A stretch of 64,000 nt of DNA from Candidatus Nanoarchaeia archaeon (lineage in GTDB: Archaea > Nanobdellota > Nanobdellia > Woesearchaeales > WJIZ01): NCBI GenBank assembly GCA_028279765.1, contig JANQND010000002.1:28784-92783 (forward strand), read 5' to 3'. How positions within the stretch are numbered: position 1 is the stretch's first letter; the number at the start of each line of letters is the position of its first letter. Both the position numbers and the translations under genes were made by a program. Positions 1 through 64,000 of this stretch are shown one piece after another. A model generated the notes under the pieces. That model was not told the DNA's origin. It saw nothing but the letters and a program-made list of their open reading frames with translations, and did no database searches.

Positions 1-70
1 AACCGGGGAAACTTAGAGGTGAGAATTAAAACCTTCAGTTTTTTCATGCAGAATCTAACGGAATACTTGT

Positions 71-1006
71 TTATAAAACTTCTTTAAAATAGTCGATGGT
101 GTCTTTCAGTCCCTGTTCAAGCTCAATGTTAGGCCGCCAGTTAAGCTTTTCATTTGCCAAACGAATATCAGGCTTCCGCATGATAGGATCATCCTTAGGC
201 AGTTCTCTAAATCCAATCTTTATTGAAGATCCAGTAAGTTCAATAACTTTCTCTGCAAGTTCAAGAACAGTAAATTCATGCGGGTTTCCCAAATTGATAG
301 GTCCGGTAATTCCCTCCTTGTTCATCATGGAAACTATGCCTTCAACAAGGTCAGAAACATAACAGAAGCTTCGCGTTTGCCTCCCATCTCCATATGCTGT
401 AATATCTTCACCCTTGAGTGCCTGGACAATAAAATTAGAAACCACGCGTCCGTCATTCGATGCCATCCGTGGCCCATAAGTGTTAAAAATTCGTATGACA
501 CGAATATCAACATCATGCTGCCGGTGATAGTCAAACATCAGTGTCTCTGCACATCGCTTTCCCTCATCGTAACATGCACGAATGCCAATAGGGTTTACGT
601 TTCCCCGATATGATTCTGTCTGCGGGTGCTCCAGTGGATCACCATATACTTCGGAAGTGGATGCCTGAAGAATTCGTGCGTTATGCTTGAGGGCCATGCC
701 AAGCATATTCGTTGTCCCCAAAACATTTGCCTTAATGGTTCGAATAGCATTATATTGATAGTGGACCGGAGATGCCGGGCAGGCAAGATTATAGATCTGG
801 TCGATCTTTTCATTGTCAATAAAGAGCGGATTGATAATGTCATGCTCGATTAATCTGAAATTCGGGTTCTTCATCAGGTGTTCAATATTCTTTTTTGTTC
901 CCGTAAAGAAATTATCAACACAAATTACTCTGTTTTTCTCAATTAATGCATCACAAAGATGGCTTCCTAGAAAGCCTGCTCCTCCTGTTACAACGATGGT
1001 TTTCAT
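71..1006 (-). CDS. uxs: UDP-glucuronate decarboxylase (UDP-xylose synthase), extended SDR
   Basis: GGAGFLG Rossmann motif; [20 protein letters not shown] and YDEGKR motifs typical of UXS. Confidence 0.92.
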
Positions 1007-1743
1007 GGGGTAAATTCTTTTCTTGCCTTTTCTAATTGCTCAAGTGATCCGATATCAAACCAGTTTTTATCGCTGACATAACAATACACCTCTTCCTTAT
1101 TGTAGAGCCATTCCAGGAAATTTCCGGCTTTATCAGCATCATGGTTTTTGGTAAATACAATCAGTTCCTGGATTGTTTTTTGAGGATACACATAGATCCC
1201 CGTTGAAGAGAGAGTAGATCTCGGCTGGTCTGGTTTTTCCTCAAAGTCGCTAATCTTGCTCTCCTCATCAATCGAAACAATGCCATATAACTTTGCAAGC
1301 TCAATATCCTTGACATCATAGAGCGCAACCACTGACCTTCCTTTTTGCCTGAACAAATCAACCATGGGTTCAAGAGAAAATTCAAACAGGTTATCCCCTG
1401 CAATAACCATGACATCATCCTCTATCTGCATATTCTCAACGACGAATCGAATGTCACCAAGAGACCCCAATCGATCGTCATTAGACATGGTTTTATCATT
1501 AACAATGGTTACTGGTTTACTGCACTCAAACCCCGCGTTCCAGTCCAGGAAATGGGTAAAGAATTTATTATTGGTCACCACGTAAATAGTGTCAACCTCA
1601 TCAGCAGCCTCAATTTTCTTTATAATGTGCTCAATGATGGGCTTGTCCTTCACGTCCAGCAATGGCTTAGGTTTATCCTTTGTAAGGGGATAGAGTCGGG
1701 TTGCATAGCCTGCGGCTAGGATTATTGCTTTAATGGTACTCAC
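1003..1743 (-). CDS. Sugar-1-phosphate nucleotidyltransferase (NTP_transferase family)
   Basis: [30 protein letters not shown] and WFDIG motifs; GTG start with GAGG upstream. Confidence 0.9.
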
Positions 1744-1824
1744 CTCTGTTTGTTCATAAAGTAAAGGTCACGGCAGCAAAATAAAGTGCAGGAAGATAGG
1801 CAAATAAAGAGCAAGAAAAGCTAG

Positions 1825-3129
1825 TTATACTCCTCTTCCTACTCCCTTGTATGCAAAGCCTGCTTGCTTCATTTCTTCAGGATCGTAAACATTTCTCCCA
1901 TCCATGATGTTGGGGTGTGCCATCAACGATTTCATCTTTTCCTTATCGAGGTTTCTGAATTCGTTCCACTCCGTTACAATAACCAAAAGATCAGCATCTG
2001 CAAGGGCATCATAGGGAGTTTTTGCAAAGGAAACATCATTTATTATTCGCTTAGCTGTCTCTTCTGCTTCCGGGTCAAAAGCGACAATGTGAGCTCCTTC
2101 TTTTTGTAGCTGATCAATCACCACCAGGGAAGGCGCCTCGCGCATATCATCGGTTTTGGGCTTAAAGGATAGTCCCCAGACAGCAACTTTTTTGTCCTTG
2201 AGATCCGGCACTAATTCTTTAATTTTGGGAAGCAGTGATCGTTTCTGGTCGTGGTTGACCGTCTCCACAGCCTCCAGGATCAATCCGTTTACCCCGTTTG
2301 CTTTCATAGTTTCGCGAAAAGCATTTACATCTTTAGGAAAGCAGCTTCCGCCATATCCGGCGCCTGCCTGAAGGAATCGGGGGCCAATGCGATTGTCAAG
2401 GCCCATTCCCTTTGCAACCATTTTCACGTCAGCACCCACCTTTTCACAGAGCTGGGCTACCTCATTCATAAAGGAAATTCTGGTTGCAAGCATAGCATTG
2501 CTTGCATACTTGATCATTTCTGCGCTTTTCACATCAGTAAACAGGATAGGTTTGTCAACGCGTGCTATTCCTTTGTAGATCTCTTCAAGCACTTTTTTTG
2601 CTTTTTCAGAGGCTGTTCCTACGACAATGCGGTCAGGGTTGGTGAAGTCACCGATAGCCTCTCCCTCTCTCAGGAACTCAGGGTTAGATACCACATCAAA
2701 ATCAATCTCTTCTTTCTGATTTTCTTTAATGACCTGTGCAACCATATCCGCTGTTCCGACAGGGACAGTACTCTTATCAATAATGACCTTATAATCGTTC
2801 ATATGCTCTCCAATGGATTTTGCAACTGCCCTCACAAAAGAGAGGTCTGCTTCATGATTTTTGCCGGGAGGGGTGCCAACCGCAATGAAGATCGCCTTAG
2901 ATTTCTGGATCGCATCCTTGATATCGGTAGTAAATACTATTCTTCCCTCTGCACGGTTCCGTTTAAGCATATCTTCAAGCCCGGGCTCATAAATAGGGAC
3001 TCCTCCAGAATTGAGAAGGCTGATCTTTTTCTCGTCTACATCAACGCAAATAACTTCGTTTCCTAGGTCTGAAAGGCATGTTCCGGCAACAAGGCCAACA
3101 TATCCTGATCCAATAACTGCAATGTTCAT
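1825..3129 (-). CDS. ugd: UDP-glucose 6-dehydrogenase
   Basis: GSGYVG, NPEFLREG, GYGGSCFPKD (catalytic Cys) and FKPKTDDMRE; GGAGG ribosome-binding site. Confidence 0.95.
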   Translation of the reverse strand: MNIAVIGSGYVGLVAGTCLSDLGNEVICVDVDEKKISLLNSGGVPIYEPGLEDMLKRNRAEGRIVFTTDIKDAIQKSKAIFIAVGTPPGKNHEADLSFVRAVAKSIGEHMNDYKVIIDKSTVPVGTADMVAQVIKENQKEEIDFDVVSNPEFLREGEAIGDFTNPDRIVVGTASEKAKKVLEEIYKGIARVDKPILFTDVKSAEMIKYASNAMLATRISFMNEVAQLCEKVGADVKMVAKGMGLDNRIGPRFLQAGAGYGGSCFPKDVNAFRETMKANGVNGLILEAVETVNHDQKRSLLPKIKELVPDLKDKKVAVWGLSFKPKTDDMREAPSLVVIDQLQKEGAHIVAFDPEAEETAKRIINDVSFAKTPYDALADADLLVIVTEWNEFRNLDKEKMKSLMAHPNIMDGRNVYDPEEMKQAGFAYKGVGRGV

Positions 3130-3164
3130 TCATAAAACCTCCATCATTGTTTTTGGAGCACTGC

Positions 3165-3215
3165 TTTAAATATCTTACCCTTATCCTACTTTATCCGATA
3201 TATTTAAATACCTAC
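3165..3215. promoter_or_regulatory. Divergent promoter with tandem TATCYTAC-like direct repeats (putative RHH operator)
   Basis: TATCTTAC 3171-3178, TATCCTAC 3182-3189 and TATCCGAT 3192-3199, spaced 10-11 bp apart between two TTTAAATA boxes. Confidence 0.5.
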
Positions 3216-3232
3216 AGGAGAATAAAAGGGAA

Positions 3233-4030
3233 GTGAAGAAGAAAATATCCATCACTGTTGAGAATTCTCTCATAAAAGAAATTGATACTATCATTGACCA
3301 TATCTATATCCGAAACAGATCGCAGGCAATAGAGCACCTCATCAGTACAGCGCTCGGAGAAAACCGTACCGCTGTAATCATGGCAGGAGGAGATGAGGAA
3401 AAAATCAGGATCGGAAAAGAATTCCGTCCCACTATTCTGATTAAGAAGAAAAGCGTGATTGAGCGCGCAGTGGAAAAATTGCGCGGGTCCGGTTTTAAAA
3501 ATATCTATATTATTGCGCGCCAGGCTGTGCTCACAAAAATATTTGACATCCTTAGGGACGGGACAATCTATAGCGTAAAGATCAACTATATCGAGGAAAA
3601 AAAATCCAATGGGTCAGCAGACTCCCTGCGGCTCCTCAAGGGGAAGATTGACTCGGATTTTTTGGTCGTCTATGGAGATATTCTGTTCAGCAAAATCAAT
3701 CTTGACGAGTTATGGAACGACCATCTCAGGCATAATGCAGCAGCAACCATCATGATGACGACCTCTCCTCGGCCGTCCGAGAAAGGGACCTTAAAAGTCG
3801 AGGGAAATAAAGTGCTCACCTTTACCCAAAAGCCAAAAGAGTCAGATATTTATCTGGTGTTTTCGCCTATTTTTGTGGCCAGCAAAGAAATACTGGAATA
3901 TAGCGGGTCAAGCTTTGAAAAAGATGTGTTTCCTCAAATGGCATCAAGGAGCCTGCTCAATGGCCATTTTAGCTCGGAAAAAGAGACTCATATACACACA
4001 CTCAATGATGCAAAAAAGATGGAGAAGTGA
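3233..4030 (+). CDS. Ribbon-helix-helix (CopG/NikR-like) domain fused to a degenerate nucleotidyltransferase domain; putative regulator
   Basis: N-terminal KKISITVENSLIKEID...NRSQAIEHLI is an RHH pattern; it is followed by AVIMAGG...VVYGDILF (NTP_transferase fold) without the GxGTRL..PK motif. Confidence 0.75.
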   Translation: MKKKISITVENSLIKEIDTIIDHIYIRNRSQAIEHLISTALGENRTAVIMAGGDEEKIRIGKEFRPTILIKKKSVIERAVEKLRGSGFKNIYIIARQAVLTKIFDILRDGTIYSVKINYIEEKKSNGSADSLRLLKGKIDSDFLVVYGDILFSKINLDELWNDHLRHNAAATIMMTTSPRPSEKGTLKVEGNKVLTFTQKPKESDIYLVFSPIFVASKEILEYSGSSFEKDVFPQMASRSLLNGHFSSEKETHIHTLNDAKKMEK

Positions 4031-4038
4031 AAAAAAGG

Positions 4039-4151
4039 TGGACAGCTTTCTTGGTTTCCCGTACGGAAATACAGTACTGCCAAAAACGGAGACGTTCTTA
4101 ACTTCCGTGTTCGAAATGAGAACGGGTGAGCCACGTCCCTATGGCCGTCCA
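4039..4151 (-). rRNA. rrf: 5S ribosomal RNA (stand-alone)
   Basis: Minus strand reads UGGACGGCCAUAG...CACCCGUUCUCAUUUCGAACACGGAAGUUAAG...AGUACUG...GGGAAAC...GCUGUCCA; termini pair; TTTATAAA box upstream and T-tract downstream. Confidence 0.93.
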
Positions 4152-4215
4152 GAAGAAAGGAATAAAAAATCATTTATAAATGTGTCGGTAAAAGAAAGAG
4201 AAAAATGGTATCATC

Positions 4216-5148
4216 ATGAGAATTCGAAAACTTGCTATTAGTGCAGTCAGGTCCCTGCTCAGCATCATTCTCTTTAGCCTGATCCTCACAGCAACGACAG
4301 ACATCAGCCAGCAGGATGCGATTGGAAGCCTCTTTGGCCAGATCTACGACTTTGCGGATGGGAAGAGTAAGCAGGAAATGCTCGCTTCTTTTGGTGTTAT
4401 TTGCGAAAATGTACTAGATGATAAGACAGAGCAGATAGTGCAGTTCAAAGAACTCTGCCAGGATGATGATGCCCGCGCAAAAGTGCTGGAAAATTGCGAT
4501 AAATACAATACGATGCTGCAGACAGGGCAAATTGAGCCTGATCTCAATTTAGAAGAAATCTGCAGGCCGGATTTTTTTCGCACCCTGGAGGAGAACTGCA
4601 AAATCCTGGAGCAGGAGCCTGACCTGGAAATGAAAGGGATAGGAAACTCCTGCGAGCAGCACAAAAATAAGATTATCTCAGATAAAGAATTCTTCCAGCA
4701 AATCATTAACAATTTACCTGATCTTCCGCAGTTAAAAGTTCATCCTTCTTCCTCTGCACTCCTTTTCCTCTCTATTATCGCAGTGGTTCTCATTCTGATC
4801 CTGCTGGTACTGCATCAGGCAGATGCAAACGGGTTCTTCTTCACTATAGGGAGGATTTTGTTCAATCTGGGAATATTGTTCGCTATCACTTTTATCTTCC
4901 TGTATGCCTACACGCAGACAGCATCGATCGATACGTCACCTATTCTCAATGCCATGCTCAATCCCGATGCGGGTAATGCCATAGAGCAGGCAGTTCCCTC
5001 AGTAGTTGCGGTAGTACCATTCATCATGTGGGAATTTTTCAGTACGATCCATTTCATTGTCGCTGGATTGCTGATTATTATTGGACTGGCCATTAAGATC
5101 ATCTTCGGGCATCGAATAAAGAAAGAAAAGGAAATGAGGAGAGAATAA
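4216..5148 (+). CDS. Membrane protein with a Cys-patterned extracellular domain, function unknown
   Basis: N-terminal hydrophobic segment, 6 Cys in the soluble region, about 3 C-terminal TM helices. Confidence 0.6.
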   Translation: MRIRKLAISAVRSLLSIILFSLILTATTDISQQDAIGSLFGQIYDFADGKSKQEMLASFGVICENVLDDKTEQIVQFKELCQDDDARAKVLENCDKYNTMLQTGQIEPDLNLEEICRPDFFRTLEENCKILEQEPDLEMKGIGNSCEQHKNKIISDKEFFQQIINNLPDLPQLKVHPSSSALLFLSIIAVVLILILLVLHQADANGFFFTIGRILFNLGILFAITFIFLYAYTQTASIDTSPILNAMLNPDAGNAIEQAVPSVVAVVPFIMWEFFSTIHFIVAGLLIIIGLAIKIIFGHRIKKEKEMRRE

Positions 5149-5157
5149 TTCGCTTAA

Positions 5158-6423
5158 TTATCGAAGATGTGCAACAGTATAATTCCCTCCGTGTTCAGGA
5201 TGCATTTCTTTACTATCTTCAAAAGTAATAGGAGTATGATAGTCTTTACCACCAATATTTACGACGGTTTTATTTCTTAACAGAGATTTGCTGATTCGGT
5301 AAGCTGGGCTGGTTACAGACCTTGGAGCTCCAAAAAAATAGGGCATCTCAAGAGTATCACCTCCCTCAACTACAAAAACAGTGAGGCCTTCGAAAATTTC
5401 CTCTACTTCAGGTTTAGAAAGAACCTCTCCCTTGCCTTCCAAAGTAGCTAACTGTTGCCCTTTTGCCTCGCTAATAAGTGATTTTTCTTTTAGACGATCA
5501 AGCAGTTTTTGTGCATAGTCTAAACCAGTTCCATTATCTTTTGGTCTCAAGGGACCAACATTAGTAATGAATATTGCGTCTGGTCCATATCCTACTAGGA
5601 GCATGCGGTAGATAAAATCTAAAGAGGCAAAGGTGACTGCTTGGGCAAGACCCTTCTTTCTATAACCGTCTTTAGTGAGCCACCCTCCTAATTCTACAAT
5701 AGTAGTCGCGTTTTTCATAAGTTGAGCGCCACTAATCACTTCATACCCTCCCAAAGGAGTGAGGCGATATTTTGGTTTAGTGAAATTACTTCCATGCCAA
5801 GTCTTGGCATAGGCCCTACTAACAATTTGTCCAGTGCCTTTCTCCTCTGCAACAAAACCAACAATGCCCTTGACACCTGCCTGAAAAGTATAACCATGTT
5901 TCGTAAGTTTTTTCAGGGTTGGCACATCCAGTTGCTCGGTAAGTGCAGGGTCTGAAAAAGAGGCAACTTGCTTAAAGTCTTCTGAAGTCATTGCCCTGAT
6001 AAGAAAGTTTCCATGCTCAAACACAGGTAATTCAATTTGCTTTCGTTTAGCATTGATAACCAAAGATACTTTTCGTTTTAGTAAAACCTTTTCTTCTTCA
6101 ATAATCGAGATTGTTTGCTGCAACTCTGTATGAACTTCAGAGACCCATTCTTTCGAGCATTTTCCCCGGCCGAGGTGAGAAATAAGGTTATGAAGTAGTT
6201 TGATCTCTTTTTTAAAACGAGTAGGGTCAGTATTATACTGGGCATGGATCTTTTTGAGTACATGTTCAATTTTTTTAACTTCTTTTCTCAGGTTACTAAT
6301 TTTTCGCTGAACTTTTGCATCCCATAAATAACCCAAGTCACGTTTTACATACCCAAGGATTTGCTCCCAGAGTTCATGCATTTGTTGCTCGTCCTTTTCC
6401 AGCTCTCTTGTTTTAGAAGCCAT
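5158..6423 (-). CDS. Hypothetical protein: N-terminal helical region plus GNAT-like acetyltransferase domain
   Basis: 421-aa ORF with GGAG upstream; VELGGWLTKDGYRKKGLAQAV resembles GNAT motif A (R/QxxGxG/A). Confidence 0.5.
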   Translation of the reverse strand: MASKTRELEKDEQQMHELWEQILGYVKRDLGYLWDAKVQRKISNLRKEVKKIEHVLKKIHAQYNTDPTRFKKEIKLLHNLISHLGRGKCSKEWVSEVHTELQQTISIIEEEKVLLKRKVSLVINAKRKQIELPVFEHGNFLIRAMTSEDFKQVASFSDPALTEQLDVPTLKKLTKHGYTFQAGVKGIVGFVAEEKGTGQIVSRAYAKTWHGSNFTKPKYRLTPLGGYEVISGAQLMKNATTIVELGGWLTKDGYRKKGLAQAVTFASLDFIYRMLLVGYGPDAIFITNVGPLRPKDNGTGLDYAQKLLDRLKEKSLISEAKGQQLATLEGKGEVLSKPEVEEIFEGLTVFVVEGGDTLEMPYFFGAPRSVTSPAYRISKSLLRNKTVVNIGGKDYHTPITFEDSKEMHPEHGGNYTVAHLR

Positions 6424-6537
6424 ATAAATAAATCCTCTCCCGAGTCTTTAAATATTTTTTTGGAACAAGGATCAAATAAGAGGGGCCAGTAAATATGCCA
6501 TGAATATTTATTTAAACATTCCAGCATTTATACCTCC

Positions 6538-8058
6538 ATGGTCAATACCAGCACCGCTCTTAAATTCTACAAGAACCAGGAGATTCAGGAGGCTATGGCA
6601 GCAGCTGCGAAACACCGCGAGATTGCCATCAAATTCTCAGATAAAGGCTTTGGAAAGCGGCCGGATGCCATCTCCTACCCCGCAGAGATTATCTCCTTAG
6701 CAAAAGAAGGTGCAACCAGTTTCCACTCCTCCGAGGAGCTTTGGCAAAATCCTCTAAACATCAAAACCGGAATGAGTCAAAAAGAAGTAGAAAAACTACG
6801 CATCGGCTGGGATTTAATCATTGATATTGATGCACCGGTATGGGACATCTCAAGAGCTATCGCCTGGCTTATCATCAAGGCATTCAATGATTTCGGGATA
6901 TCCTCCACGTCTGTAAAATTCTCCGGCAACAAGGGGTTTCACATAGGTATTCCTTTCGAGGCATTTCCCACTGAGTATAAAGGGCAAAAAACCGCCCAGT
7001 TGTTCCCCCAGGCTCCAAGAAGCATTGCAAAATACCTGATTGAATACATTGCCGAGCAGTATATTGAAGTGCAGGATAACGAAATACTCATAGGGAAAGG
7101 ATGCGAGAAGCATTTCAAGGTCTCCTTCGAGAAATTAACAGAAATAACCGGAAAAAACAGAGAAGAGCTCACCAAACGAATGTATAGTGAGTGGGGGAAA
7201 GGAGAAGTTGAAGTCAAAGAGAAAAAAATCAAAGAAAGCATTATTTGTCCATATTGTGAGAAGATCAATCAGTACGAAGAAGGGGTTGATATGATCTCCT
7301 GCAGCAGCTGTAAAAAGCATATCAGGGTGGAGCGATCTAATGTAACTCAAGCCAGCTCTAACGTGCAGGAAGAAGCAAAAGTTCAGTTCAATGCGCTGGC
7401 AATCCTTGAAGTAGATACCATCCTTATTTCTTCACGCCATCTCTTCAGGATGCCGTACTCATTGCACGAGAAGTCCGGCTTAGTGTCACTGCCGTTTAAT
7501 CCTGAAAAGATTCTCGATTTCAAGAGAAAATTCGCTCATCCAGAAATTGTAAAGGCATCGAGGCACGTATTTTTAGATAGGACAAAAGCAAAGGGAGAAG
7601 CTACAGATCTTCTCGAGAAAGCAATGAGAGCAAGCGAGCAAACCGAGCGTAAAAGGGATCAGGGAAAACAAACCTTTGAAGAGATAGCAGATGCTATTCC
7701 TGAAACGCTCTTCCCACCATCTATTAAAAGAATACTCGAAGGGCTGGAAGATGGACGAAAGCGTGCCTTGTTCATATTGATCAATTTCCTCCAATACGTG
7801 GGCTGGAGTTATGATAAAATTGAACAGCGATTAAAAGAATGGAACCAAAAGAATGCTGAACCACTCAGAGAGACCGTATTAGTGGGTCAGTTGAGATACA
7901 GAAAGCAAAATAAGGAAAAAATCCTGCCGCCTAATTTTGATAATGACTACTATCAGAGTATTGGCATCACTCCAACAGATGAAGAAAAGCGCTATAAGAA
8001 CCCGGTAAAGTATTCTGTTATGATGGCAAAGAGAAAAGGAGGAAAGAAAGAAGCCTAA
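6538..8058 (+). CDS. priS: DNA primase, DPANN-type fused small and large subunit (PriS-PriL/PriX)
   Basis: WDLIIDID, KFSGNKGFH and RHLFRMPYSLH AEP motifs; C-terminal FPP.I..ILEGLEDGRKRALFIL PriL/PriX-like domain. Confidence 0.88.
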   Translation: MVNTSTALKFYKNQEIQEAMAAAAKHREIAIKFSDKGFGKRPDAISYPAEIISLAKEGATSFHSSEELWQNPLNIKTGMSQKEVEKLRIGWDLIIDIDAPVWDISRAIAWLIIKAFNDFGISSTSVKFSGNKGFHIGIPFEAFPTEYKGQKTAQLFPQAPRSIAKYLIEYIAEQYIEVQDNEILIGKGCEKHFKVSFEKLTEITGKNREELTKRMYSEWGKGEVEVKEKKIKESIICPYCEKINQYEEGVDMISCSSCKKHIRVERSNVTQASSNVQEEAKVQFNALAILEVDTILISSRHLFRMPYSLHEKSGLVSLPFNPEKILDFKRKFAHPEIVKASRHVFLDRTKAKGEATDLLEKAMRASEQTERKRDQGKQTFEEIADAIPETLFPPSIKRILEGLEDGRKRALFILINFLQYVGWSYDKIEQRLKEWNQKNAEPLRETVLVGQLRYRKQNKEKILPPNFDNDYYQSIGITPTDEEKRYKNPVKYSVMMAKRKGGKKEA

Positions 8059-8108
8059 ACCGCCAAATCCTCCCTTTTCACACTCCAGAACACTAAATAT
8101 GTAGAAAG

Positions 8109-8123
8109 CTTTATAAATGGCCC
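8109..8123 (+). promoter_or_regulatory. TATA-box promoter of the ribosomal protein superoperon
   Basis: CTTTATAAATGGCCC, identical to the element before L34e at 25140-25154. Confidence 0.65.
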
Positions 8124-8282
8124 TAAGTTCTTAAAATCTCCAAAAAGAGACAAAGATATCTAATACCATAGACATCTTGTAAACCAACGAGCCTGAAAAG
8201 AAAAACCTTTCCAGTACAGTTGACCTAATGTATAACTGTTTCTCAAGAGTGTTTTTCAGCAAAAGGCGTTTCGACATCAAAA

Positions 8283-9254
8283 ATGAAGAAAAGAAATCCG
8301 AGACATGGGAGTATGCAATTTTGGCCTAGAGTACGCGCTAAAAGAGCTCATGCTCGGGTCAGAACATGGCCTCAGGTAGGCCAGGGCATAAGCGGGTTTG
8401 CAGGATATAAAGTGGGTATGACTCATCTCAAAATCACTGATAATCGGTCCACCTCAAAGACCAAGGGCGAAGACATTTTTTGTCCGGCAACTATTATTGA
8501 ATGCCCGCCGCTCAAGGTCGCAGCGATCCGATTCTACAAAAACTCCACTTATGGTTCCCAGCCTCTTTCTCAAATTCTTCATTCAAAGCTCGACAAAGAA
8601 CTTGCTCATAACATCTCGCTTCCGAAAAAAGAAGCAAAAAAGATTGAAGACATCAAAGAATATGATGACATTACTCTCTTAGTATATACACAGCCAAAAA
8701 AGACGGGCATCGGAAAAAAGAAGCCTGAGCTCTTTGAGATCGGTATTGCAGGAAAACTTGATGAAAAACTCTCCTATGCACAGGAAAAACTGGGCAAAGA
8801 GATCGGTATCGAGGAAGTCTTCAAGGAAGGCGAGCAAATAGATATTCACGCAGTAACAACCGGTAAGGGTTTCCAGGGTCCTGTCAAACGATTCGGTATT
8901 TCGCTTACCTCTCATAAAGCAGAAAAAGCACGAAGAAATCCTGGATCACTGGGCGGCTGGAAATCCCAGGGGCATGTGATGTATCGGATTGCTCACGCAG
9001 GGCAGACCGGGTATCACCAGAGAACAGAATATAATAAGCATCTTCTCAAAATCGGAACCGATAGCAAGGAAGTAGAGCAAAAAGGCGGCTTCCTGCACTA
9101 TGGCATAATCAAAAATTCCTATATTGTAGTAAGAGGCTCTGTAGCAGGACCAAAAAAGCGATTAATCAAATTTAGTCATGCAGTACGTCCTAAAAAATCT
9201 ATTCCAAAAGAAGCGCCGGCTATTACATACATTAGCCAGAATTCAAAACAATGA
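8283..9254 (+). CDS. rpl3: 50S ribosomal protein uL3
   Basis: PRHGSMQFWPRVRA, GYKVGMTH and GKGFQGPVKRFG motifs. Confidence 0.97.
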   Translation: MKKRNPRHGSMQFWPRVRAKRAHARVRTWPQVGQGISGFAGYKVGMTHLKITDNRSTSKTKGEDIFCPATIIECPPLKVAAIRFYKNSTYGSQPLSQILHSKLDKELAHNISLPKKEAKKIEDIKEYDDITLLVYTQPKKTGIGKKKPELFEIGIAGKLDEKLSYAQEKLGKEIGIEEVFKEGEQIDIHAVTTGKGFQGPVKRFGISLTSHKAEKARRNPGSLGGWKSQGHVMYRIAHAGQTGYHQRTEYNKHLLKIGTDSKEVEQKGGFLHYGIIKNSYIVVRGSVAGPKKRLIKFSHAVRPKKSIPKEAPAITYISQNSKQ

Positions 9255-10057
9255 AACTCGATATTATCGCACAAAACAAGGAGAAAAAAAGCTCTGTAGA
9301 GCTGCCAAAGCAGTTTACGGAGTCTGTCCGCTCAGATATCATTAAACGGGCAGTTCACGCTGAACAGAGTGCAAACAGGCAGCCGTATGGTGCATCGCCT
9401 GACGCAGGAATGCGGCACTCCACCTATGTATCAAAAAGACGACATGATTATAAGTCCACATATGGCATTGGCCAGTCCAGAACCCCGCGAAAGGTTGTTT
9501 CCCGAAGCGGGTCCCGGATGAACTGGGTAGGTGCGTTTGCTCCGCAAACCGTTGGCGGAAGACGTGCGCATCCTCCGAAAGCAGACAAGATATGGGAGAA
9601 AAAAATCAATAAGAAAGAGCATGCTCTTGCACTTCGCTCTGCTATGTCGGCGACCCTGGTAAAAGATCTGGCAGTCAAAAGAGGCCACAAAGTGCCTGAA
9701 GAATATCCTTTTATTGTCGATCAAAGCATCGAATCATTCAATAAAACCAAGGACGTAAATCAGTTCCTGCAGAGTGTTGGTCTTGATAAGGAATTAGAAA
9801 GAACCGACTCAAAAAAAGTAAGGGCAGGGAAAGGAAAAATGCGGGGAAGAAAGTACAAGACCAAAAAAGGCCCCTTAATTGTTACTGCAGAAGACTGTGC
9901 ACTGACCAAAGCAGCAGGCAACATCCTTGGTGTAGATATTGTTAAGGTTGCTGATCTCAATGTAGAATTGCTGGCACCTGGCTGCGAGCCTGGCAGATGT
10001 ACGCTTTGGACTGATAAGGCAATTGAGAAAATCCAAAAGGAGAATCTGTACCAATGA
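9251..10057 (+). CDS. rpl4: 50S ribosomal protein uL4
   Basis: GGRRAHPPK and RAGKGKMRGR motifs; position in operon. Confidence 0.97.
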   Translation: MKLDIIAQNKEKKSSVELPKQFTESVRSDIIKRAVHAEQSANRQPYGASPDAGMRHSTYVSKRRHDYKSTYGIGQSRTPRKVVSRSGSRMNWVGAFAPQTVGGRRAHPPKADKIWEKKINKKEHALALRSAMSATLVKDLAVKRGHKVPEEYPFIVDQSIESFNKTKDVNQFLQSVGLDKELERTDSKKVRAGKGKMRGRKYKTKKGPLIVTAEDCALTKAAGNILGVDIVKVADLNVELLAPGCEPGRCTLWTDKAIEKIQKENLYQ

Positions 10058-10305
10058 GCACGATCAAAAATCCGCTGTCCACAGAAAAATCCATTCGGTT
10101 GATGGAATCTGAAAACAAGCTCATCTTTGCAGTCGATAAGCGGGCAAAAAAAGAAGAGATCAAAAAAGATATCGAAGAGCTGTTCAAGGCAAGAGTGGTT
10201 CATGTTAATACCTTCATTACGAATAAAGGCCAGAAAAGAGCATATGTCAAATTCAGCGATGAGACGCCTGCAATTGATATTGCTACACAATTAGGATTAA
10301 TGTAA
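10054..10305 (+). CDS. rpl23: 50S ribosomal protein uL23
   Basis: PLSTEKS...KRAYVK motif; position in operon. Confidence 0.96.
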   Translation: MSTIKNPLSTEKSIRLMESENKLIFAVDKRAKKEEIKKDIEELFKARVVHVNTFITNKGQKRAYVKFSDETPAIDIATQLGLM

Positions 10306-10326
10306 GAGAAAGGAAGCGAAACTAAA

Positions 10327-11040
10327 ATGGGAAAAAACCTGACACAGCAGAAGAGAGGAAAAGGATCGCCTACGTATAGGGCTCCTAGCTTCAGGTATGC
10401 AGGAAAGATCCAGCACCCAAAGGTCATGCAGGAAGGGGTTCAGGGAGAAATCGAGGAAATCCTTCATTCATCAGGTCATAGTGCGCCTTTGATGATCATC
10501 AGGTATCCTGAGGAGCTTACCTTGACTCTTGCACCGGAAGGAGTACGGGTTGGCGATAAAGTGAGCCTGGGCGCAACCGCTGAGCTTGCTCCGGGAAGTA
10601 CCATGAAACTTGCAGATATTCCCGAAGGAACTTCCATTCATAATATTGAAGTAGTGCCAGGCGATGGTGGAAAAATGGTTCGATCATCCGGCGCATCAGC
10701 AAGAGTAATTTCCAAGACCAAGGATAAAGTTATCCTTAAACTTCCGTCACGAAAGCAAAAAGAGTTTCATTCAGCCTGCCGTGCAACTGTTGGAGTGGTA
10801 GCAGGGTCGGGACGAACGGAAAAACCAATCTTAAAAGCAGGAGTTAAATATTTCAAAATGAAGGCAAAGAACAAGCTTTGGCCTTCTGTCTCCGGAACAT
10901 CCATGAACGCAGTAGACCATCCCTTCGGAAGTAAAGGGTCCTCTACAAAAGGGCGACCTACCCAGTCTGCGCGAAACGATCCTCCGGGAAGAAAAGTGGG
11001 TAAAATTGCTCCACGAAGAACAGGAAGAAAGAACAGGTAA
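10327..11040 (+). CDS. rpl2: 50S ribosomal protein uL2
   Basis: QKRGKGSPTY, MNAVDHPFG and PPGRKVGKIAPRRTG motifs. Confidence 0.97.
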   Translation: MGKNLTQQKRGKGSPTYRAPSFRYAGKIQHPKVMQEGVQGEIEEILHSSGHSAPLMIIRYPEELTLTLAPEGVRVGDKVSLGATAELAPGSTMKLADIPEGTSIHNIEVVPGDGGKMVRSSGASARVISKTKDKVILKLPSRKQKEFHSACRATVGVVAGSGRTEKPILKAGVKYFKMKAKNKLWPSVSGTSMNAVDHPFGSKGSSTKGRPTQSARNDPPGRKVGKIAPRRTGRKNR

Positions 11041-11048
11041 TCATCACA

Positions 11049-11432
11049 ATGGCAAAAAAAGAATTCAGTTATCGGGGAAAATCACTTGCAGACTTACAAT
11101 CATTAAGTATTAATGAGCTTGCAGAGCTTCTGCCTGCACGAGCACGAAGATCGCTGAAAAGGGGAATGACTGACCAGCACAAGAAAGTTCTTGATAAAAT
11201 GAAGAAAGGAGACGATAATCTCAAGACGCACTGCAGAGATATGGTTATCCTGCCTGAGATGGTTGGTCAGGCTGTTAAGGTATACAGTGGAAAAGAATTC
11301 AAATCAATCACTATCGAGCCGGAAATGATCGGGCATTATCTTGGAGAATTCTCTCCGAGCAGAAAAACCGTTGCACACTCTTCACCGGGTGTTGGCGCAA
11401 CAAAATCATCATCAAATGTTTCAGTGAAATAA
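11049..11432 (+). CDS. rps19: 30S ribosomal protein uS19
   Basis: KTHCRDMVILPEMVG and MIGHYLGEF motifs. Confidence 0.97.
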   Translation: MAKKEFSYRGKSLADLQSLSINELAELLPARARRSLKRGMTDQHKKVLDKMKKGDDNLKTHCRDMVILPEMVGQAVKVYSGKEFKSITIEPEMIGHYLGEFSPSRKTVAHSSPGVGATKSSSNVSVK

Positions 11433-11434
11433 GC

Positions 11435-12205
11435 ATGACATACAAATATTCAAGCCAGACATATAATAAGGAACATATGGCAAAAGGGATTGGCGTAGAT
11501 TTAGCTATCTCTACCAAGTCTTCCATCGAGATATGCAATAGGCTTCGAAAGAAAAGTGTTGCCCGTGCAAAAGTCATCCTGCAGGATGCCATGGACAAGA
11601 AAGTGCCAATCGAATTTACTCGGTTCACTAATGGCGCAGGCCATAAAAGAGGCATTGGTGCGGGAAGATTCCCTGTCAATGCCGCGCGTGAAATCCTTGC
11701 ATTGCTAAAAAACGTGGAAGCAAACGCACAGTTCAAAGGACTCAATACCTCTAATTTAATCATTGAGCATATCTCTGCTCAGAATGCCGGAAACCAATGG
11801 AGATATGGTCGTCATCGAAGACGAAAGATGAAGAAAACCCATATTGAAGTGGTAGTGAAAGAGGGCAAGAAAGAAGAGAAGAAAACAGCTGCAAAACCTG
11901 CTACTGAAAAGAAAGGAGAAGGAAAAAAGGTTGAGACAAAAAAGCCTGAAGTGAAATCTGCATCGCCAAAGGCTGTTGAGAAGAAGGCAGAGCCTGTTAA
12001 AGCTGCTCCGAAAGCAGAGGAAAAGAAAGCTGCAGAAAAACCAAAGGAAGACAAGCCAAAGCCTGAGGTAAAAAAAGAAGCTCCTGCTAAAAAACCAGTA
12101 GAAGAAAAACCTGCAGCGCCAAGCACTGAGAAGAAAGAAGCTGCACCAAAGAAAGAAACTCCTGCTCCTAAACAAACCAAAGAGGAATCAACCAAAAATG
12201 ATTGA
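11435..12205 (+). CDS. rpl22: 50S ribosomal protein uL22 with a long K/E/P/A-rich C-terminal tail
   Basis: GRFPVNAA...NAQFKGL core followed by more than 100 aa of low-complexity sequence. Confidence 0.95.
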   Translation: MTYKYSSQTYNKEHMAKGIGVDLAISTKSSIEICNRLRKKSVARAKVILQDAMDKKVPIEFTRFTNGAGHKRGIGAGRFPVNAAREILALLKNVEANAQFKGLNTSNLIIEHISAQNAGNQWRYGRHRRRKMKKTHIEVVVKEGKKEEKKTAAKPATEKKGEGKKVETKKPEVKSASPKAVEKKAEPVKAAPKAEEKKAAEKPKEDKPKPEVKKEAPAKKPVEEKPAAPSTEKKEAAPKKETPAPKQTKEESTKND

Positions 12206-12971
12206 AAGAAAATTCATCGCATCAAACATCAAGGAATTCATGGTTCAGGAATTTATCGCAAATAGTGTGAAGGGTGCTGAATATAGTCATATTAAGCTGC
12301 AGCGAACCCCTCTTGGCGAGAAAATCGTTATCTATTCCGCAAGGCCGGGTCTTATCGTTGGGCGAAAGGGCCAGAATATCAAGCAGTTAACGAAAGTACT
12401 CAAGAAAAAATACGGACTGGAAAATCCTCAGGTTGAAATCAGCGAGGTAGATCATCCTTATTTTGACACGGAAATCATGTCTGAAAAGATTGTTAATTAT
12501 CTTGAAAAATACGGAACCTCCAAGTTCAAAGGAATTGGTCATAAGATCATGACCGAAGTGATGAACGCAGGCGCTATGGGGATTGAAATCCTGATCTCAG
12601 GAAAAATTCCAAGCTCCCGTGCAAAACGATGGAGGTTTTACCAGGGGTATCTGAAAAAATGTGGTGATATTGCGCTGGTTGGTGTGAATAGTTCCATTAC
12701 AACAGCAAAGCTCAAGACCGGAACCATCGGTATTCAGGTAAAGATCATGCCTCCTGACACTGTCCTTCCTGACAGAATCGAGCTTATCGAGGAAAAACAG
12801 GAAGTAATTGAAGAAGTAAAGGAAGGATCCCAAGAAAACGATCAGAAAAAATCAGAGTCCTCGGACAAAGAAGAGAAAAAGGAATCCAAAGAAAAAGCTG
12901 ATGCAAAGCCTAAGAAAAAAAAGGCAGTAAAGAAGAAAAAAGCAGCAGCTGATACCAAAAAGAAAGAATAA
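12198..12971 (+). CDS. rps3: 30S ribosomal protein uS3
   Basis: RPGLIVGRKG KH motif and GYLKKCG. Confidence 0.97.
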   Translation: MIERKFIASNIKEFMVQEFIANSVKGAEYSHIKLQRTPLGEKIVIYSARPGLIVGRKGQNIKQLTKVLKKKYGLENPQVEISEVDHPYFDTEIMSEKIVNYLEKYGTSKFKGIGHKIMTEVMNAGAMGIEILISGKIPSSRAKRWRFYQGYLKKCGDIALVGVNSSITTAKLKTGTIGIQVKIMPPDTVLPDRIELIEEKQEVIEEVKEGSQENDQKKSESSDKEEKKESKEKADAKPKKKKAVKKKKAAADTKKKE

Positions 12972-12997
12972 GGTCCCTTCATTCATAATCGAAAACA

Positions 12998-13216
12998 ATG
13001 GTTAAACGAAAAGATATTCGGAGCATGCAGCCAAATGAGCGGCAAAAGCAGCTTGCAGACTTGCAGATGGAGCTTATGAAAGCAAATGCGCAGGTTTCAT
13101 CAGGCAGCGCTCCAAAGAATCCCGGTCAGATTCGTGAAATCAAGAAAAGCATTGCGCGAATATTGACTATTGAAAAAGAACTAAAGAACCAGGAGGTAGG
13201 CAAAAAGGATGAGTGA
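12998..13216 (+). CDS. rpl29: 50S ribosomal protein uL29
   Basis: NPGQIREIKKSIARILT; position in operon. Confidence 0.95.
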   Translation: MVKRKDIRSMQPNERQKQLADLQMELMKANAQVSSGSAPKNPGQIREIKKSIARILTIEKELKNQEVGKKDE

Positions 13217-13520
13217 AATCTGCTCTACATGTGGATTGCCAAAAGAGCTTTGCGTATGTGAAAGCATCGCAAAAGAATCCCAGGAAATCGTTCTTTCCCT
13301 GGAGAAGAAAAAATTTGGCAAGACATACACTGTAGTAGTTGGTATTGACGAAAAAGAGATTGATCTTGGTGATCTGACCAAGAAGCTCAAGTCAAAACTG
13401 GCATGCGGAGGAACTGCAAAAAAAGGTAAAATTGAACTGCAGGGAAACCACATCCAAAAGACCAAGGAAATGCTCCTTGATTTGGGTTTTTCACCTGATA
13501 CCATTATTACAAAACAATGA
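13209..13520 (+). CDS. sui1: Translation initiation factor aIF1 (SUI1)
   Basis: CSTCGLPKELCVCE and LACGGT..IELQGNH motifs. Confidence 0.95.
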   Translation: MSEICSTCGLPKELCVCESIAKESQEIVLSLEKKKFGKTYTVVVGIDEKEIDLGDLTKKLKSKLACGGTAKKGKIELQGNHIQKTKEMLLDLGFSPDTIITKQ

Positions 13521-13747
13521 GAAAAGAGCTATGCAGGCAAGAGCTGATAGGGAAAGCTGTGGAAGTGAGCGGTTTTTCCGGCAAAATAATAGATGAAACA
13601 AAACACATGATCACCATCCAATGCTCCGACAGGAAAACACGCAAGTTCATAAAAAAAAATCATACATTCAAGATAAACGGTGAAGAAATACAAGGAACAA
13701 AGATCAATGCACGCCCTGAAGAGCGCGTAAAGAAAAAACTTCGGTGA
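13517..13747 (+). CDS. rnp1: Ribonuclease P protein component 1 (Rpp29)
   Basis: ELIG...GKIIDETKHMI...RPEER; canonical position between SUI1 and S17. Confidence 0.9.
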   Translation: MRKELCRQELIGKAVEVSGFSGKIIDETKHMITIQCSDRKTRKFIKKNHTFKINGEEIQGTKINARPEERVKKKLR

Positions 13748-13751
13748 AACA

Positions 13752-14228
13752 ATGAAAATAAAAAATATCGGATTCAACATTCCCGCTCCAAAAACCAAGT
13801 CAAAGCAGGAGGAAAAGAAATCTCCATTCACAGGAGATATCAAAGTACGCGGCAGAGTCTTTACCGGGACCGTCATTTCCGCAAAGATGACCCGAACCGC
13901 AACCGTGGAATGGGATCGAAGAGTAAAGCTTCCAAAGTATGAGCGATACATGAAAAAGCGAACCCGGGTCAAAGCACACAATCCTGATATCATCAAAGCA
14001 GAAGAAGGCGATATCGTTAAGATCATGGAGTGTAGGCCACTCAGTAAAACCAAGAATTTCGTTATTGTTGAGAATCTTGGAAAAGAAAAAGGCTATGCGC
14101 AGAAAAAGGAAGCCCTTGAAGAGTCCAAGAAAGCTGCCGTAAAGCATGAAGAAGTAGCTGAGGAGTCGAAAAATATCTCAGAAGAAGCTCCTGCTCAGGA
14201 AGAAACAGCAGAGAAAAAAGAAGAGTAG
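13752..14228 (+). CDS. rps17: 30S ribosomal protein uS17
   Basis: VRGRVFTGTV and ECRPLSKTK motifs; acidic C-terminal tail. Confidence 0.96.
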   Translation: MKIKNIGFNIPAPKTKSKQEEKKSPFTGDIKVRGRVFTGTVISAKMTRTATVEWDRRVKLPKYERYMKKRTRVKAHNPDIIKAEEGDIVKIMECRPLSKTKNFVIVENLGKEKGYAQKKEALEESKKAAVKHEEVAEESKNISEEAPAQEETAEKKEE

Positions 14229-14243
14229 AACAAATAAACCAAA

Positions 14244-14645
14244 ATGGAATCCATTAAAGCTCAAGTCATCAAAGGCCTTAATTTCGGCGCACATATTCCT
14301 ACCTGTGATAATTCAGGCGCTAAGGTAATCAAGATCTTTGGCTGCAAGACCAGTAAAACCGTAAAGGGAAGAATGGGAAAAGCAGGCGTAGGAGATCTTG
14401 TTGTTGCCTCTGTAGTGAAGGGGAAGCCTGAGATGAGAAAGCAAACCGTCCTTGCTATTATTGTTCGGCAAAAAAAAGAATACCGAAGAGCTGACGGCAT
14501 GAGAATCAAGTTTGAGGACAATGCAGCAGTTATAGTCAAGGATGAAAAAGGAAACCCGAAAGGTACCATCCTCAAAGGGGCCATCGCAAAAGAGGCTGCG
14601 CAGAGATGGGGAAATATTTCAAAAATTGCAAGGATAATCGTCTAA
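14244..14645 (+). CDS. rpl14: 50S ribosomal protein uL14
   Basis: CDNSGAK and FEDNAAV motifs. Confidence 0.97.
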   Translation: MESIKAQVIKGLNFGAHIPTCDNSGAKVIKIFGCKTSKTVKGRMGKAGVGDLVVASVVKGKPEMRKQTVLAIIVRQKKEYRRADGMRIKFEDNAAVIVKDEKGNPKGTILKGAIAKEAAQRWGNISKIARIIV

Positions 14646-14646
14646 A

Positions 14647-15072
14647 ATGAAATCATGGTCTTCAGAGTGGAAATCAAGTAAAACTGCAGGAAAGCAGAGA
14701 AAATACAGAGCAAATGCTCCGCTGCACATCAAGAGAAAGTTCTCAGGCGTGCATCTCTCAAAAGAGCTACGGGAGAAGCACCAGAAGCGAAACATGGTCA
14801 TTGTCAAAGGGGACAAAGCCAAGGTGCTTCGCGGACAGTATAAAGGGCAAACCGCCAAGGTTGAAGAAGTCGACTCCAAAAGAAGCAGGGTTCGCCTTGC
14901 TGGTATCGAAGTGAGCAAGAAAGACGGAAACAAAGTTCCGGTATACTTTCAGCCGTCAAACCTGATGATTACCGATCTCAACATGGATGACAAGAAAAGA
15001 GCAAGCATAACACAGAGAAAAAAGCCTGCAGAGGCTACTAAACCCAAAAAGTCCCAAAAAGCAACAGAGTGA
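14647..15072 (+). CDS. rpl24: 50S ribosomal protein uL24
   Basis: KQRKYRANAPLH and KOW motif. Confidence 0.96.
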   Translation: MKSWSSEWKSSKTAGKQRKYRANAPLHIKRKFSGVHLSKELREKHQKRNMVIVKGDKAKVLRGQYKGQTAKVEEVDSKRSRVRLAGIEVSKKDGNKVPVYFQPSNLMITDLNMDDKKRASITQRKKPAEATKPKKSQKATE

Positions 15073-15076
15073 TACT

Positions 15077-15763
15077 ATGGTAAAAAATCATTTGAAAACA
15101 ATCGCTGCACCAAAAAGCTGGCCAGTGAAAAGAAAAGAGAGAACATTCATCCTGCGCCCTGATGCTGGCCCGCATGATCTGAAGAACAGTATTTCACTCA
15201 ATTTCCTGCTCATTGATTTGCTTGGTCTTTGCAAGACCAAAAGAGAATCTACCTACCTGCTTCGGTATAAAGAAATCCTGGTAGACGGGAAACGAAGAAC
15301 AAACATCGCATTCCCGGTTGGCCTGATGGATGTCGTAACCATCAAGGACATGAAGAAGCACTATCGTATTATGCTTAATTCCAAGGGAAAGATTGAAGCG
15401 CGTGAGATTGCAGACAAAGAATCTGCAATCAAGCTGCACAAAATCACCGGAAAATCTCTGGTAAAGAAAAAAAATCAGCTTAATCTCTTCGATGGCAAGA
15501 ACATGCTTATCGACAAGGGAGACTACAAGGTTGGAGACAGCATCCTTGTTGAGTTTGCAGGCGATAAGATCAAAGAGCACTTTGAGCTCAAAAAAGGAAA
15601 TACCATCCTGCTGACCGGAGGGAGGCATACGGGAAGCATGGGGAAGATTGAAGAGATCATCGGAACCAAAATTATCTATAAAGTGGGCAAGGATGACGTA
15701 TACGAGACGCTCAAAAAATATGCATTTGTCGTAGGAGCAGACAAACCGGTAGTAGAATTATAA
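15077..15763 (+). CDS. rps4e: 30S ribosomal protein eS4
   Basis: HLKTIAAPKSW and FPVGLMDV motifs. Confidence 0.96.
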   Translation: MVKNHLKTIAAPKSWPVKRKERTFILRPDAGPHDLKNSISLNFLLIDLLGLCKTKRESTYLLRYKEILVDGKRRTNIAFPVGLMDVVTIKDMKKHYRIMLNSKGKIEAREIADKESAIKLHKITGKSLVKKKNQLNLFDGKNMLIDKGDYKVGDSILVEFAGDKIKEHFELKKGNTILLTGGRHTGSMGKIEEIIGTKIIYKVGKDDVYETLKKYAFVVGADKPVVEL

Positions 15764-15770
15764 TAATAAA

Positions 15771-16280
15771 ATGAATCCCATGAAAACAATTCGAATAGAG
15801 AAGGTTACCCTAAACATAGGTGCGGGAAAAGACCAGAATAAACTTGAGAAAGGAAGAATCCTTCTCAAGCATATTACCGGAATTGAGCCGGTAAAAACCG
15901 TCACCAAGAAAAGGATCCCTACCTGGGGACTGCGGCCTGGCCTTGCTATCGGATGCAAAATTACGCTCAGAAAAAGTGATGCAAAGCAGCTTCTGGTAAA
16001 ACTGCTCGAAGCAAAGGATAAGCAGCTTGCAGAATCTCAGTTTGATAATTCAGGAAATATCTCTTTTGGAATCTCCGAATACATCGATATTCCTGGTGTA
16101 AAATACGATCCTAAAGTCGGAATCATTGGTCTTCAGGTTTGTGTAACTCTGGAAAGGCCAGGGTTCAGAGTAAAAAAACGATCACTTGGCAAAGCAAAAA
16201 TACCAAAAGATCACAGCATTGGAAAAGAAGAGGCAATGGACTTCATGAAGCAGGAGTTCGCGGTCAGCATAGGTGAATAA
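15771..16280 (+). CDS. rpl5: 50S ribosomal protein uL5
   Basis: [16 protein letters not shown] and GCKITLR motifs. Confidence 0.97.
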
Positions 16281-16282
16281 TC

Positions 16283-16513
16283 ATGACGTACAGTGAACAT
16301 AAAAAAGTTTTCAAGCAGTTGAAAGCAAAACCGGTCAAGCTCAAAAAATATATCAAGCACAACTCTCCAAAGGAGCGATCCTGCGGGCGGTCCACAAAGA
16401 AATGCCAGCGATGCGGCAGAATCAGGGGACATATTGACAAATATGGTCTTAATCTGTGCAGGCAGTGCTTCAGAGAGATCGCAACAAAGATCGGGTTCAA
16501 AAAATATTCATAG
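16283..16513 (+). CDS. rps14: 30S ribosomal protein uS14 (zinc-binding, N-terminally extended)
   Basis: CQRCG...LCRQCFRE motif. Confidence 0.96.
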
Positions 16514-16523
16514 GTAAACAAAA

Positions 16524-16916
16524 ATGGCATTAAATGACACAGTAGCAAACGCATTATCCAAAATGAATCAGTATGAGGAATTAGGCAGGTCTGAGTGTAC
16601 GATTTCGCCTTCCTCAAGGCTTATTACCGACATCCTGGGTATCCTCAAGAAATTCAAATACATCAAAGGATACAATAAAGTAAAGGATGGTCAGAAAGAG
16701 AGCATTGTTGTTCAACTGACTGGTGCGATCAATGAGTGCGGGGTTATCAAGCCGCGCTTCTCTATTAAAAAGGAGGAGTTCACTCGTTTCGAAAAACGAT
16801 TCCTTCCTTCCCGGGACATGGGTATTATCATTATTTCCACTGTTGAAGGCCTGACGGATCACCACAAGGCGAAAGAAAAGAAAATAGGAGGAAAGCTCAT
16901 AGCATTCTGCTATTAA
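16524..16916 (+). CDS. rps8: 30S ribosomal protein uS8
   Basis: INECGVIKPRF and GGKLIAFCY motifs. Confidence 0.97.
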   Translation: MALNDTVANALSKMNQYEELGRSECTISPSSRLITDILGILKKFKYIKGYNKVKDGQKESIVVQLTGAINECGVIKPRFSIKKEEFTRFEKRFLPSRDMGIIIISTVEGLTDHHKAKEKKIGGKLIAFCY

Positions 16917-16927
16917 TTACTGATCAA

Positions 16928-17479
16928 ATGGCTAAGAAAAAGGAAATCAAGCTTGAAATGGACGTTCCGGAGGGTATAGAAGCTCGACAGGATGGAAAAG
17001 AGCTAGTCATTAAAGGAAAGAAAGGAGAAGTGAAAAGAGCCTTCAACAATCCTAAAGTAGACATCAAAGTAGAGGGCGGCAAAATTATCATTGCGCCCAG
17101 CAAGCAATCAAAGCGTGAGAAAACTATTACCTTCACCTACAAAGCTCATATCGGGAATATGTTCAAAGGAGCAGAAGAAGGGCATTCCTATGTCCTCAAA
17201 GTATGCTCAAGCCACTTTCCGATGAATGTGGCGGTCAATAAGGATTCATTGGTTGTCAAAAATTTCCTTGGTGAGAAATACCCAAGAACCCTCAAAATAA
17301 AAGAAGGCGTTCAGGTAAAGGTTGACGGTGATCTCATCACTATCGAGAGTACCAGTAAGGAATTAGCAGGAACCACAGCATCCGCAGTCGAAGAATTGAT
17401 GAAGCGTGCTGACTTTGATCCAAGAATTTTCCAGGATGGCATTTACATAATCAATAAAGACGGTAAAGAGTTAAAATGA
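16928..17479 (+). CDS. rpl6: 50S ribosomal protein uL6
   Basis: SHFPM, NFLGEK and DPRIFQDGIYI motifs. Confidence 0.97.
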   Translation: MAKKKEIKLEMDVPEGIEARQDGKELVIKGKKGEVKRAFNNPKVDIKVEGGKIIIAPSKQSKREKTITFTYKAHIGNMFKGAEEGHSYVLKVCSSHFPMNVAVNKDSLVVKNFLGEKYPRTLKIKEGVQVKVDGDLITIESTSKELAGTTASAVEELMKRADFDPRIFQDGIYIINKDGKELK

Positions 17480-18063
17480 AAGAACTACTAGACAAGAGAG
17501 CACAAACCAAGAGGAGAAAGCCGCATTTTCAGATGCAGGACTCTCATAAGCTCTCCCGGTTAACACAAAAATGGAGAAAGCCGCGCGGTATCGACTCCAA
17601 GATGCGTTTAGGGTTGAAAGGCTATGCACGGTCTGTTGAAGTAGGCTTCAAATCACCTAAGGATGTGCGCGGTTTGGATAAAAGTGGGTTACTTCCGGTT
17701 ATGGTCTCTTCGGTAAAAGAGCTCGAGAGCGTTAATAAGGAAAAAGAAGGAGCGATTATAAGTTCCGCAGTTGGTCAGAAAAAGAAAAAAGATTTGGTTG
17801 CAAAAGCAACTGAGATGGGAATTACTCTACTTAATATCAAGGATCCAAAAGCATTCGCTGCATCAGTTGAGAAGAACATGAAAGAGCGGGCGGATCGAAA
17901 GAAAAAACGCATCGCAAAGGCTACAGAGAAAAAGGCAAAAGAAGAGAAGAAAAAACCTGCAGAAAAGAAAAAAGAAGATCTCTCTGATAAAGTCCTGAGC
18001 GAAGATGAAAAAGCCAAGGCTGAGAAGAAAGAAAAAGATAAGATACTCACGACAAAGGAATAA
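17476..18063 (+). CDS. rpl32e: 50S ribosomal protein eL32 with charged C-terminal tail
   Basis: WRKPRGIDSKMR and GFKSPKDVRGL motifs. Confidence 0.95.
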   Translation: MKELLDKRAQTKRRKPHFQMQDSHKLSRLTQKWRKPRGIDSKMRLGLKGYARSVEVGFKSPKDVRGLDKSGLLPVMVSSVKELESVNKEKEGAIISSAVGQKKKKDLVAKATEMGITLLNIKDPKAFAASVEKNMKERADRKKKRIAKATEKKAKEEKKKPAEKKKEDLSDKVLSEDEKAKAEKKEKDKILTTKE

Positions 18064-18067
18064 GAAA

Positions 18068-18517
18068 ATGAATGTCAAAGCCCAAAAGAAAGTTGCAGCA
18101 AAATTGCTCAAATGCTCGACCAAGAAGGTTAAACTAGATTCCACCCGGTTAGAAGAGATCAAAGAGTCTATTACCAAGCGCGATATTAAAGGCCTGATCA
18201 AGGATAAGGCAATCTCAAAGGATGCTGGCCAGGAAACATCCCGGGCAAGGGCACGCAAGATCCAGGAGCAGAAAAGTAAGGGAAGACGAAAAGGTGCTGG
18301 GTCCAAGAAAGGAAAAATCAATGCAACCGTCTCCAAAAAAGAGCGATGGATGAGTAAGATCAGAGCGCAAAGAAAGCTCATCAAAGAGCTGCGTGATGAG
18401 AGCAAGGTTTCAAAAGAAACCTATAATGAGCTCTACAAGAAATCCAAGGGCGGATTTTTCAGAAGCAGAAGGCACATCATGATTTACATTGAAGATCACG
18501 ATCTTATACAAAAATGA
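18068..18517 (+). CDS. rpl19e: 50S ribosomal protein eL19
   Basis: GRRKGAGSKKG and YKKSKGGFF motifs; start moved to ATG 18068, just after the L32e stop. Confidence 0.95.
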   Translation: MNVKAQKKVAAKLLKCSTKKVKLDSTRLEEIKESITKRDIKGLIKDKAISKDAGQETSRARARKIQEQKSKGRRKGAGSKKGKINATVSKKERWMSKIRAQRKLIKELRDESKVSKETYNELYKKSKGGFFRSRRHIMIYIEDHDLIQK

Positions 18518-19095
18518 AAACAAGCAAAACGCGAACCGTACGGTTCAGAAGAAAGAGAAGCGGCAAGACTGACTACAAAAAGCGATTAAAGCTGGTTATG
18601 TCCGGAAAGCCCCGGTTAGTAGTACGAAAATCCATTAGTGCAATAACCGTACAGCTGGTTACCTATCAGGAAAAAGGCGATAAGATCCTGGCAACGATCA
18701 AAAGTAGCAGCCTCAAATCATTCGGCTGGAATTACAATTATTCCAATACGCCAAGCGCATACCTAGCGGGTGTATTAATTGCACAAAAGGCTAAGGAATT
18801 GAACATCTCAGAGGCAATTTTGGATATTGGCCTCAACAAGTCTGTTCCGGGATCAAAGCTTTTTGCGGTATTGAAAGGTGCGATAGACAATGGCCTGCAG
18901 GTTCCTCACGGTGACTCTGTTCTTCCATCCGATGATCGGGTAAAAGGAGCGCATATTCAGCAATACGCTGAGCAATTAAAAGCAGATGAGCAAAAGTATA
19001 ATAAGGAATTTAGCGGATACACTAAGAACAATTGCGATCCAACGCAGATTACCAAACAGGTAGAAGAAGTCAAAAATAAGATCATGGGTGCATAA
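18514..19095 (+). CDS. rpl18: 50S ribosomal protein uL18
   Basis: RRKRSGKTDYKKRL and NTPSAYLAG motifs. Confidence 0.97.
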   Translation: MKTSKTRTVRFRRKRSGKTDYKKRLKLVMSGKPRLVVRKSISAITVQLVTYQEKGDKILATIKSSSLKSFGWNYNYSNTPSAYLAGVLIAQKAKELNISEAILDIGLNKSVPGSKLFAVLKGAIDNGLQVPHGDSVLPSDDRVKGAHIQQYAEQLKADEQKYNKEFSGYTKNNCDPTQITKQVEEVKNKIMGA

Positions 19096-19873
19096 AGTGG
19101 CTGAAGAAAGAAAATCAAGATCACAAGACCAAAGAAACCAGGAAGCTTTCGATCCTGAAGCTTGGCAACCAAAGACAGAGCTAGGCAAAAGGGTAAAGGA
19201 AGGGAAAATCAAGGATATTGATGAAATCCTCGATCAGGGCGAGAAAATCCTCGAGCCGCAGATCGTTGATATGCTGCTTCCGGGAATGGAATCAGAGTTG
19301 CTCTTAGTAGGGCAGTCCAAAGGTAAGTTCGGCGGCGGCCAGCGGCGTGTATTCAAGCAGACCCAGAAAAAAACCGCTGAAGGAAACCGGCCTAAATTTT
19401 CCACTGTTGTGGTTATTGGAAATAAAAACGGATATGTAGGGATCGGGTATGGAAAATCCAAAGAGACCGTTCCTGCGCGTGAAAAAGCGATCCGTGATGC
19501 AAAATTAAACATCATTAAGATCAGAAGAGGATCCGGATCCTGGGAAGACAGCTCAGATGAGCCGCACAGTATTCCTTTTGCCGTTGAAGGCAAATCCGGA
19601 TCAGTAAAGGTAAAATTACTTCCTGCTCCGCGCGGAACCGGTTTGTGCGCACACAAGGAAGTGCAGAAAATCCTGCGATTAGCTGGAGTAGAAAATGTCT
19701 GGTCCAGGACACTGGGCAAAAAGAACACTACCATGAATCTCATCAAAGCATGCGATCAGGCGCTCAAAAATGTCATGGCCATGAAATATAGTGATGATAT
19801 GAATGTTGTTGAAGGCGCGTATAAGAAAAAAATTCAGGAAGAATTCGAAGAAGTAGCAGAGGAAGAACAGTAA
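19088..19873 (+). CDS. rps5: 30S ribosomal protein uS5
   Basis: WQPKTELG and LPAPRGTGL motifs; start could be GTG 19097. Confidence 0.96.
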   Translation: MHKVAEERKSRSQDQRNQEAFDPEAWQPKTELGKRVKEGKIKDIDEILDQGEKILEPQIVDMLLPGMESELLLVGQSKGKFGGGQRRVFKQTQKKTAEGNRPKFSTVVVIGNKNGYVGIGYGKSKETVPAREKAIRDAKLNIIKIRRGSGSWEDSSDEPHSIPFAVEGKSGSVKVKLLPAPRGTGLCAHKEVQKILRLAGVENVWSRTLGKKNTTMNLIKACDQALKNVMAMKYSDDMNVVEGAYKKKIQEEFEEVAEEEQ

Positions 19874-19874
19874 G

Positions 19875-20306
19875 ATGTCAAAAATCGCAATCGTTCGAGT
19901 ACGGGGAATCATAAATACACGAAAAGAAATAGAATCCACCATGAAGATGCTTCATCTGCATAATAAAAACTATGCAGTAGTGGTCGAGGATACTCCCCAG
20001 AACAAAGGCATGATCTCAAAAGTAAAGGATTTTGTAACCTTCGGCCCGCTTGACGAGGAAACCTTCAAAGAGATGGTTTCAAAGCGCGGTGAAGAATACA
20101 CCGGTAGGTTAACGGACAGCAAGGGCAAGATTGAGTACAAGACAAAATATGTTGAAGTAGACGGAAAGAAGTATAAGAAGTTCTTCCGTCTGTCTCCTCC
20201 GAAAAAAGGCTATGGTGCGAAAGGCATCAAGCAGTCCTTTGTAAAGGGCGGTGCCTTGGGCAATCGCGGAGAGAAAATGAGTGATCTTATCAAGAGGATG
20301 ATCTAA
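19875..20306 (+). CDS. rpl30: 50S ribosomal protein uL30
   Basis: IAIVRVRG, FRLSPPKKG and GGALGNRG motifs. Confidence 0.96.
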   Translation: MSKIAIVRVRGIINTRKEIESTMKMLHLHNKNYAVVVEDTPQNKGMISKVKDFVTFGPLDEETFKEMVSKRGEEYTGRLTDSKGKIEYKTKYVEVDGKKYKKFFRLSPPKKGYGAKGIKQSFVKGGALGNRGEKMSDLIKRMI

Positions 20307-20307
20307 A

Positions 20308-20757
20308 ATGGTCGTTAATCAGCGTAAAAAAAATACCAGGCAGCGTGCCAAGACTACCCACGGATGGGGTTCCATGAAGAAACACCGCGGTAAGGGTAAC
20401 AAGGGCGGTGCAGGTATGGCAGGAACAGGAAAGCGCGGCGATGCCAAAAAGCCCTCGATCTGGAAACGAAAATACTTCGGAAAATTCGGCTTCAAGAAGA
20501 AAGGCCAAGCCGCTGATGTTAATGCACTCACCCTCTATCAGTTAAATGAAAAGATCGAACAGCTGGTTGCACAGGACAAAGTAACCAAAAAAGAAGATAC
20601 ATTTATAATTGACCTCAATTCCTTTGGATATAACAAGCTTCTAGGCTCTGGCGTGATGAGCAAAAAAGTCAACGTGACCGTTGATTCTGCCTCAGAGAGT
20701 GCCAAAAGTAAGATTAATAAAGCCGGCGGAGAAGTAATCACCAAGAAAGAGGAATAA
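20308..20757 (+). CDS. rpl15: 50S ribosomal protein uL15
   Basis: THGWGSMKKHRGKGNKGGAGMAG and KLLGSG motifs. Confidence 0.97.
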   Translation: MVVNQRKKNTRQRAKTTHGWGSMKKHRGKGNKGGAGMAGTGKRGDAKKPSIWKRKYFGKFGFKKKGQAADVNALTLYQLNEKIEQLVAQDKVTKKEDTFIIDLNSFGYNKLLGSGVMSKKVNVTVDSASESAKSKINKAGGEVITKKEE

Positions 20758-20761
20758 CGGT

Positions 20762-22180
20762 ATGTCTTTGTTCAAAAACATCATCTATAACCTTCCTGAG
20801 GTTGGTGGTCCCACCCAAAAAAAGCTCTCCTTTAAGGAAAAGCTCAAGTGGACCATGCTGATTCTCGTTATTTATTTCGTATTAGGGCTATTTCCTTTGT
20901 TTGGATTGGGACAGAATTCCCTGCAGAATTTTGAATTTCTCTCTATTATCTTAGGCGCACAGTTCGGATCCATTATTAGTTTAGGTATTGGTCCTATTGT
21001 TACCTCTTCTATCGTTTTACAGCTATTGAACGGATCCGGCATTGTGAAGTTTGATCTGTCTTCACATGAAGGAAAAAAGACCTTTCAGGGCGTGCAGAAA
21101 TTGTTATCACTCTTCTTCATTGTCTTTGAAGGCGCTATCTACGTCTTCATGGGCGGACTTGCTCCTTCTGCAAATTATGCAGGAACGCCGTTATTTCTTC
21201 AGCTGCAGTTAGTATTGATCTTCCAGTTAATACTTGGAGGTATCATGATCCTCTTCATGGACGAGGTAGTCTCTAAATGGGGCTTTGGCTCCGGAATCAG
21301 CCTCTTTATTGCAGCAGGAGTATCACAATCTATCTTTATTCAGGCTTTTAACTGGCTTCCCGGCCCAACAGGTCTTGAAGGGGTGACGTACTCTGCTGGT
21401 GCGATTCCTTCATTATTCCAGGCATTAAGTCAGGGCGATCCAACTACTGCTGGAATCAATTTAGCTGCTTTGCTTTCTACTGTCTTAGTGTTTGTGGTTG
21501 TTGTGTATGTGCAGGCAATGAAGGTAGAAATTCCTTTATCTTTCGGCAGGGTTCGAGGTCACGGTATTCGCTGGCCTTTGTCATTCATCTATACGTCCAA
21601 TATCCCGGTTATTTTGGTTGCTGCCCTCTTAGCTAATTTACAGCTTTGGGGTACCTTACTGCAAAACTGGATCGGTCCTAATATATTCGGTCGCTTTTCC
21701 GAGACCACCGGCCAGGCTGTAGGTGGTTTTGTGTACTGGGTACAGGCACCGAATATTGTGCGAACAATCATTGAGCAAAAAACATTATTCTTTGGATCTG
21801 ATCTGTATATCCAGTGTATCGTGTATGCCCTCTTTATGATTGCGGGGTCTGTTGTTTTCTCCGTCTTTTGGGTGCAGACCGCAGGCATGGATGCGCGCAG
21901 CCAGGCAAAGCAAATGATGTCTTCAGGACTGCAGATTCCTGGTTTTAGAAAAGACCAGAGAGTATTAGAGAGTTTGCTTAATAGGTATATTTGGCCCTTA
22001 ACCGTGATGGGCGGTGCAAGCGTTGGTTTAATGGCAGCGTTAGCGGATTTAACCGGTGCTCTGTCCCGTGGTACTGGAATATTGTTAGCAGTGATGATTA
22101 TTTATAAGTTATATGAAGATATTGCAAAACAGCACGCAATGGACATGAACCCAATGATGAGAAAATTCATGGGCAAGTAA
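20762..22180 (+). CDS. secY: Preprotein translocase subunit SecY
   Basis: LGIGPIVT, KWGFGSGISLFIA and YTSNIP motifs; multiple TM helices; follows L15. Confidence 0.97.
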   Translation: MSLFKNIIYNLPEVGGPTQKKLSFKEKLKWTMLILVIYFVLGLFPLFGLGQNSLQNFEFLSIILGAQFGSIISLGIGPIVTSSIVLQLLNGSGIVKFDLSSHEGKKTFQGVQKLLSLFFIVFEGAIYVFMGGLAPSANYAGTPLFLQLQLVLIFQLILGGIMILFMDEVVSKWGFGSGISLFIAAGVSQSIFIQAFNWLPGPTGLEGVTYSAGAIPSLFQALSQGDPTTAGINLAALLSTVLVFVVVVYVQAMKVEIPLSFGRVRGHGIRWPLSFIYTSNIPVILVAALLANLQLWGTLLQNWIGPNIFGRFSETTGQAVGGFVYWVQAPNIVRTIIEQKTLFFGSDLYIQCIVYALFMIAGSVVFSVFWVQTAGMDARSQAKQMMSSGLQIPGFRKDQRVLESLLNRYIWPLTVMGGASVGLMAALADLTGALSRGTGILLAVMIIYKLYEDIAKQHAMDMNPMMRKFMGK

Positions 22181-22197
22181 GTAAAAAGAGGTAAACA

Positions 22198-22953
22198 ATG
22201 GCATTCGAAGATCTTCTGGACCCTATATTAAATCCCTTATTATCACTTGATCCTTTATATTCTGTTATTGTAATGTCTTTCATTATTTCGCTTCTTATTA
22301 CGGTTATTTACAAATTGACAACTAATCAGGATTTAATGAAGCGCCTGAAAACCGAAATGAAAGAGCTGCAAAAAGAGATGAAAGAACTGCGTGAGCATCC
22401 TGAAAAAATGATGCAGGTGCAGAAAAAAGCCATGGAAACCAACATGAAGTACATGATGCAGTCTTTCAAATCAACACTGTATACTTTGCTTCCGATTATA
22501 TTACTGTTTTCCTGGATGAATGCGCACTATGCCTTTATGCCAATTGCTCCTCAGGAACCGTTTCAGATGGAATTATCCTTTGCGCGCGGAACCACTGGGA
22601 ATGTTACAGCTATTGTTCCTTTGGGAATTACTGTTGTTGGTGACGCTGTTATTCCTGTGGTGAATGATAAAGCAATCTTTACGTTTAAAGGGGTTGCCGG
22701 ATCTTACTTAGAAGGGAATTCCATTAAGTTCGAGCATCGCGGCAAACCCGCCTTCAAAGAGGTTATTATTAACACCGGTTACGAATATACTGAAAAGGAC
22801 AAACCGATTAAGAATAGCGAATTAAAAACGATTTCCATTGATTATAAGAAGCGAATTGTTCTTCCGGTAATTAACTGGGGTTGGTTAGGATCGTATATTA
22901 TTTTTTCTATTGTATTTAGTATGTCGCTTAGGAAGATTATGAAGGTTTATTAG
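22198..22953 (+). CDS. DUF106 / EMC3-TMCO1 (Oxa1 superfamily) membrane insertase
   Basis: TM, Met-rich coiled coil, TM, then GWLGSYIIFS at the C-terminus; canonical position after secY. Confidence 0.88.
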   Translation: MAFEDLLDPILNPLLSLDPLYSVIVMSFIISLLITVIYKLTTNQDLMKRLKTEMKELQKEMKELREHPEKMMQVQKKAMETNMKYMMQSFKSTLYTLLPIILLFSWMNAHYAFMPIAPQEPFQMELSFARGTTGNVTAIVPLGITVVGDAVIPVVNDKAIFTFKGVAGSYLEGNSIKFEHRGKPAFKEVIINTGYEYTEKDKPIKNSELKTISIDYKKRIVLPVINWGWLGSYIIFSIVFSMSLRKIMKVY

Positions 22954-23033
22954 GGATTGATTTCTGTGTGTTGTTGATCTATTAAGCGAGTGTTTAGTTC
23001 GTCTAATAGTGTGTTTCAATTGAGAAAAAGCTA

Positions 23034-23228
23034 CTAGATGAGGTCCTTTAATCTCCTAAATACTTCAAATAAGAATACAATTAATAGTACAAATAAGGCG
23101 AAGATAAACAAATTTGGATTAATAAAAGCATTCTGACCTAATTCGTCCGCAAGAAAGTTAACTAGGTAAACTAAAAAAATTATTACAACAACACCGCTTA
23201 CAATTTCTGATAATTTTTCTTTTGCCAT
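23034..23228 (-). CDS. Small 2-TM membrane protein
   Basis: 64-aa ORF with two hydrophobic helices, 1 bp from the upstream ORF. Confidence 0.55.
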   Translation of the reverse strand: MAKEKLSEIVSGVVVIIFLVYLVNFLADELGQNAFINPNLFIFALFVLLIVFLFEVFRRLKDLI

Positions 23229-23229
23229 T

Positions 23230-23451
23230 TTATTTACCCATTCTTCCTAAAGTATGTCCGATTGTATATGTAGCTATTGATGAAAAAATTAAGATATAAT
23301 ATTCTGGAATATCTTGTTTTAGAGTAATTGCCTTATAAATTAAGAATCCTGCTATGCACATAGATACTAACACTATTATTGTACTAACAATTAAAAGGCC
23401 AATTTCCTTTTGATGATTGTATCTTTCTTTATCTGACATCAATTCAAGCAT
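23230..23451 (-). CDS. Small 2-TM membrane protein
   Basis: 73-aa ORF with two hydrophobic helices. Confidence 0.55.
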   Translation of the reverse strand: MLELMSDKERYNHQKEIGLLIVSTIIVLVSMCIAGFLIYKAITLKQDIPEYYILIFSSIATYTIGHTLGRMGK

Positions 23452-23630
23452 ATGTTACCCATTTATTTATACTTTTCTATGATTTGTGGGGATACTCAAA
23501 TATTGCTCCTATAATCGAACGGCAAAGTCCTCATTATTGCTCATTGCTAATATTTTGGGCTTCACAAAACCAGAAAAAGTGGAGAAGTATTATGCTTTAT
23601 GAGTTGTTTTGGTCATCAACTATAAACTAT

Positions 23631-24389
23631 TTAATTGTCAAGAACATAACTTCCATGCTTTGTTTGAATAATCAACCTTTTGCCTTCCTCACTTGCTTTA
23701 TCCCAGCATCCTGAGACAAGTTTTTTTCCCAATAATATTTGGTCTTCTGGAGCAAGATCTAGATTGAGGTTTAGTCGAGATATTTCCTGATAACGAACGC
23801 CATCTTCATGACACTCTTTTCCCATAAATAGATAGATGAGTGGACTCAAATCCCCTAAGTTAACTTTGCGACTGCCTAGTAAACTATGTTTGTGAGAGAG
23901 TAGTTTTTCAAGCTGTCCATACACAAACTGCCAGATATCGTGAGCCTTGTTACTTAATTCTTTTATAGGACTACTCAGTTGTTTTAAAGCTCTGTAGCTT
24001 TCTCCATCATGCTCAAATATTGGGTCGATTTGAGTTAGCAATGATTCTTTCCCCATAATCAGTTTATTAGCATGTAGTATAAGATAGCACATCGAAGAGC
24101 CAGCAACAGAGGGTACAAAACAACTATAGTATGCCAATTTGTTTCGAAGTAAGTATGACATGAGCAATGCTGTCCTGAAATCTCCGCCTGACCCGCTCAA
24201 AATAACATTGCAATTGTTTAGTTTTTGAAATTTGGTTTCCTGTTGAATAGCACACATTAGGAAGTTTTCATCACCCTCCATTATCCCCTCTTCATATTCT
24301 GGATTATAAATAATTGCTATTGTCCTTCTGCCAGTCAGCTCTTCTAATTTCCTACAGAGCATCATATTTTGATCTTCCATATTCAGCAT
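23631..24389 (-). CDS. SDH_sah / ClpP-class serine protease-like protein
   Basis: SGSGGD...FVPSVAGSS..LIL.ANKLIMG..S.LTQIDP matches the SPGG / AxSA / LGPIDP pattern of the SDH family. Confidence 0.72.
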   Translation of the reverse strand: MLNMEDQNMMLCRKLEELTGRRTIAIIYNPEYEEGIMEGDENFLMCAIQQETKFQKLNNCNVILSGSGGDFRTALLMSYLLRNKLAYYSCFVPSVAGSSMCYLILHANKLIMGKESLLTQIDPIFEHDGESYRALKQLSSPIKELSNKAHDIWQFVYGQLEKLLSHKHSLLGSRKVNLGDLSPLIYLFMGKECHEDGVRYQEISRLNLNLDLAPEDQILLGKKLVSGCWDKASEEGKRLIIQTKHGSYVLDN

Positions 24390-24557
24390 AATCTATTGGA
24401 ATATTTTAGTTTTACTACACAAAATTTAAATATGACAAAAAACTACAGCTTAAATGAGGGGAAAAGGTGAATAAAAGGGTCAAAAAAACTGTTTTTTGGC
24501 TAAAAATTAACACATCCATAGAAATATTTATATACATAAATAACGGGGGGTTAGAAT

Positions 24558-24776
24558 ATGGTGAACAAAAAGAGAGTACAGGTAGAGCTATCTAAAGACG
24601 CTGTTAAGGAGCTCGAGGGATTACGAGATTCACTAAATCTTGGATCGGTTGCTGATGTAATTCGAAGTAGCCTTAAGATGAGGAAATATTTGGATCTTGA
24701 ACAAAAAGCTGGAAATGAAGTGATTCTCCGCAATAAGAAGACAAAGAGAGAAAAAGAAGTAGTCTTTGGCATTTAA
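24558..24776 (+). CDS. Ribbon-helix-helix DNA-binding protein
   Basis: KRVQVELSKDAVKELE...SVADVIRSSL RHH pattern; G-rich ribosome-binding site and TTTATATA box upstream. Confidence 0.75.
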   Translation: MVNKKRVQVELSKDAVKELEGLRDSLNLGSVADVIRSSLKMRKYLDLEQKAGNEVILRNKKTKREKEVVFGI

Positions 24777-24816
24777 TTTAAAGTTTTTAAAGAGGTGATA
24801 TAAAGAGGATAGAAGT

Positions 24817-25074
24817 ATGACTAAAGACTTTAAAGAAGAATTAGATGAGTTTTCATCTAAGTTTACCGGCAATAACATAAAGATTTATAATAAGCCCAAA
24901 GAACAAAGATTAACTCTTTATCATATGGTTGTCCATGGGCTTGCATACATGCTCACTGCCTCTTACATAATATTTATCCTTTTCGATCGAAATATTCCAG
25001 AGTCTTTTTCCACTATAATTTCGATCGTCATAGGTTTCTATTTTGCCAAGGCCTTGTTTAATAAAATGGAATAA
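24817..25074 (+). CDS. Small 2-TM membrane protein (holin-like IVIGFYF end)
   Basis: 85-aa ORF with GAGG ribosome-binding site and two C-terminal hydrophobic helices. Confidence 0.6.
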   Translation: MTKDFKEELDEFSSKFTGNNIKIYNKPKEQRLTLYHMVVHGLAYMLTASYIIFILFDRNIPESFSTIISIVIGFYFAKALFNKME

Positions 25075-25139
25075 CTAGGTGCTTGCCAATGTCCTGCATC
25101 TACAAAAAACCAAATTTTCCCCCTTTCACAAGTAGCAAC

Positions 25140-25154
25140 CTTTATAAATGGCCC
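25140..25154 (+). promoter_or_regulatory. TATA-box promoter of L34e-L14e
   Basis: CTTTATAAATGGCCC, identical to 8109-8123, about 25 nt before a leaderless ATG. Confidence 0.65.
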
Positions 25155-25170
25155 AACAATCCTCTAGTGA

Positions 25171-25443
25171 ATGGTTAGAAGAGCATTACGATCACGATCA
25201 CTAAGGAAAGTAAAGGTAAGAACACCTGGATCTAAGGTAGTTACACACTTCAAAAAGCGAAAACCACAGCTTGCTAGATGTGGCAGTTGCGGTTCAACCC
25301 TAAAGGGAGTTCCAAGAGCAACCCCTACGAAGATGAAAAACATGCCGAAATCCCAGAAAAGACCTGAAAGACCATATGGAGGCATACTATGCTCCAAATG
25401 TTCACGCTTAGTATTCAAAGATAAAGCACAATCTCTTGAGTAG
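25171..25443 (+). CDS. rpl34e: 50S ribosomal protein eL34
   Basis: VRTPG, CGSCG and RPERPYGGILCSKC motifs. Confidence 0.96.
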   Translation: MVRRALRSRSLRKVKVRTPGSKVVTHFKKRKPQLARCGSCGSTLKGVPRATPTKMKNMPKSQKRPERPYGGILCSKCSRLVFKDKAQSLE

Positions 25444-25482
25444 ATGGCGACACTACTACAGTGAGTATAGGAGGAAGTAAAA

Positions 25483-25932
25483 ATGTTTGAAATAGGAAGA
25501 ATTTGTATTAAGCTTGCCGGAAGAGATGGCGGGCGTGAAGCAGTAATTGTTGACGTTCTTGACAAGAATTTTGTAACTATTGATGGAAACGTACGCAGAA
25601 GAAAATGCAATATATCGCATCTAGAGCCTACTAAAAAGACCATTGATATCAAAAAAGGCGCATCCCATGAAGAAGTAAAAGCAGAATTCGAAAAGCTCGA
25701 TTTTAAAGTATGGGAAACCAAGCCAAAGCAGGCAAAAGAAAAGCCAAAACCAGTTCGAAATAAGAAAAAATTGCAGCGAAAAGAAGAAGAAGCAAAGAAA
25801 CCTGCAACCAAGAAAAAAGCTGCAAAGGTAGTAAAAGAAGCTGAAGTGGTAGAAGAAAAAAAGACTACGGTAAAAAAGAAAGCTCCAGCTAAAAAAGCTG
25901 CCCCGAAAAAGCCTGCTGAAAAGAAAGAGTAA
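25483..25932 (+). CDS. rpl14e: 50S ribosomal protein eL14 with K/A-rich tail
   Basis: EIGRICIKLAGRDGG and RRKCNISHLEPT motifs; GGAGG ribosome-binding site. Confidence 0.95.
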   Translation: MFEIGRICIKLAGRDGGREAVIVDVLDKNFVTIDGNVRRRKCNISHLEPTKKTIDIKKGASHEEVKAEFEKLDFKVWETKPKQAKEKPKPVRNKKKLQRKEEEAKKPATKKKAAKVVKEAEVVEEKKTTVKKKAPAKKAAPKKPAEKKE

Positions 25933-25965
25933 AGCTTTTTATTCTACAGAGTAATCCCACCTAGT

Positions 25966-26709
25966 ATGGACGCTGCACCATTAGTAGAAATAATCAAAGA
26001 TTATCAGTACGGTCCTATACATACTGTGCAAAATGGAATGCAGATTTTTCAGAATCCAGATACGAAGCAAGTTCTCTTTTCTCCTCTTTATCATCATCTC
26101 AGAGATCTAACCAGTGGCTCTGATACTGAACTGATGAATAGGGCCAGTCGAGATATCAAAAATGCGTACCCTCATCTCCAAATAATAAAAGTGATAGGGC
26201 AGCACCCGGATTTCTTCAATAAGCCGGGGGAAGAACACTGCTATCTTCTAGTAAATGAAAACGATCTCATGTCTGGAAAATCCCAGGTAGAGGATCGAAA
26301 GACCATCAATCAGATAAGAGATCAAGATCCACTCCTTGTAGATCCTAGTTTTAAAAGAGTAGAATCTATTTCTGGAACGGGATACCGAATCGATTCACTT
26401 GTTAGCCAAGAACAACTTATCGGATATTCCAATGAAAAGGTTGTAGAGAACAATCATGGGGTTCCACTAGGAATGACTTCTGAAGGAAATCTCGTGTATA
26501 TCATGGTGAACTTTGACTCAGAAGTTCCCCTGAATATTGGGTTTCAGCAAGCAGGTAAGAAAATTGAGCAATACGAACTAGATACAGATTACAGTCAAAT
26601 CCTTGAGGATGATGCACAAATACTCGAACTCATAGACATTCTCAAACAAAAAGAAATCAAAAAAGCAAAAAAACCTTTCAAAGTAAAACATCAGGTTTTC
26701 ATAAGATAA
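25966..26709 (+). CDS. Hypothetical protein
   Basis: 247-aa ORF with no family I recognise. Confidence 0.55.
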   Translation: MDAAPLVEIIKDYQYGPIHTVQNGMQIFQNPDTKQVLFSPLYHHLRDLTSGSDTELMNRASRDIKNAYPHLQIIKVIGQHPDFFNKPGEEHCYLLVNENDLMSGKSQVEDRKTINQIRDQDPLLVDPSFKRVESISGTGYRIDSLVSQEQLIGYSNEKVVENNHGVPLGMTSEGNLVYIMVNFDSEVPLNIGFQQAGKKIEQYELDTDYSQILEDDAQILELIDILKQKEIKKAKKPFKVKHQVFIR

Positions 26710-26715
26710 AAAAAT

Positions 26716-27300
26716 TTAGCTAGAAACAAACGTAAAGCTAATTCTCACGTCCTTATTCACACCGGTATGCTTCATACCGAAAGGAGTGGTATCCAGTAAG
26801 AAATCAGCAGTTACAGAGTTAGCAGTAACCTCAACAGGGAACGAAACCTCATTCGTTACACCATGGAAAGTCAAATCACCACTCATCACGCCATCAGCTA
26901 AGGATGAAGAAGCAAACCGAATCTCAGGGAAGTTCTCCACATCAAAGAAATCATCGTTCTTTAGATGCTTATCAAGACCGCCAATCCCGGTATTCACAGA
27001 TGCTGCCTGAATAACACCAGAAGCACCTACAACAACACCATCAGAATAAATAAGCGTTCCAGAAATCTCATCAAAGGTTCCGGTATGTGATTTGCCAGGG
27101 CCAAATCCTTCAAACTCAAAGGAGCTTGCAGAAACATCAATAGGCTTGCTATCACCTGAATCAGAATTATCAACTTCAGCAACAATATTACCTGAAGAGT
27201 CAGCAGCAGAAGGTTCAATTTGTGCAACCGTCACATCTGATGGAGGCTGAGCACAGCCAATCAGAAAAACAACAAAGAGCGATAATAAGGCATATCTCAT
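26716..27300 (-). CDS. yceI: YceI-family lipid/polyisoprenoid-binding lipoprotein
   Basis: Lipobox LIGC; SVNTG...DKHLKNDDFFDVENFPEIRF and GDLTFHGVT motifs. Confidence 0.88.
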   Translation of the reverse strand: MRYALLSLFVVFLIGCAQPPSDVTVAQIEPSAADSSGNIVAEVDNSDSGDSKPIDVSASSFEFEGFGPGKSHTGTFDEISGTLIYSDGVVVGASGVIQAASVNTGIGGLDKHLKNDDFFDVENFPEIRFASSSLADGVMSGDLTFHGVTNEVSFPVEVTANSVTADFLLDTTPFGMKHTGVNKDVRISFTFVSS

Positions 27301-27348
27301 GAGAAGAGTTGAAAAAATACTACCTTATAAAGATTATGGTTAATAGTT

Positions 27349-27406
27349 AAAAAAAACTTTTGACCCGGCATGAGGGTTGGGGGAGTGTGTTGATCTGCCG
27401 GGCCAA
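27349..27406 (-). terminator. GC-rich stem-loop followed by a T-tract downstream of the DUF5320-like gene
   Basis: Minus-strand TTGGCCCGGCA/TGCCGGGTCAA stem (one G-U pair) followed by a T-run. Confidence 0.5.
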
Positions 27407-27422
27407 TAAAAAAATCAAATAC

Positions 27423-27593
27423 TTAACTTGCTTTCTGCAAGGAAGCTATTTTTTCATCAACGCCTTTACTCTCGTTGTCCAGCCATTCTTTATACTCGTT
27501 GAGTTTGGCTATTTTCTCTTCCTTAGTCAAAAAGTGTCTTCCGCTGTAGCTGCCGTCTGAGCAGCAGCCTCCCATACTTGTTTCGCATTTCAT
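27423..27593 (-). CDS. Small Cys-containing DUF5320-like protein (56 aa, not in the ORF track)
   Basis: Translated by hand as MKCETSMGGCCSDGSYSGRHFLTKEEKIAKLNEYKEWLDNESKGVDEKIASLQKAS; GGAGGT ribosome-binding site at 27601-27606. Confidence 0.8.
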   Translation of the reverse strand: MKCETSMGGCCSDGSYSGRHFLTKEEKIAKLNEYKEWLDNESKGVDEKIASLQKAS

Positions 27594-27616
27594 GTTCTGT
27601 ACCTCCGAATTCCCTT

Positions 27617-27676
27617 TATTGGGTTTCCAATATCGGATATACGATACTTATATTTAAACTTATCGGTTTTCCGATA
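27617..27676. promoter_or_regulatory. Three palindromic TATYGG-N4-CCRATA operators (putative PadR sites)
   Basis: TATTGG-GTTT-CCAATA 27617-27632, TATCGG-ATAT-ACGATA 27631-27646 and TATCGG-TTTT-CCGATA 27661-27676. Confidence 0.7.
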
Positions 27677-27696
27677 AAAGAAGAAGTTTTATATAG

Positions 27697-28023
27697 GTGA
27701 GCACTATTACAGTCTCTATGACAACCTGCGAGATGAAGGGATTTCTCTCTTTCCTCATTATGTGGTTCGTAAAAAAGAAACCCATGAGCGGAACCGAGAT
27801 TGCCCTGGAGATAGAAAAGCGAAAAGGAACCAAGCCTAGTCCCGGCACTATTTATCCTGCACTCAAAGATCTCAAAGATAAAGAACTATTATCCATAGAC
27901 AAAGAAAAAAGATATTCCTTAACCAAAAAAGGAGAAAAAGAATTAGAAACTCATCTCAATATGTTCTTTAAGACCTTCTGTGATGTGGATGAGATGAAGA
28001 GTTGCTGCGGCGGGCATAAATAG
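27697..28023 (+). CDS. PadR-family transcriptional regulator
   Basis: PMSGTEI...PSPGTIYPALKDL...YSLTKKG motif; start may be ATG 27718. Confidence 0.9.
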   Translation: MSTITVSMTTCEMKGFLSFLIMWFVKKKPMSGTEIALEIEKRKGTKPSPGTIYPALKDLKDKELLSIDKEKRYSLTKKGEKELETHLNMFFKTFCDVDEMKSCCGGHK

Positions 28024-29667
28024 TCAAATCACATCAAACAATTCACTCAAATTCAGCTCAAACCCTGAAACAGGAACATCCAGTTCCCAATTAGACAATA
28101 CCTGAGGAGAAATCTCTCCAATATAGGCAACTTTCTTACCCTTAACAACAACCCTACCTATTCTGCCAGCAATAAACGAGGGATGCTCAGCAGCAATAAT
28201 CGAATACTCAACACCAATCATTCGAAATAAATAATCCAGAATCTGCTTGCTTCGGGTATAATCTGCCTGCTCTGAGCAAAGCAAACAAGCCAAACGCTCC
28301 TGCTCAACCACGCCCGTATCAGACTGGCCTTTCTTGAAAATACTGCCCAGAGAATAAATATGCTGCGGATACTCGTGATGTTTATTCGAGCGCAATACCT
28401 CTAAAAGTAAAGGAATATTCCAGGCAGATAAAACACTAAACTCCTTATTCAAAGCATTAGACAATGAGATTAAAGGAACCGAACAATTCATCAACGTAGT
28501 CTGATAATCTTTATTGGTAATATGATAGGTCTTGCACTCCAATAATCCAACCCCAGCTAATATGTCAGAAACCTTGCGGCAAAAAATCGTAAACGGTTTC
28601 TCTGCTCCAATAGTTGAAACCTTAGGAATAACCTCAGGAATATTCTCATACCCATAGGCAATCGCAATATCCTCTGCTAAATCAATAGGATGCAGTACAT
28701 CTGCGCGGTAAGAAGGAACCAAGGCTTTTCCTTTGGAATATCCATGCCCCATCTTACCTAATAACTCCTTCACCTGAGCCTCAGAAAGCTCAATACCAAG
28801 GCGCTTACTAAGGTAACCCAAATCAAAAGCAAGAGGTGTAGCAGAAAGATCAGGAGAAACCATTTTCTTACCGTACATTTCAATCTCCATGGAATAAATT
28901 TCTCCTCCCATATCAGCAAGCGCAGTCACAATCATGTTCAGGCACGTAGACAAAACCGAATAATCAAATCCAGAGCATTCAATAAACACATCCCTTGTAT
29001 CCAATCCGATCTTTCCCACTTCATGCGAATTAATAATAGGAGGCATAGACAAAATCTGATCGTTAGCATCAACAAAGAGAGGAAACTTGGGTTTCCCCTC
29101 CAGCAAATGCCCATAATCCTTGCCAGTAGGATGCGAAGACAATACCTGTAGCCCGCTCATCTCCTTCGAAGACTCCAGCGGCCTGAAACGAATATCCTTT
29201 GGTGCCAAAGCCTTGAAGCGAATAGGCGTCTGGATCTTTTCGAAAGGATACACCCCAATTGCAACCTTTTTTCGATTACGGCCATACGTAATATGCAGTT
29301 TTTCCTGAATCTGAATGATCTCTTTTATTTTCTCATCATCAAAACGAAGACCTTTTACTAAAGCACAAGCAGTATACGGACGAACAGCCTTAACCGAGCT
29401 CTCCACAATAACCTTATGGTTTGACTTCTTCACTGCATATTCTCGCAAGCCTGTTTTCACACCAATAAAGCTTGAAAATGCACGCGCAAATCCCTGCTCA
29501 GAGAGCATATCGGGCCTGTTAGGAAAAATCTCTACTTTAATCTCCGATTTCGTCAGCTCATCAAGGTCAGTACCCAGATAACTAATACGGTCCCGAAGCT
29601 GTGCATCAGGAATGCTCTTCCCAACCAGCTTTTCAAATTCCGCTCTGTTAAGGGTTACAGTAGGCAT
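28024..29667 (-). CDS. pheT: Phenylalanyl-tRNA synthetase beta subunit
   Basis: PNRPDML, QEKLH, SMPPIINS and DLAEDIAIAYGY motifs. Confidence 0.96.
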   Translation of the reverse strand: MPTVTLNRAEFEKLVGKSIPDAQLRDRISYLGTDLDELTKSEIKVEIFPNRPDMLSEQGFARAFSSFIGVKTGLREYAVKKSNHKVIVESSVKAVRPYTACALVKGLRFDDEKIKEIIQIQEKLHITYGRNRKKVAIGVYPFEKIQTPIRFKALAPKDIRFRPLESSKEMSGLQVLSSHPTGKDYGHLLEGKPKFPLFVDANDQILSMPPIINSHEVGKIGLDTRDVFIECSGFDYSVLSTCLNMIVTALADMGGEIYSMEIEMYGKKMVSPDLSATPLAFDLGYLSKRLGIELSEAQVKELLGKMGHGYSKGKALVPSYRADVLHPIDLAEDIAIAYGYENIPEVIPKVSTIGAEKPFTIFCRKVSDILAGVGLLECKTYHITNKDYQTTLMNCSVPLISLSNALNKEFSVLSAWNIPLLLEVLRSNKHHEYPQHIYSLGSIFKKGQSDTGVVEQERLACLLCSEQADYTRSKQILDYLFRMIGVEYSIIAAEHPSFIAGRIGRVVVKGKKVAYIGEISPQVLSNWELDVPVSGFELNLSELFDVI

Positions 29668-29668
29668 T

Positions 29669-31201
29669 CTATTTCATCCACGCTTTCATTTCACGTAATT
29701 GCTTCAAATCATTTTTATACAATTCACGAATATCAGAAATATTCCAATACTCTGAGATAATTCTTCCAAGCCCAAGGCCCCAGGCAAGCACCGGAACTTC
29801 TTTTCCCATCAACGGTTTCGTGACCTCTGCCCGAAAAACACCACATCCGCCAAGCTCAATCCATTTTTTCGTTACCGGATGCAGAACCTCTATCTCTGCC
29901 GAAGGCTCGGTATAGCCAAAATGCCCCGGGCGAATCCGCACATCAGGATACCCCATCTTCGTAAAAAACTCCCGTAAGTATCCCTTCAGGTGAGTAAAAT
30001 TCGCATCAGGATCAACCACGATTCCTTCTACCTGATAAAACTCAAATAAATGCTTGGGGTCAAGCGATTCATTACGAAAAACCTTCCCCACAGAAAAAAA
30101 TTTCGAAGGGATCTGCGAATCCCTCAATCGGGCAATAGTCTGTGCAGAAAGTACTGTCGTATGCGTTCGCAGCAAGTTCTCTTTGGCAACATCAGGTGAC
30201 CACTTCCCGCCCCAGCCGGAGCTTCCGGTATCCCCTCCATTCTCATGCACATCTTTGATTTTTTTAGCAATAGGGGGCAAAGTACCTGATGCAGGATCCT
30301 TAATATAAAACGTATCCTGTTCCTCACGAGCAGGATGATCCTGCGGAACAAACAGGCTGTCCAGATCCCAAAAACTCGTCTGAACCATGTTTCCGCTCAT
30401 TTCCTCAAATCCCATCTCCAGCCAGATTTTTCGGATATAATCCACTGCCTGGCTCACGAAATGCCGCTTGCCACCTGAAATCGCAGGAACATTGATAGAA
30501 ACATCATACTCTCTGAATGTCTTTCCTTTCCACTTGCCGGTCTTCAGCATAGAGGAAGTTAATTTATCTTCAACTTTGCCGGAAACTTTTACCGTCTTCA
30601 GTTTTTTTCCAAGGTCAGTGAGTGTAATAATTTTCTGTGAGCTAACATTCAGCGCAACAATGCCCTTTCTTTTCTTCAACTCAGAAAAAGCAAACTTTTC
30701 TTCCTCAGCAAGCGAAGAAGGGTCAAGGGGAAATTTTTTCTTCAGAAACTTCTCCTCCAGCGTCTCCTTTGAAACCAAACCCTTACCAGCATCAGTAAGA
30801 GAAATCATCATTTCTTTTTCTTTAGAAATATCAATCGCAGCCTTTCGTTTAAGCAGCCCAATGCAGATATTCACTTCCGCAGAATCCAGCCCTGCTTTCT
30901 TGCTAATCTGAGAGATTCCTAAAGGAGTAGAACTCAGTGCAGACAAAAACCTACGCTCAGGAAGACCCTTTTTCTGATAATCAGTACCATTCTTCCCTAA
31001 TTCAATTAATTCTTTTTTCTCATCAGTAATGGATAATGCTTTCCTATTCGAAAGCCACTGCAAAGCCCGCATAGCCTCCACAATACTCAATTTGGATTTC
31101 TGCGCAAGCTCAGCAAGGGACATTCCTGTAGCTAAATACGGCACTACCTTGCGCTCAAGAGGATGTAGATTTTTTGCAATATTCTGAATATCCGAACTCA
31201 T
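29669..31201 (-). CDS. pheS: Phenylalanyl-tRNA synthetase alpha subunit
   Basis: PQDHPAREEQDTF, LRTHTT and YTEPSAE motifs; ATG 31201 preferred to GTG 31222 because a TATA-like TTTTAAAG lies about 25 nt upstream. Confidence 0.96.
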   Translation of the reverse strand: MSSDIQNIAKNLHPLERKVVPYLATGMSLAELAQKSKLSIVEAMRALQWLSNRKALSITDEKKELIELGKNGTDYQKKGLPERRFLSALSSTPLGISQISKKAGLDSAEVNICIGLLKRKAAIDISKEKEMMISLTDAGKGLVSKETLEEKFLKKKFPLDPSSLAEEEKFAFSELKKRKGIVALNVSSQKIITLTDLGKKLKTVKVSGKVEDKLTSSMLKTGKWKGKTFREYDVSINVPAISGGKRHFVSQAVDYIRKIWLEMGFEEMSGNMVQTSFWDLDSLFVPQDHPAREEQDTFYIKDPASGTLPPIAKKIKDVHENGGDTGSSGWGGKWSPDVAKENLLRTHTTVLSAQTIARLRDSQIPSKFFSVGKVFRNESLDPKHLFEFYQVEGIVVDPDANFTHLKGYLREFFTKMGYPDVRIRPGHFGYTEPSAEIEVLHPVTKKWIELGGCGVFRAEVTKPLMGKEVPVLAWGLGLGRIISEYWNISDIRELYKNDLKQLREMKAWMK

Positions 31202-31259
31202 CTGTACGTACTGATATTTCACTTCACTTTAAAAGATTAACTTTCAAATCAGTTAGTTA

Positions 31260-31349
31260 GGCAACAACAATGGCGTAGGCGAGCTTAGTCTCTAAGCTCG
31301 AAATTTTGCCTGCGGCAAAATTGGCCTACCTGCCATTATTGTTGTTGCC
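31260..31349. repeat. Branched (Y-shaped) palindromic element, REP/MITE-like
   Basis: 12-bp terminal inverted repeat GGCAACAACAAT/ATTGTTGTTGCC, then GTAGGC/GCCTAC, enclosing hairpins GAGCTTAG-tct-CTAAGCTC and AATTTTGCC-tgc-GGCAAAATT. Confidence 0.8.
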
Positions 31350-31415
31350 GTACGAAAACATAACAACTCTCCACATATCTATATTATTGTTGCCAAAAAA
31401 ATAATAAACAATCTT

Positions 31416-32288
31416 TTATGTACTATCCAATTGGTCAATAAACAACTCACCCTTCTTCCTTTTCTTCTTTGCAAGGGTTTCAATAATATAGTCACTATAT
31501 TCCTGCGCCTCATCCTTAAATTCGCCTAAATAATTAGCACCTACCATAAAATAATCAATAAACCCGTCAACATCCTTCTTCTTAATGACAGAATACAACT
31601 CCTTGCAGGTGTCCATATACGTCTTAATCGCCTTTTCACTATACGGGTTATGCGTTCCGATATGCGCATACAGGTGCGGCTCCTGATTCAAAATTCGGCC
31701 AACCATATCCATACGCAGCTTATAGATAGGAGAGCCGAAGTCCTCGCTCTCCATCACATCAATATCCAGCTCCTTCAATACGTGGCTCATAGTAATCGAG
31801 CTAAAATGAGTAACTGCCTGTACTACCGACATCATCTTATCATGCTTTTGTGCAGAAGTAACCTTGATTTTCGCTCCTTCTTTCAAGAAAAGAGAAGTAA
31901 GCCACCCCTGCCATTTATTGCCGCGACCGGGACAAATCACCATGGTTTGGTTTCGCATGCTCGATACACTCGGGCCAAACACCGGATGAAGCCCGAGCAC
32001 CTCAGAAGGGGAATGTTCAAGCATCAACTCAATAGGCTCTTCCTTAATAGAAGTCAAGTCTGTCAATAACGCATCAGATCGAACATGAGGAGCTATACGC
32101 TTGATCACAGACTCCAAAGCATCCATGGGAACAGAAATAATCACCACATCTCCCTTTGCTGCAGCCTCTTCCATAGAAACAGCAGTTTTTCGGCCGCTCA
32201 GAATAACCGTGCAGCCGTGTCGCTCAAAAAAATGCTTAAACCATTGACCCATTGCACCGGTCCCGCCAATAATGCTTATCGTAGTCAT
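31416..32288 (-). CDS. tyrA: Prephenate/arogenate dehydrogenase
   Basis: IIGGTGAMG, DLTSIK, HPVFGP and HDKMMSVVQAVTH motifs. Confidence 0.92.
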   Translation of the reverse strand: MTTISIIGGTGAMGQWFKHFFERHGCTVILSGRKTAVSMEEAAAKGDVVIISVPMDALESVIKRIAPHVRSDALLTDLTSIKEEPIELMLEHSPSEVLGLHPVFGPSVSSMRNQTMVICPGRGNKWQGWLTSLFLKEGAKIKVTSAQKHDKMMSVVQAVTHFSSITMSHVLKELDIDVMESEDFGSPIYKLRMDMVGRILNQEPHLYAHIGTHNPYSEKAIKTYMDTCKELYSVIKKKDVDGFIDYFMVGANYLGEFKDEAQEYSDYIIETLAKKKRKKGELFIDQLDST

Positions 32289-33556
32289 TCTTCAATCCGA
32301 AAGGAACACCCCAATGCATTCATTTTGGAAACAAACAAAGGAAATGTAACATCAAGAGCATCAGCATTTTTAATACTAGTGATTCCGCTTGCGCCAAGCC
32401 CTGCACAGCCCAGTGCCATAATTGCCCGATGGTCCAGATGGCCATCAACGGAAGTACCAACCAAAGAAGATTTCCGAACAACTAGCCCATCTTCTCTCTC
32501 TTCAATCTGAGCACCAAGTTTTCGAAGCTCAGAGCACATAACCGAAATCCGGTCCGTCTCCTTAATGCGCGCCTGCGCAACATTTATCAATCGGGTCTCG
32601 CCGGAAGCAAAGCATCCCAAAACCGCCATCACCGGCAGCAGATCAGGCGTATCATTCAGATCCATCTCAACGCCTTTAAGCGAAGAAGGCGTAACAGCAA
32701 GTGAACCATCAACCCACCGTATATCAGCTCCCATTTGCTGCAAAAAAGAAATTATTCGCTTATCACCCTGCGAATCATCAGGATCAAGACCTGAAAAAGT
32801 AAGTGATGAGCCCGTAACCAAAGCAGCACACAGAGGAAACGCAGCAGAAGACCAGTCTGCAGGGATTGTTTTCGAAAACCCGGGATACGATTGCCCTCCG
32901 CTCACAGAAAACGTCGTTAAATGTTTGTGAGAGTAAGCAATATTCAACTCATCCAACCATCCTAACGTCATCTCCACATACGGCTTCTCATGCAAATCAG
33001 TAACCGTAATCACTGTATCATCTGAAAGTAACGGAGCAACCATCAGCAAACTCGTCAGATACTGTGACGTCTTTCCTGAAACCGTAACCTCTTCACCTCT
33101 TAAAGGACCCCCTACTTTCAGAGGAGCGCAGCCATTCCCCTTAACGCTCTTAGCAGCTCCTCCTAACGACTCCAACGCATCAAGCAAAGGCTGCATAGGA
33201 CGGGATCGAAGAGACTCATCTCCATCTAATCTTGTAGTCCCAGGACCCAACGCAGCAATGGAGCTAAATATGCGAAGCGATGTTCCGGAATTGCCAAGGT
33301 CAATGGAATCAACTGAATTAATGTCCTTTCCAACACCAGTACATTCCCATTTATTTCCTCTCTTACTTACCTTCAACCCTAAAGCCTGAGCAGCAAACAA
33401 AGCAGACAAAGTATCTGCAGACTCCAAGGGGTTATGAATAACAGACTTCTCAGAACTCAGCAAAGCAAATGCAAGTGCTCGGATAGTGTGCGATTTAGAC
33501 GAAGGTATAGCAATAGATCCACTAAGACCAGAGGTCTTCTCCACAGCAAGTTTCAT
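32285..33556 (-). CDS. aroA: EPSP synthase (3-phosphoshikimate 1-carboxyvinyltransferase)
   Basis: PSSKSHTIR, GNSGTSLR, KETDRI and DHR motifs. Confidence 0.96.
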   Translation of the reverse strand: MKLAVEKTSGLSGSIAIPSSKSHTIRALAFALLSSEKSVIHNPLESADTLSALFAAQALGLKVSKRGNKWECTGVGKDINSVDSIDLGNSGTSLRIFSSIAALGPGTTRLDGDESLRSRPMQPLLDALESLGGAAKSVKGNGCAPLKVGGPLRGEEVTVSGKTSQYLTSLLMVAPLLSDDTVITVTDLHEKPYVEMTLGWLDELNIAYSHKHLTTFSVSGGQSYPGFSKTIPADWSSAAFPLCAALVTGSSLTFSGLDPDDSQGDKRIISFLQQMGADIRWVDGSLAVTPSSLKGVEMDLNDTPDLLPVMAVLGCFASGETRLINVAQARIKETDRISVMCSELRKLGAQIEEREDGLVVRKSSLVGTSVDGHLDHRAIMALGCAGLGASGITSIKNADALDVTFPLFVSKMNALGCSFRIEE

Positions 33557-34617
33557 GATATCAGCTTTTGTGCAAAAAGGGCATCAACAAGAGTAATCGC
33601 GGTCATGCTCTCTATCACCGGAACCATGCGCGGACATAAACAGGGGTCATGTCGCCCCTGCACGGAAATATTTTTCCGCTTGCCGTTCACGTCAATCGTT
33701 GATTGCTCTTTGCCAATAGAAGAAGGGGGTTTAATTGCAGCACGAAACACAATCTGCTCCCCGTTAGAAATGCCGCCGGAAATACCGCCGGCATTATTTG
33801 TCTTCAAATGCACCTTTCCTTTTTCACCGATATCAAACTCATCATTATTCTCTGAGCCTTTAAGTACCGCTGACCCAAAGCCCATGCCAAACTCAATACT
33901 TTTGACCGCACCAATAGAAACAATAGCGTGCGATAGCTTTGCATCAAGCTTTTCAAAAACAGGATCGCCTAAACCTATCGGGCAACTATTCACCACGCAC
34001 TCCACAATGCCCCCCAAAGAATCACCTTCTTCCTTTGCTTTCTCAATCTCAGAGAGCATCAGTTTAGCAGCATTCTTATCCGGACATCGAACAGGATTTT
34101 TCTCAATCACCTTATAATCAATCGTCTCTGCTTTGACCTCGTGCACCTGTAAAGTATACGCGATTACACGAATATCATGCAGTGATAAAATTTTCTTTGC
34201 AATTGCGCCCGCAGCGACACGAGCCAAAGTCTCGCGACCTGACTGACGACCGCCTCCGCGATAATCCCTGTGGCCATATTTTTTTTGAAAAGTATAGTCC
34301 GCATGACCAGGCCGATACAAATCCTTGATATGCTTATATGCAAAAGGGTCTGCATCCTTATTATACACAACCAAACAAATAGGAGAGCCGATTGTTTTGT
34401 CCTCAAAAATTCCGCAAAGAATCTCTACCTTATCTTTTTCGGAGCGGGAAGTCGTTGCTTTGCTCTGTCCTGGTCTCCTGCGATCTAATTCCTTTTGAAT
34501 CTCCTGCTTCTTCAAAGAAATCCCAGCAGGAACACCGTCAATCACTACTCCAACAGCTGGGCCATGCGATTCGCCAAACGTAGTAACCCGAAAAAATCGT
34601 CCGAATGTATTACTCAT
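33553..34617 (-). CDS. aroC: Chorismate synthase
   Basis: TTFGESHG, RPGHAD, NNAGGISGGISNG and GRHDPC motifs. Confidence 0.97.
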   Translation of the reverse strand: MSNTFGRFFRVTTFGESHGPAVGVVIDGVPAGISLKKQEIQKELDRRRPGQSKATTSRSEKDKVEILCGIFEDKTIGSPICLVVYNKDADPFAYKHIKDLYRPGHADYTFQKKYGHRDYRGGGRQSGRETLARVAAGAIAKKILSLHDIRVIAYTLQVHEVKAETIDYKVIEKNPVRCPDKNAAKLMLSEIEKAKEEGDSLGGIVECVVNSCPIGLGDPVFEKLDAKLSHAIVSIGAVKSIEFGMGFGSAVLKGSENNDEFDIGEKGKVHLKTNNAGGISGGISNGEQIVFRAAIKPPSSIGKEQSTIDVNGKRKNISVQGRHDPCLCPRMVPVIESMTAITLVDALFAQKLIS

Positions 34618-34634
34618 ATCCTCATCGCCTCAAC

Positions 34635-35147
34635 CTAAAAATGAGCAGCAATCTCATCTGCAATCTGCTGTGCTGACCTCCCATGTGCAACAACAGTAAC
34701 GTCTGCTGCCTGCTCATACAGAGGCGATCGCTCCTTAAAAAGCTTTTCAAAGCGATCAGGTGCGTCTGCACCTGAAAACAGGGACGTCTTTAACTGGGTA
34801 ATGCGATCAAATAAGACCGATTTTTCTTCCTTAATATATACGACAGTACCTAAAGAACGAATGAGTTCACGGCTCTTCAAAAGAGAAAGGGAACCCCCTC
34901 CTACTGCAATAACACAATTGTCCCTTTCCTTCATCGACTCCAAGGCAGTAAACTCAAGCTCCCGAAAATAGTTCTCTCCATGCCTGGAATAAATCTCCTG
35001 AAAAGGAATTTTCCTGCCATGCTCTCTCTGATACAATTGTTCAATGACCATGTCCAAATCAATGAATTCCATCTTCTGCAGGCGAGCAAGAAGGGAACCT
35101 ACCGTCGATTTTCCCACAGCCTTAAATCCGATCAAAACAATATTCAT
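34635..35147 (-). CDS. aroK: Shikimate kinase, bacterial NMP-kinase type
   Basis: MNIVLIGFKAVGKS P-loop, GENYFRELE, GGG and RSPLY motifs; start moved to ATG 35147. Confidence 0.92.
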   Translation of the reverse strand: MNIVLIGFKAVGKSTVGSLLARLQKMEFIDLDMVIEQLYQREHGRKIPFQEIYSRHGENYFRELEFTALESMKERDNCVIAVGGGSLSLLKSRELIRSLGTVVYIKEEKSVLFDRITQLKTSLFSGADAPDRFEKLFKERSPLYEQAADVTVVAHGRSAQQIADEIAAHF

Positions 35148-36619
35148 TATTCCACCATATACTGCAGGACGCAGTCTTCCATAAACAGAGGGTCTGCTTT
35201 TTTCCCGGTCCACAGCGTGAATTGATGCGCTGCCTGCGCAACAAACAGAGACAAGCCGGATACCGTCTTGCAGCGCATTCGCTCTGCCTCATGCAATAAC
35301 TTCGTAACCAAGGGGTTATAGATCACATCAAACACTATCAACCGGTCTAAATACTTTCTATCGATAGGCATATCATGAATACGCGGGGACATACCCACTG
35401 ATGTGGCATTAATCAGAATATCAACAGACTTCCAGTCAATACTGGAAAGAAACGCATGAACCGCGCCCAGCTCCTTAGCCAATTCCTCTCCTTTGTCTGC
35501 AGAGCGATTAACAATCATCAATTCAGAGACCTTACCCACTAAAGCATATCCGATAGCACGTGCAGTCCCTCCAGCACCCAGCAGCACAACTTTCTTGCCT
35601 TGCAGCGAAGTCTTCTCCAGCAAAGCATCAAGCGCTCCCTGTGCATCAGTGTTATATCCTACCAATTTGCCCTTCTTTTTTACAACTGTATTCACTGCTC
35701 CAATCTTTTGTGCAAGAGGATCCAGCTCATCAAGAGAAGAAACAATAGAAGATTTAAACGGCATAGTCACACTCAACCCGTCAAAAAAATCCCGAAAATC
35801 GGAAACAAACGCATCAATATCGTCTACCAGGAAATTCAGATACACCGCATTAATTCCTTCTTCCTTGAACAGCAAATTATGCAGTAGGAATCCTCTGCTC
35901 TTGGACACTGGATTACCCACTAAACCATAAACTTTCAAACCCTCAGGTTTCAGCGAGCTAACCCTATACGCTTTCTTCAAATGCTCAATGGGAATTTGTC
36001 CTGGTGCTGTCTCCTTGCCGCGAGCTAAAGAACCATACGTCAAATACGAGCCATAAGCAACATTTAGGACACGGGAAATCTCTCCCTTCTCTCCCATAGC
36101 AATCCCTATCATGCTTACGCTCTCTTTTTTCGCTCTTTTCAGCAAATCAAAAAGAACAAGGTTATCAGAAAGGGAATCAGCCATGCTGGCAATCTTAATA
36201 ATATCCGCCTTAGAAGACTTCAAAGAAGCATACACACTATCCAAGTCGGAAGGAAACTGCTCAAAATGATGAGAGGAAACAATAATCTTCGTTGACTTCT
36301 CCATCTTCACAAAAGAGGAAACCTCAGAAGCACCACTGCTCCATTCAATATCAACATAATCAGCACCTAAAGAGATACATTCTTTAAGTAAAGCAATGCG
36401 CTCCTTCTCGCTACCGGAAAACCTTCCTCCTTCTGCTTTACTTCGACAAGTAAACAGCAAAGCACAAGGCTTACGATCCAGCAAATAAGAGATATCATCA
36501 GAACTGGGCTCTTCAAAATAGTCCAGGCGAATCTCGATCACATCAGCACGGCCACGAACAAATTGCATATCCTGTGCTGCCTCTTCCCTCCCTCTAGAAG
36601 TAAGCGAACAGCAAATCAT
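35147..36619 (-). CDS. aroDE: Bifunctional type I 3-dehydroquinate dehydratase / shikimate dehydrogenase
   Basis: N-terminal EIRLD, IVSSH and APGQ motifs; C-terminal SVTMPFK, GAVNT, GYNTD and NATSVGM motifs. Confidence 0.94.
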   Translation of the reverse strand: MICCSLTSRGREEAAQDMQFVRGRADVIEIRLDYFEEPSSDDISYLLDRKPCALLFTCRSKAEGGRFSGSEKERIALLKECISLGADYVDIEWSSGASEVSSFVKMEKSTKIIVSSHHFEQFPSDLDSVYASLKSSKADIIKIASMADSLSDNLVLFDLLKRAKKESVSMIGIAMGEKGEISRVLNVAYGSYLTYGSLARGKETAPGQIPIEHLKKAYRVSSLKPEGLKVYGLVGNPVSKSRGFLLHNLLFKEEGINAVYLNFLVDDIDAFVSDFRDFFDGLSVTMPFKSSIVSSLDELDPLAQKIGAVNTVVKKKGKLVGYNTDAQGALDALLEKTSLQGKKVVLLGAGGTARAIGYALVGKVSELMIVNRSADKGEELAKELGAVHAFLSSIDWKSVDILINATSVGMSPRIHDMPIDRKYLDRLIVFDVIYNPLVTKLLHEAERMRCKTVSGLSLFVAQAAHQFTLWTGKKADPLFMEDCVLQYMVE

Positions 36620-37698
36620 TGCATCTCACTGAGGACCTGCAATACCACATCATCCCCTGCCTCAACATCTATCTCCATATGTCCGATACTGGTTGGGAGC
36701 GCATACTGAACCACTCCTTTTGAAGATTTCTTATCATAAGAAGTGTGCTCAAGGACTTTGCGGGCACTATACGGAATAGCAGGCGAAACGCCAAGCTTTT
36801 CAATCAGATCAATGATCTTTTGATAATCCCTTGCATTCAGAATACTCATTGCTTTGGCAATCTTTGCCTCAGCAACCATCCCTAAAGCAACTGCCTCTCC
36901 GTGCGCAAGCGCATAATCAGAAACCTTCTCAAGAGCATGCCCAATCGTATGACCAAAATTCAGAATCTTCCTGATAGACTCTTCCTGTTCGTCCTGCTCA
37001 ACAACATCGCGCTTGATCGTGCTGCTCCATTCAATCGCCTTGCTCAGTGCATCTTCATCGCCGGAAAGGAGTTTTTCAAGATAATCCTCCATAAAAATAA
37101 AGAACTTCTCATCTGAAATAATACCATGTTTGATCATTTCAGTAATGCCATTGCGAAACTCTTTTTCGGGAAGTGTCTTGAGAACTGCAAGGTCAATGAA
37201 TACTCTTTTGGGCTGATAGAATGTGCCAATCATATTTTTGCCAGACGCAGTATTGATTCCGTTTTTTCCTCCAATACTGCTGTCCACCATAGCAAGCAAG
37301 GTAGTGGGAACATACACATAAGGTATTCCGCGCATGTAGGTGGAGGCAACAAACCCGGCAATATCTCCTACTACACCCCCTCCTAAGGCAAGAATCAGGC
37401 TATCGCGCCGAAAACCTTCACTGATAAGCATATCTTCTATACGCGCCTTAACCGTTCTATTCTTTGACTTTTCTCCTGCAGGAATAGTCACCAGTACACT
37501 ATTTAGGCCCTGTTTTTTAAACAGCTCAAAAAGATCCTTGCCGTACAGTTTCTTAACCGTAGAATCCGTAACAATTGCGATCTTGCTCAGATTCAGTTTA
37601 CTCAAGCCCTCAGCAAGTGATGCAAATAAATCATTTCCAATGACAATATCATAAGAGTGATCTACTGTTTTTTCAAGATCAACGCGCACGTGGTTCAT
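36616..37698 (-). CDS. aroB: 3-dehydroquinate synthase (bacterial AroB type)
   Basis: GGGVVGD, PTTLLAMVDSSIGGKNG and LNFGHTIGHA motifs. Confidence 0.96.
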   Translation of the reverse strand: MNHVRVDLEKTVDHSYDIVIGNDLFASLAEGLSKLNLSKIAIVTDSTVKKLYGKDLFELFKKQGLNSVLVTIPAGEKSKNRTVKARIEDMLISEGFRRDSLILALGGGVVGDIAGFVASTYMRGIPYVYVPTTLLAMVDSSIGGKNGINTASGKNMIGTFYQPKRVFIDLAVLKTLPEKEFRNGITEMIKHGIISDEKFFIFMEDYLEKLLSGDEDALSKAIEWSSTIKRDVVEQDEQEESIRKILNFGHTIGHALEKVSDYALAHGEAVALGMVAEAKIAKAMSILNARDYQKIIDLIEKLGVSPAIPYSARKVLEHTSYDKKSSKGVVQYALPTSIGHMEIDVEAGDDVVLQVLSEMQ

Positions 37699-37710
37699 AC
37701 TCCATCTACC

Positions 37711-38724
37711 TCATACGGATCTGCCGACAGACTGTGCAACCGGGCCAAGCTCCTTCATAAGAGCCGAAAACTCCTTTGTACTGATTGTCTGTTCAGCATC
37801 GCTTAATGCTTCCTCAGGATTAGGATGAACTTCCACAAGAAGGCCGTCTGCACCGCAGGCAATAGCTGCCTTAGAAAGAGGATGAACAAAAAGTCGCTTT
37901 CCGCTGCCGTGACTGGGGTCAACGATGATCGGCAGATGGCTTTCCTGCTTAATGAAAGGTATGGCATTCAGGTCAAGGGTATTACGCGAGAATCGGGTAA
38001 ATGTGCGTATTCCTCGCTCGCAGAGGATAATATTTCGGTTCCCCTCATTCATGATATGCTCTGCTGCAAGAAGGAACTCATGAACATCGGCACTCATTCC
38101 CCTCTTCAATAATACCGGTTTATCGCTCTTTCCCACTTCTTTGAGTAAAGGATAATTCTGCATATTGCGTGCACCAATCTGAAGAATGTCAGCATATTCT
38201 GAGACTAATGCAACATCACGTGTATCCATTACCTCTGTAGTGCAGGGAAGCCTCACGCTACTTGCAGCATCAGCAAGGTACTTCAGTCCTTCTTCTCCGA
38301 GTCCCTGAAAATCATGCGGACTGGTGCGCGGCTTGAACGCCCCGCCGCGAAGAATCAAAGCGCCGGATTTCTTCACTGCCTGTGCAGTCTGCAGGATTTG
38401 ATCCTTACTCTCAACAGCGCAGGGACCGGCAGTCACGGATAATTGTTTTCCTCCTATTTTCGCATCGCCAACACTAACCACGGTATTCTGGCTCTTAAAC
38501 TCTCTGCTCACCAGCTTATAGGATTTAGAAGTCGCAACCACCTCATCAACATAGTCAAGAGTGCCAAGCTGCTCCTCATTAATGAGGCTCTCGTCACCTA
38601 CCGCACCAATAACTGTCCGGTCCACTCCTACAGAAACATGCGGCTTTAATCCAATACTCTTTATTTTATCATGGATATGACTAATCTGTTCCTTCGTTGC
38701 TCCTTTTCGCAGGATAATTATCAT
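37711..38724 (-). CDS. aroF: DAHP synthase type I-beta with N-terminal ACT/ferredoxin-like regulatory domain
   Basis: AGPCAVES, GGAFKPRTSP, IGARNMQN and DPSHG motifs. Confidence 0.95.
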   Translation of the reverse strand: MIIILRKGATKEQISHIHDKIKSIGLKPHVSVGVDRTVIGAVGDESLINEEQLGTLDYVDEVVATSKSYKLVSREFKSQNTVVSVGDAKIGGKQLSVTAGPCAVESKDQILQTAQAVKKSGALILRGGAFKPRTSPHDFQGLGEEGLKYLADAASSVRLPCTTEVMDTRDVALVSEYADILQIGARNMQNYPLLKEVGKSDKPVLLKRGMSADVHEFLLAAEHIMNEGNRNIILCERGIRTFTRFSRNTLDLNAIPFIKQESHLPIIVDPSHGSGKRLFVHPLSKAAIACGADGLLVEVHPNPEEALSDAEQTISTKEFSALMKELGPVAQSVGRSV

Positions 38725-38834
38725 GGTAAAGCGCTACAATCTTTCACGGAGTTACATCATCAAAAAAATCAATAGTACAGGTATAAGGGAAAAAAGAAAA
38801 ATATTCAGAGTATCGTTGATCAGACCAGCGCATT

Positions 38835-39644
38835 TTATTTCTTAGCAACTGGCTTCATGTCTTTCCATGCAAGATCAAAGAGGCTCTGAAGAGCTGAGGA
38901 AAAGAATGGCGTATTAACCCAGATGCCCACATCATAGGTAGGGTGAACATCATTATCATTCATTACCATGAAGATAATCTCTTTTCCGTCAACAAGAGTA
39001 AATCGGGCATCAACTGCTGCATTTCGAATTTCTGCAAGACCCCCAAGGTCCTTGATAGCAGGCATGCACTCTTTTGTAATAGGAGCTGCAATGCGTACTT
39101 TCACGCCTCGTTTCTTGAGTTTCTCAAAAATAGGCTTCAGTCCTTCAATTTTTCTGATAAGGCCCTGCGAAGTCGTCATGATGCTGACGCTCTCTTCAGC
39201 ATCCCGGATAGTTAATTCAAGGTGATTATACAGGTTATGCCGTCCGCGAATGCTTCCGGAAAGATCAGAAGGCTCAACAAGCTCAACTCCCTGTTTATGA
39301 AGTGCATTAAGCTCCTGAATAACATCAGTTCCTTTCAGCTCTTCAAGCCGTTTTGACCGCTCCTGTGCTTCCTTATGCACATTCTTCTTTACGCGCTCAA
39401 GCACTTCGCTTGGCTCAACAGCTATATACTTAATAGGCTTGCCTAACTTCATTACAACGAAGCCTTTTTTCTCAAGGCTTTCCAGAACATCGTAACTTCG
39501 TGAACGTGGGACATTCGCAATATCAGAAAGTTCTCCTGCAGTAGACACTCCTCGCGAGAGCAATGCAGACCAGATCTTTACCTCATAGAGATTAAGCCCA
39601 AAATAACGGCGAAGCTTAGCTAAAAATTCATCTTTTACAATCAT
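38835..39644 (-). CDS. TrmB-family (TrmBL2-like) regulator or chromatin protein
   Basis: FGLNLYE...VPRSRSYDVLESLEKKGF winged helix plus C-terminal effector-like domain. Confidence 0.9.
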   Translation of the reverse strand: MIVKDEFLAKLRRYFGLNLYEVKIWSALLSRGVSTAGELSDIANVPRSRSYDVLESLEKKGFVVMKLGKPIKYIAVEPSEVLERVKKNVHKEAQERSKRLEELKGTDVIQELNALHKQGVELVEPSDLSGSIRGRHNLYNHLELTIRDAEESVSIMTTSQGLIRKIEGLKPIFEKLKKRGVKVRIAAPITKECMPAIKDLGGLAEIRNAAVDARFTLVDGKEIIFMVMNDNDVHPTYDVGIWVNTPFFSSALQSLFDLAWKDMKPVAKK

Positions 39645-39921
39645 TTTCTATCTACCCCCCTTTTAATAACAAAAAATGTTTCTTGTTATTAAGGAGTAAT
39701 CAAAAACTACTACTATTAATATATTACTATTTTTTACCATGTAGTAGTATATTAACCTTCAATAAGGTACAAGTGTTTTTTACTTCAAAGTAAATACACT
39801 TTAGTAAATCAACTCATTCTCATATATAAAGATTTAGATGGCAGAAGGGATATGTTTGGTATAAAAGACGGACATTGGAGTAAAAACAATCTTTTTAAAA
39901 GATATTCGACTCTTCTTTTAG

Positions 39922-40881
39922 ATGTCATCGACACTTATCATCACACCTGCATATATCCCCGCCGAATCGCATTTGGGGTATCTAGATGATGCAATCAATA
40001 GCGTAACTAGGCTAACAGATGATGTAGTACACCTAGTAGTTGCTGATGGATCGCCTATAGATCCGCAGGATACAGTCAACTCTTATTCTGACTCTAGAAT
40101 TAGATTATATAAGAGAGATCGTGCTGAAAACGATCTGCATACTTCATCAAATTCACTAAACCAGGTGATAAATAGTATTCTTGATGGATCAAACAAAGCA
40201 ATCGGAGGAGATGAAGAAATAAAGTACTTAACCATTTTAAGCTATGATGATGTCATGGTAAATCTAAAAAGCAGAGTTGAGACGCTATCCTCTCCTGATA
40301 CTGTAGTTTCAGTTTCTGACTTGATAACTTTTGAAGGAGAGTTCTACGCTAAGAGAAAGAAAGTAAAGAGTACCAACCCTCAAGAATACATTGAAAGAGG
40401 AAGGATAGCTGGGTTGAATCACACTTCTGCGGTGTTGGCTCTTGATTTCGTAAAAGAAATGAAAAAATACATACAATCAGAACAGGGGAAAGAGGATATT
40501 TTCCCCCCGGATATATGCTATGGAGAGGATCGGGCAGTGGGCAAACTAATGATTTACTTAGTAGACAAGATGAAGAAAATAATTTCCTATGTCCCCGAAG
40601 TAGGAATGCTTCATCGAAGAGATCCGATGTCGTTGAGTTCTCGGTTAGATTCTAGGAAAGTTGAGCAAGATAGAAAAGTTGTTGACGAACTCTATTATCC
40701 TAGTAGAAGAAGCAAAATAACAAATTCAACCCTATTTAGACAATTATATTTCAATACCATTAGACCTAACCATTCTATGCTAAGAAAAATATGGGGAAAG
40801 GTTTCTTCCAAAGAAGAAAGAGAATTTGTTCGAGAATTCTTCGCTGATCTGCATAAGGTAAATGGTAAACCTAAACTTTAA
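39922..40881 (+). CDS. Divergent GT2-like glycosyltransferase
   Basis: IITPAY, VVADGS, LSYDD and GED motifs of the GT-A fold. Confidence 0.65.
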   Translation: MSSTLIITPAYIPAESHLGYLDDAINSVTRLTDDVVHLVVADGSPIDPQDTVNSYSDSRIRLYKRDRAENDLHTSSNSLNQVINSILDGSNKAIGGDEEIKYLTILSYDDVMVNLKSRVETLSSPDTVVSVSDLITFEGEFYAKRKKVKSTNPQEYIERGRIAGLNHTSAVLALDFVKEMKKYIQSEQGKEDIFPPDICYGEDRAVGKLMIYLVDKMKKIISYVPEVGMLHRRDPMSLSSRLDSRKVEQDRKVVDELYYPSRRSKITNSTLFRQLYFNTIRPNHSMLRKIWGKVSSKEEREFVREFFADLHKVNGKPKL

Positions 40882-41926
40882 ATCTCAGCAACGCGCCAAC
40901 ACCGCCAAGACCATCCAGCTTCTTACCTCCTTCATGGGCAGAAGAAACGATATGCACCTTTGCCTGTGACTGGTCTGCGGTTTTCATAGCTGCCTCAAGA
41001 ACATAAAACGAATTCTCCGCACGGCATTTCTGAATAAAGGCATCCGAAACCAACAATATTCCAATAGCACCGGAAGATGCTGCAGAAGAAACTTCTTTCA
41101 GGCCATAGGCTGCCTTTCCGTCTGAGCTAATCTCTTTCAGCAGTTGTTCCACGAGAAGTAATTCTTTAGCAGTCCGATCTAAGGACAGCACGGACTGTAC
41201 CTCATCACGTTTCAATAATTCTGTAATTCCGCTCTTGTCAACAGAAGAACAAGTAGCCAAAACCATTTTCTTCTTGAGAGAATCATCATTGAGGTTTTTC
41301 AAAAGCTCATCCTTCCAGAATGCAGGGCTGCCAAGAACAACAGAATCCAGGGAAAGCCGCTTATCATACTCTGATATTTGTGCAATAATCTCTGCATAAA
41401 AATTAGTAATCTTGCCGCTCTCCATATCTTTCTTTGCCACATTGCCCTTTAATTGAGCAAGTAACTCATATCCGTACTTCTTCATTAAAGCAAAAAGTGC
41501 CTCTTCCCGATCAAACACTACTAACAAGATAGTAGAGATTTTAGAGGAAAAAGATTCCTCCATTCGGTCTTTTTGATAGCCAAGCCATTCTTTTGTAATC
41601 GTAAGAGTAGTATTCTCCTCAATTGTAATACTCTGATGTTCTCCCTTTGCAACATCATCTGTCCCTTCTTCAACTGTTCCCAATACGCGCAAAGAAAGCT
41701 GGCTTTCAGAAAACTCTGCCTGTTCAACACGAATCGTTACAAAAAGTGCTTTCTTAACCACCTTAGACGAGCGATCCGTCTCTCCCCCTATCTTGATCTT
41801 GCGAAGAGCCTTGCCACTAACCAAATCTCCTTTTTCGATAACCTGGCTCAAATACCATAAGTCATCTGCATTCTCTGTCTGTACCTTCGCATATCCTTTG
41901 CGAAAGTTCACATCTAGTTTTTTCAT
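40871..41926 (-). CDS. pelA: mRNA surveillance / ribosome rescue factor Pelota
   Basis: DDLWYLSQVIEKGD and HEGGKKLDGLGGVGALLRF motifs; start moved to ATG 41926 (GGTG upstream). Confidence 0.95.
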   Translation of the reverse strand: MKKLDVNFRKGYAKVQTENADDLWYLSQVIEKGDLVSGKALRKIKIGGETDRSSKVVKKALFVTIRVEQAEFSESQLSLRVLGTVEEGTDDVAKGEHQSITIEENTTLTITKEWLGYQKDRMEESFSSKISTILLVVFDREEALFALMKKYGYELLAQLKGNVAKKDMESGKITNFYAEIIAQISEYDKRLSLDSVVLGSPAFWKDELLKNLNDDSLKKKMVLATCSSVDKSGITELLKRDEVQSVLSLDRTAKELLLVEQLLKEISSDGKAAYGLKEVSSAASSGAIGILLVSDAFIQKCRAENSFYVLEAAMKTADQSQAKVHIVSSAHEGGKKLDGLGGVGALLRFKV

Positions 41927-41936
41927 ATGTGCACCA

Positions 41937-42063
41937 CTACTACTAACAGCCAAAAGTCAAAACTCTACTGGCTTTCTTCCTGGTTCGTCGCGAGGGGTTG
42001 GTCCCTTCGTGAACGCAGAACCCTCTATTACAACTACTGGAGTTTTGAAGCTGTTAGTAGTAG
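41937..42063 (+). ncRNA. Candidate rod-shaped structured RNA or inverted-repeat element, unclassified
   Basis: Nested stems CTACTACTAACAGC/GCTGTTAGTAGTAG, TCAAAACTC/GAGTTTTGA, GGTTC/GAACC and TCGCGAGGGG/CCCTTCGTGA; two G-U pairs favour the + strand. Confidence 0.5.
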
Positions 42064-42139
42064 AGGAAAACCAAAACTTTATATATAAACATATTCATTT
42101 TTTAACTCTACAATAGAGAATACTATACCGAGGCATAAA

Positions 42140-43336
42140 TTGAAGCGAAAATCTCAATCTGGCACAAATGCAGCAATTCTAATCGCAATCATCTCCGCAC
42201 TTATCATTCTCTACATTGTCTTTCTCCCAACTGATGAACGCCTGGAACTCATTGGAGAAAATGACACCAATGGAAACAATGACGATGATAACGGAGGAAA
42301 GCTACTGGTAGAGGATACCGAAATCATCATGGAGCATTTCAAGGAAGATGAAATTGAATATGACCTTCCCTCTGTAAATCTGTACACAAAAACAGGCGCA
42401 GAAAACATAGTCTCAGAAAATGCTATCTATGTGAAGAGCAGCGCTTTTGAACAGGAGTCAAAGGAAATTCCCTTCACCATTGACGATCCAGGCAACACAG
42501 AGAATGTCATTCTGAGCTTCTTTGCAAAAAAGAACAAAGGAAGATTAATGATCACACTTAACGGAAGAGAGATCTATAATAGTGAGATTTCACAAGTCAA
42601 TGTTGATCCAATCAGGCTCCCCAAGAGCCTGCTTGCGGAAAAAAATGATCTCAAGTTGGAGGTTTCGGGAGTTGGGGCTGCGTTCTGGGCAACCAATGAA
42701 TTCCTATTAGAAGGAGTAAAGATAACCGCTGATGTAACGGACCTATCTGCAACAGAGTCAGAGCTTACCTTTGTGGTACCCAAATCAGAAGCAAATAATA
42801 TTGATGAGGCAAGGTTAAGGTTCGTTCCGGAATGTCAGCCAGAAAGGGTAGGCATACTTGATATCGAATTAAATAATAGAGAAATCTTCTCCGCAATTCC
42901 CGATTGCGGCAATCCCAGGCCACTGGACTTCTCACCAAATCTCATCAGACAAGGGGAAAACACCCTTACCTTCAAAACAGAAGAGGGAAGATATCTTATT
43001 GATAGAATCAGGGTGACAACCGAGCTTGAAGAGACTCCCTCATTTACGTACTTTTTTGATCTTGATGAAGACGACTTTGAAGATATTCAAAACGAAGACA
43101 AAGTGGTAAATGTTACGCTTCATTTTGTTGATGATGATGAGGATAAAGAAGCAGAATTTATTATCAATGGCGGCCTGGGAAAGCGGTCTATGCGGCGCCA
43201 TGATGATGCGAAATGGAGTGTTACCCTTATTAAAGATCATCTGGAAGAAGGCTCAAATTCAATCAAGATCATCCCTCAAACACGTCTGGAAATCCGCAAG
43301 CTTCAGATTCGTCTTGTCAACAAGGATGATGATTGA
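42140..43336 (+). CDS. Surface protein with class III (pilin-type) signal-like N-terminus and repeated acidic beta-sandwich modules
   Basis: MKRKSQ followed by a hydrophobic helix; three units of the form L.I.LN.REI...L..G.N.L. Confidence 0.6.
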   Translation: MKRKSQSGTNAAILIAIISALIILYIVFLPTDERLELIGENDTNGNNDDDNGGKLLVEDTEIIMEHFKEDEIEYDLPSVNLYTKTGAENIVSENAIYVKSSAFEQESKEIPFTIDDPGNTENVILSFFAKKNKGRLMITLNGREIYNSEISQVNVDPIRLPKSLLAEKNDLKLEVSGVGAAFWATNEFLLEGVKITADVTDLSATESELTFVVPKSEANNIDEARLRFVPECQPERVGILDIELNNREIFSAIPDCGNPRPLDFSPNLIRQGENTLTFKTEEGRYLIDRIRVTTELEETPSFTYFFDLDEDDFEDIQNEDKVVNVTLHFVDDDEDKEAEFIINGGLGKRSMRRHDDAKWSVTLIKDHLEEGSNSIKIIPQTRLEIRKLQIRLVNKDDD

Positions 43337-43427
43337 GCAGAGCTTTTTCTAAAAAAGAGGAAACAGCATTATGGTATTCAACTGGCTCAAGAATAAGGCG
43401 CAGACAGAAAGTTGGAGAAGGTGCTAA

Positions 43428-45950
43428 TTGGTAAAACAAATACTGAAAAGAACCGCCGACGGGTTTGCTGATCGATTTGTTCCCACCAGGTCAGTAGGGG
43501 AAGGAAAAAAAGGAACTACAAGTTTGGCATTCATTTTTCTTGCCATGGTGGTAAACTACTGGATTGACAGAAAATCGAGTGGAGGCTTTCTTGGTTTTGA
43601 TTTCACTTATTTTAACGCAATAATATTTGGTGGAGACTGGTTCACACTCTACAATGTGCTGCATTTTAACATATTTTTCCTCATTTTGGTGTTCGCGCTC
43701 TTTAACCTAAGAGGAAGGGACCCTCATATCCTTAGAGTCTGGTTGAGTCTAATACTCATCCTCTATTTGCTCAGTGCGATTCCTGTATTGAACACTTACA
43801 TGGGCATAAAGAGCGGATTAGAACTGTTATTGCTGCTCTTAAGTGCCTTTCATCTCAGCTTTTATTACACCACAAAAGAAGACTTCATCTCAACAGTGGT
43901 ATTATTTTGGGTATTCTACAATTTATGGATGTTTGGGATTGCATCAGTAGGATTCTTATCAGGACTTGCTCATTTTTTGTATGTGGTTCTCTTTTACATC
44001 ATTTTTTGTACAGGATCAAAGTACCAAGCAGATCGGGTAAAGATAAAATGGTGGCTCTTGATCATTATTCTCTTCGACTTTTTCCTCCCGCAGCTGCTCG
44101 CAAACGCGTTTCCTAATCTTCCGATCGATGCGCTTCCCTTCTTAACACTGGGCACGATTTTTTTCGCCCAGGCCTACGAACCCTCGACACTAACGGTATT
44201 TATGATCATTGGATTTACTGCGTTCTATTTCTTTCAGCTTGCAAGCGCAACCGACCAGTACAATCTCATCCTGCCGGGAAGAAACGTCGATCCCGACCAG
44301 GTTGAAAACCGAACAGAGGTGATTAAATTCTGGAAGTGGATCCCTGAGAGGGTAAGGGAGTGGACTGATCGTTCCGTCAAACTCGGTGCTGGCCACGATT
44401 ACTATGCGGGGCAGGTAGACGAGAATGCAAAAAAGAACCTTGGAGTCTACCTTGAAGGGCTGGATGATAATACCCGCCTTCATTTTGATAATGAAAGAAT
44501 TGTCCTTGACGCTACTCTTACTGCACAGAATTTTGCAGCTGAAGAGGAAGATCCCTTTTACGAGAGCCTTAATATAGAAGTGGAATGCTCTGCCTACAAA
44601 GGAGATGAGTTCGTTCTAAAAGGAAAAGTGTATCCCCAACAAGTATACCAGATTGAAAGTTTTGATATTGAGAACCTGCAGTGTATTTTTGATCCCTGGC
44701 AGCTAGACAAAGGAAGGTATACCATTCGATTTGAAGCAACCTTCAATTTCAAGACCCAGTCCTATTTGAAAAGATATTTCGTCTCAGAAGAGCTTATTGA
44801 TTCACTAAGAAGGAGACAGCTCATACAGCAAGACATAGATATTCTCAAGTTAAATAAGATCAATGAAATAAAGCCTAAAGTACAGAACAGTGTGGGTCCT
44901 GTCCAGGTAAAAGCATCGGACAGGATTCCTTCTGTTATAAAAATTGATAGCAGCCAGGATCGAAAGCAGTTATTCGGTATTCAGTTATTTAATGAGTGGG
45001 AAGGGGACATAAAAAGAGTAAAGGACATACAGCTCTATCTGCCTAAGGGAATCGTGCTGGATAAAGCAGAAGGGAATGTAAATCACTGTACCTATAGGAT
45101 GGAGCCCGCCTCTATCTTAGATCCTGAGAACTTCGCAGACTATACAGGATATAAGCTGCAGGACATCACTCATCCTGATCTTAAAAATATCGAAAGAGAC
45201 ATCCGGCAGACGTGTGGATTACTGCTTGAAAAGGGTCAGGCACAGAACATCCTGCAGCCAGGAGATGTTACTACTCGCTATTTCAGGATGATTACTGAAT
45301 ACGAGTACACGCTCAAGGAGGAGACTGCAATTGATATTAGAGAGCCTATCGATTTTAGGGTAGAAATTCTCTCTTCAGATGGTAAACAAGTACAGTCTGA
45401 TAAGGCGATCGAATGTGTCGCAAAAGACGGTAAAAGGTTAGAAGGAAACGCAGATTTTGCTCTTTATATCAATGACGTCAAGATCAGTGAAGAAAGTAAC
45501 GCTTGTAGCGAGGATCCCTATGAATGCAGGCAGTTCTTCAGTTACAGGCCTTCCAAGGGAGATGTGATAAAATGTGAAGCGACTATGGGAATCCCGGGAG
45601 AGGAGAACTATGAAAATGCAGAGTCCTATGTCACTGTTCAAAATGCTCCTCCTGAAATCGCTTCTTTGGCCTTCGAGTATCAACAGTACAATAAAGGAGA
45701 TAATGCGGTATGTACAGTTCAGGTGCAAGACCCGGATAAAGACATTATCACTGTTCGGTTTGACTATGAAGGAATTTATCTTGCCCCAACACAAAAAGAA
45801 TGCAATCAAAAGTGCAGCATCGAAATTCCCACTCAAGATATTGATACTGACTCTACCATTACGTGTAAAGCAAGAGCCTATGATGGTACTGATTCAAGTA
45901 ACGAGCACACTGCATCAAGTTCGATTGTAATTCCGCAGGCACAAATATGA
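43428..45950 (+). CDS. Large polytopic membrane protein with extracellular beta-rich and Ig-like domains
   Basis: About 8-9 N-terminal TM helices, then a soluble region with GVYLE...GPVQV...YEY similar to the downstream lipoproteins, then Cys-paired Ig-like repeats. Confidence 0.65.
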   Translation: MVKQILKRTADGFADRFVPTRSVGEGKKGTTSLAFIFLAMVVNYWIDRKSSGGFLGFDFTYFNAIIFGGDWFTLYNVLHFNIFFLILVFALFNLRGRDPHILRVWLSLILILYLLSAIPVLNTYMGIKSGLELLLLLLSAFHLSFYYTTKEDFISTVVLFWVFYNLWMFGIASVGFLSGLAHFLYVVLFYIIFCTGSKYQADRVKIKWWLLIIILFDFFLPQLLANAFPNLPIDALPFLTLGTIFFAQAYEPSTLTVFMIIGFTAFYFFQLASATDQYNLILPGRNVDPDQVENRTEVIKFWKWIPERVREWTDRSVKLGAGHDYYAGQVDENAKKNLGVYLEGLDDNTRLHFDNERIVLDATLTAQNFAAEEEDPFYESLNIEVECSAYKGDEFVLKGKVYPQQVYQIESFDIENLQCIFDPWQLDKGRYTIRFEATFNFKTQSYLKRYFVSEELIDSLRRRQLIQQDIDILKLNKINEIKPKVQNSVGPVQVKASDRIPSVIKIDSSQDRKQLFGIQLFNEWEGDIKRVKDIQLYLPKGIVLDKAEGNVNHCTYRMEPASILDPENFADYTGYKLQDITHPDLKNIERDIRQTCGLLLEKGQAQNILQPGDVTTRYFRMITEYEYTLKEETAIDIREPIDFRVEILSSDGKQVQSDKAIECVAKDGKRLEGNADFALYINDVKISEESNACSEDPYECRQFFSYRPSKGDVIKCEATMGIPGEENYENAESYVTVQNAPPEIASLAFEYQQYNKGDNAVCTVQVQDPDKDIITVRFDYEGIYLAPTQKECNQKCSIEIPTQDIDTDSTITCKARAYDGTDSSNEHTASSSIVIPQAQI

Positions 45951-46939
45951 AAAAAATAGTCCTCCCTCTGATATTCGTATGCTTTGTATTCATTATTGGG
46001 TGCGACACTAATTCAGGAGAGGGGGCAACGCAGGTAGAGTTGCAGAAAGGAAGTAAAGGGTTAACCATAGACTTCCTCAAACAAGGAGTATCAGATCAGA
46101 TCCGTGAAGGAGAGACAGTCTTAGTTCCCTTTGAAATACGCAATGAAGGGTTCTATGATATCCGTCAGGGAATCCTCATACCGGCAGTTGAGCGGGACAT
46201 CGTTGAAATCGAGTCATGGGATTATTCTGTGAATATGCAGGTGCAATCGGATCAAACACTGCTCTATGATCTGAAAGGAAAGTCGCTTGCTAATACAAAA
46301 GGAGAGATGCAGGTAGCCTCTCTTATCCTTAAGGCGAAGAGCATCGATGATACGAGAAATAAAGTTGAATCGAGAATCGTATTCAATACCTGTTATCCTT
46401 ATGCTACTGTATTTTCAGATACGCTCTGTATTGACACCGACCCCCATGGAGTGAGCATTGCTGAGAAAACATGTAAAGCAAGAGACCTCTCCTCATCTGG
46501 TCAGGGGGCACCCGTTGCTGTAACGAAAGTAGAGCAGAAAATACTCCCCGGGAAAACAAAAGAAAGCATAGGGATTGAGTTCACCATTCATGCGGAAAAC
46601 AAGGGAAAAGGGATCGTAACTAATCATGAAAGATACAGGGAAATCTGTTTGGGGAGAAGTGCAGAAAAAGAAGATTTTAATGCTCTCTCTTTGGAGCGTT
46701 TGCAGTTCTCCGGACACGAGTACATAAGAGGAAGAGATTCAGACATGGAATGTGCCCCTAACCCGGTAAGGGAGACAAAAAAAGGCTTCGTAATAAGGTG
46801 CGCTACAAAAGATGAAAATGCGATCTCGAAAAGCAGGCTCACCTTTGAGACCCCTATAGTAATCGAGCTATCCTACGGATATAAAGAAGCAGTCTCATCA
46901 GAAATTCAGATACTCAACGATAATGAAGAATTGTCCTAA
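45947..46939 (+). CDS. Uncharacterised lipoprotein, paralog 1 (CYxY / GAPV family)
   Basis: Lipobox FIIGC; GSKGLTIDF, CYPYAT..CID, SGQGAPVAVT, NKGKG and LSYGY. Confidence 0.75.
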   Translation: MKKIVLPLIFVCFVFIIGCDTNSGEGATQVELQKGSKGLTIDFLKQGVSDQIREGETVLVPFEIRNEGFYDIRQGILIPAVERDIVEIESWDYSVNMQVQSDQTLLYDLKGKSLANTKGEMQVASLILKAKSIDDTRNKVESRIVFNTCYPYATVFSDTLCIDTDPHGVSIAEKTCKARDLSSSGQGAPVAVTKVEQKILPGKTKESIGIEFTIHAENKGKGIVTNHERYREICLGRSAEKEDFNALSLERLQFSGHEYIRGRDSDMECAPNPVRETKKGFVIRCATKDENAISKSRLTFETPIVIELSYGYKEAVSSEIQILNDNEELS

Positions 46940-47011
46940 GAAGAAAAGACGATTGAATTCAACAAAACTTTTATATAACAAAATTTGAATGAATAAGCCA
47001 GTACCGATAAA

Positions 47012-47968
47012 ATGAGAAAAATCCATCTTATAGCACTGCTCATTATTTCAGTTTTTATTCTTGCGTCATGCGCAAGCAGTTCTAATAATAGGGAAGGAGA
47101 GAGAATTTCTGCAAAGGACTATCGAAAAGGAACAAAAGGCCTTGAGATGGAATTCGTCAGGAATGCTCCTCCTGATAGGATATACTCTGGGGACGACTTA
47201 GATATTATTATTGATGTAAAAAACGTTGGTGCCTATCCGACAACAGATTCTTTTGACGGAAAACTGGAAATTTATGGGTATGATGACAAGGCGTTTTCCG
47301 GAGAACGGTGGGATGGTGGGCCACTGCTCACCCCGGAATTGCAGGGAAGAAGCCAGTTTGCGCCTCAGGGTGGAAGACAGAGCAAGCAGTTCCATGTAAA
47401 CAGAGTGTCAACACTCTTCAATTCTGAGTTCTATGAGCCAAGAATTATCGTCGCAGCCTGCTACAAATACAGAACAATCGCAGAGCCGCTAGTATGTATT
47501 GACCCGGAGCCCTTCTCTGTCTTTGATGAGGAAAAAGTATGCACTATAGATAGGAACGGAGAGACCTACACCCTCACGAGCCAGGGTGCACCGGTTGCCG
47601 TAACCAGGGTAACAGAAGAAATCAGCAGCAATAATATTCATTTTAGCATCGAAATAAAAAATGTAGGAAATGGAAAAGTAGTGGATGAAAATATACGAAA
47701 TGACTGCCCACTAAACCTTGATTTTAACGATATAGACAAAGTGCTGGTGAGTGCCAAGCTTCCCTGGGATTCTTCTCCTAATTGTCAACCAAGAGGAGAT
47801 CACCGCGATCCAGTACGGCTTGATGAGAGTGGAAGAGGCCATATTTTCTGCACATTCAGAAAACCAGACTCCAAATCAGCATTTGAAACAGTCCTGCAGG
47901 TTCAGCTCGATTATCGCTACCTTGATTCTATAGAAAAGAAAATAGAGATTACCAATATAAACAGATAA
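47012..47968 (+). CDS. Uncharacterised lipoprotein, paralog 2 (CYxY / GAPV family)
   Basis: Lipobox ILASC; GTKGLEMEF, CYKYRT..CID, SQGAPVAVT, NVGNG and LDYRY. Confidence 0.75.
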   Translation: MRKIHLIALLIISVFILASCASSSNNREGERISAKDYRKGTKGLEMEFVRNAPPDRIYSGDDLDIIIDVKNVGAYPTTDSFDGKLEIYGYDDKAFSGERWDGGPLLTPELQGRSQFAPQGGRQSKQFHVNRVSTLFNSEFYEPRIIVAACYKYRTIAEPLVCIDPEPFSVFDEEKVCTIDRNGETYTLTSQGAPVAVTRVTEEISSNNIHFSIEIKNVGNGKVVDENIRNDCPLNLDFNDIDKVLVSAKLPWDSSPNCQPRGDHRDPVRLDESGRGHIFCTFRKPDSKSAFETVLQVQLDYRYLDSIEKKIEITNINR

Positions 47969-48020
47969 CCGTAAGAGACAATAAGGTTTATATAGATAAA
48001 GCGTGTAAAAGTGAAGTAAA

Positions 48021-48968
48021 ATGAAAAAAACACTATTCATGATCCTCATTCTCTCTGTACTGGCAGTAGGATGCACTACTTCAGGCGATACCGGCACAAG
48101 CCTCTCTGATCCCTGGATCGGCGGGACCGACGGAATTATTATCTCTTTTGAAGAAGATGCACCCCAGGCAGAAGTATTCGATGGAGGGGATTTTCCATTT
48201 GGAGTAGTAGTCAAGCTCAAGAACGAAGGAGAGTATACTGTTCCGAAGGAAGATGTAAAAGTTACTATCTCGGGAATTCTTGCCTCTGAGTTTGGAAAAC
48301 AGGAAAGTGATCTTGAATTGGTCCCTGAAGATAGCATTGAAGGGAAACTAAAGGATACAGACGGAAAAATCAGGGATTCCGATCCGGTATTTATTGACTT
48401 CGGGGATTTTACATACCTCTCTGAATTAGTTGCACAGCAATCCTATACACTCAGAGCAGAAGCATGCTATAAGTACCAGACAACAGCAAACTCTCAAATT
48501 TGTGTATTAAAAGATAATCTCGACACTGAAGATAGTGTCTGCAAAGTAAATGAAAATAAGCAGGTATTCAGCTCAGGCGCTCCTGTGCAGGTTACAGAAT
48601 TCAAGGAATCCTCAAGAGGAAAGGACAAAATTGCGTTCTCATTCACTGTCTCACACAAAGGCAATGGAAGAATTTTTGAACAATCTAGTGGCTGTGATAC
48701 CAGTTCCAGAGCGTTCGAGGATAGAGTCTCTATTGAAATCGACACCGGTCTTGAAGGAGCGCTGGAGTGTTCAGGTCTTAGAGATGAGACATCAGGAGCA
48801 GGAGCAACCACAGGACAAATTACCCTTTTCTCGAATGAAAAGCCCATAACCTGCACCCAAACGATCACCACAAACTCAGATTATCAGCAGCCCGTAGTCA
48901 TCAAACTAACGTATGACTATAAGGACAGCAAAGAGACTTCTGTGTTAGTGAAGCATCAATTGAATTAG
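48021..48968 (+). CDS. Uncharacterised lipoprotein, paralog 3 (CYxY / GAPV family)
   Basis: Lipobox LAVGC; GTDGIIISF, CYKYQT..CV, SSGAPVQVT, HKGNG and LTYDY. Confidence 0.75.
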   Translation: MKKTLFMILILSVLAVGCTTSGDTGTSLSDPWIGGTDGIIISFEEDAPQAEVFDGGDFPFGVVVKLKNEGEYTVPKEDVKVTISGILASEFGKQESDLELVPEDSIEGKLKDTDGKIRDSDPVFIDFGDFTYLSELVAQQSYTLRAEACYKYQTTANSQICVLKDNLDTEDSVCKVNENKQVFSSGAPVQVTEFKESSRGKDKIAFSFTVSHKGNGRIFEQSSGCDTSSRAFEDRVSIEIDTGLEGALECSGLRDETSGAGATTGQITLFSNEKPITCTQTITTNSDYQQPVVIKLTYDYKDSKETSVLVKHQLN

Positions 48969-48971
48969 AAA

Positions 48972-49844
48972 ATGCTGGGAGTATTCTCAAGGAGCTGGGA
49001 AATAACAAAACTCAGTTTCAATATTATTAAGCAGGATAAAGAACTCCTTTTATTTCCTTTGTTGTCAGGGTTTTTCTCTCTGCTGTTTCTCATAAGCATG
49101 GTATTGCCGACGATACTTTCCTCAATTGCCACAGGCGGCTCTCAGCTGTCAGGTATCGAGTTTCTGGTTATGTTTATCATATACCTGGGTCTTGCATTCA
49201 TCGCAACATTCTTCAATGTCTGTGTAGTGTATACCACAAAAAAGAGATTTGAAGGAGGGAATGCGACATTCAAAGAAAGCCTAAGTTATGCTATGTCAAA
49301 ATTGAGATTAATTCTTTCCTGGAGTCTTCTTGCTGCAACCGTAGGCATCATATTGCGAATAATCGACAGGCTGGCTCAGAGAATAGGAGGAGCAGGGCAA
49401 GCAATACTTGGCCTTCTCAACGGAATATTAGGGATGGTATGGAGCATTATCACTATCTTCGTAGTTCCTGCAATGGTATACCATGACCTAGGGCCTAAAG
49501 AGGCCATAAAAAAATCGGTAGAGGTGCTTAAAAAAACCTGGGGCGAGAGCCTGATCAGATACTATGGCCTTGGCATAATCCAGTTCCTATTCATTTTAGC
49601 AGGAGCAGCTATGGTGTTTCTTCTCTTCTTTCTGTTAGTTCCGTTAGGCATAATTGGAGTGGGGATCGTTATACTGCTCGGTATTGTCTATCTTGCCATA
49701 GTTTTGCTTGCATTCTCTGTTGCGAATACAGTGTTCAATGTTGCTCTATATCTTTATGCAGAGAAAGGAAAGGTGCCGCAAGGGTATACACAGGAAATCA
49801 TGAAAAGTGCCTTCAAAGTAAATCAAGAGAAGTCAATGATCTAA
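48972..49844 (+). CDS. Integral membrane protein (DUF6159-like)
   Basis: RSWEITKLSF..DKELLLFP, FVVPAMV and KKTWGE; about 6 TM helices. Confidence 0.7.
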   Translation: MLGVFSRSWEITKLSFNIIKQDKELLLFPLLSGFFSLLFLISMVLPTILSSIATGGSQLSGIEFLVMFIIYLGLAFIATFFNVCVVYTTKKRFEGGNATFKESLSYAMSKLRLILSWSLLAATVGIILRIIDRLAQRIGGAGQAILGLLNGILGMVWSIITIFVVPAMVYHDLGPKEAIKKSVEVLKKTWGESLIRYYGLGIIQFLFILAGAAMVFLLFFLLVPLGIIGVGIVILLGIVYLAIVLLAFSVANTVFNVALYLYAEKGKVPQGYTQEIMKSAFKVNQEKSMI

Positions 49845-49865
49845 GCTAAGAGTAAACAGAGAAAT

Positions 49866-50828
49866 TCAAGTGTTCTTTTCTCCTGCAAGCGCTACTTGAG
49901 CAAGAAATGCTTCTAATTGAACATACTCATCGCTACCCTCACTTATACGAAATTCTGCCTCACCGCATCTGCTGACAAGGTCCAATTGCGCTCTACCAGA
50001 GAGGTCCAGTTGAAGTATCTCCTTCTGGATTTGCTTAATAACATCAAGTCCTGAAAGCCCATACTTGAGCATGGTATCAAGCAACTTGCTGCGCGCATCA
50101 ATAAACTTATTTGCAAGCGCAAGAGTAAGAACATCAATAATCTCTTTGGGCCTGGCAAAAGAAGCAATAGAATAGATGCTCTCTTCAGTAACCTTTTTGT
50201 CCATTGCCGATGCCGCCTGAAGAAGGTTCTCCATCTTCCGGCAATCTCCTTCGCTTACAGCAATAAGGGCATCCATTGCCTTATCGTCAATATGCAGGCC
50301 CTCTTCCTTGGCAATAGAGCTGATAAGCGCCACTAATTCTGGTTTTTCAAGTGGCTTAAAGCGAAAGACAACGCACCGTGACTGGATAGGGTCAATAATC
50401 TTGCTTGAATAGTTGCAGCCAAGAATGAATCGGCAGGTAGAAGTATAATTTTCCATTGTTCGGCGAAGCGCCTGCTGCGCTTCTCTGGTGAGTGCATCAC
50501 ACTCATCAAGGTAAATAATTTTGAAAGGGACATCTCCGATAGCCCGGGTTCGTGCAAAGTCCTTCACTTTGATCCGAATAACATCAATACCTCGCTCATC
50601 AGAGGCGTTGAGCTCTAAAAAATTCTGCCTCCAGGAGTCTCCAAAAAGCTCCCTGGCAATTACCAAAGCAAGCGACGTTTTGCCTACACCTGCTGGCCCT
50701 GCAAACATTAAATGAGGCATGTTCTTGCTTTCAACAAAGAATTTCACTCTGCCAATAATATCCTTTTGGCCTTTGACATCAGAGAAAGCTTTAGGTCGGT
50801 ATTTCTCTGTCCAGATTGCATGCTCCAT
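49866..50828 (-). CDS. rfcS: Replication factor C small subunit
   Basis: WTEKYRP, GPAGVGKT, LELNASDERG and QSRC motifs; no intein. Confidence 0.97.
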   Translation of the reverse strand: MEHAIWTEKYRPKAFSDVKGQKDIIGRVKFFVESKNMPHLMFAGPAGVGKTSLALVIARELFGDSWRQNFLELNASDERGIDVIRIKVKDFARTRAIGDVPFKIIYLDECDALTREAQQALRRTMENYTSTCRFILGCNYSSKIIDPIQSRCVVFRFKPLEKPELVALISSIAKEEGLHIDDKAMDALIAVSEGDCRKMENLLQAASAMDKKVTEESIYSIASFARPKEIIDVLTLALANKFIDARSKLLDTMLKYGLSGLDVIKQIQKEILQLDLSGRAQLDLVSRCGEAEFRISEGSDEYVQLEAFLAQVALAGEKNT

Positions 50829-50951
50829 GATAAAAAGAGAAGAAGAATCGCTTTATATAATTAATGAAACGAAGAGGAAAGACAAAAGAAGTGAGAAAAA
50901 AATAAGAATGAATAAAGAAAGAATCAAAATCTGTCAGGCACAATTACGCAA

Positions 50952-51215
50952 TTAAATAATATCTTCTTCAGAGATAACCAGGAAATCTCCTACAGCAATG
51001 ACAGAGGAAAAAGGTATCAGAAGGTTGCCTTCCTTATCTTTCTCAAGCTCTAATTTTTCAGTGTAAGAAGTAGGGTTAGTCAAAACGAGATGAATGAGCT
51101 CGCCGGATCGGGTCTCAAAGACAAGATCCCCTACCTCACCGAATTTTTTTCCTGTTTTACTCACTACAGTCTTTGAAAGAATTTGTTTTGCAAATTTTTT
51201 ATCATCATCAGCCAT
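50952..51215 (-). CDS. PRC-barrel domain protein (CdpB-like)
   Basis: KTVVSKTGKKFGEVGDLVFETRSGEL...IPFSSVIAVGDF; start moved to ATG 51215 (GGTGG ribosome-binding site). Confidence 0.85.
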   Translation of the reverse strand: MADDDKKFAKQILSKTVVSKTGKKFGEVGDLVFETRSGELIHLVLTNPTSYTEKLELEKDKEGNLLIPFSSVIAVGDFLVISEEDII

Positions 51216-51360
51216 TAGTAACCACCTTAGATTTCTATCAGAATCCGATGGGGCAGGGGCATATATAAACTTTTTGTTTTTCTCTAGTAGAGACAAAATG
51301 AGAAAGATTCTCCGGGCGTATACCATAACTTTTTAATATCTTGCTGGGTTTCAAAGCATA

Positions 51361-52440
51361 ATGCAAACAGAAGAAAAAATAAGCATAATCAAAGAAGTAG
51401 GAGAAGAGATTATTTCTGAAGAGGATCTTAAAGCGTTGCTGGAATCAAAAAAGAAGCCCATCTGCTACGATGGCTTTGAACCCTCCGGCACGGATATTCA
51501 TATTGCGCAGGGGCTTCTCAGAGCAATCAATATCAATAAGATGACTAAGGCAGGCTGCAGCTTTAAAATGCTTGTTGCAGACTGGCACGCCTGGGCAAAC
51601 AATAAGATGGGGGGCAACCTGGAGCATATTCAGAAAGTAGGAAAATATCTCATTGAAGTGTGGAAGGCCTGTGAAATGGATATGGACAAGGTAGAGTTTG
51701 TTTGGGCCTCAGATTTTGTTAACGATGAAGAATACTGGAAGAAAGTTATGCAGATCGCCCGAATAAATACTGTCAAAAGGATAACAAGATGTGCCCAGAT
51801 AATGGGAAGGAAAGAAAATGAATCCCTGCAGGCATCGCAAATTCTCTATCCCTGCATGCAGGCAGCAGATATCTTCCATCTTGGAGCAACAATCACACAG
51901 TTAGGAATGGATCAAAGAAAAGTTAACATGCTCGCAAGAGAGGTTGCACCAAAGCTTGGTTATGAAAAACCAATAGTAGTTTCACACCATATGCTCATGG
52001 GATTAGGACAGCCCCCTAACACTGATCTTAAAGGTGCAGATAGGGCAATCGAGCTAAAGATGTCTAAATCAAAACCGGATACTGCAATCTTCATGACTGA
52101 CTCAGAAGAAGACATTAAGAGAAAAATAAAAAAAGCATATTGTCCGGAAGGTATTGTTGAAGAAAACCCTATTTTGGAGTATTGTAAATACATTATATTT
52201 GAAAGAATTGACTCATTCACCATAGAGAGGCCTGAAAAATGGGGGGGAAATCTACAGTTTTCAAGCTATGAAGACTTAGAGCAGGCGTTCGGGAAAAAGG
52301 AAGTTCATCCGATGGATCTTAAGCAAAGTGCTGCAAAATACCTCAATGAATTACTTGCTCCTATTCGTGAAAAACTACAGAGTAATAAAGCCGCGCAAAA
52401 ACTCAGAGAAGAAATTAAAGAATTCACGGTAACGCGTTAA
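51361..52440 (+). CDS. tyrS: Tyrosyl-tRNA synthetase
   Basis: YDGFEPSG, HIAQ, YPCMQAAD, GMDQRK and KMSKS motifs. Confidence 0.96.
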   Translation: MQTEEKISIIKEVGEEIISEEDLKALLESKKKPICYDGFEPSGTDIHIAQGLLRAININKMTKAGCSFKMLVADWHAWANNKMGGNLEHIQKVGKYLIEVWKACEMDMDKVEFVWASDFVNDEEYWKKVMQIARINTVKRITRCAQIMGRKENESLQASQILYPCMQAADIFHLGATITQLGMDQRKVNMLAREVAPKLGYEKPIVVSHHMLMGLGQPPNTDLKGADRAIELKMSKSKPDTAIFMTDSEEDIKRKIKKAYCPEGIVEENPILEYCKYIIFERIDSFTIERPEKWGGNLQFSSYEDLEQAFGKKEVHPMDLKQSAAKYLNELLAPIREKLQSNKAAQKLREEIKEFTVTR

Positions 52441-52453
52441 GTATAGTTTAGGC

Positions 52454-53665
52454 TTATTTCTTTTGTTCAATGACAGCAAGCGTGTAATTCTTAGAAAAAT
52501 ACTTCTTTGCAACTCTTTTAATATCTGAAAGGGTCACTTTCCTAATCTTAGATGCGTACTCTCTCTCAAAAGCAGCATTGCTCATCAGTTCCCAGTACCC
52601 CAGTGCATCAGCTTTATGGTGGGTATCCTCAGCATCAAGAATGTTCTTTCCCTCAACATATCCCTTCGCTTCCTTCAGTTCCTTTGCGGTAAGTTTCGAA
52701 AGAGAAACCAACTCCTCGTTGATCAGTTTTTCGATAAGTTTGAATTTTGACCTATCTGCACTAAAATAGATAGAGAAAAAGCCAAAGTCTAAGCTAGCCT
52801 CATGGTGCACTCCTACTTCATAAGCAAGACCTCGCTTATTGCGGATTTCATCAAATATTTTTCCGGATTGTCCCCTGCCTAAAACAGCCTGAATGACATC
52901 TAAGACGTAGGAGTCTTTATGTATGCGCGGTACGCTCTTAAATCCGAGCACATGATACGAATTCATAATATTGCGCTGAACTTTGGAAATTTTCTTCGTT
53001 GTGGTGAGGGGTTCTGCAGGGAAGGAAACTCTTTTCGCCTTTCCTCTTTGCAAAGCAGAGAAATATTTCTTTATGATTTGTTGTGTGCGGGGCGCATTTC
53101 CGACAACAGTAAGGATACAGTTTGAGCCAAAATAGTGGCGATTGAAAAATGAAAGAATATCTTCCCTGCTTATCGATTGAACGTCTTCTCGCGTTCCATA
53201 AGCAGGAAAACGTGCTGGATGGCGCCTATAGAGGGCTTGCTGAAACAGTATCCATTGGTAATAGCGGGCCTCATCATTAAAGATGTTGATTTCCTTGAGG
53301 ATAACCTGACGCTCTTTGTCGATCGCGCTTTGAGCAAAGGAAGGGTTGATAATCATATCCGAAAGAATGTCTGCCGCTTTCTCAAAATGCTTTGTGGGAA
53401 CTTTGATATAATAGCAGGTTCGGACATTGTCTGTATACGCATTAATTTCTCCACCTAGAGATTCTATTTCGTTGCTAATCTCTCTTGCATCGGCTCGGCT
53501 CGTAGTGCCTTCGAAGAGCATATGTTCAATAAAATGGCTAATCCCTCTAACTCCTGAATTTTCGTAATTGCTCCCCACTCTGACGGTAAGCTGAAGAGTG
53601 ATAGAATCAGAGTCTCTCTTTTCCTCAATAACAGTAAGACCATTCTCCAAAGAATATCTTCTCAT
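52454..53665 (-). CDS. M16-family (pitrilysin) zinc peptidase
   Basis: HFIEH inverted zinc motif, NAYT and RNKRGLAY. Confidence 0.93.
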   Translation of the reverse strand: MRRYSLENGLTVIEEKRDSDSITLQLTVRVGSNYENSGVRGISHFIEHMLFEGTTSRADAREISNEIESLGGEINAYTDNVRTCYYIKVPTKHFEKAADILSDMIINPSFAQSAIDKERQVILKEINIFNDEARYYQWILFQQALYRRHPARFPAYGTREDVQSISREDILSFFNRHYFGSNCILTVVGNAPRTQQIIKKYFSALQRGKAKRVSFPAEPLTTTKKISKVQRNIMNSYHVLGFKSVPRIHKDSYVLDVIQAVLGRGQSGKIFDEIRNKRGLAYEVGVHHEASLDFGFFSIYFSADRSKFKLIEKLINEELVSLSKLTAKELKEAKGYVEGKNILDAEDTHHKADALGYWELMSNAAFEREYASKIRKVTLSDIKRVAKKYFSKNYTLAVIEQKK

Positions 53666-53756
53666 GATTATTTTTCTACTGTAGAGCTTAAAAATGTTTT
53701 TATTTGATTATTCACCAAACAAATACTTTTTTATACGCTGAAGAATAAAAAAATAC

Positions 53757-54848
53757 GTGAAAACGAAAAAATTTCAGAAAGCGCTAGAGAAAAGAAAAAT
53801 AGATCTTGCACTCTTTTGCACGCTTGATTCCGATAGTTTTGATAAAAATATGTTCTACTTCTCAGGATATAAAGGGATGGGTTGTTTGGTAGTCTCAAAG
53901 AAGAAAAAGCCTTTTCTTCTGGTTCCTCAAATGGAATATGAGAGGGCAAAGGAAGCCTCTCGCTGCAGGGTAATAGAGTGGAAAAAAGGATTAAAGTTAT
54001 TTGAGGCACTTGAAGAAGTGCTGGCAAAACAAAAGATAAGCCATGCTACCGTAGGAGTAGATCAATCAATCTTTAGCATAAGCCTATACAAATCACTAAG
54101 AAAGCATCTCAGACAAATAAAAGTAAGAGATATTACAAAGGATTGTCTTCAACTAAGAGCTCAAAAAACAAAAGAAGAAATCCAACTGATAAGAAAGTCC
54201 TGCAGGATTGCAGACAGCATACTAAAAGAATGCATCAAAAAATTTCACACATTTAAAACAGAAAAAGAAGTGGAAGTATTCTTGCACACGCAAACAATCA
54301 AAAGAGGATGCACTCTTGCTTTTGATCCCATAATCGCCTCTGGAAAGGGGGCAAGTATGCCGCATTATGAGCCGCAGGAAGTCACCATAAGAAAGGGGTT
54401 TTGCGTCATTGACTTTGGGGTTAACTACAAAGGGTATCACTCTGACATAACAAGAACTATCTATTTGGGCAATCCTAAAGAGGAAGAGCGCAAGGTATAC
54501 AGTCTCTTGCTGCAAGCGCAAAGAGAAGTCATTCGTTCTATACGCACAGGAAAGCTCTGCTCAGGGAGTTATAAAGAGACCCAAAAAATACTTGGAGAGT
54601 ATGCAGAATATTTCACCCATGGGCTAGGCCATGGCATCGGATTACAGATCCATGAACTGCCGAACATTTCACCAAATTCTAAAGAAAAATATCAAAATAA
54701 CCAGGTATTCACTATCGAACCGGGGATTTATATGCCGGGAAAGTGGGGTATGAGAATAGAGGATGATATCCTCATTTACAACGGAAAAAGAGAAGTACTC
54801 ACCAAAGTGCCCAGGAAGTTAATTACTATTAAGGCAGGTAGCCACTGA
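53757..54848 (+). CDS. pepP: Xaa-Pro aminopeptidase/dipeptidase (M24B)
   Basis: DFG..Y.GYHSDITRT, HGLGHGIG..IHE, TIEPGIY and RIEDD motifs. Confidence 0.92.
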   Translation: MKTKKFQKALEKRKIDLALFCTLDSDSFDKNMFYFSGYKGMGCLVVSKKKKPFLLVPQMEYERAKEASRCRVIEWKKGLKLFEALEEVLAKQKISHATVGVDQSIFSISLYKSLRKHLRQIKVRDITKDCLQLRAQKTKEEIQLIRKSCRIADSILKECIKKFHTFKTEKEVEVFLHTQTIKRGCTLAFDPIIASGKGASMPHYEPQEVTIRKGFCVIDFGVNYKGYHSDITRTIYLGNPKEEERKVYSLLLQAQREVIRSIRTGKLCSGSYKETQKILGEYAEYFTHGLGHGIGLQIHELPNISPNSKEKYQNNQVFTIEPGIYMPGKWGMRIEDDILIYNGKREVLTKVPRKLITIKAGSH

Positions 54849-54941
54849 TTCTAAAGAAGAAAGATTTAAGAATATGTCTAAAACTCTTAATCGCCTGTAA
54901 AGTAGCAAAAAAGAATATGAGTACGTCTAACAAGATCAAGC

Positions 54942-55904
54942 ATGGCATTAGAAAAATTAAAGAAAGGAATACAGACCATTCTTACTACCAATCTTGGTGT
55001 AAAGAAAAAAGAGCATTTTCTCATTCTCTATGATCCTACAAGAGAGCGTCTTGCAAATAGATTCAAGAAAGTTGCAGATGAAACCATTGAGAAAGTAGAG
55101 ATGCTCAAAATCGCAGAACTGAAAATAAATGGGCAGGAGCCTCCTAAGAGGGCTGCAGAGGCATTGAAGAAATGCAATACGGCGGTAATTCTCACTTCCA
55201 AATCTATTTCTCATACGAAAGCAAGAAGGGATGCAACGGCAAAAGGAGTCAGAATAGGCTCAATGCCTGGAATAACCGAATCCATTATCCGAAGAAGTAT
55301 CGATATTGATTACCCCCAGCTCAAAGAAGATACGAAAAAGGTTGCCCTGGCAATGAATAAGGCAAAGAAGGTCAAAATAACAACCGCCCTGGGAACGCAT
55401 ATTGAGCTAAGTATCAAAGGAAGAAAGGGCCATGGGCTCTCAGCCGGAATATTCACCAAAAAAGGGAAATGGGGAAATTTACCGGAGGGAGAAGCATTTA
55501 TTGCACCATTAGAAGGAACTGCTCAGGGGCATTTTGTTGTTGACGGGTCCATTGCAGGAATAGGAAAGGTAAGTCATCCTATTATTTTCTTTGTTGATAG
55601 CGGAAATGTAGTAAGAATTACAAATGGAAAGAAACCAACGCAGATTGAGCAAATGATCAGCAAGGTTGGTGACAAAGCAAGGAATATTGCAGAGTTGGGT
55701 ATAGGGCTCAACAGGAAAGCAAAAGTAACCGGAACTGTTCTTGAGGATGAGAAGGCGTATGGCACCTGCCATATTGCCATGGGCAATAATATCGGATTTG
55801 GTGGGAAAGTAGATGTGCCATTCCATATTGATTGTGTTATTAAGAAGCCCTCTATTTGGTTTGATGGTACCCTGGTAATGAAAAAAGGGAAATTACTATT
55901 GTAG
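54942..55904 (+). CDS. M29-family aminopeptidase (aminopeptidase T-like)
   Basis: NLPEGEAFIAP, ELGIGLN, EDEK..GTCHIA and HID motifs. Confidence 0.9.
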   Translation: MALEKLKKGIQTILTTNLGVKKKEHFLILYDPTRERLANRFKKVADETIEKVEMLKIAELKINGQEPPKRAAEALKKCNTAVILTSKSISHTKARRDATAKGVRIGSMPGITESIIRRSIDIDYPQLKEDTKKVALAMNKAKKVKITTALGTHIELSIKGRKGHGLSAGIFTKKGKWGNLPEGEAFIAPLEGTAQGHFVVDGSIAGIGKVSHPIIFFVDSGNVVRITNGKKPTQIEQMISKVGDKARNIAELGIGLNRKAKVTGTVLEDEKAYGTCHIAMGNNIGFGGKVDVPFHIDCVIKKPSIWFDGTLVMKKGKLLL

Positions 55905-55944
55905 ACCCAAATATATATAAAGTTCAAGTTATCTCCTCGTATCA

Positions 55945-57087
55945 ATGACTAGCAAAGAGAAAAACATTATCGACTCTGTCATTTACAGTTACACTTCTGA
56001 TTCTAGTGTTCTCGAAGAAGAGAACAAAATGCTTAAAGAGACGCTTAACAAGATGAAGGATGAGCTCGATAGGCTCAAGCAGCCTCCGTTAATGGTGTGC
56101 GAAGTTCTTGACCTTATAAATAACAATGCAGTGATACGAATTCCAAATGGTAATCAGTTTTATGTTACCTATGATCATCAACTGAAGCTGACCGTAGGAG
56201 AGAGTGTATTATGTGATCAGAAAAATCTCAACATTGTCAAAAAGATTGATACATCAAAAAAATTCAATGTAGAGAAATTTGTCATTGTTGAAAAGCCTAC
56301 CATCAAATGGGAATCTGTAGGTGGTCTGCAGCATCAGGAAAATGAGATCAAAGAAGTAATAGAGCTTCCGTTGAAAAAGCCCGAGCTGTTCAGGAAAATT
56401 GGAATTACTCCGCCTAAAGGACTCCTGTTATACGGGCCGCCAGGAACCGGAAAGACCTTGCTTGCAAAAGCAGTTGCTGCATCATCAAATTCTACGTTTA
56501 TTGAAGTAGTCGGGTCCGAGCTGGTACAGAAGTTTATTGGGGAAGGGGCAAAGCTGGTAAAAGAGATATTTGAACTTGCCAGAAAAAAAGCGCCAACTAT
56601 CATTTTCATCGACGAAATCGATTCTCTTGCAGCACGAAGGGTTGAAGTAGGTACTTCAGGAGAGCGGGAAGCAAACAGAACTTTTATGCAACTTCTTGCT
56701 GAAATTGATGGATTCAAATCATTGGATGATGTAAAAATCATTGGGGCAACCAACAGAAAAGATATTCTTGATCCTGCCATTATTCGTCCGGGAAGACTTG
56801 ATAGGTTAATCGAAGTGCCTACACCAAACAAAGAAGGAAGGAAAGAGATCTTCAGGATTCATTCGCAAACAATGTGCTTATGTAAGGATGTTGATGTGGA
56901 AAACCTTATCAACCAAATGGATGATTTCTCCGGAGCAGAGATCAAAGCTGCCTGCACTGAGGCTGGGTATTTTGCCATAAGAGAAAGCCGTACAGAAATA
57001 GTTAAGAAAGATTTTCTCAACGCTATTGCAAAAGTTCGAAAAGAAGAAGAATTAAACAAAGGAGATTACCTGCGTATGTTTGGTTAG
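55945..57087 (+). CDS. pan: Proteasome-activating nucleotidase (AAA+ ATPase)
   Basis: Coiled coil and OB domain, GPPGTGKT, KFIGEG and RPGRLDR motifs; C-terminus RMFG. Confidence 0.92.
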   Translation: MTSKEKNIIDSVIYSYTSDSSVLEEENKMLKETLNKMKDELDRLKQPPLMVCEVLDLINNNAVIRIPNGNQFYVTYDHQLKLTVGESVLCDQKNLNIVKKIDTSKKFNVEKFVIVEKPTIKWESVGGLQHQENEIKEVIELPLKKPELFRKIGITPPKGLLLYGPPGTGKTLLAKAVAASSNSTFIEVVGSELVQKFIGEGAKLVKEIFELARKKAPTIIFIDEIDSLAARRVEVGTSGEREANRTFMQLLAEIDGFKSLDDVKIIGATNRKDILDPAIIRPGRLDRLIEVPTPNKEGRKEIFRIHSQTMCLCKDVDVENLINQMDDFSGAEIKAACTEAGYFAIRESRTEIVKKDFLNAIAKVRKEEELNKGDYLRMFG

Positions 57088-57088
57088 A

Positions 57089-57316
57089 ATGGACTATGTA
57101 CTTCTCCTTGGATCAGCAGGGTTAGTCATTCTTCTCATTGCTTTTATTATTGAGCACCTGCACCGGAAAAAAAGCCGTTTTTATTTTAATGTCCTCAATG
57201 CTATTGGGTCATTTATGCTTGGAGTATATGCTATCTACAACAATGCAATTATCTTCGTTATCCTGGAATTTATCTGGGTTGGGCTTTCTATATTTTATTT
57301 GATTAGGAAAGAGTAA
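57089..57316 (+). CDS. Small 3-TM membrane protein (CBU_0592-like)
   Basis: G...ILLIAF...LNAIGS..LG.YA...FVILEFIW pattern. Confidence 0.65.
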   Translation: MDYVLLLGSAGLVILLIAFIIEHLHRKKSRFYFNVLNAIGSFMLGVYAIYNNAIIFVILEFIWVGLSIFYLIRKE

Positions 57317-57382
57317 TCAACTTTCATCCAAACCTTTATAACTCATTCTGCAACTTAATACGTAGAAGAACTATCTTCAGAA

Positions 57383-57455
57383 GTGCATCAATGCAAGGAT
57401 GAAGTGAACACCATCGCTGACAATAGCGGAAGGAAGTAACTGCTGAGCATTGCAC
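57383..57455 (+). ncRNA. Box C/D sRNA candidate
   Basis: Terminal stem GTGCA-tc-AATGC / GCATTGCAC; box C AGGATGA 57396-57402, D' CTGA 57417-57420, D CTGA 57443-57446; 3-nt K-turn bulge; TTTATAA box upstream. Confidence 0.65.
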
Positions 57456-57519
57456 AAATTCTTTAAGCAAAAGATATAAGAGAACAAGAAAGAAGAGAGA
57501 ACAGCAGAGAAGCTTTCTA

Positions 57520-58155
57520 TCATTTAATTTGATCTAAGGAATCAACAACCAAATCTGCCTGTTCAAGTTTTCTGCGTATAGAATTACCATTCTTAACCGC
57601 AATAACATACATGCCTGCAGCTTTTGCTGCCTTGATTCCGGCATCAGAATCCTCAAAAACAAGACAGCAAACCGGATCAATCCCCAATTTATCTGCCGTA
57701 AGCAAAAACGGCTCAGGGTGAGGCTTATGCTTTTCTACATCATCACAGCTAACAATATGGTCAAACAAATCTACAATAGAAAGATTGGACAAAATAGTTT
57801 GAATCTGCTGCCTAGTGCTTCCTGAACAGATCACCAAAGGAAGATGTGAAAATCGTTTGAATATATTCTCTGCTCCTGGCAAAAGTTCATTAACCTCGGA
57901 AACAATACGATCATATTCAGCATTATGGTGCTTGAGAAGTTCTGCAGCGCTAACAGTAAGTCCATATTTCTCTATAATCATTTTATATGATGTTAAATCA
58001 TGAACACCATAAAACAAAGTAAGGTCTTCAGGCGTAACATCGATACCACAATATGTTTTCATAACGTCTGAAAAAACCTTTATGGCGTATTTCTCTGTAT
58101 CAACGAGTGTACCATCTAAGTCAAAGATAACTGCCTGTATGTTCTTAGGTATCAT
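57520..58155 (-). CDS. HAD-family phosphatase (beta-PGM/CbbY-like)
   Basis: FDLDGTLVDT, KPHPEPF and FEDS..GI.AA..AGM motifs. Confidence 0.92.
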   Translation of the reverse strand: MIPKNIQAVIFDLDGTLVDTEKYAIKVFSDVMKTYCGIDVTPEDLTLFYGVHDLTSYKMIIEKYGLTVSAAELLKHHNAEYDRIVSEVNELLPGAENIFKRFSHLPLVICSGSTRQQIQTILSNLSIVDLFDHIVSCDDVEKHKPHPEPFLLTADKLGIDPVCCLVFEDSDAGIKAAKAAGMYVIAVKNGNSIRRKLEQADLVVDSLDQIK

Positions 58156-59543
58156 TCTTCTGGATTATACTCTCCTTGTGGTTTTTCTGGCCCGTAAGGA
58201 AAACGTAATGGAATAAATCGAGCAAACTTATGAGGAAGAGCTTCAATATAGTGCTCATCTCCCGGATGAATAGTAATCCAGTCACCAGACTTTACGTTAA
58301 ATCGTCGACCGTTAAGCTCAAAGATAGCATCAGAGTGAAATTCAAAAAGTTCATCTTGGTCTAGGTGAGTATGGGTTGGAAGAAACTTACCGGGAGGAAT
58401 AATTACACGGTGAACTCCCATGAGCAGTCTTGACTTCTTGCATGATATTTCCTTTCGATGGACCATATATCCTGCTTCTCTCTTTCCAAGATAAGTTTCC
58501 GCATCCGTGTTTTCAATTCTAAGCTCATAGAGCCACGAGACAGAATCAAACGTGTCGATAATTCTATCCATCTCATCAGGCTTGCACATAGATACCTTGA
58601 CAAAACCAGAAAGTTTTTCCCAGTAATCTCTCAAATTTCGAACCAAGATATTCTGATCAGCAAAATATTCAGTAAGAGTGCTAATGTGCTCCTTTGGGAC
58701 TCTAACAATACAAGCCATATGATCAGTATTCATTACTTGGTATCCTGAAAGTTTGTTAATGCGTTCAGTAAATCTTTCTTTTTCAACTCTAATTTGTCTT
58801 ACGTTTTCTTTATAATGTTCTTTGCTCTCAAGTGCAGCAATGGCAATCTTTTGTGCCATATTATTAAAACCAAGATATTTTTCAAAAAAATTCATCTTGC
58901 TTAGAACATTTGCACCACAAAGAGCGTATGAGATACGAAGGCCGGCAAGACCATAAAATTTTGATAACCCTCGCGCGATTAGCAAGTTTGGATACGTTCT
59001 TGCAAGCATTCCGACATCAAGTTCATAATCACGAAATCCTTCATGTGCTTGGTCTAAAATGACAAGCGTTTGTGATGGCGCCTTACGTAAAATAAGCTCA
59101 ATTGTTTTTTGAGGTGTTGAAAAACCAAGAGGGGATTCAGGGTCAATTAAAACTAAAACTTTAGGTTTCTTCTTAAGCTTAGCAAGAAGGTCTTTTATAT
59201 CGTAGCAAAATGAGTTTCCTTCTCTTTTAAATGTGAACGTATCAACAGTTAATTCTCGTTTTTTCGATATTTTTTGATAATAAGGATAACCCAGCTCGGG
59301 AATCAAAACTCGATCATTCTTATTTAGAGCAGATTCAAAGACGCGATGAATAATTCCAATAATACCTTGCTCCAAAAAGATTTGAGATTTTGATACACCA
59401 TACAGCTCAGACAACTTCTCAAGGAGTTTAGGATCTCTGTCATACCTATTCATAAGCCCCAGATCTAGCTCACGTACTGTTTCAACCACCTTGGGTGAAG
59501 GTGCAAAATTTAACTCGTCACTTCCTGCATGTATCTTTTTCAT
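58152..59543 (-). CDS. HisC/CobD-like PLP-dependent enzyme fused to a C-terminal cupin domain
   Basis: DQAH and RGLSKFYGLAGLRI (PLP Lys) motifs; C-terminal HTHLDQDE...PGDEH cupin metal motif. Confidence 0.8.
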   Translation of the reverse strand: MKKIHAGSDELNFAPSPKVVETVRELDLGLMNRYDRDPKLLEKLSELYGVSKSQIFLEQGIIGIIHRVFESALNKNDRVLIPELGYPYYQKISKKRELTVDTFTFKREGNSFCYDIKDLLAKLKKKPKVLVLIDPESPLGFSTPQKTIELILRKAPSQTLVILDQAHEGFRDYELDVGMLARTYPNLLIARGLSKFYGLAGLRISYALCGANVLSKMNFFEKYLGFNNMAQKIAIAALESKEHYKENVRQIRVEKERFTERINKLSGYQVMNTDHMACIVRVPKEHISTLTEYFADQNILVRNLRDYWEKLSGFVKVSMCKPDEMDRIIDTFDSVSWLYELRIENTDAETYLGKREAGYMVHRKEISCKKSRLLMGVHRVIIPPGKFLPTHTHLDQDELFEFHSDAIFELNGRRFNVKSGDWITIHPGDEHYIEALPHKFARFIPLRFPYGPEKPQGEYNPEE

Positions 59544-59591
59544 TACTATTAGGTAGTGTCATTTAGTATATTAAAATGAGGTACAATGAAA

Positions 59592-59690
59592 ATTAAACTT
59601 GTAGTTCAATTTAACAAATTATTAAACTAAAAGTTAAGCTATATTAAACTAAAGGTTTAGAAAAAAGTTAAGTAGAACTTTCAGTTTAAT
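59592..59690. promoter_or_regulatory. Four imperfect palindromes, consensus ATTAAACT-N3-AGTTTAAT (putative operator array)
   Basis: Copies at 59592-59610, 59621-59639, 59643-59661 and 59672-59690 between divergent genes. Confidence 0.65.
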
Positions 59691-59739
59691 TCATAGATGC
59701 GAAAAGTTTAATAGTAGGAGAAATTATACTAAAAGTTCA

Positions 59740-60606
59740 ATGGCAATAGATGTTACCGTACCTCATTTAGGAAGCAAAAAAATGACGGCTAGGGATCTCG
59801 TTATCAGCACCCTAATGTACGAGCACCCGTTAAATCTTGCCAAAATTACGAATAGTATAAAGAAAAAGCATTCTGCTCCTGTTACATTTCAAGGTGTCAG
59901 GAAAGCCGTTACTCAACTAGTAGATCAAGGGGTACTCGAAAAAAACGACAAACAGTATGCAATTTCAAAAGACTGGATTATGTCCCTGAGAAACGTCGTA
60001 GAGCAACTTCAAAACTCCTATTTCTCAGAAAGCTCAGGTGTCACAAATGTTGAATCATTAGGTGACGATATAAAGATCTACACTTTTGACAATCTCATTG
60101 ATCTAGACAAGTTCTGGAATGTAGTTGTGGGAAAATGGTTTGAAGATGACTCCGCTGACAAAAGTAAGAAAAATTATTTGCAGTTGTCAGGACATGTGTG
60201 GTATGTGCTAGGTCAACTGCAAGAAGAAACAGCAATAGTTGAAAAAATGCGTGCGCACAATATTGATTTCTACATTGTTGCTCCACAAGACACGTTCCTT
60301 GACAACTGGTGTAAAATCTACTATGAAAAACTAGGCTGCAAATTCGCTATAGCAAAAGAAAAAGAAAATCCAGCAAGATATTTCTCCATTTACAAAGACT
60401 TAATCATTCAAACAACGTATCCTGATGACCTCGTAGCAGATATAGAAAAGATCTATCAGCAAACAAAAAGCTTCGAAACATTTGACAATGCAGCATTAAT
60501 CAAGATCCTACGAGGAAAAACTGAAGTGAAAGTAACGGTCATGAGAAACCCACTAGTTACTGAGCAGCTTGGCAAATTTATTCTCTCGCATTTTACTCAA
60601 TCTTAG
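59740..60606 (+). CDS. Winged-helix transcriptional regulator with uncharacterised C-terminal domain
   Basis: VTFQGVRKAVTQLVDQGVLEK..Y winged-helix pattern. Confidence 0.7.
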   Translation: MAIDVTVPHLGSKKMTARDLVISTLMYEHPLNLAKITNSIKKKHSAPVTFQGVRKAVTQLVDQGVLEKNDKQYAISKDWIMSLRNVVEQLQNSYFSESSGVTNVESLGDDIKIYTFDNLIDLDKFWNVVVGKWFEDDSADKSKKNYLQLSGHVWYVLGQLQEETAIVEKMRAHNIDFYIVAPQDTFLDNWCKIYYEKLGCKFAIAKEKENPARYFSIYKDLIIQTTYPDDLVADIEKIYQQTKSFETFDNAALIKILRGKTEVKVTVMRNPLVTEQLGKFILSHFTQS

Positions 60607-61429
60607 CATCAACACAGACCCGATATTTTCCCGGTCCAAATTGTCCACAAGGAAACAAACCGATAATATTTACTTTTCGCTCATTTCTTTTGCAGGCAGT
60701 AATAACTTTTTCCTTGCTCTGCTCAAAATCCGTCTCATCCATAAAATCATAGAAATGCAGTATTCCGCCTCTTTTCTGTTTAGACAGAGCAATATCTAAA
60801 AAATCCTCAGCCGATTTAGGAAGCGGCATCAGGATTCGATCAAACTTTTTTCTAATGGTAGGCAGCAGCGATGCGGCATCTCCATTAAATAACTCAACAT
60901 TCTGTACCTTATTCAAAGAAAGATTTTCTAATGCATAGTGATGTGCCTTCGGATTAATTTCAATACCATAGATTTTCTTTGCTGAAGTATTCTTAGCCAA
61001 ATTGATAGGATATACTCCGCACCCGGAAAACATCACTAATACTTCTTCTCCTTTTTTCACTAATGCATTGATGCGCTCTCGCTCATGCCCTAAGCGGGCA
61101 GAGAAGTACACATCCTGCACATGTAGTTTTACCCGGATACCATTCTCTTTGTGAATAGTCTCCTTTCTTCGCTCTCCTGCCATAATGCGAAGAGTAGGCG
61201 TACGATATTTCCCTCCATACATCGCAGTTTTCTTGCACACCACCTTTACATTCTTAAAAGAAGAAAGAATGAGTTCACCAATCTTTTTCTCTTTCTTTTC
61301 AAGCAAGTCAGGAAAATCAGAAAAGATCAGAATATCTCCCACTACGTCAAAGGATGTCGGCATAACTTCTAACTCTTTCTTGGTAAGCTCTTTTTTAAGG
61401 AGATCTTTGAGCTTGGATGGTTTTGGCAT
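60593..61429 (-). CDS. trm5: Trm5/Tyw2 (Met-10+) family tRNA-37 SAM-dependent transferase
   Basis: SFDVVGDI, ETIHKENG, YFSARLGHER, MFSGCGVY and DRILMPLP motifs. Confidence 0.85.
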   Translation of the reverse strand: MPKPSKLKDLLKKELTKKELEVMPTSFDVVGDILIFSDFPDLLEKKEKKIGELILSSFKNVKVVCKKTAMYGGKYRTPTLRIMAGERRKETIHKENGIRVKLHVQDVYFSARLGHERERINALVKKGEEVLVMFSGCGVYPINLAKNTSAKKIYGIEINPKAHHYALENLSLNKVQNVELFNGDAASLLPTIRKKFDRILMPLPKSAEDFLDIALSKQKRGGILHFYDFMDETDFEQSKEKVITACKRNERKVNIIGLFPCGQFGPGKYRVCVDAKIE

Positions 61430-61459
61430 AAGGGGAGAATAAAAAAATTCTATATAAAC

Positions 61460-62602
61460 TTATTCATAGAATGAAAACTCTCCTCCCTCAATTCTCATTA
61501 GGTTAAGGGGCTTGTCAACATCTCCATTCTTATCAATAGCAGTGATACCCCCTACTCCTTGATATCCCTTTACTTGATACAAATATTCTTTGATAGAATC
61601 AGCATCATGTCCATTTGATTGAATCGCAAGAGAAATAAGATAGACAGCATCATAGGCATTTGCACTTGCCCACAAAATTGCAGGTTTCGAGCCATAAGCC
61701 GAAACATGCTTTCCGACAAAAGAGCTAATAAGAGGATACGATTCATCAAGACCAGGGCTAACAAAATAGGAACCATCAATTGCATTTCCAGCTGTCTCAA
61801 CAACTTCTTCAGTTCCGAAATTATCGCTTCCAATGATTGGTTTGGCAAGACCCAATTCTTTAGCCTGTCTGGCAATTATTCCTCCTTCTCTTCCATATGA
61901 TATGACAATCAAAGCATCAGGGTTCATAGCCTTAATCTTAGTGAGAATTCCTTTAAAGTCTGTAGTATCTGGATTATACGCTTCTTGAAGTAATACCTCT
62001 CCTCCTTTTCTTGAAAAGCTCCTAGTAAACGCGGTTGATAAAGTATTCCCATAATCATTATTGACGTAAATTACTGCGGCAAAATTAAGGTCGAGTTTGT
62101 CTTGTATTACCTCACCTAAGTATTCTCCTTGATAGCCGTTAGATACAGAATTTCGGAAAACGTAATCTCCTGCTTCTGAAATTGCAGTTGCAGTAGCAAC
62201 AGGTGAAAAAAGAATAACTTTGTCTTGCTGGGAAAGAGGTGCAACAGCAAGGACTGTTCCTGAGCATAGGGGTCCAATAATTGCTTCGACGTTCTTGGTT
62301 GTGACTAGTTTATTGTAGGCAAGGATAGTGTTAGCTTCATCACATTGGTCATCTTCATAATGAATTACGAGTTTCTCTCCATTTATGCCTCCTTTTGCAT
62401 TAATTTCAGCAGCAGCAAGTTCTACTCCCACTCTCATAGACTCTCCCCAGTTAGATAATTCTCCTGAAAGAGGTGCAATAAAACCCAACGCGATAGGCTC
62501 TTCCCTAATAACTTGGCCCGTAGTAGCAGGGTATAAATACACAAAAGAAAAAGCGATTACGAGCAGTACAGCAATAGATAAAAATGCAATTTGTTTCTTC
62601 AT
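61460..62602 (-). CDS. LivJ-type ABC substrate-binding protein, membrane anchored
   Basis: GFIAPLSG, INAKGGING, IIGPLCS, DYVFR and AYDAV motifs. Confidence 0.88.
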   Translation of the reverse strand: MKKQIAFLSIAVLLVIAFSFVYLYPATTGQVIREEPIALGFIAPLSGELSNWGESMRVGVELAAAEINAKGGINGEKLVIHYEDDQCDEANTILAYNKLVTTKNVEAIIGPLCSGTVLAVAPLSQQDKVILFSPVATATAISEAGDYVFRNSVSNGYQGEYLGEVIQDKLDLNFAAVIYVNNDYGNTLSTAFTRSFSRKGGEVLLQEAYNPDTTDFKGILTKIKAMNPDALIVISYGREGGIIARQAKELGLAKPIIGSDNFGTEEVVETAGNAIDGSYFVSPGLDESYPLISSFVGKHVSAYGSKPAILWASANAYDAVYLISLAIQSNGHDADSIKEYLYQVKGYQGVGGITAIDKNGDVDKPLNLMRIEGGEFSFYE

Positions 62603-62714
62603 AATGATCCTCCAACTAAAAGGAAAGAATCAAAATAAGATATATCAAAATTATTCAAAAAAAATTTTATAAAAAGAAATATTTATATGTATATATTGAG
62701 TTTTATCAAATACT

Positions 62715-63698
62715 ATGAATAAAAAGGATCAAGAGCTTCTCTATGAATTAGATCAAGATTGCAGGAGGTCTCTGCATCAGCTATCCAAAAAAGTTCATCT
62801 CTCAGAGCAAGTTATTAATTATAGGATCAAGAAATTTCATGAGAAAAAGATCGTTTCTAACTATTTCACGGTAATTGATATTGCTAAAATAGGATACACG
62901 AGCTATCGTGTTATGATTCAATTGTCAAATTCTACTACCAAAACAACGGAGCAGTTTGTTGAACATCTAAAGAAGCATCCTAATATCCTCTGGGTAGCAT
63001 CTTGTGGTGGGAGATACGACTTCGTCATAAACATGATGGCTAAGAATATTAGGCATTTCAACACTCTCTTCAATACCCTTCGTTCACAATTTTCAAGACA
63101 AATCCAAAATTATACTGTCCTTACAACTATTGAGGTTTTGCATCTTGGAAGAGAGTATCTCAAAGGAAAAGTGTCCAAAACAAAAAGAAGAGTGCAAGCA
63201 TTTGGACAGGAGAGTGAGATAATTTCATTAGATAAAATTGATTATTCTATCTTGAATGAAATTTCAGAGCAAGCAAGAAAACAGCTGATAGAAATAAGCC
63301 AGAAATTAAAGGTAAGCGCCAATACGGTGACAAACCGGATCCGTTCAATGAGAAAGAAAGGGATTATTCAGGGCTTCAAACCCCTTCTCCATCTAGAAAA
63401 TATTGGAATCAACGTCAATAAAATACTCATCAAATTGCATAATGTGACCTTGGAAAAAGAAAAGAACATGTATGAATATGCCATCAATCAGCCAAATGTT
63501 ACATTTATTGTGAGAGTAGTAGGTCAGTGGGACCTAGAGTTAGAGGTTGAAACAAAAACAAGAAAGGAGTTTCAGGCAATACTTATGAATATAAGAGATC
63601 AGTTTTCAGACATTGTCAAAGAAATCGAAACCATTCCTATCTATCAGGATTATCGGTATAACTACTTCCCTAAGGACTTTCTAAAAAAATTCCCCTAA
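62715..63698 (+). CDS. Tandem (duplicated) Lrp/AsnC-family transcriptional regulator
   Basis: Two HTH-RAM units (KKDQELLYELDQDCR...GRYD and KIDYSILNEISEQAR...GQWD). Confidence 0.88.
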   Translation: MNKKDQELLYELDQDCRRSLHQLSKKVHLSEQVINYRIKKFHEKKIVSNYFTVIDIAKIGYTSYRVMIQLSNSTTKTTEQFVEHLKKHPNILWVASCGGRYDFVINMMAKNIRHFNTLFNTLRSQFSRQIQNYTVLTTIEVLHLGREYLKGKVSKTKRRVQAFGQESEIISLDKIDYSILNEISEQARKQLIEISQKLKVSANTVTNRIRSMRKKGIIQGFKPLLHLENIGINVNKILIKLHNVTLEKEKNMYEYAINQPNVTFIVRVVGQWDLELEVETKTRKEFQAILMNIRDQFSDIVKEIETIPIYQDYRYNYFPKDFLKKFP

Positions 63699-64000
63699 CC
63701 CTTTCTGTGTCTGCTTCTCTTTCTCTTCAGATAGTTTATCTAAGGCAGAGTTAATCCGTTGTTCAGAAAACTCATGCTTTTCAACCATAATCTCATAGAC
63801 TTTGTCACGATTAACCGGTTTCCATTCCAGTTCGTAATCATCCGTAACCGGCATCTTCTTGAACAAGTAGAACACTTCAGTCCAGGGAACAGAAAAGAAA
63901 TCTGACCATTTGACTTCAGCGAATAGTCCTTCAAAATCATCCTTATATTTCGCAAGGAGCTTCAAAGCATTCTTGGGTCCTATCCCCTTGATCCCTCCAT
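63681..64000 (-). CDS. fen1: Flap endonuclease 1, 3' part (cut by the window edge)
   Basis: GGIKGIGPKNALKL H3TH motif, HEFSEQRI and C-terminal PIP box QKGLGEFF. Confidence 0.9.
   Translation of the reverse strand, partial: GGIKGIGPKNALKLLAKYKDDFEGLFAEVKWSDFFSVPWTEVFYLFKKMPVTDDYELEWKPVNRDKVYEIMVEKHEFSEQRINSALDKLSEEKEKQTQKGLGEFF

Follow-up and report, generated by a model that had tools for sequence, protein, structure and literature searches.

An open reading frame on the plus strand (3233–4030, GTG start) of the window, the 64,000-nt stretch of DNA analysed here, very probably encodes a transcription factor, so far undescribed, that governs the supply of cell-surface sugars. Its 265-aa product, RHH-NTase, joins an N-terminal ribbon-helix-helix (RHH) domain to an NTP_transferase-fold domain that has lost the catalytic signature. 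The assignment was built on the identities of the two domains, the signature loss, the gene linkage, a conserved operator in the divergent promoter, the co-occurrence of operator and gene across genomes, and the tie between the operator and ugd. Judged from these sequence features, the protein is probably a one-component factor that binds the operator, represses ugd-NTase-uxs and senses an NDP-sugar with the remodelled domain. A literature search found no description of a regulator of this architecture, in agreement with the original prediction, which had named no characterised example.

Gene arrangement

The three genes ugd, NTase and uxs are all on the minus strand, and the RHH-NTase gene points the opposite way (Table 1). 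The ugd product matched all three UDPG_MGDP_dh domains in Pfam (E 2e-69, 3.5e-37 and 2.3e-36). The uxs product matched structures of human UXS1, a UDP-glucuronate decarboxylase, at E 1.5e-116 (phmmer). No tRNA was found in 3900–4300.

The original prediction had described a 265-aa fusion of RHH and NTP_transferase domains, divergent from ugd-NTase-uxs, with an eroded catalytic loop, EKP and WxDIG, and with three TATCY repeats one helical turn apart between two TATA boxes. All these features were recovered, as detailed below.

Table 1. Features of the RHH-NTase locus (positions in the window)
Feature	Position	Strand	Basis or remark
uxs, UDP-glucuronate decarboxylase (UDP-xylose synthase)	71..1006	-	Pfam Epimerase/GDP_Man_Dehyd; final gene of the proposed target operon
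Unfused sugar-1-phosphate nucleotidyltransferase (NTase), intact signature	1003..1743	-	Pfam NTP_transferase 7.2e-42 and alignment
ugd, UDP-glucose 6-dehydrogenase	1825..3129	-	opens the divergent operon
Shine-Dalgarno-like GGAGG (minus-strand reading)	3138..3142	-	8 nt ahead of the ugd ATG; putative role, from sequence
Conserved operator block, 35 bp (TATA box 1 and three direct repeats)	3165..3199	+	conservation across 75 sources
TATA box 1, TTTAAATA	3165-3172	+	sequence reading
Repeat 1, TATCTTACC (TATCT at 3171)	3171..3179	+	2-bp overlap with TATA box 1
Repeat 2, TATCCTAC (TATCC at 3182)	3182..3189	+	11 bp from repeat 1
Repeat 3, TATCCGAT (TATCC at 3192)	3192..3199	+	10 bp from repeat 2
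TATA box 2, TTTAAATA	3203..3210	+	TATA-like consensus spanning +33 to +40 in the operator alignment
Ribbon-helix-helix domain, residues 1-46	3233..3370	+	family profile, RHH_1, predicted helices
NTP_transferase-fold domain, residues 47-265, remodelled active site	3371..4030	+	Pfam, alignments, AF2, Foldseek

The N-terminal ribbon-helix-helix domain

By itself, the N-terminus of RHH-NTase gave weak matches: NikR models at E about 2e-3, with only residues 3–46 matched, and RHH_1 at 0.068, which is under the Pfam cut-off for that family. A profile was built from 19 family N-termini. The best solved match of this profile was E. coli NikR (1q5v, 1.3e-9), and P. horikoshii NikR (8e-7), an RHH antitoxin (2.3e-6) and CopG (2.2e-5) were also matched. 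Pfam RHH_1 was matched by 17 of the 19 N-termini.

The beta-alpha-alpha pattern of the RHH superfamily, with alternating polar ribbon residues and a helix-B cap, was present. K4, S6 and T8, invariant in 32 aligned sequences, lie on the predicted beta-strand and correspond to R3, T5 and T7 of NikR. The helix-B cap, N28 R29 S30, was invariant in the family alignment, and helices were predicted at 11–22 and 29–40. The profile matches and this pattern indicated that the RHH domain is real.

In the AF2 monomer, the N-terminal 42 residues had pLDDT <50. This was expected from the RHH fold, which exists only as a dimer. A dimer prediction with two copies of residues 1–48 scored 0.30, against a mark of 0.42, and weighs neither for nor against the RHH dimer. 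Thus the HMM and structure checks proposed with the original prediction yielded the NTP_transferase fold by Pfam, AF2 and Foldseek and the RHH domain by the family profile, but the AF2 monomer gave no confident N-terminus.

The remodelled nucleotidyltransferase domain

Residues 47–231 matched Pfam NTP_transferase (PF00483) at E 3.5e-19. The unfused neighbour reached 7.2e-42, and fused paralogues with an intact signature ranged from 1e-43 to 4e-53. AF2 was confident over residues 45–265 (pLDDT mostly 77–95, with a dip to 59–69 around 181–210). The best Foldseek matches were GDP-mannose pyrophosphorylase, a UDP-glucose pyrophosphorylase, RmlA, MurU and GMPPA/GMPPB (E 1e-17 to 1e-15). The Rossmann-like nucleotidyltransferase fold of PF00483 was therefore present.

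The catalytic loop of RHH-NTase reads MAGGDEEKIRIGKEFRP, whereas the neighbour keeps the intact signature. The GxGTR...K signature has become G52 G53 D E55 E K ... F R65 P, which departs from the PF00483 loop, where GxGTR and the (P)K(P) after it hold the triphosphate. An invariant E55 is in place of the second Gly, the position of the loop Arg (57) is variable, and a near-invariant R65 is in place of the signature Lys. EKP has become Q199 K200 P201, in which Q199 replaces Glu. The WxDIG motif (WxDxG type) has become HIH, with H253 and H255 standing where the second metal-binding Asp belongs. The first metal-binding Asp, that of the GD motif, is retained as the invariant D149; the combination of two metal-binding Asp and EKP that marks PF00483 was not found.

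The invariant residues were G52, G53, E55, E122, G127, D149, G185, Q199, K200, P201, H253 and H255, and likewise H245, E249 and E251. Mean column identity was 79% in 32 sequences, each 63–79% identical to the query. This pattern indicated that the domain was remodelled under selection and did not simply decay. Residual catalysis is conceivable from the retention of D149, K200 and P201.

E122 occupies the base-recognition position, and it aligned to Gln in an RmlA and to Glu in GDP-mannose pyrophosphorylases. With both alignments, a UDP ligand was not readable from the sequence, and the assignment of the ligand through this residue was rejected as ambiguous between UDP and GDP. A metal-sensor reading of the invariant H245, H253 and H255 with E249 and E251 was set aside, because in the enzyme site H253 and H255 take the place of the second metal-binding Asp.

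The operator and the divergent promoter

The operator was present in 75 of the 80 sources with upstream DNA: 45 copies were exact, and 73 had at most three mismatches (of 24 positions). Across the 75 sources, the block carried about 1.4–2.0 bits per position at most columns, and the flanks mostly 0–0.5 bits. The position of repeat 3 was occupied by TATACTAC or TATCCTAC in other species.

One occurrence of the repeat pattern was counted in the 64-kb window, where 0.04 would be expected, and matches appeared in 4 of 100 shuffles. The triple repeat is not due to chance, since it is kept in other species. The operator was also found only once in the 1.5-Mb genome from which the window comes, at the locus itself. 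A wider regulon in this genome was sought and rejected, as two-mismatch matches numbered three and the reversed-pattern control gave five.

The centre of TATA box 2 is 26–27 bp ahead of the GTG. This suggested a leaderless or near-leaderless regulator mRNA, from the presumed start site. The commonest distance from operator to start was 63 bp (18 loci), and in many species all three repeats sit between the TATA box and the regulator start codon. On the other side, taking archaeal promoter geometry as our guide to the BRE position, repeat 1 would fill that of the leftward (ugd) promoter.

No Rfam match at E up to 1 was found in 3050–3320, and the block thus belongs to no known RNA family. A sigma-70/terminator scan, which does not apply to an archaeal host, returned nothing.

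Linkage and co-occurrence across genomes

In relatives, 66 of the 70 loci with at least 1500 bp of upstream sequence carried a divergent ugd there, and ugd, NTase and uxs were complete in 38 of the 60 loci with at least 4500 bp. In four genomes the regulator gene is unlinked and has no operator. In all four, the sole genomic copy of the operator was directly upstream of ugd, and the reversed-pattern control gave no match. The operator therefore belongs to ugd. These four genomes also indicated that autoregulation is not universal.

Among 401 sampled genomes, the orthologue was found in 51, an operator match in 51, and both in 42. All 39 operator matches with at most one mismatch were in orthologue genomes. 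The reversed-pattern control gave 8 matches. When the 185 ugd-bearing genomes were divided by the regulator, such matches were present in 38 of 46 with it and in 0 of 139 without it, although all these co-occurrence counts are confounded by kinship, in that orthologue, operator and ugd arrangement could be co-inherited. In the nine orthologue genomes without an operator match, TATCCTAC-type units in mutated or rearranged form were still present upstream.

The survey of homologue neighbourhoods and upstream motifs that had been proposed was thus run. One outcome named as refuting the prediction, homologues devoid of both the repeats and a sugar-nucleotide link, was not seen: the operator was in 75/80 sources and ugd in 66/70 loci. 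The predicted tie of the regulator to a sugar-nucleotide operon was upheld by linkage and repeats conserved across dozens of species. The view of the repeats as its operator was strengthened by a site that stays with ugd when the regulator is unlinked, and by close matches confined to regulator genomes.

Proposed mechanism and alternatives

We consider it very likely that RHH-NTase is the factor that binds the 35-bp operator. The RHH domain would dimerise, and its beta-ribbon would enter successive major grooves at the three TATCnTAC units, 10–11 bp apart, which abut the TATA box shared by the divergent ugd/regulator promoter. Repeat 1 shares bases with the TATA box and, in the ugd promoter, would cover the BRE position. 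With this overlap, and with the repeats ahead of the regulator start, occupancy would most likely block TBP, TFB or RNA polymerase. RHH-NTase would thereby probably act as a repressor of ugd-NTase-uxs, and of its own gene where linked. The C-terminal domain appears to be a former sugar-1-phosphate nucleotidyltransferase, from which the GxGTR arginine loop is gone and in which the remodelled pocket is strongly conserved. The most likely ligand of this pocket would be one of the pathway's nucleotide sugars (UDP-xylose, UDP-glucuronate or UDP-glucose), and its binding would tune the affinity for DNA. That an NDP-sugar sets the activity is reasonably likely, and the outcome would be feedback control over the supply of surface-glycan precursors.

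The same factor might instead activate ugd-NTase-uxs by recruiting TFB/TBP upstream of the ugd TATA box, perhaps while repressing itself. Archaeal activators bind upstream of BRE/TATA, and repeats 2 and 3, seen from ugd, are so placed, a geometry that likewise fits activation. An operator kept at ugd even with an unlinked regulator fits either sign. However, repeat 1 runs 2 bp into the TATA box and would take up the BRE position, the repeats cover the initiation region of the regulator itself (its start codon is 28–49 bp past the operator start in 23 of 73 loci), and the liganded RHH regulators NikR, MetJ, CopG and Arc are all repressors. Activation appears unlikely on these grounds. The sensing function could also be absent: the enzyme-like domain might only be an oligomerisation scaffold that aligns RHH dimers in a constitutive autoregulator with no small-molecule signal. 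NTP_transferase-fold enzymes form dimers to tetramers, and an operator of three repeats in helical register requires that binding be cooperative. VTC1 also dimerises, according to PMC9168903. But the invariant residues are concentrated in motifs that formerly contacted the ligand, which a scaffold alone would not need, and this possibility is improbable.

It is also conceivable that the protein is a still-active nucleotidyltransferase with an unusual loop, and hence a bifunctional enzyme-repressor like PutA or BirA. D149, G185, K200 and P201 are invariant, and the fusion tolerates catalysis, as seen from intact fused relatives with TATCATAC units upstream. This is nevertheless quite improbable for a protein in which the loop Arg position is not conserved, E55 replaces the second Gly and His replaces the second metal-binding Asp. 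The Pfam score is far under those of the intact relatives (E-values above), the operon has its own intact NTase, and the 36-row clade around the protein is wholly degenerate. Finally, another factor might bind the 35-bp block, or the block might be a constrained core promoter, with the fusion protein serving as a non-catalytic enzyme partner. GMPPA offers a precedent: according to PMC11228364, this paralogue is non-catalytic, binds GDP-mannose and has a regulatory effect on GMPPB. GMPPA/GMPPB were among the Foldseek matches. This explanation is very improbable in view of the conserved RHH domain with invariant ribbon residues in the fusion protein, of close operator matches found only with the regulator (none in the 139 ugd-bearing genomes without it), and of related fusion proteins that carry related upstream repeat units.

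Comparison with known systems

As a probable repressor with a predicted sensor domain, RHH-NTase resembles NikR, a repressor of the RHH type that responds to nickel. The N-terminal RHH is of the same sequence type, a single polypeptide carries a C-terminal sensor domain (predicted in RHH-NTase) behind the DNA-binding domain, and the target is near the regulator gene. The sensor of NikR, however, is a small ACT-like metal-binding domain, whereas that of RHH-NTase has a 220-residue NTP_transferase fold, and its C-terminus did not show the ACT-like tetramerisation/nickel domain of the NikR family. NikR binds two inverted half-sites far apart, unlike the three direct repeats 10–11 bp apart found here.

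CopG, Arc, MetJ and omega share the RHH fold and have operators made of short repeats in helical register, an arrangement that implies cooperative binding by several dimers. They are either small or detect SAM on the RHH itself, and none has an enzyme-derived domain.

In PutA, BirA and NadR, a DNA-binding domain is fused to an enzyme fold of the controlled pathway, as in RHH-NTase. PutA consists of an RHH and proline-catabolic enzyme domains, and all three are active enzymes of unrelated folds. The window protein, on the other hand, has lost the catalytic signature and in this departs from the PutA type. Its relatives with an intact loop may work in this way.

GMPPA, GalF and eIF2B gamma/epsilon have kept an NTP_transferase fold with a degenerate loop as a regulatory or ligand-binding module, and RHH-NTase likewise has this fold with a degenerate loop. 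GMPPA, whose fold was matched by Foldseek, binds the product of its pathway, GDP-mannose, according to PMC11228364. These proteins differ in acting through protein-protein contacts on a catalytic paralogue and in having a left-handed beta-helix domain. RHH-NTase had no Pfam match to a left-handed beta-helix/hexapeptide; it ends at residue 265 and has a DNA-binding domain instead.

The wider RHH-NTase family

The RHH-NTase fusion is common in archaeal genomes and is annotated there only as an enzyme. Records came from DPANN lineages, Altiarchaeales, a Methanobacteriota cluster and one organism named Candidatus Atabeyarchaeum, which we take to be an Asgard archaeon. By sequence, the window protein is a member of this large family, which is new here.

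Fused relatives with fully intact GxGTRL..PKP, EKP and WxD exist, and the loop was strictly intact in 7 of 129 full-length representatives. Upstream of intact-type relatives, TATCATAC units were found in 22 of 30 loci, at 1.13 per window compared with 0.035 in 545 control windows. In the tree, the window protein fell within the 36-row clade, all members of which are degenerate. Intact and decayed forms sometimes share one genome. Another RHH-NTase paralogue adjoins the dTDP-rhamnose (rml) operon and has a conserved operator of its own.

These observations led to a broader proposal, which taken jointly we regard as plausible yet tentative: RHH-NTase fusions would form a large family of one-component regulators of nucleotide sugars, so far unrecognised in archaea, with a common TATCnTAC code, an evolutionary series and a role in glycan supply. 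In the shared operator code, TATCnTAC units may be set in helical register next to TATA boxes. Intact members may be bifunctional, both enzyme and repressor, and may control their own genes through the TATCATAC repeats. The catalytic loop may then have been lost once, giving rise to a clade of pure sensors. This clade may then have radiated, with paralogues beside the UDP-glucuronate/xylose, dTDP-rhamnose and other pathways.

Significance

To our knowledge, almost nothing is known of transcription control in DPANN archaea or of the archaeal regulation of nucleotide-sugar supply for surface glycans. Here the regulator, the operator and the target operon can all be named from the sequence. Because the operator is nearly letter-for-letter the same across species, gel-shift and ligand screens can be designed without culturing. 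RHH-NTase would show cleanly how an enzyme joined to a DNA-binding domain has become a sensor. With intact and decayed forms coexisting, the change of a moonlighting enzyme into a dedicated transcription factor is open to experimental comparison. Hundreds of entries titled 'nucleotidyltransferase family protein' would need re-annotation. If the broader proposal is true, transcriptional control of surface-glycan precursors in these small genomes could lie mainly with the RHH-NTase family.

Domain architecture of the proposed fused regulator

The original prediction of a ribbon-helix-helix (RHH) domain joined to an NTP_transferase fold, divergent from ugd-NTase-uxs, was confirmed by Pfam, an N-terminal family profile and the AF2 model. 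From the domains of Ugd and the match of Uxs to UDP-glucuronate decarboxylase, the operon is predicted to make UDP-glucuronate and UDP-xylose. Downstream of the regulator gene lay frames for a predicted membrane protein of 310 aa (4216-5148, plus strand) and a protein of 421 aa (5158-6423, minus strand). Neither gave a family above threshold; the latter had a weak GNAT-like match (E 0.008).

Coordinates of features in the window and in the loci of relatives (L numbers)
Feature	Position	Strand	Sequence or remark
uxs, short-chain dehydratase	71-1006	-	human UDP-glucuronate decarboxylase structures matched at 1.5e-116
unfused NTase paralogue	1003-1743	-	NTP_transferase 7.2e-42 (Pfam)
ugd	1825-3129	-	all three UDP-glucose dehydrogenase domains (Pfam)
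TATA box 1	3165-3172		TTTAAATA
repeat 1	3171-3179		TATCTTACC
repeat 2	3182-3189		TATCCTAC
repeat 3	3192-3199		TATCCGAT
TATA box 2	3203-3210		TTTAAATA
regulator start codon	3233		GTG
regulator ORF	3233-4030	+	265 aa, GTG start
rhamnose-linked RHH-NTase paralogues	L098:3786-4610, L099:3524-4345, L100:3845-4675, L101:3661-4488
first gene after operator, unknown 300-400 aa protein	L054:5007-5909, L041:4701-5903, L075:1709-2845, L070:325-1251	-
first gene after operator, GHMP-family sugar kinase	L031:607-1674	-
intein-bearing ugd/uxs frames	L010:3099-5759, L012:1731-3686	-

The N-terminus of the window protein alone was a weak match (NikR models, E about 2e-3; RHH_1, 0.068). A profile of 19 N-termini (the window protein and 18 diverse relatives), searched among solved structures, matched the RHH domain of Escherichia coli NikR at 1.3e-9, P. 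horikoshii NikR at 8e-7, an RHH antitoxin at 2.3e-6 and CopG at 2.2e-5. With 17 of the 19 also matching Pfam RHH_1 (best, 8.3e-11), the RHH assignment was upheld. Residues K2, K4, S6, T8, R27, N28, R29, S30, Q31 and A32 were invariant in 32 close family members. K4, S6 and T8 aligned with R3, T5 and T7, the DNA-contacting ribbon residues of NikR. The AF2 monomer placed helices at 11-22 and 29-40, with low confidence over residues 1-42, as would be expected (this is not proof) for a fold existing only as a dimer.

The NTP_transferase domain spanned residues 47-231 (Pfam, E 3.5e-19). The model was mostly confident from residue 45 on (mean pLDDT 77; 59-69 around 181-210). Its structural matches, at E 1e-17 to 1e-15, were GDP-mannose pyrophosphorylase VTC1, UDP-glucose pyrophosphorylase tlr0611, RmlA, MurU and GMPPA/GMPPB, which bore out a nucleotidyltransferase fold for the C-terminal part.

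The erosion noticed earlier in the catalytic loop and in the EKP and WxDIG motifs extended to the family alignment. The enzymes' L-x-G-G-x-G-T-R-L...P-K-P was replaced by GG-x-E-E-x-[LI]-[KR]...[YF]-R-P-T, in which E55 was invariant and the Arg position variable. QKP stood in place of EKP, and SSEKE-x-H-[IV]-H, with invariant H253 and H255, in place of WxDxG. Among 32 sequences, each 63-79% identical to the query, mean column identity was 79% and the invariant residues coincided with the former ligand-contact motifs. The catalytic signature was thus lost by remodelling under selection, not by decay. The base-recognition position is occupied by E122, whose counterparts are Gln in B. anthracis RmlA and Glu in GDP-mannose pyrophosphorylases; the residue therefore gives no readout of nucleotide identity.

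A conserved putative operator between ugd and the proposed regulator gene

The repeat pattern occurred once in the window, against 0.04 expected. Its conservation was followed in 80 loci encoding relatives 51-77% identical, all from Woesearchaeota/Nanoarchaeota-type MAGs. Their intergenic DNA was unalignable except for one block, TTTAAATATCTTACCnTTATCCTACtTTATnCnAnn. With the window there were 81 sources, 80 of which had at least 40 bp upstream. The operator core, scored over 24 specified positions, was found in 75 of these 80 with up to six mismatches (up to three in 73; exact in 45). Most of the 35 operator positions carried about 2 bits of information, and most flank positions 0-0.5 bits. 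The three direct repeats first noticed between two TATA boxes in the window were therefore kept across most of the relatives' loci. Five sources were missed: L049, where the gene is cut by the contig end and the upstream coordinate is meaningless, and L021, L042, L043 and L062.

The distance from operator start to start codon fell into two main layouts. In the longer one (39 of 73 loci, the window included), it was 56-72 bp, with a mode of 63 (also the window's value), and a second TATA-like box lay in between; from this position a leaderless regulator mRNA is predicted. In the short layout (23/73) it was 28-49 bp, the repeats covered the regulator's own initiation region, and the two genes seem to share one palindromic TATA box, TATTTAAATA. 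The other 11 loci had extra DNA inserted between operator and start codon.

In five loci (L010, L015, L016, L018 and L028) a related insert stretched this spacer to 226-361 bp. Copies from different species shared 75-87% identity over 100-150 nt, some lying in opposite orientation to others. The insert has internal inverted repeats and looks like a miniature mobile element.

Association of the putative operator with ugd and with the proposed regulator

Of the 70 loci whose upstream DNA reached 1500 bp or more, 66 had a divergent ugd, which lay no farther than 500 bp away in 59. Where at least 4500 bp was available (60 loci), ugd, the unfused NTase and uxs all lay on the opposite strand in 38, and ugd and uxs in 44. 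The neighbourhood and upstream motif described in the original prediction both recurred among homologues.

In some loci the first gene after the operator was not ugd. Four had a protein without a Pfam match there (in L054 and L041, ugd came next), and one had a sugar kinase (see the table). Inteins were present within the putatively regulated enzymes of several relatives. They lengthened ugd (to 886 aa) or uxs (to 651 aa) by an in-frame insert of about 1.0-1.4 kb, some 340-450 residues, that encoded Intein_splicing and LAGLIDADG homing-endonuclease domains. Tblastn matches were split for ugd in L011 and L045 and for uxs in L020, L039 and L068, and three sampled genomes had ugd open frames of 888-940 aa.

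The whole genomes behind L021, L042, L043 and L062 were searched for the operator, with the reversed pattern as a control. In each, a single copy was found away from the regulator locus (0-1 mismatch of 19; control, 0), and in all four this copy stood immediately before ugd, oriented as usual. This showed that the element belongs to the ugd promoter, and suggested that the regulator can work in trans. In the organism's own 1.5-Mb genome (90% complete), the sole exact copy was the window locus, and two-mismatch matches were not above control. The regulon seems confined to this promoter.

Co-occurrence was tallied in 401 genomes of the phylum, 148 of which matched the family (E up to 1e-30). An orthologue (best E up to 1e-80) was found in 51 and an operator match (up to two mismatches) in 51, with both in 42. 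We give counts, not a probability, since relatives are not independent; the tallies include five genomes flagged unpublished (G243, G244, G322, G333 and G360), on which no conclusion rests. All 39 matches with up to one mismatch were in orthologue genomes. The nine operator-only genomes all had exactly two mismatches, and were about as many as the matches to the reversed pattern (eight). All nine orthologue genomes without an operator match had TATCCTAC-type units upstream, either in the usual triple arrangement but with additional mismatches, or rearranged and inverted.

Among the 185 genomes with ugd, the operator (up to one mismatch) was present in 38 of 46 with an orthologue versus 0 of 139 without. 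The block is therefore not general to ugd promoters, and goes with the regulator protein.

One sampled genome, G350 (91% complete), had an operator-like block with two mismatches (C16:20229-20248) directly upstream of a 70% identical ugd (20287-21582). The orthologue was not found in it, only a paralogue-level match; either the regulator gene is unassembled or the paralogue has taken over.

The wider RHH-NTase family

With a cut-off of E 1e-3, 5014 relatives were found among 1.84 billion representatives. Of the best 150, most aligned from residue 1-3, and therefore carry the RHH. At least 7 of 129 full-length representatives kept the canonical GxGT[RK]L...PK loop. Sources of intact fused relatives were named Woese-, Nano-, Aenigm- and Parvarchaeota, Diapherotrites, Altiarchaeales and Candidatus Atabeyarchaeum (an Asgard archaeon), the proteins always merely as nucleotidyltransferases. 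In the Atlas, a Methanobacteriota cluster had RHH_1 on 80% of members.

Many sampled genomes had two or three fused paralogues. In four, a degenerate paralogue was divergent from a dTDP-rhamnose operon (RmlC, RmlB, RmlD-RmlA fusion). Just before the start it had its own conserved element, TTTAAATACTTTGTTGTTACT-nn-AGTAATA and then an inverted half-site of the GTATTAC type. This paralogue also adjoined GDP-mannose dehydratase genes, and its palindromic element, AGTAATAC-n4-GTATTACT, came right after a TATA box.

The operons that hold intact-loop paralogues also encode phosphoglucomutase and a GlmU-like enzyme; one such paralogue was divergent from ugd. TATCATAC units (up to one mismatch) lay upstream of 22 of 30 intact-type genes, at 1.13 per 106-bp window versus 0.035 in 545 control windows. 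Units formed pairs with a spacing of 10-11 bp at 7/30 loci versus 0/545 controls. From this enrichment, a TATCnTAC operator unit seems common to the family.

In a quick maximum-likelihood tree (74 rows, unfused enzymes as outgroup), the window protein fell in a 36-row clade (SH-aLRT 88; inner 29-row clade, 98). Every member was degenerate, including the rhamnose-linked and other degenerate paralogues, and intact forms occupied an unresolved basal region. The topology is compatible with a fusion that preceded the loss of catalysis, but its root and deep branches are weak. In the genome of the window, the intact relative (L139:1007-1792, contig C28) is unfused and has no RHH. Its motifs read GGEGTRLRPLT..PKAL, EKP and WFDTG, and the listed ORF begins 28 codons ahead of the likely MKAIIL start.

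Probable mode of regulation and candidate ligand

We commit to the window protein as the probable operator-binding regulator of ugd-NTase-uxs. Repression would be the likelier sign at the ugd promoter, because repeat 1 overlaps its TATA box and fills the BRE position, and because in the short layout all repeats cover the region where the regulator gene itself is initiated. Less probably, the same regulator would activate from repeats 2 and 3, which lie upstream of the ugd BRE.

The conserved and remodelled pocket suggests that the enzyme-derived domain senses a small molecule. UDP-xylose has a feedback role on UDP-glucose dehydrogenase in eukaryotes, which a nucleotide-sugar ligand would fit. 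By analogy with GMPPA, a non-catalytic paralogue described in PMC11228364 as binding GDP-mannose, a nucleotide-sugar of the pathway would be the natural candidate. Of the nucleotide-sugar-sensing regulator originally proposed, regulation at the DNA level gained support from the conserved operator, the ugd linkage and the co-occurrence; the ligand is a candidate.

In the full-text literature outside subscription journals we found no description of an RHH fused to a sugar nucleotidyltransferase, in line with the earlier statement that no characterised regulator of this architecture is known. Matching passages of PMC6393860 concern minimal-nucleotidyltransferase toxin-antitoxin modules. Judged from its sequence, the window protein would be a one-component regulator of the RHH type whose sensor derives from an enzyme.

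Follow-up and report, generated by a model that had tools for sequence, protein, structure and literature searches.

Five adjacent genes of a Candidatus Nanoarchaeia archaeon of the order Woesearchaeales (g1 to g5, positions 42140-48968 of the 64,000-nucleotide stretch of DNA analysed, here called the window) may encode a membrane-anchored surface assembly that presents a variable tip, carried by the g2 protein, for cell-cell contact. We give this reading a probability of about 0.4. It draws on the paralogy of three lipoproteins, on the conservation and synteny of the genes, on their anchoring signals, on the beta-sandwich fold of the lipoproteins and on the fusion of murein hydrolases to g2 orthologues, each of which is documented below.

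We propose that Woesearchaeales-type DPANN archaea have in g1 to g5 a single conserved envelope module, whose products would all be attached to the outside of the cytoplasmic membrane: g1 by a pilin-type N-terminal helix, g2 by a variable transmembrane anchor, and g3 to g5 by lipid on a lipobox cysteine. The five proteins would co-assemble into one hetero-oligomeric surface structure with a membrane-proximal body made of three Ig-like lipoproteins and the three-module g1, from which the conserved ectodomain of g2 would project, bearing at its far end a module that can be exchanged. This module would be a Cys-rich tail here and a lytic transglycosylase, an M23 peptidase or an NlpC/P60 peptidase in other lineages. 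The assembly would serve to make contact with the surface of a neighbour or host cell and, in certain lineages, to breach bacterial murein.

Six ORFs, all on the + strand, occupy 42140-49844, exactly where an initial sequence-only reading had placed them:

42078..42085, + strand: TTTATATA box, about 55 nt upstream of g1, likely promoter of the cluster
42140..43336, + strand: g1, 398 aa, class-III (pilin-type) signal-like N-terminus and three beta modules of about 95 aa, no Pfam family
43428..44387, + strand: g2 N-terminal part (aa 1-320), membrane anchor with at least seven hydrophobic segments
44388..45365, + strand: g2 conserved ectodomain core (aa 321-646), from the alignment of orthologues
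45366..45950, + strand: g2 C-terminal tail (aa 647-840), Cys-rich, specific to this family of genomes
45947..46939, + strand: g3, lipoprotein paralog 1, 330 aa, lipobox IIGC
46970..46977, + strand: TTTATATA box, 42 nt upstream of g4
47012..47968, + strand: g4, lipoprotein paralog 2, 318 aa, lipobox LASC, modelled as nested beta sandwiches
47987..47994, + strand: TTTATATA box, 34 nt upstream of g5
48021..48968, + strand: g5, lipoprotein paralog 3, 315 aa, lipobox AVGC
48972..49844, + strand: g6, DUF6159 polytopic membrane protein, 3-nt gap after g5

The overlap between the 840-aa membrane protein g2 and the first paralog, already noted in the sequence-only reading, comprises the 4 nt shared by the g2 stop and the g3 start (45947-45950). 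Likewise, the boxes ascribed to two of the paralogs are found before g4 and g5, with a further one before g1; across the window, TTTATATA has 11 matches, against 2.8 expected from shuffles. The genes had been described as lacking a recognised family of known function, and this is true of g1 to g5, none of which matched a Pfam or NCBIfam family. The product of g6 belongs to DUF6159 (PF19656; E 1.6e-29, 103.7 bits against a cut-off of 27, model positions 2-201 of 204). No g6 homologue was found in 45 related loci, and in two genomes that have close homologues these are located elsewhere. Judging from these comparisons, g6 is a passenger outside the conserved cluster, and it is probably co-transcribed with the cluster in the window. 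Of the six-gene system first proposed, five genes are co-conserved in order and orientation, and the sixth drops out.

Conservation and synteny of the cluster

The lipoprotein family is present in 270 of 301 genomes sampled from the phylum, with three matches in most of the listed genomes of the order and four or five in some. Within the order, g1 was recovered from 59 of 61 genomes and the g2 core, adjoining g1, from 55; both are nearly always represented by one gene per genome and are neighbours on the same contigs. The genome that contains the window has one g1, one g2 and three lipoprotein genes, all at this locus. Two 0.5-Mb genomes of the class (G031, G059) yielded no match to g1 or to the lipoprotein family. 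By their sequence matches, the g1 to g5 families are restricted to archaea labelled Woesearchaeota or Nanoarchaeota. A defence or phage origin of the cluster was also considered and was rejected on the grounds of its housekeeping context and near-universal occurrence.

Within the order, g1 to g5 follow one another in fixed sequence between pelota (31 of 40 same-order loci) and RFC-small (39 of 40). Among 45 fetched loci, 38 have g1 upstream of the lipoproteins on the same strand, and in seven it is not beside them (L011, L014, L015, L020, L032, L038 and L045, the last of which ends at a contig end). With distances taken from longest-ORF coordinates, the g2 stop and the start of the first lipoprotein overlap by 4 nt in 16 of 38 loci, and in 34 of 38 they overlap or are at most 19 nt apart. 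Outside the order, too, g1, g2 and at least one lipoprotein occur together. Co-conservation, on which the sequence-only reading had depended, is thus what we observe, g1 to g5 being kept together across the order. Conserved gene order could partly reflect inherited synteny rather than functional coupling, and a cluster that is near-universal and surrounded by housekeeping genes would suit a structural function in the envelope no less than one in contact.

The main rival to a contact assembly, which we consider possible though doubtful, is that g1 to g5 constitute a general envelope scaffold, namely an S-layer-like or S-layer-anchoring lattice on which the hydrolases are simply parked. A cluster that is near-universal, single-copy and set among housekeeping genes, with consensus TATA boxes of its own before g1, g4 and g5, would suit such a scaffold, as would a codon index based on ribosomal proteins that puts g1 and g5 at about the 90th percentile of 698 long ORFs. 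This codon signal is weak, however, and g2 and g3 fall under the median. In addition, no S-layer family was matched in Pfam or NCBIfam, and lipoproteins of 30 kDa are small for lattice proteins. Lastly, g2 is the fastest-evolving member of the cluster and its tips are swappable, which is more typical of interaction modules.

It seems improbable that nothing but inherited synteny keeps the genes side by side and that their products work on their own, say as unconnected adhesins or envelope proteins, without a common structure. Such a history is illustrated by the flanking pelota and RFC genes, which are equally syntenic without a functional link, and is in line with the 7 of 45 loci in which g1 stands away from the lipoproteins. 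What it fits poorly is the arrangement of the five genes on one strand, mostly overlapping or nearly abutting and with the recurrent 4-nt g2-g3 junction (16 of 38 loci), the retention of all three paralog types across the order, and the presence of the core set in other orders.

The lipoproteins and the g1 protein

The proteins g3, g4 and g5 are true paralogs by BLASTP (g3-g4, E 1e-27; g4-g5, E 5e-17; g3-g5, E 6e-6), and the cysteine-patterned motifs by which they had first been grouped are kept in 45 family members. Invariant or near-invariant among these members are, in g4 numbering, G40, G43, N71, G73, C150, Y151, Y153, T155, C162, C177, Q191-G-A-P-V195, N217, G219, G221, C258, C280, Y301 and Y303. 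The lipobox cysteine is also invariant; in the window, the corresponding segments end in FIIGC (g3), ILASC (g4) and LAVGC (g5), so that each of the three has [LVI][ASTG][GAS]-Cys after an N-terminal signal peptide. From this signal we infer that g3, g4 and g5 are lipid-anchored via the N-terminal lipobox cysteine, and their six conserved cysteines count as an extracellular trait. The archaeal enzymes AliA and AliB are, according to the available portion of one report, known from Haloferax alone (PMC13631571).

The model of the lipoprotein (g4; pLDDT 91.7) predicts two nested Ig/CARDB-like beta sandwiches, in which the N- and C-terminal segments together form one sandwich and a second, Cys-rich sandwich is inserted; the model is of the seven-to-nine-stranded beta-sandwich type. 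A Foldseek search of the PDB with this model returned generic tandem-Ig matches alone (TM <=0.23). In Pfam, g3 and g5 have no match even at E up to 1 and g4 matches by its signal peptide only, and no sequence match to CARDB or Ig-like families was obtained for the lipoproteins at E up to 1. Searches of Pfam, NCBIfam and PDB sequences placed the domains in none of the known S-layer or ABC-binding families, a match to which would have counted against the sequence-only reading. Longer, fused forms of the lipoproteins were searched for and none was found, which is weak evidence. Kinship with class II fusogens was rejected, as the matches to Fsx1/HAP2 are confined to the Ig-like domain III and rank level with many other matches.

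In a quick maximum-likelihood tree of 70 lipoproteins, the position-3 proteins (g5 type) form one clade (SH-aLRT 98), which includes the last or single lipoproteins of other orders, and the position-1 and position-2 proteins jointly form another (SH-aLRT 95). The first-of-two lipoproteins of other orders fall outside the position-3 clade, on long branches. By this tree, the triplication of the lipoproteins is ancient and each paralog type is kept across the order. Complex prediction with mature g3, g4 and g5 gave scores of 0.52, 0.49 and 0.48, beside 0.51 for a control in which g3 was replaced, and counts neither for nor against binding.

The best conserved member of the cluster is g1. In the window it starts with MKRKSQSGTNAAILIAI..., where MKRKSQSG is followed by a hydrophobic helix ending in LYIVFLP. 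The K-S-Q site, likened to a class III signal in the sequence-only reading, is an instance of a pattern kept in 32-33 of 39 g1 orthologues: [KR][GAS]Q precedes the hydrophobic helix in 32 by script and in one more (L013) by eye, and the remaining six have the near variants KGA, KGS, RGA, NSQ, IGQ and QGQ. About 20 further pilin-like ORFs in the genome carry this motif at their N-terminus. Judging by this motif, g1 is probably cut by prepilin peptidase after [KR][GAS]. A prepilin peptidase (Peptidase_A24) was detected in 57 of 61 genomes of the order, one of them from the same family, and had no match in the 90%-complete assembly that contains the window. Between the putative cleavage site and the hydrophobic helix, g1 has a gap of 5-8 small residues; in textbook pilins the helix begins sooner after the cleavage site. 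The three beta modules described at the outset are homologous to one another (m1-m2, E 1.6e-11; m2-m3, E 5.8e-7; m1-m3, E 2.3e-3). No pilin or flagellin N-terminal family in Pfam or NCBIfam was matched by g1 at E up to 1, and the ESM Atlas returned unnamed Woesearchaeota clusters only.

These features could also be those of a genuine type-IV-pilin-like subunit, for instance a tip pilin or minor pilin bearing three adhesin modules, which the pilus machinery of the cell would assemble and for which g2 to g5 would serve as accessory or docking factors. The class-III-like N-terminus kept among orthologues and the prevalence of prepilin peptidase in the order are compatible with a pilin, and the genome encodes three T2SSE-type ATPases in addition to the many pilin-like ORFs that share the motif. 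We nonetheless think that this alternative has little chance of being right. The pilin-like gene clusters of the genome are located elsewhere, and neither within nor next to the cluster in the window, nor among the scanned flank genes of other orders, is there a gene for an ATPase, a platform protein or a peptidase. No pilin Pfam family was matched, and the conserved LY(I/V)LFLPPxER end of the g1 helix looks like a stable membrane anchor.

The g2 protein: anchor, core and variable tip

The membrane anchor of g2 varies widely in length and sequence between lineages, and the g2-position proteins of other orders have 414-482 aa and 1-2 hydrophobic segments. The ectodomain core, of about 320 aa, contains invariant C, C, G and Y and near-invariant W, P, T and further C. 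Word-indexed homologues of this core number only five, and the ESM Atlas gave no usable match for g2. Identification of g2 as an AglB/GT-C glycosyltransferase or a pilus platform protein was rejected for lack of a family match and of a conserved membrane part.

A conserved channel is incompatible with g2 because its membrane part varies and shrinks to 1-2 segments in other orders. For this reason among others, we regard as very improbable a device for solute or lipid uptake in which lipoprotein binding proteins would feed g2 as a membrane permease. DPANN cells depend on imported lipids and metabolites, and lipoproteins next to a polytopic membrane protein resemble a binding-protein-dependent importer in outline, but the lipoprotein model is all-beta and Ig-like instead of having the alpha/beta fold of substrate-binding proteins (SBPs), and no SBP, permease or ATPase family was matched in Pfam or NCBIfam. 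A true SBP (Peripla_BP_6) is encoded elsewhere in the window, at 61460-62602.

At their C-terminus, 7 of 38 g2-position proteins carry a murein hydrolase (SLT in five, M23 in one and NlpC/P60 in one), from three mutually unrelated families, and the tail of g2 in the window occupies the slot that holds these domains in other lineages. That the distal module is a hydrolase in other lineages is the reason for considering a contact function likely, and contact with a host or neighbour gains independent support from the fusion of three different murein-hydrolase domains to g2 orthologues. Murein cutting itself cannot be the core function, because SLT, M23 and NlpC/P60 are absent from g2 in the window and from the whole genome (90% complete), and 31 of the 38 g2-position proteins of relatives have no murein-hydrolase domain.

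Two features attributed to g2 in the sequence-only reading, Ig-like repeats and a diverged copy of the lipoprotein, were not borne out. The tail has no Pfam match and no BLAST self-match that would indicate Ig-like repeats. As to the diverged copy, a three-sequence lipoprotein profile found nothing in g2 or g1. With deeper profiles, hhalign aligned lipoproteins and g2 at E 0.011 over 112 columns and at E 0.0084 over 28 columns, and a 235-sequence lipoprotein profile matched g2 at E 0.066, against 0.18 for the reversed control. A 35-sequence alignment of the g2 core scored 25.6, second of 61 when ranked with 60 block-permuted controls (best, 28.7), and the lipoprotein HMM exceeded 4 bits in 8 of 21 g2 cores versus 1 of 420 shuffles. 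Overall, the profile comparisons correspond to P of about 0.01-0.03, and the iterative HMM search pulled in 0 of 35 g2 ORFs. The likeness comes down to a weak, co-linear resemblance in the last hairpin, too little to establish a copy; that g2 is a fourth paralog is not demonstrable from sequence.

Returning to the contact assembly, the envelope structure of symbiotic archaea envisaged in the sequence-only reading stands in so far as the products appear extracytoplasmic and anchored, match no characterised family and are lineage-restricted, and is to be amended in that the sixth gene lies outside it. In its most far-reaching form, which we consider unlikely, the assembly would be a cell-contact apparatus of Woesearchaeales with a base of lipoproteins and g1 and a g2 'spike' whose distal module, an adhesin-like Cys-rich tail or one of the hydrolases, is swapped between lineages; it would be a polymorphic surface weapon or adhesin with no described archaeal or bacterial counterpart. 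If true, this would identify the genes by which the largest DPANN order attaches to its hosts. To the question of how DPANN archaea recognise other cells and keep hold of them, the cluster offers a concrete, near-universal five-gene candidate in Woesearchaeales, its link to bacterial cell walls being based on three independent hydrolase fusions. If the genes instead encode a scaffold, the missing envelope scaffold of these cells would have been identified, which would be of about equal weight for cell biology. The cluster also brings together at least three large protein families without a Pfam or NCBIfam model: the g1 family, the g2 core and the unnamed lipoproteins (2701 representative clusters). 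A literature search found no paper describing the cluster.

Comparison with known systems

Archaeal proteins with class III signal peptides include pilins and the pilin-signal-bearing binding proteins of Sulfolobus. Like these, g1 has a basic stretch, then G/A/S, then Q/A/S, then a hydrophobic helix; unlike them, it has about 400 aa, three beta modules and 5-8 small residues before the helix, without a pilin family match or assembly genes nearby. In Sulfolobales, SlaA and SlaB are encoded by adjacent genes and build an envelope layer from a membrane-anchored beta-sandwich stalk and an outer partner. The cluster has five components and no sequence or family relation to SlaA/SlaB was found; its anchors are lipid and an N-terminal helix, in contrast to the C-terminal anchor of SlaA/SlaB.

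An Ig-like beta sandwich is predicted for the lipoproteins in common with CARDB (PF07705), alpha-2-macroglobulin MG domains, the S-layer protein SbsC and domain III of Fsx1/HAP2, and strand-end N-x-G motifs, present in both sandwiches of the model, are shared with CARDB and Ig-like domains. The lipoproteins differ from the CARDB and Ig families in the lack of a Pfam match noted above and in the insertion of a nested second sandwich.

It has been proposed that the large extracellular SLT proteins seen in Woese- and Pacearchaeota bind the walls of bacteria (PMC8204110, PMC9723730). As described in the available portions of these two papers, they come from the same lineages as g2 and are likewise membrane-anchored and extracellular; they are single large proteins, and those portions mention neither the g2 core, nor g1 or lipoprotein partners, nor an operon. 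Unlike them, g2 in the window has no SLT domain, nor did a search of its genome (90% complete) show one. Since 5 of 38 g2-position proteins carry a C-terminal Pfam SLT domain, part of the published set may consist of g2 orthologues.

A possible functional parallel is the attachment organelle of the Nanobdellota YN1/Nanobdella, a DPANN cell-contact structure whose proteins are, in the available part of the report, stated by the authors to be unknown (PMC11420986). By cryo-ET, the organelle consists of a cone, a portal and a filament, and it was described from thermophilic Nanobdellales with archaeal hosts (PMC11420986). In another order, the cluster is a candidate for playing a comparable part.

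Composition and surroundings of the locus

The six co-oriented plus-strand ORFs that the sequence-only reading had combined into a surface system are borne out in the window.

42140-43336, +: g1, 398 aa, protein with a pilin-type N terminus and three beta modules
43428-45950, +: g2, 840 aa, membrane-anchored protein with a conserved ectodomain core
45947-46939, +: g3, 330 aa, lipoprotein, position 1
47012-47968, +: g4, 318 aa, lipoprotein, position 2
48021-48968, +: g5, 315 aa, lipoprotein, position 3
48972-49844, +: g6, 290 aa, DUF6159 membrane protein

In the own genome (1.50 Mb, 31 contigs, 90% complete; the window lies on contig C5), they are surrounded by housekeeping genes. Upstream are a divergent pelota gene and, further away, a shikimate operon; downstream follow the RFC small subunit, a PRC-barrel protein, and a class-I W/Y tRNA synthetase. 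The shikimate run (31416-38724, minus strand) encodes DAHP synthase, DHQ synthase, a fused DHQase/shikimate dehydrogenase, shikimate kinase, chorismate synthase, and EPSP synthase together with prephenate dehydrogenase, an uncommon biosynthetic capacity for a 1.5-Mb DPANN-type genome. Between a TrmB-type regulator and pelota we also observe a 319-aa ORF (39922-40881, plus strand) that Pfam searches at E 0.001 and at 0.01 leave without a family.

Named relatives of the cluster proteins are labeled Candidatus Woesearchaeota or Nanoarchaeota. No Pfam or NCBIfam family scores above threshold for g1 to g5, and g6 belongs to Pfam DUF6159 (E 1.6e-29). Membership of g6 in the cluster did not hold up: it was found in none of the 45 related loci, and g5 is joined straight to RFC in three same-family genomes. 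Homologues occur in 4 of 31 relatives' genomes (own genome counted), and in the two with close homologues (54 to 56% identity; loci L053 and L054), one from the same family and one from a different family, the gene lies elsewhere, flanked by neither g5 nor RFC. Thus, g6 is a passenger, and this patchy distribution, with close homologues at other loci within and outside the family, suggests that the DUF6159 gene moves between genomes.

The window contains 11 copies of the motif TTTATATA, where shuffled sequence leads one to expect 2.8; three copies precede g1, g4, and g5, at distances of 55, 42, and 34 nt, respectively. Since all 11 matches fall between, or just ahead of, long ORFs, it fits the role of this organism's TATA box. 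On a codon index derived from the window's ribosomal-protein genes, g1 and g5 rank near the 90th percentile among 698 long ORFs, g4 at the 69th, and g2 and g3 below the median, a weak proxy for expression; a look-up of RNA runs containing the locus returned none.

Conservation of the gene order and of the lipoproteins

When the phylum is sampled evenly, 270 of 301 genomes contain the lipoprotein family (268 of 299 without the unpublished G243 and G244). Most listed genomes of the order Woesearchaeales have three matches and some have four or five, with one to three in the other orders of the class; the own genome contains exactly three copies, all at this locus, and one copy each of g1 and g2. 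Whole-genome searches covering 61 genomes of the order recover g1 in 59 and the g2 core in 55, almost always as single genes adjoining one another. In addition, g1 was found in 6 of 10 genomes without a match to the lipoprotein profile; g1 is therefore the most conserved member, and some lipoprotein "absences" reflect divergence or assembly gaps.

Mapping the window's genes onto the ORFs of 45 loci from 45 genomes reveals a recurring arrangement of pelota, g1-g2-lipoproteins, and the RFC small subunit. The g1 gene is on the same strand upstream of the lipoproteins in 38 of 45 loci, and within the order RFC and pelota accompany the cluster in 39 and 31 of 40 loci, respectively. Outside the order, the unit seen in five loci comprises g1, a 414- to 482-aa protein with one or two hydrophobic segments, and either a single lipoprotein or a pair; in one of these loci (L026), the lipoprotein directly follows g1. 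Three other-order loci carry a FAD_binding_3 gene resembling geranylgeranyl reductase directly upstream of g1 (L024:3341-4378, L025:13429-14508, and L028:13671-14756), probably a case of mere synteny. At the junction between g2 and the gene that follows it, longest-ORF coordinates give a 4-nt overlap of stop and start in 16 of 38 loci; counting every overlap and every gap of up to 19 nt, the figure is 34 of 38.

BLASTP comparisons (g3-g4, E 1e-27; g4-g5, E 5e-17; g3-g5, E 6e-6) identify g3, g4, and g5 as true paralogs. They share an invariant lipobox cysteine, and every motif listed for them in the sequence-only reading was found. Invariant columns across 45 family members (g4 numbering) include G40, G43, N71, G73, Y153, T155, C162, C177, G192, P194, G219, G221, C258, C280, Y301, and Y303. 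The family is large yet nameless: all 234 word-indexed homologues are annotated "hypothetical," and a library of 1.84 billion proteins yields 2701 representative clusters at E ≤ 0.001 and 841 at ≤ 1e-30. In a quick maximum-likelihood tree of 70 sequences, with long branches flagged, position-3 (g5-type) proteins and the last lipoproteins of other orders form one clade (SH-aLRT 98), position-1 and position-2 proteins jointly form another (SH-aLRT 95), and the first-of-two lipoproteins of other orders fall outside the g5-type clade on long branches. These clades place the triplication before the radiation of the order, with every copy retained.

A sequence search of solved structures returned no relative of the family. 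An AlphaFold2 model of g4, built on the alignment of the 2701-cluster family (pLDDT 91.7, pTM 0.83), is confident and all-beta past the signal helix, and Foldseek matches it to generic tandem-Ig proteins only (TM ≤ 0.23), with about 100 aligned residues spread over positions 41 to 318. We read the model as a predicted sandwich of N- and C-terminal segments into which a second, Cys-rich sandwich (approximately 95-238) would be inserted.

Architecture of g1 and g2

The N terminus of g1 is conserved, with MKRKSQSG preceding a hydrophobic helix that ends in LYIVFLP. Of 39 orthologues, 32 carry [KR][GAS]Q by script and a further one by eye, and the remaining six have near variants such as KGA, NSQ, and IGQ. 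The same motif plus hydrophobic helix heads about 20 other ORFs of the own genome, several with a classical pilin-like KSQAAMEFL continuation; such ORFs, among them five small pilin-like genes grouped together, lie beyond the window on its contig (G000:C5:123694-131500) and on other contigs. Three T2SSE-type ATPases are encoded in the own genome. Peptidase_A24 is present in 57 of 61 genomes of the order and has no match in the own 90%-complete assembly. The three modules of g1 are homologous by hhalign (m1-m2, E 1.6e-11; m2-m3, E 5.8e-7; m1-m3, E 2.3e-3), and in some orthologues (547 to 673 aa) modules 2 and 3 are separated by an insert of about 150 aa, Cys-rich in L021, the one inspected.

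L021:13489-15177, -: longer g1 orthologue with insert; also in genomes G338, G203, G207, G313, G320, G336, G017, and G131

Alignments of g2 and its core restrict the conserved stretch to residues 321 to 646; the orthologues are between 414 and 1164 aa long. The window's g2 has at least seven hydrophobic segments in its membrane part, and between lineages their number varies from one or two to many; this part is therefore an anchor, not a conserved channel or enzyme. The diverged lipoprotein copy that the sequence-only reading suggested within g2 could not be confirmed by sequence (best results: hhalign E ~0.01, rank 2 among 61 against permuted controls). By eye, the motifs follow one another co-linearly (LGV strand, F-x-F-x-T, GP, N-x-W-x-G, Cys, Y-x-Y). 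The C-terminal part likewise varies between lineages, ending in the window's g2 with a 194-aa Cys-rich tail for which we found no family match and, by BLAST, no internal repeat. A Pfam scan of 38 g2-position proteins (21 plus 17 new) detects a murein hydrolase domain in 7: SLT in five (L012, L013, L031, L039, and L042; best E 3.1e-17), Peptidase_M23 in one (L046:3827-6583; E 6.1e-15), and NlpC/P60 in one (L036:4281-7016; 23.6 bits, cut-off 23). These C-terminal ends thus bear three mutually unrelated types of peptidoglycan-cutting enzyme, none of which is found in the own genome.

A proposed membrane-anchored surface module

On the facts shown, the cluster is best read as one conserved module that is extracytoplasmic and anchored in the membrane. 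Three distinct types of lipoprotein have been retained, and the g2-g3 junction is tight; both points argue that the proteins of the module may co-assemble. Different lineages have fused three unrelated murein hydrolases to g2 at the same position, an argument that the distal end of g2 could reach the walls of other cells. The universality of the cluster fits a general envelope (S-layer-like) role equally well.

Among the passages and listings reached by full-text literature searches, none describes the operon, g1, or the lipoprotein family, which supplementary tables may list as anonymous families. According to a passage of PMC11420986, the protein makeup of the Nanobdellota attachment organelle is unknown, and in PMC11537232 Pacearchaeota are represented in a metaproteome by hypothetical proteins and two enzymes only. 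Text from PMC8204110 describes a module of 51 families, mostly unknown, specific to Woese- and Pacearchaeota. Large extracellular SLT/GH23 proteins are reported from these same two groups in sections of PMC8204110, PMC9723730, and PMC12352652, where attachment to or attack on bacteria is proposed for them.
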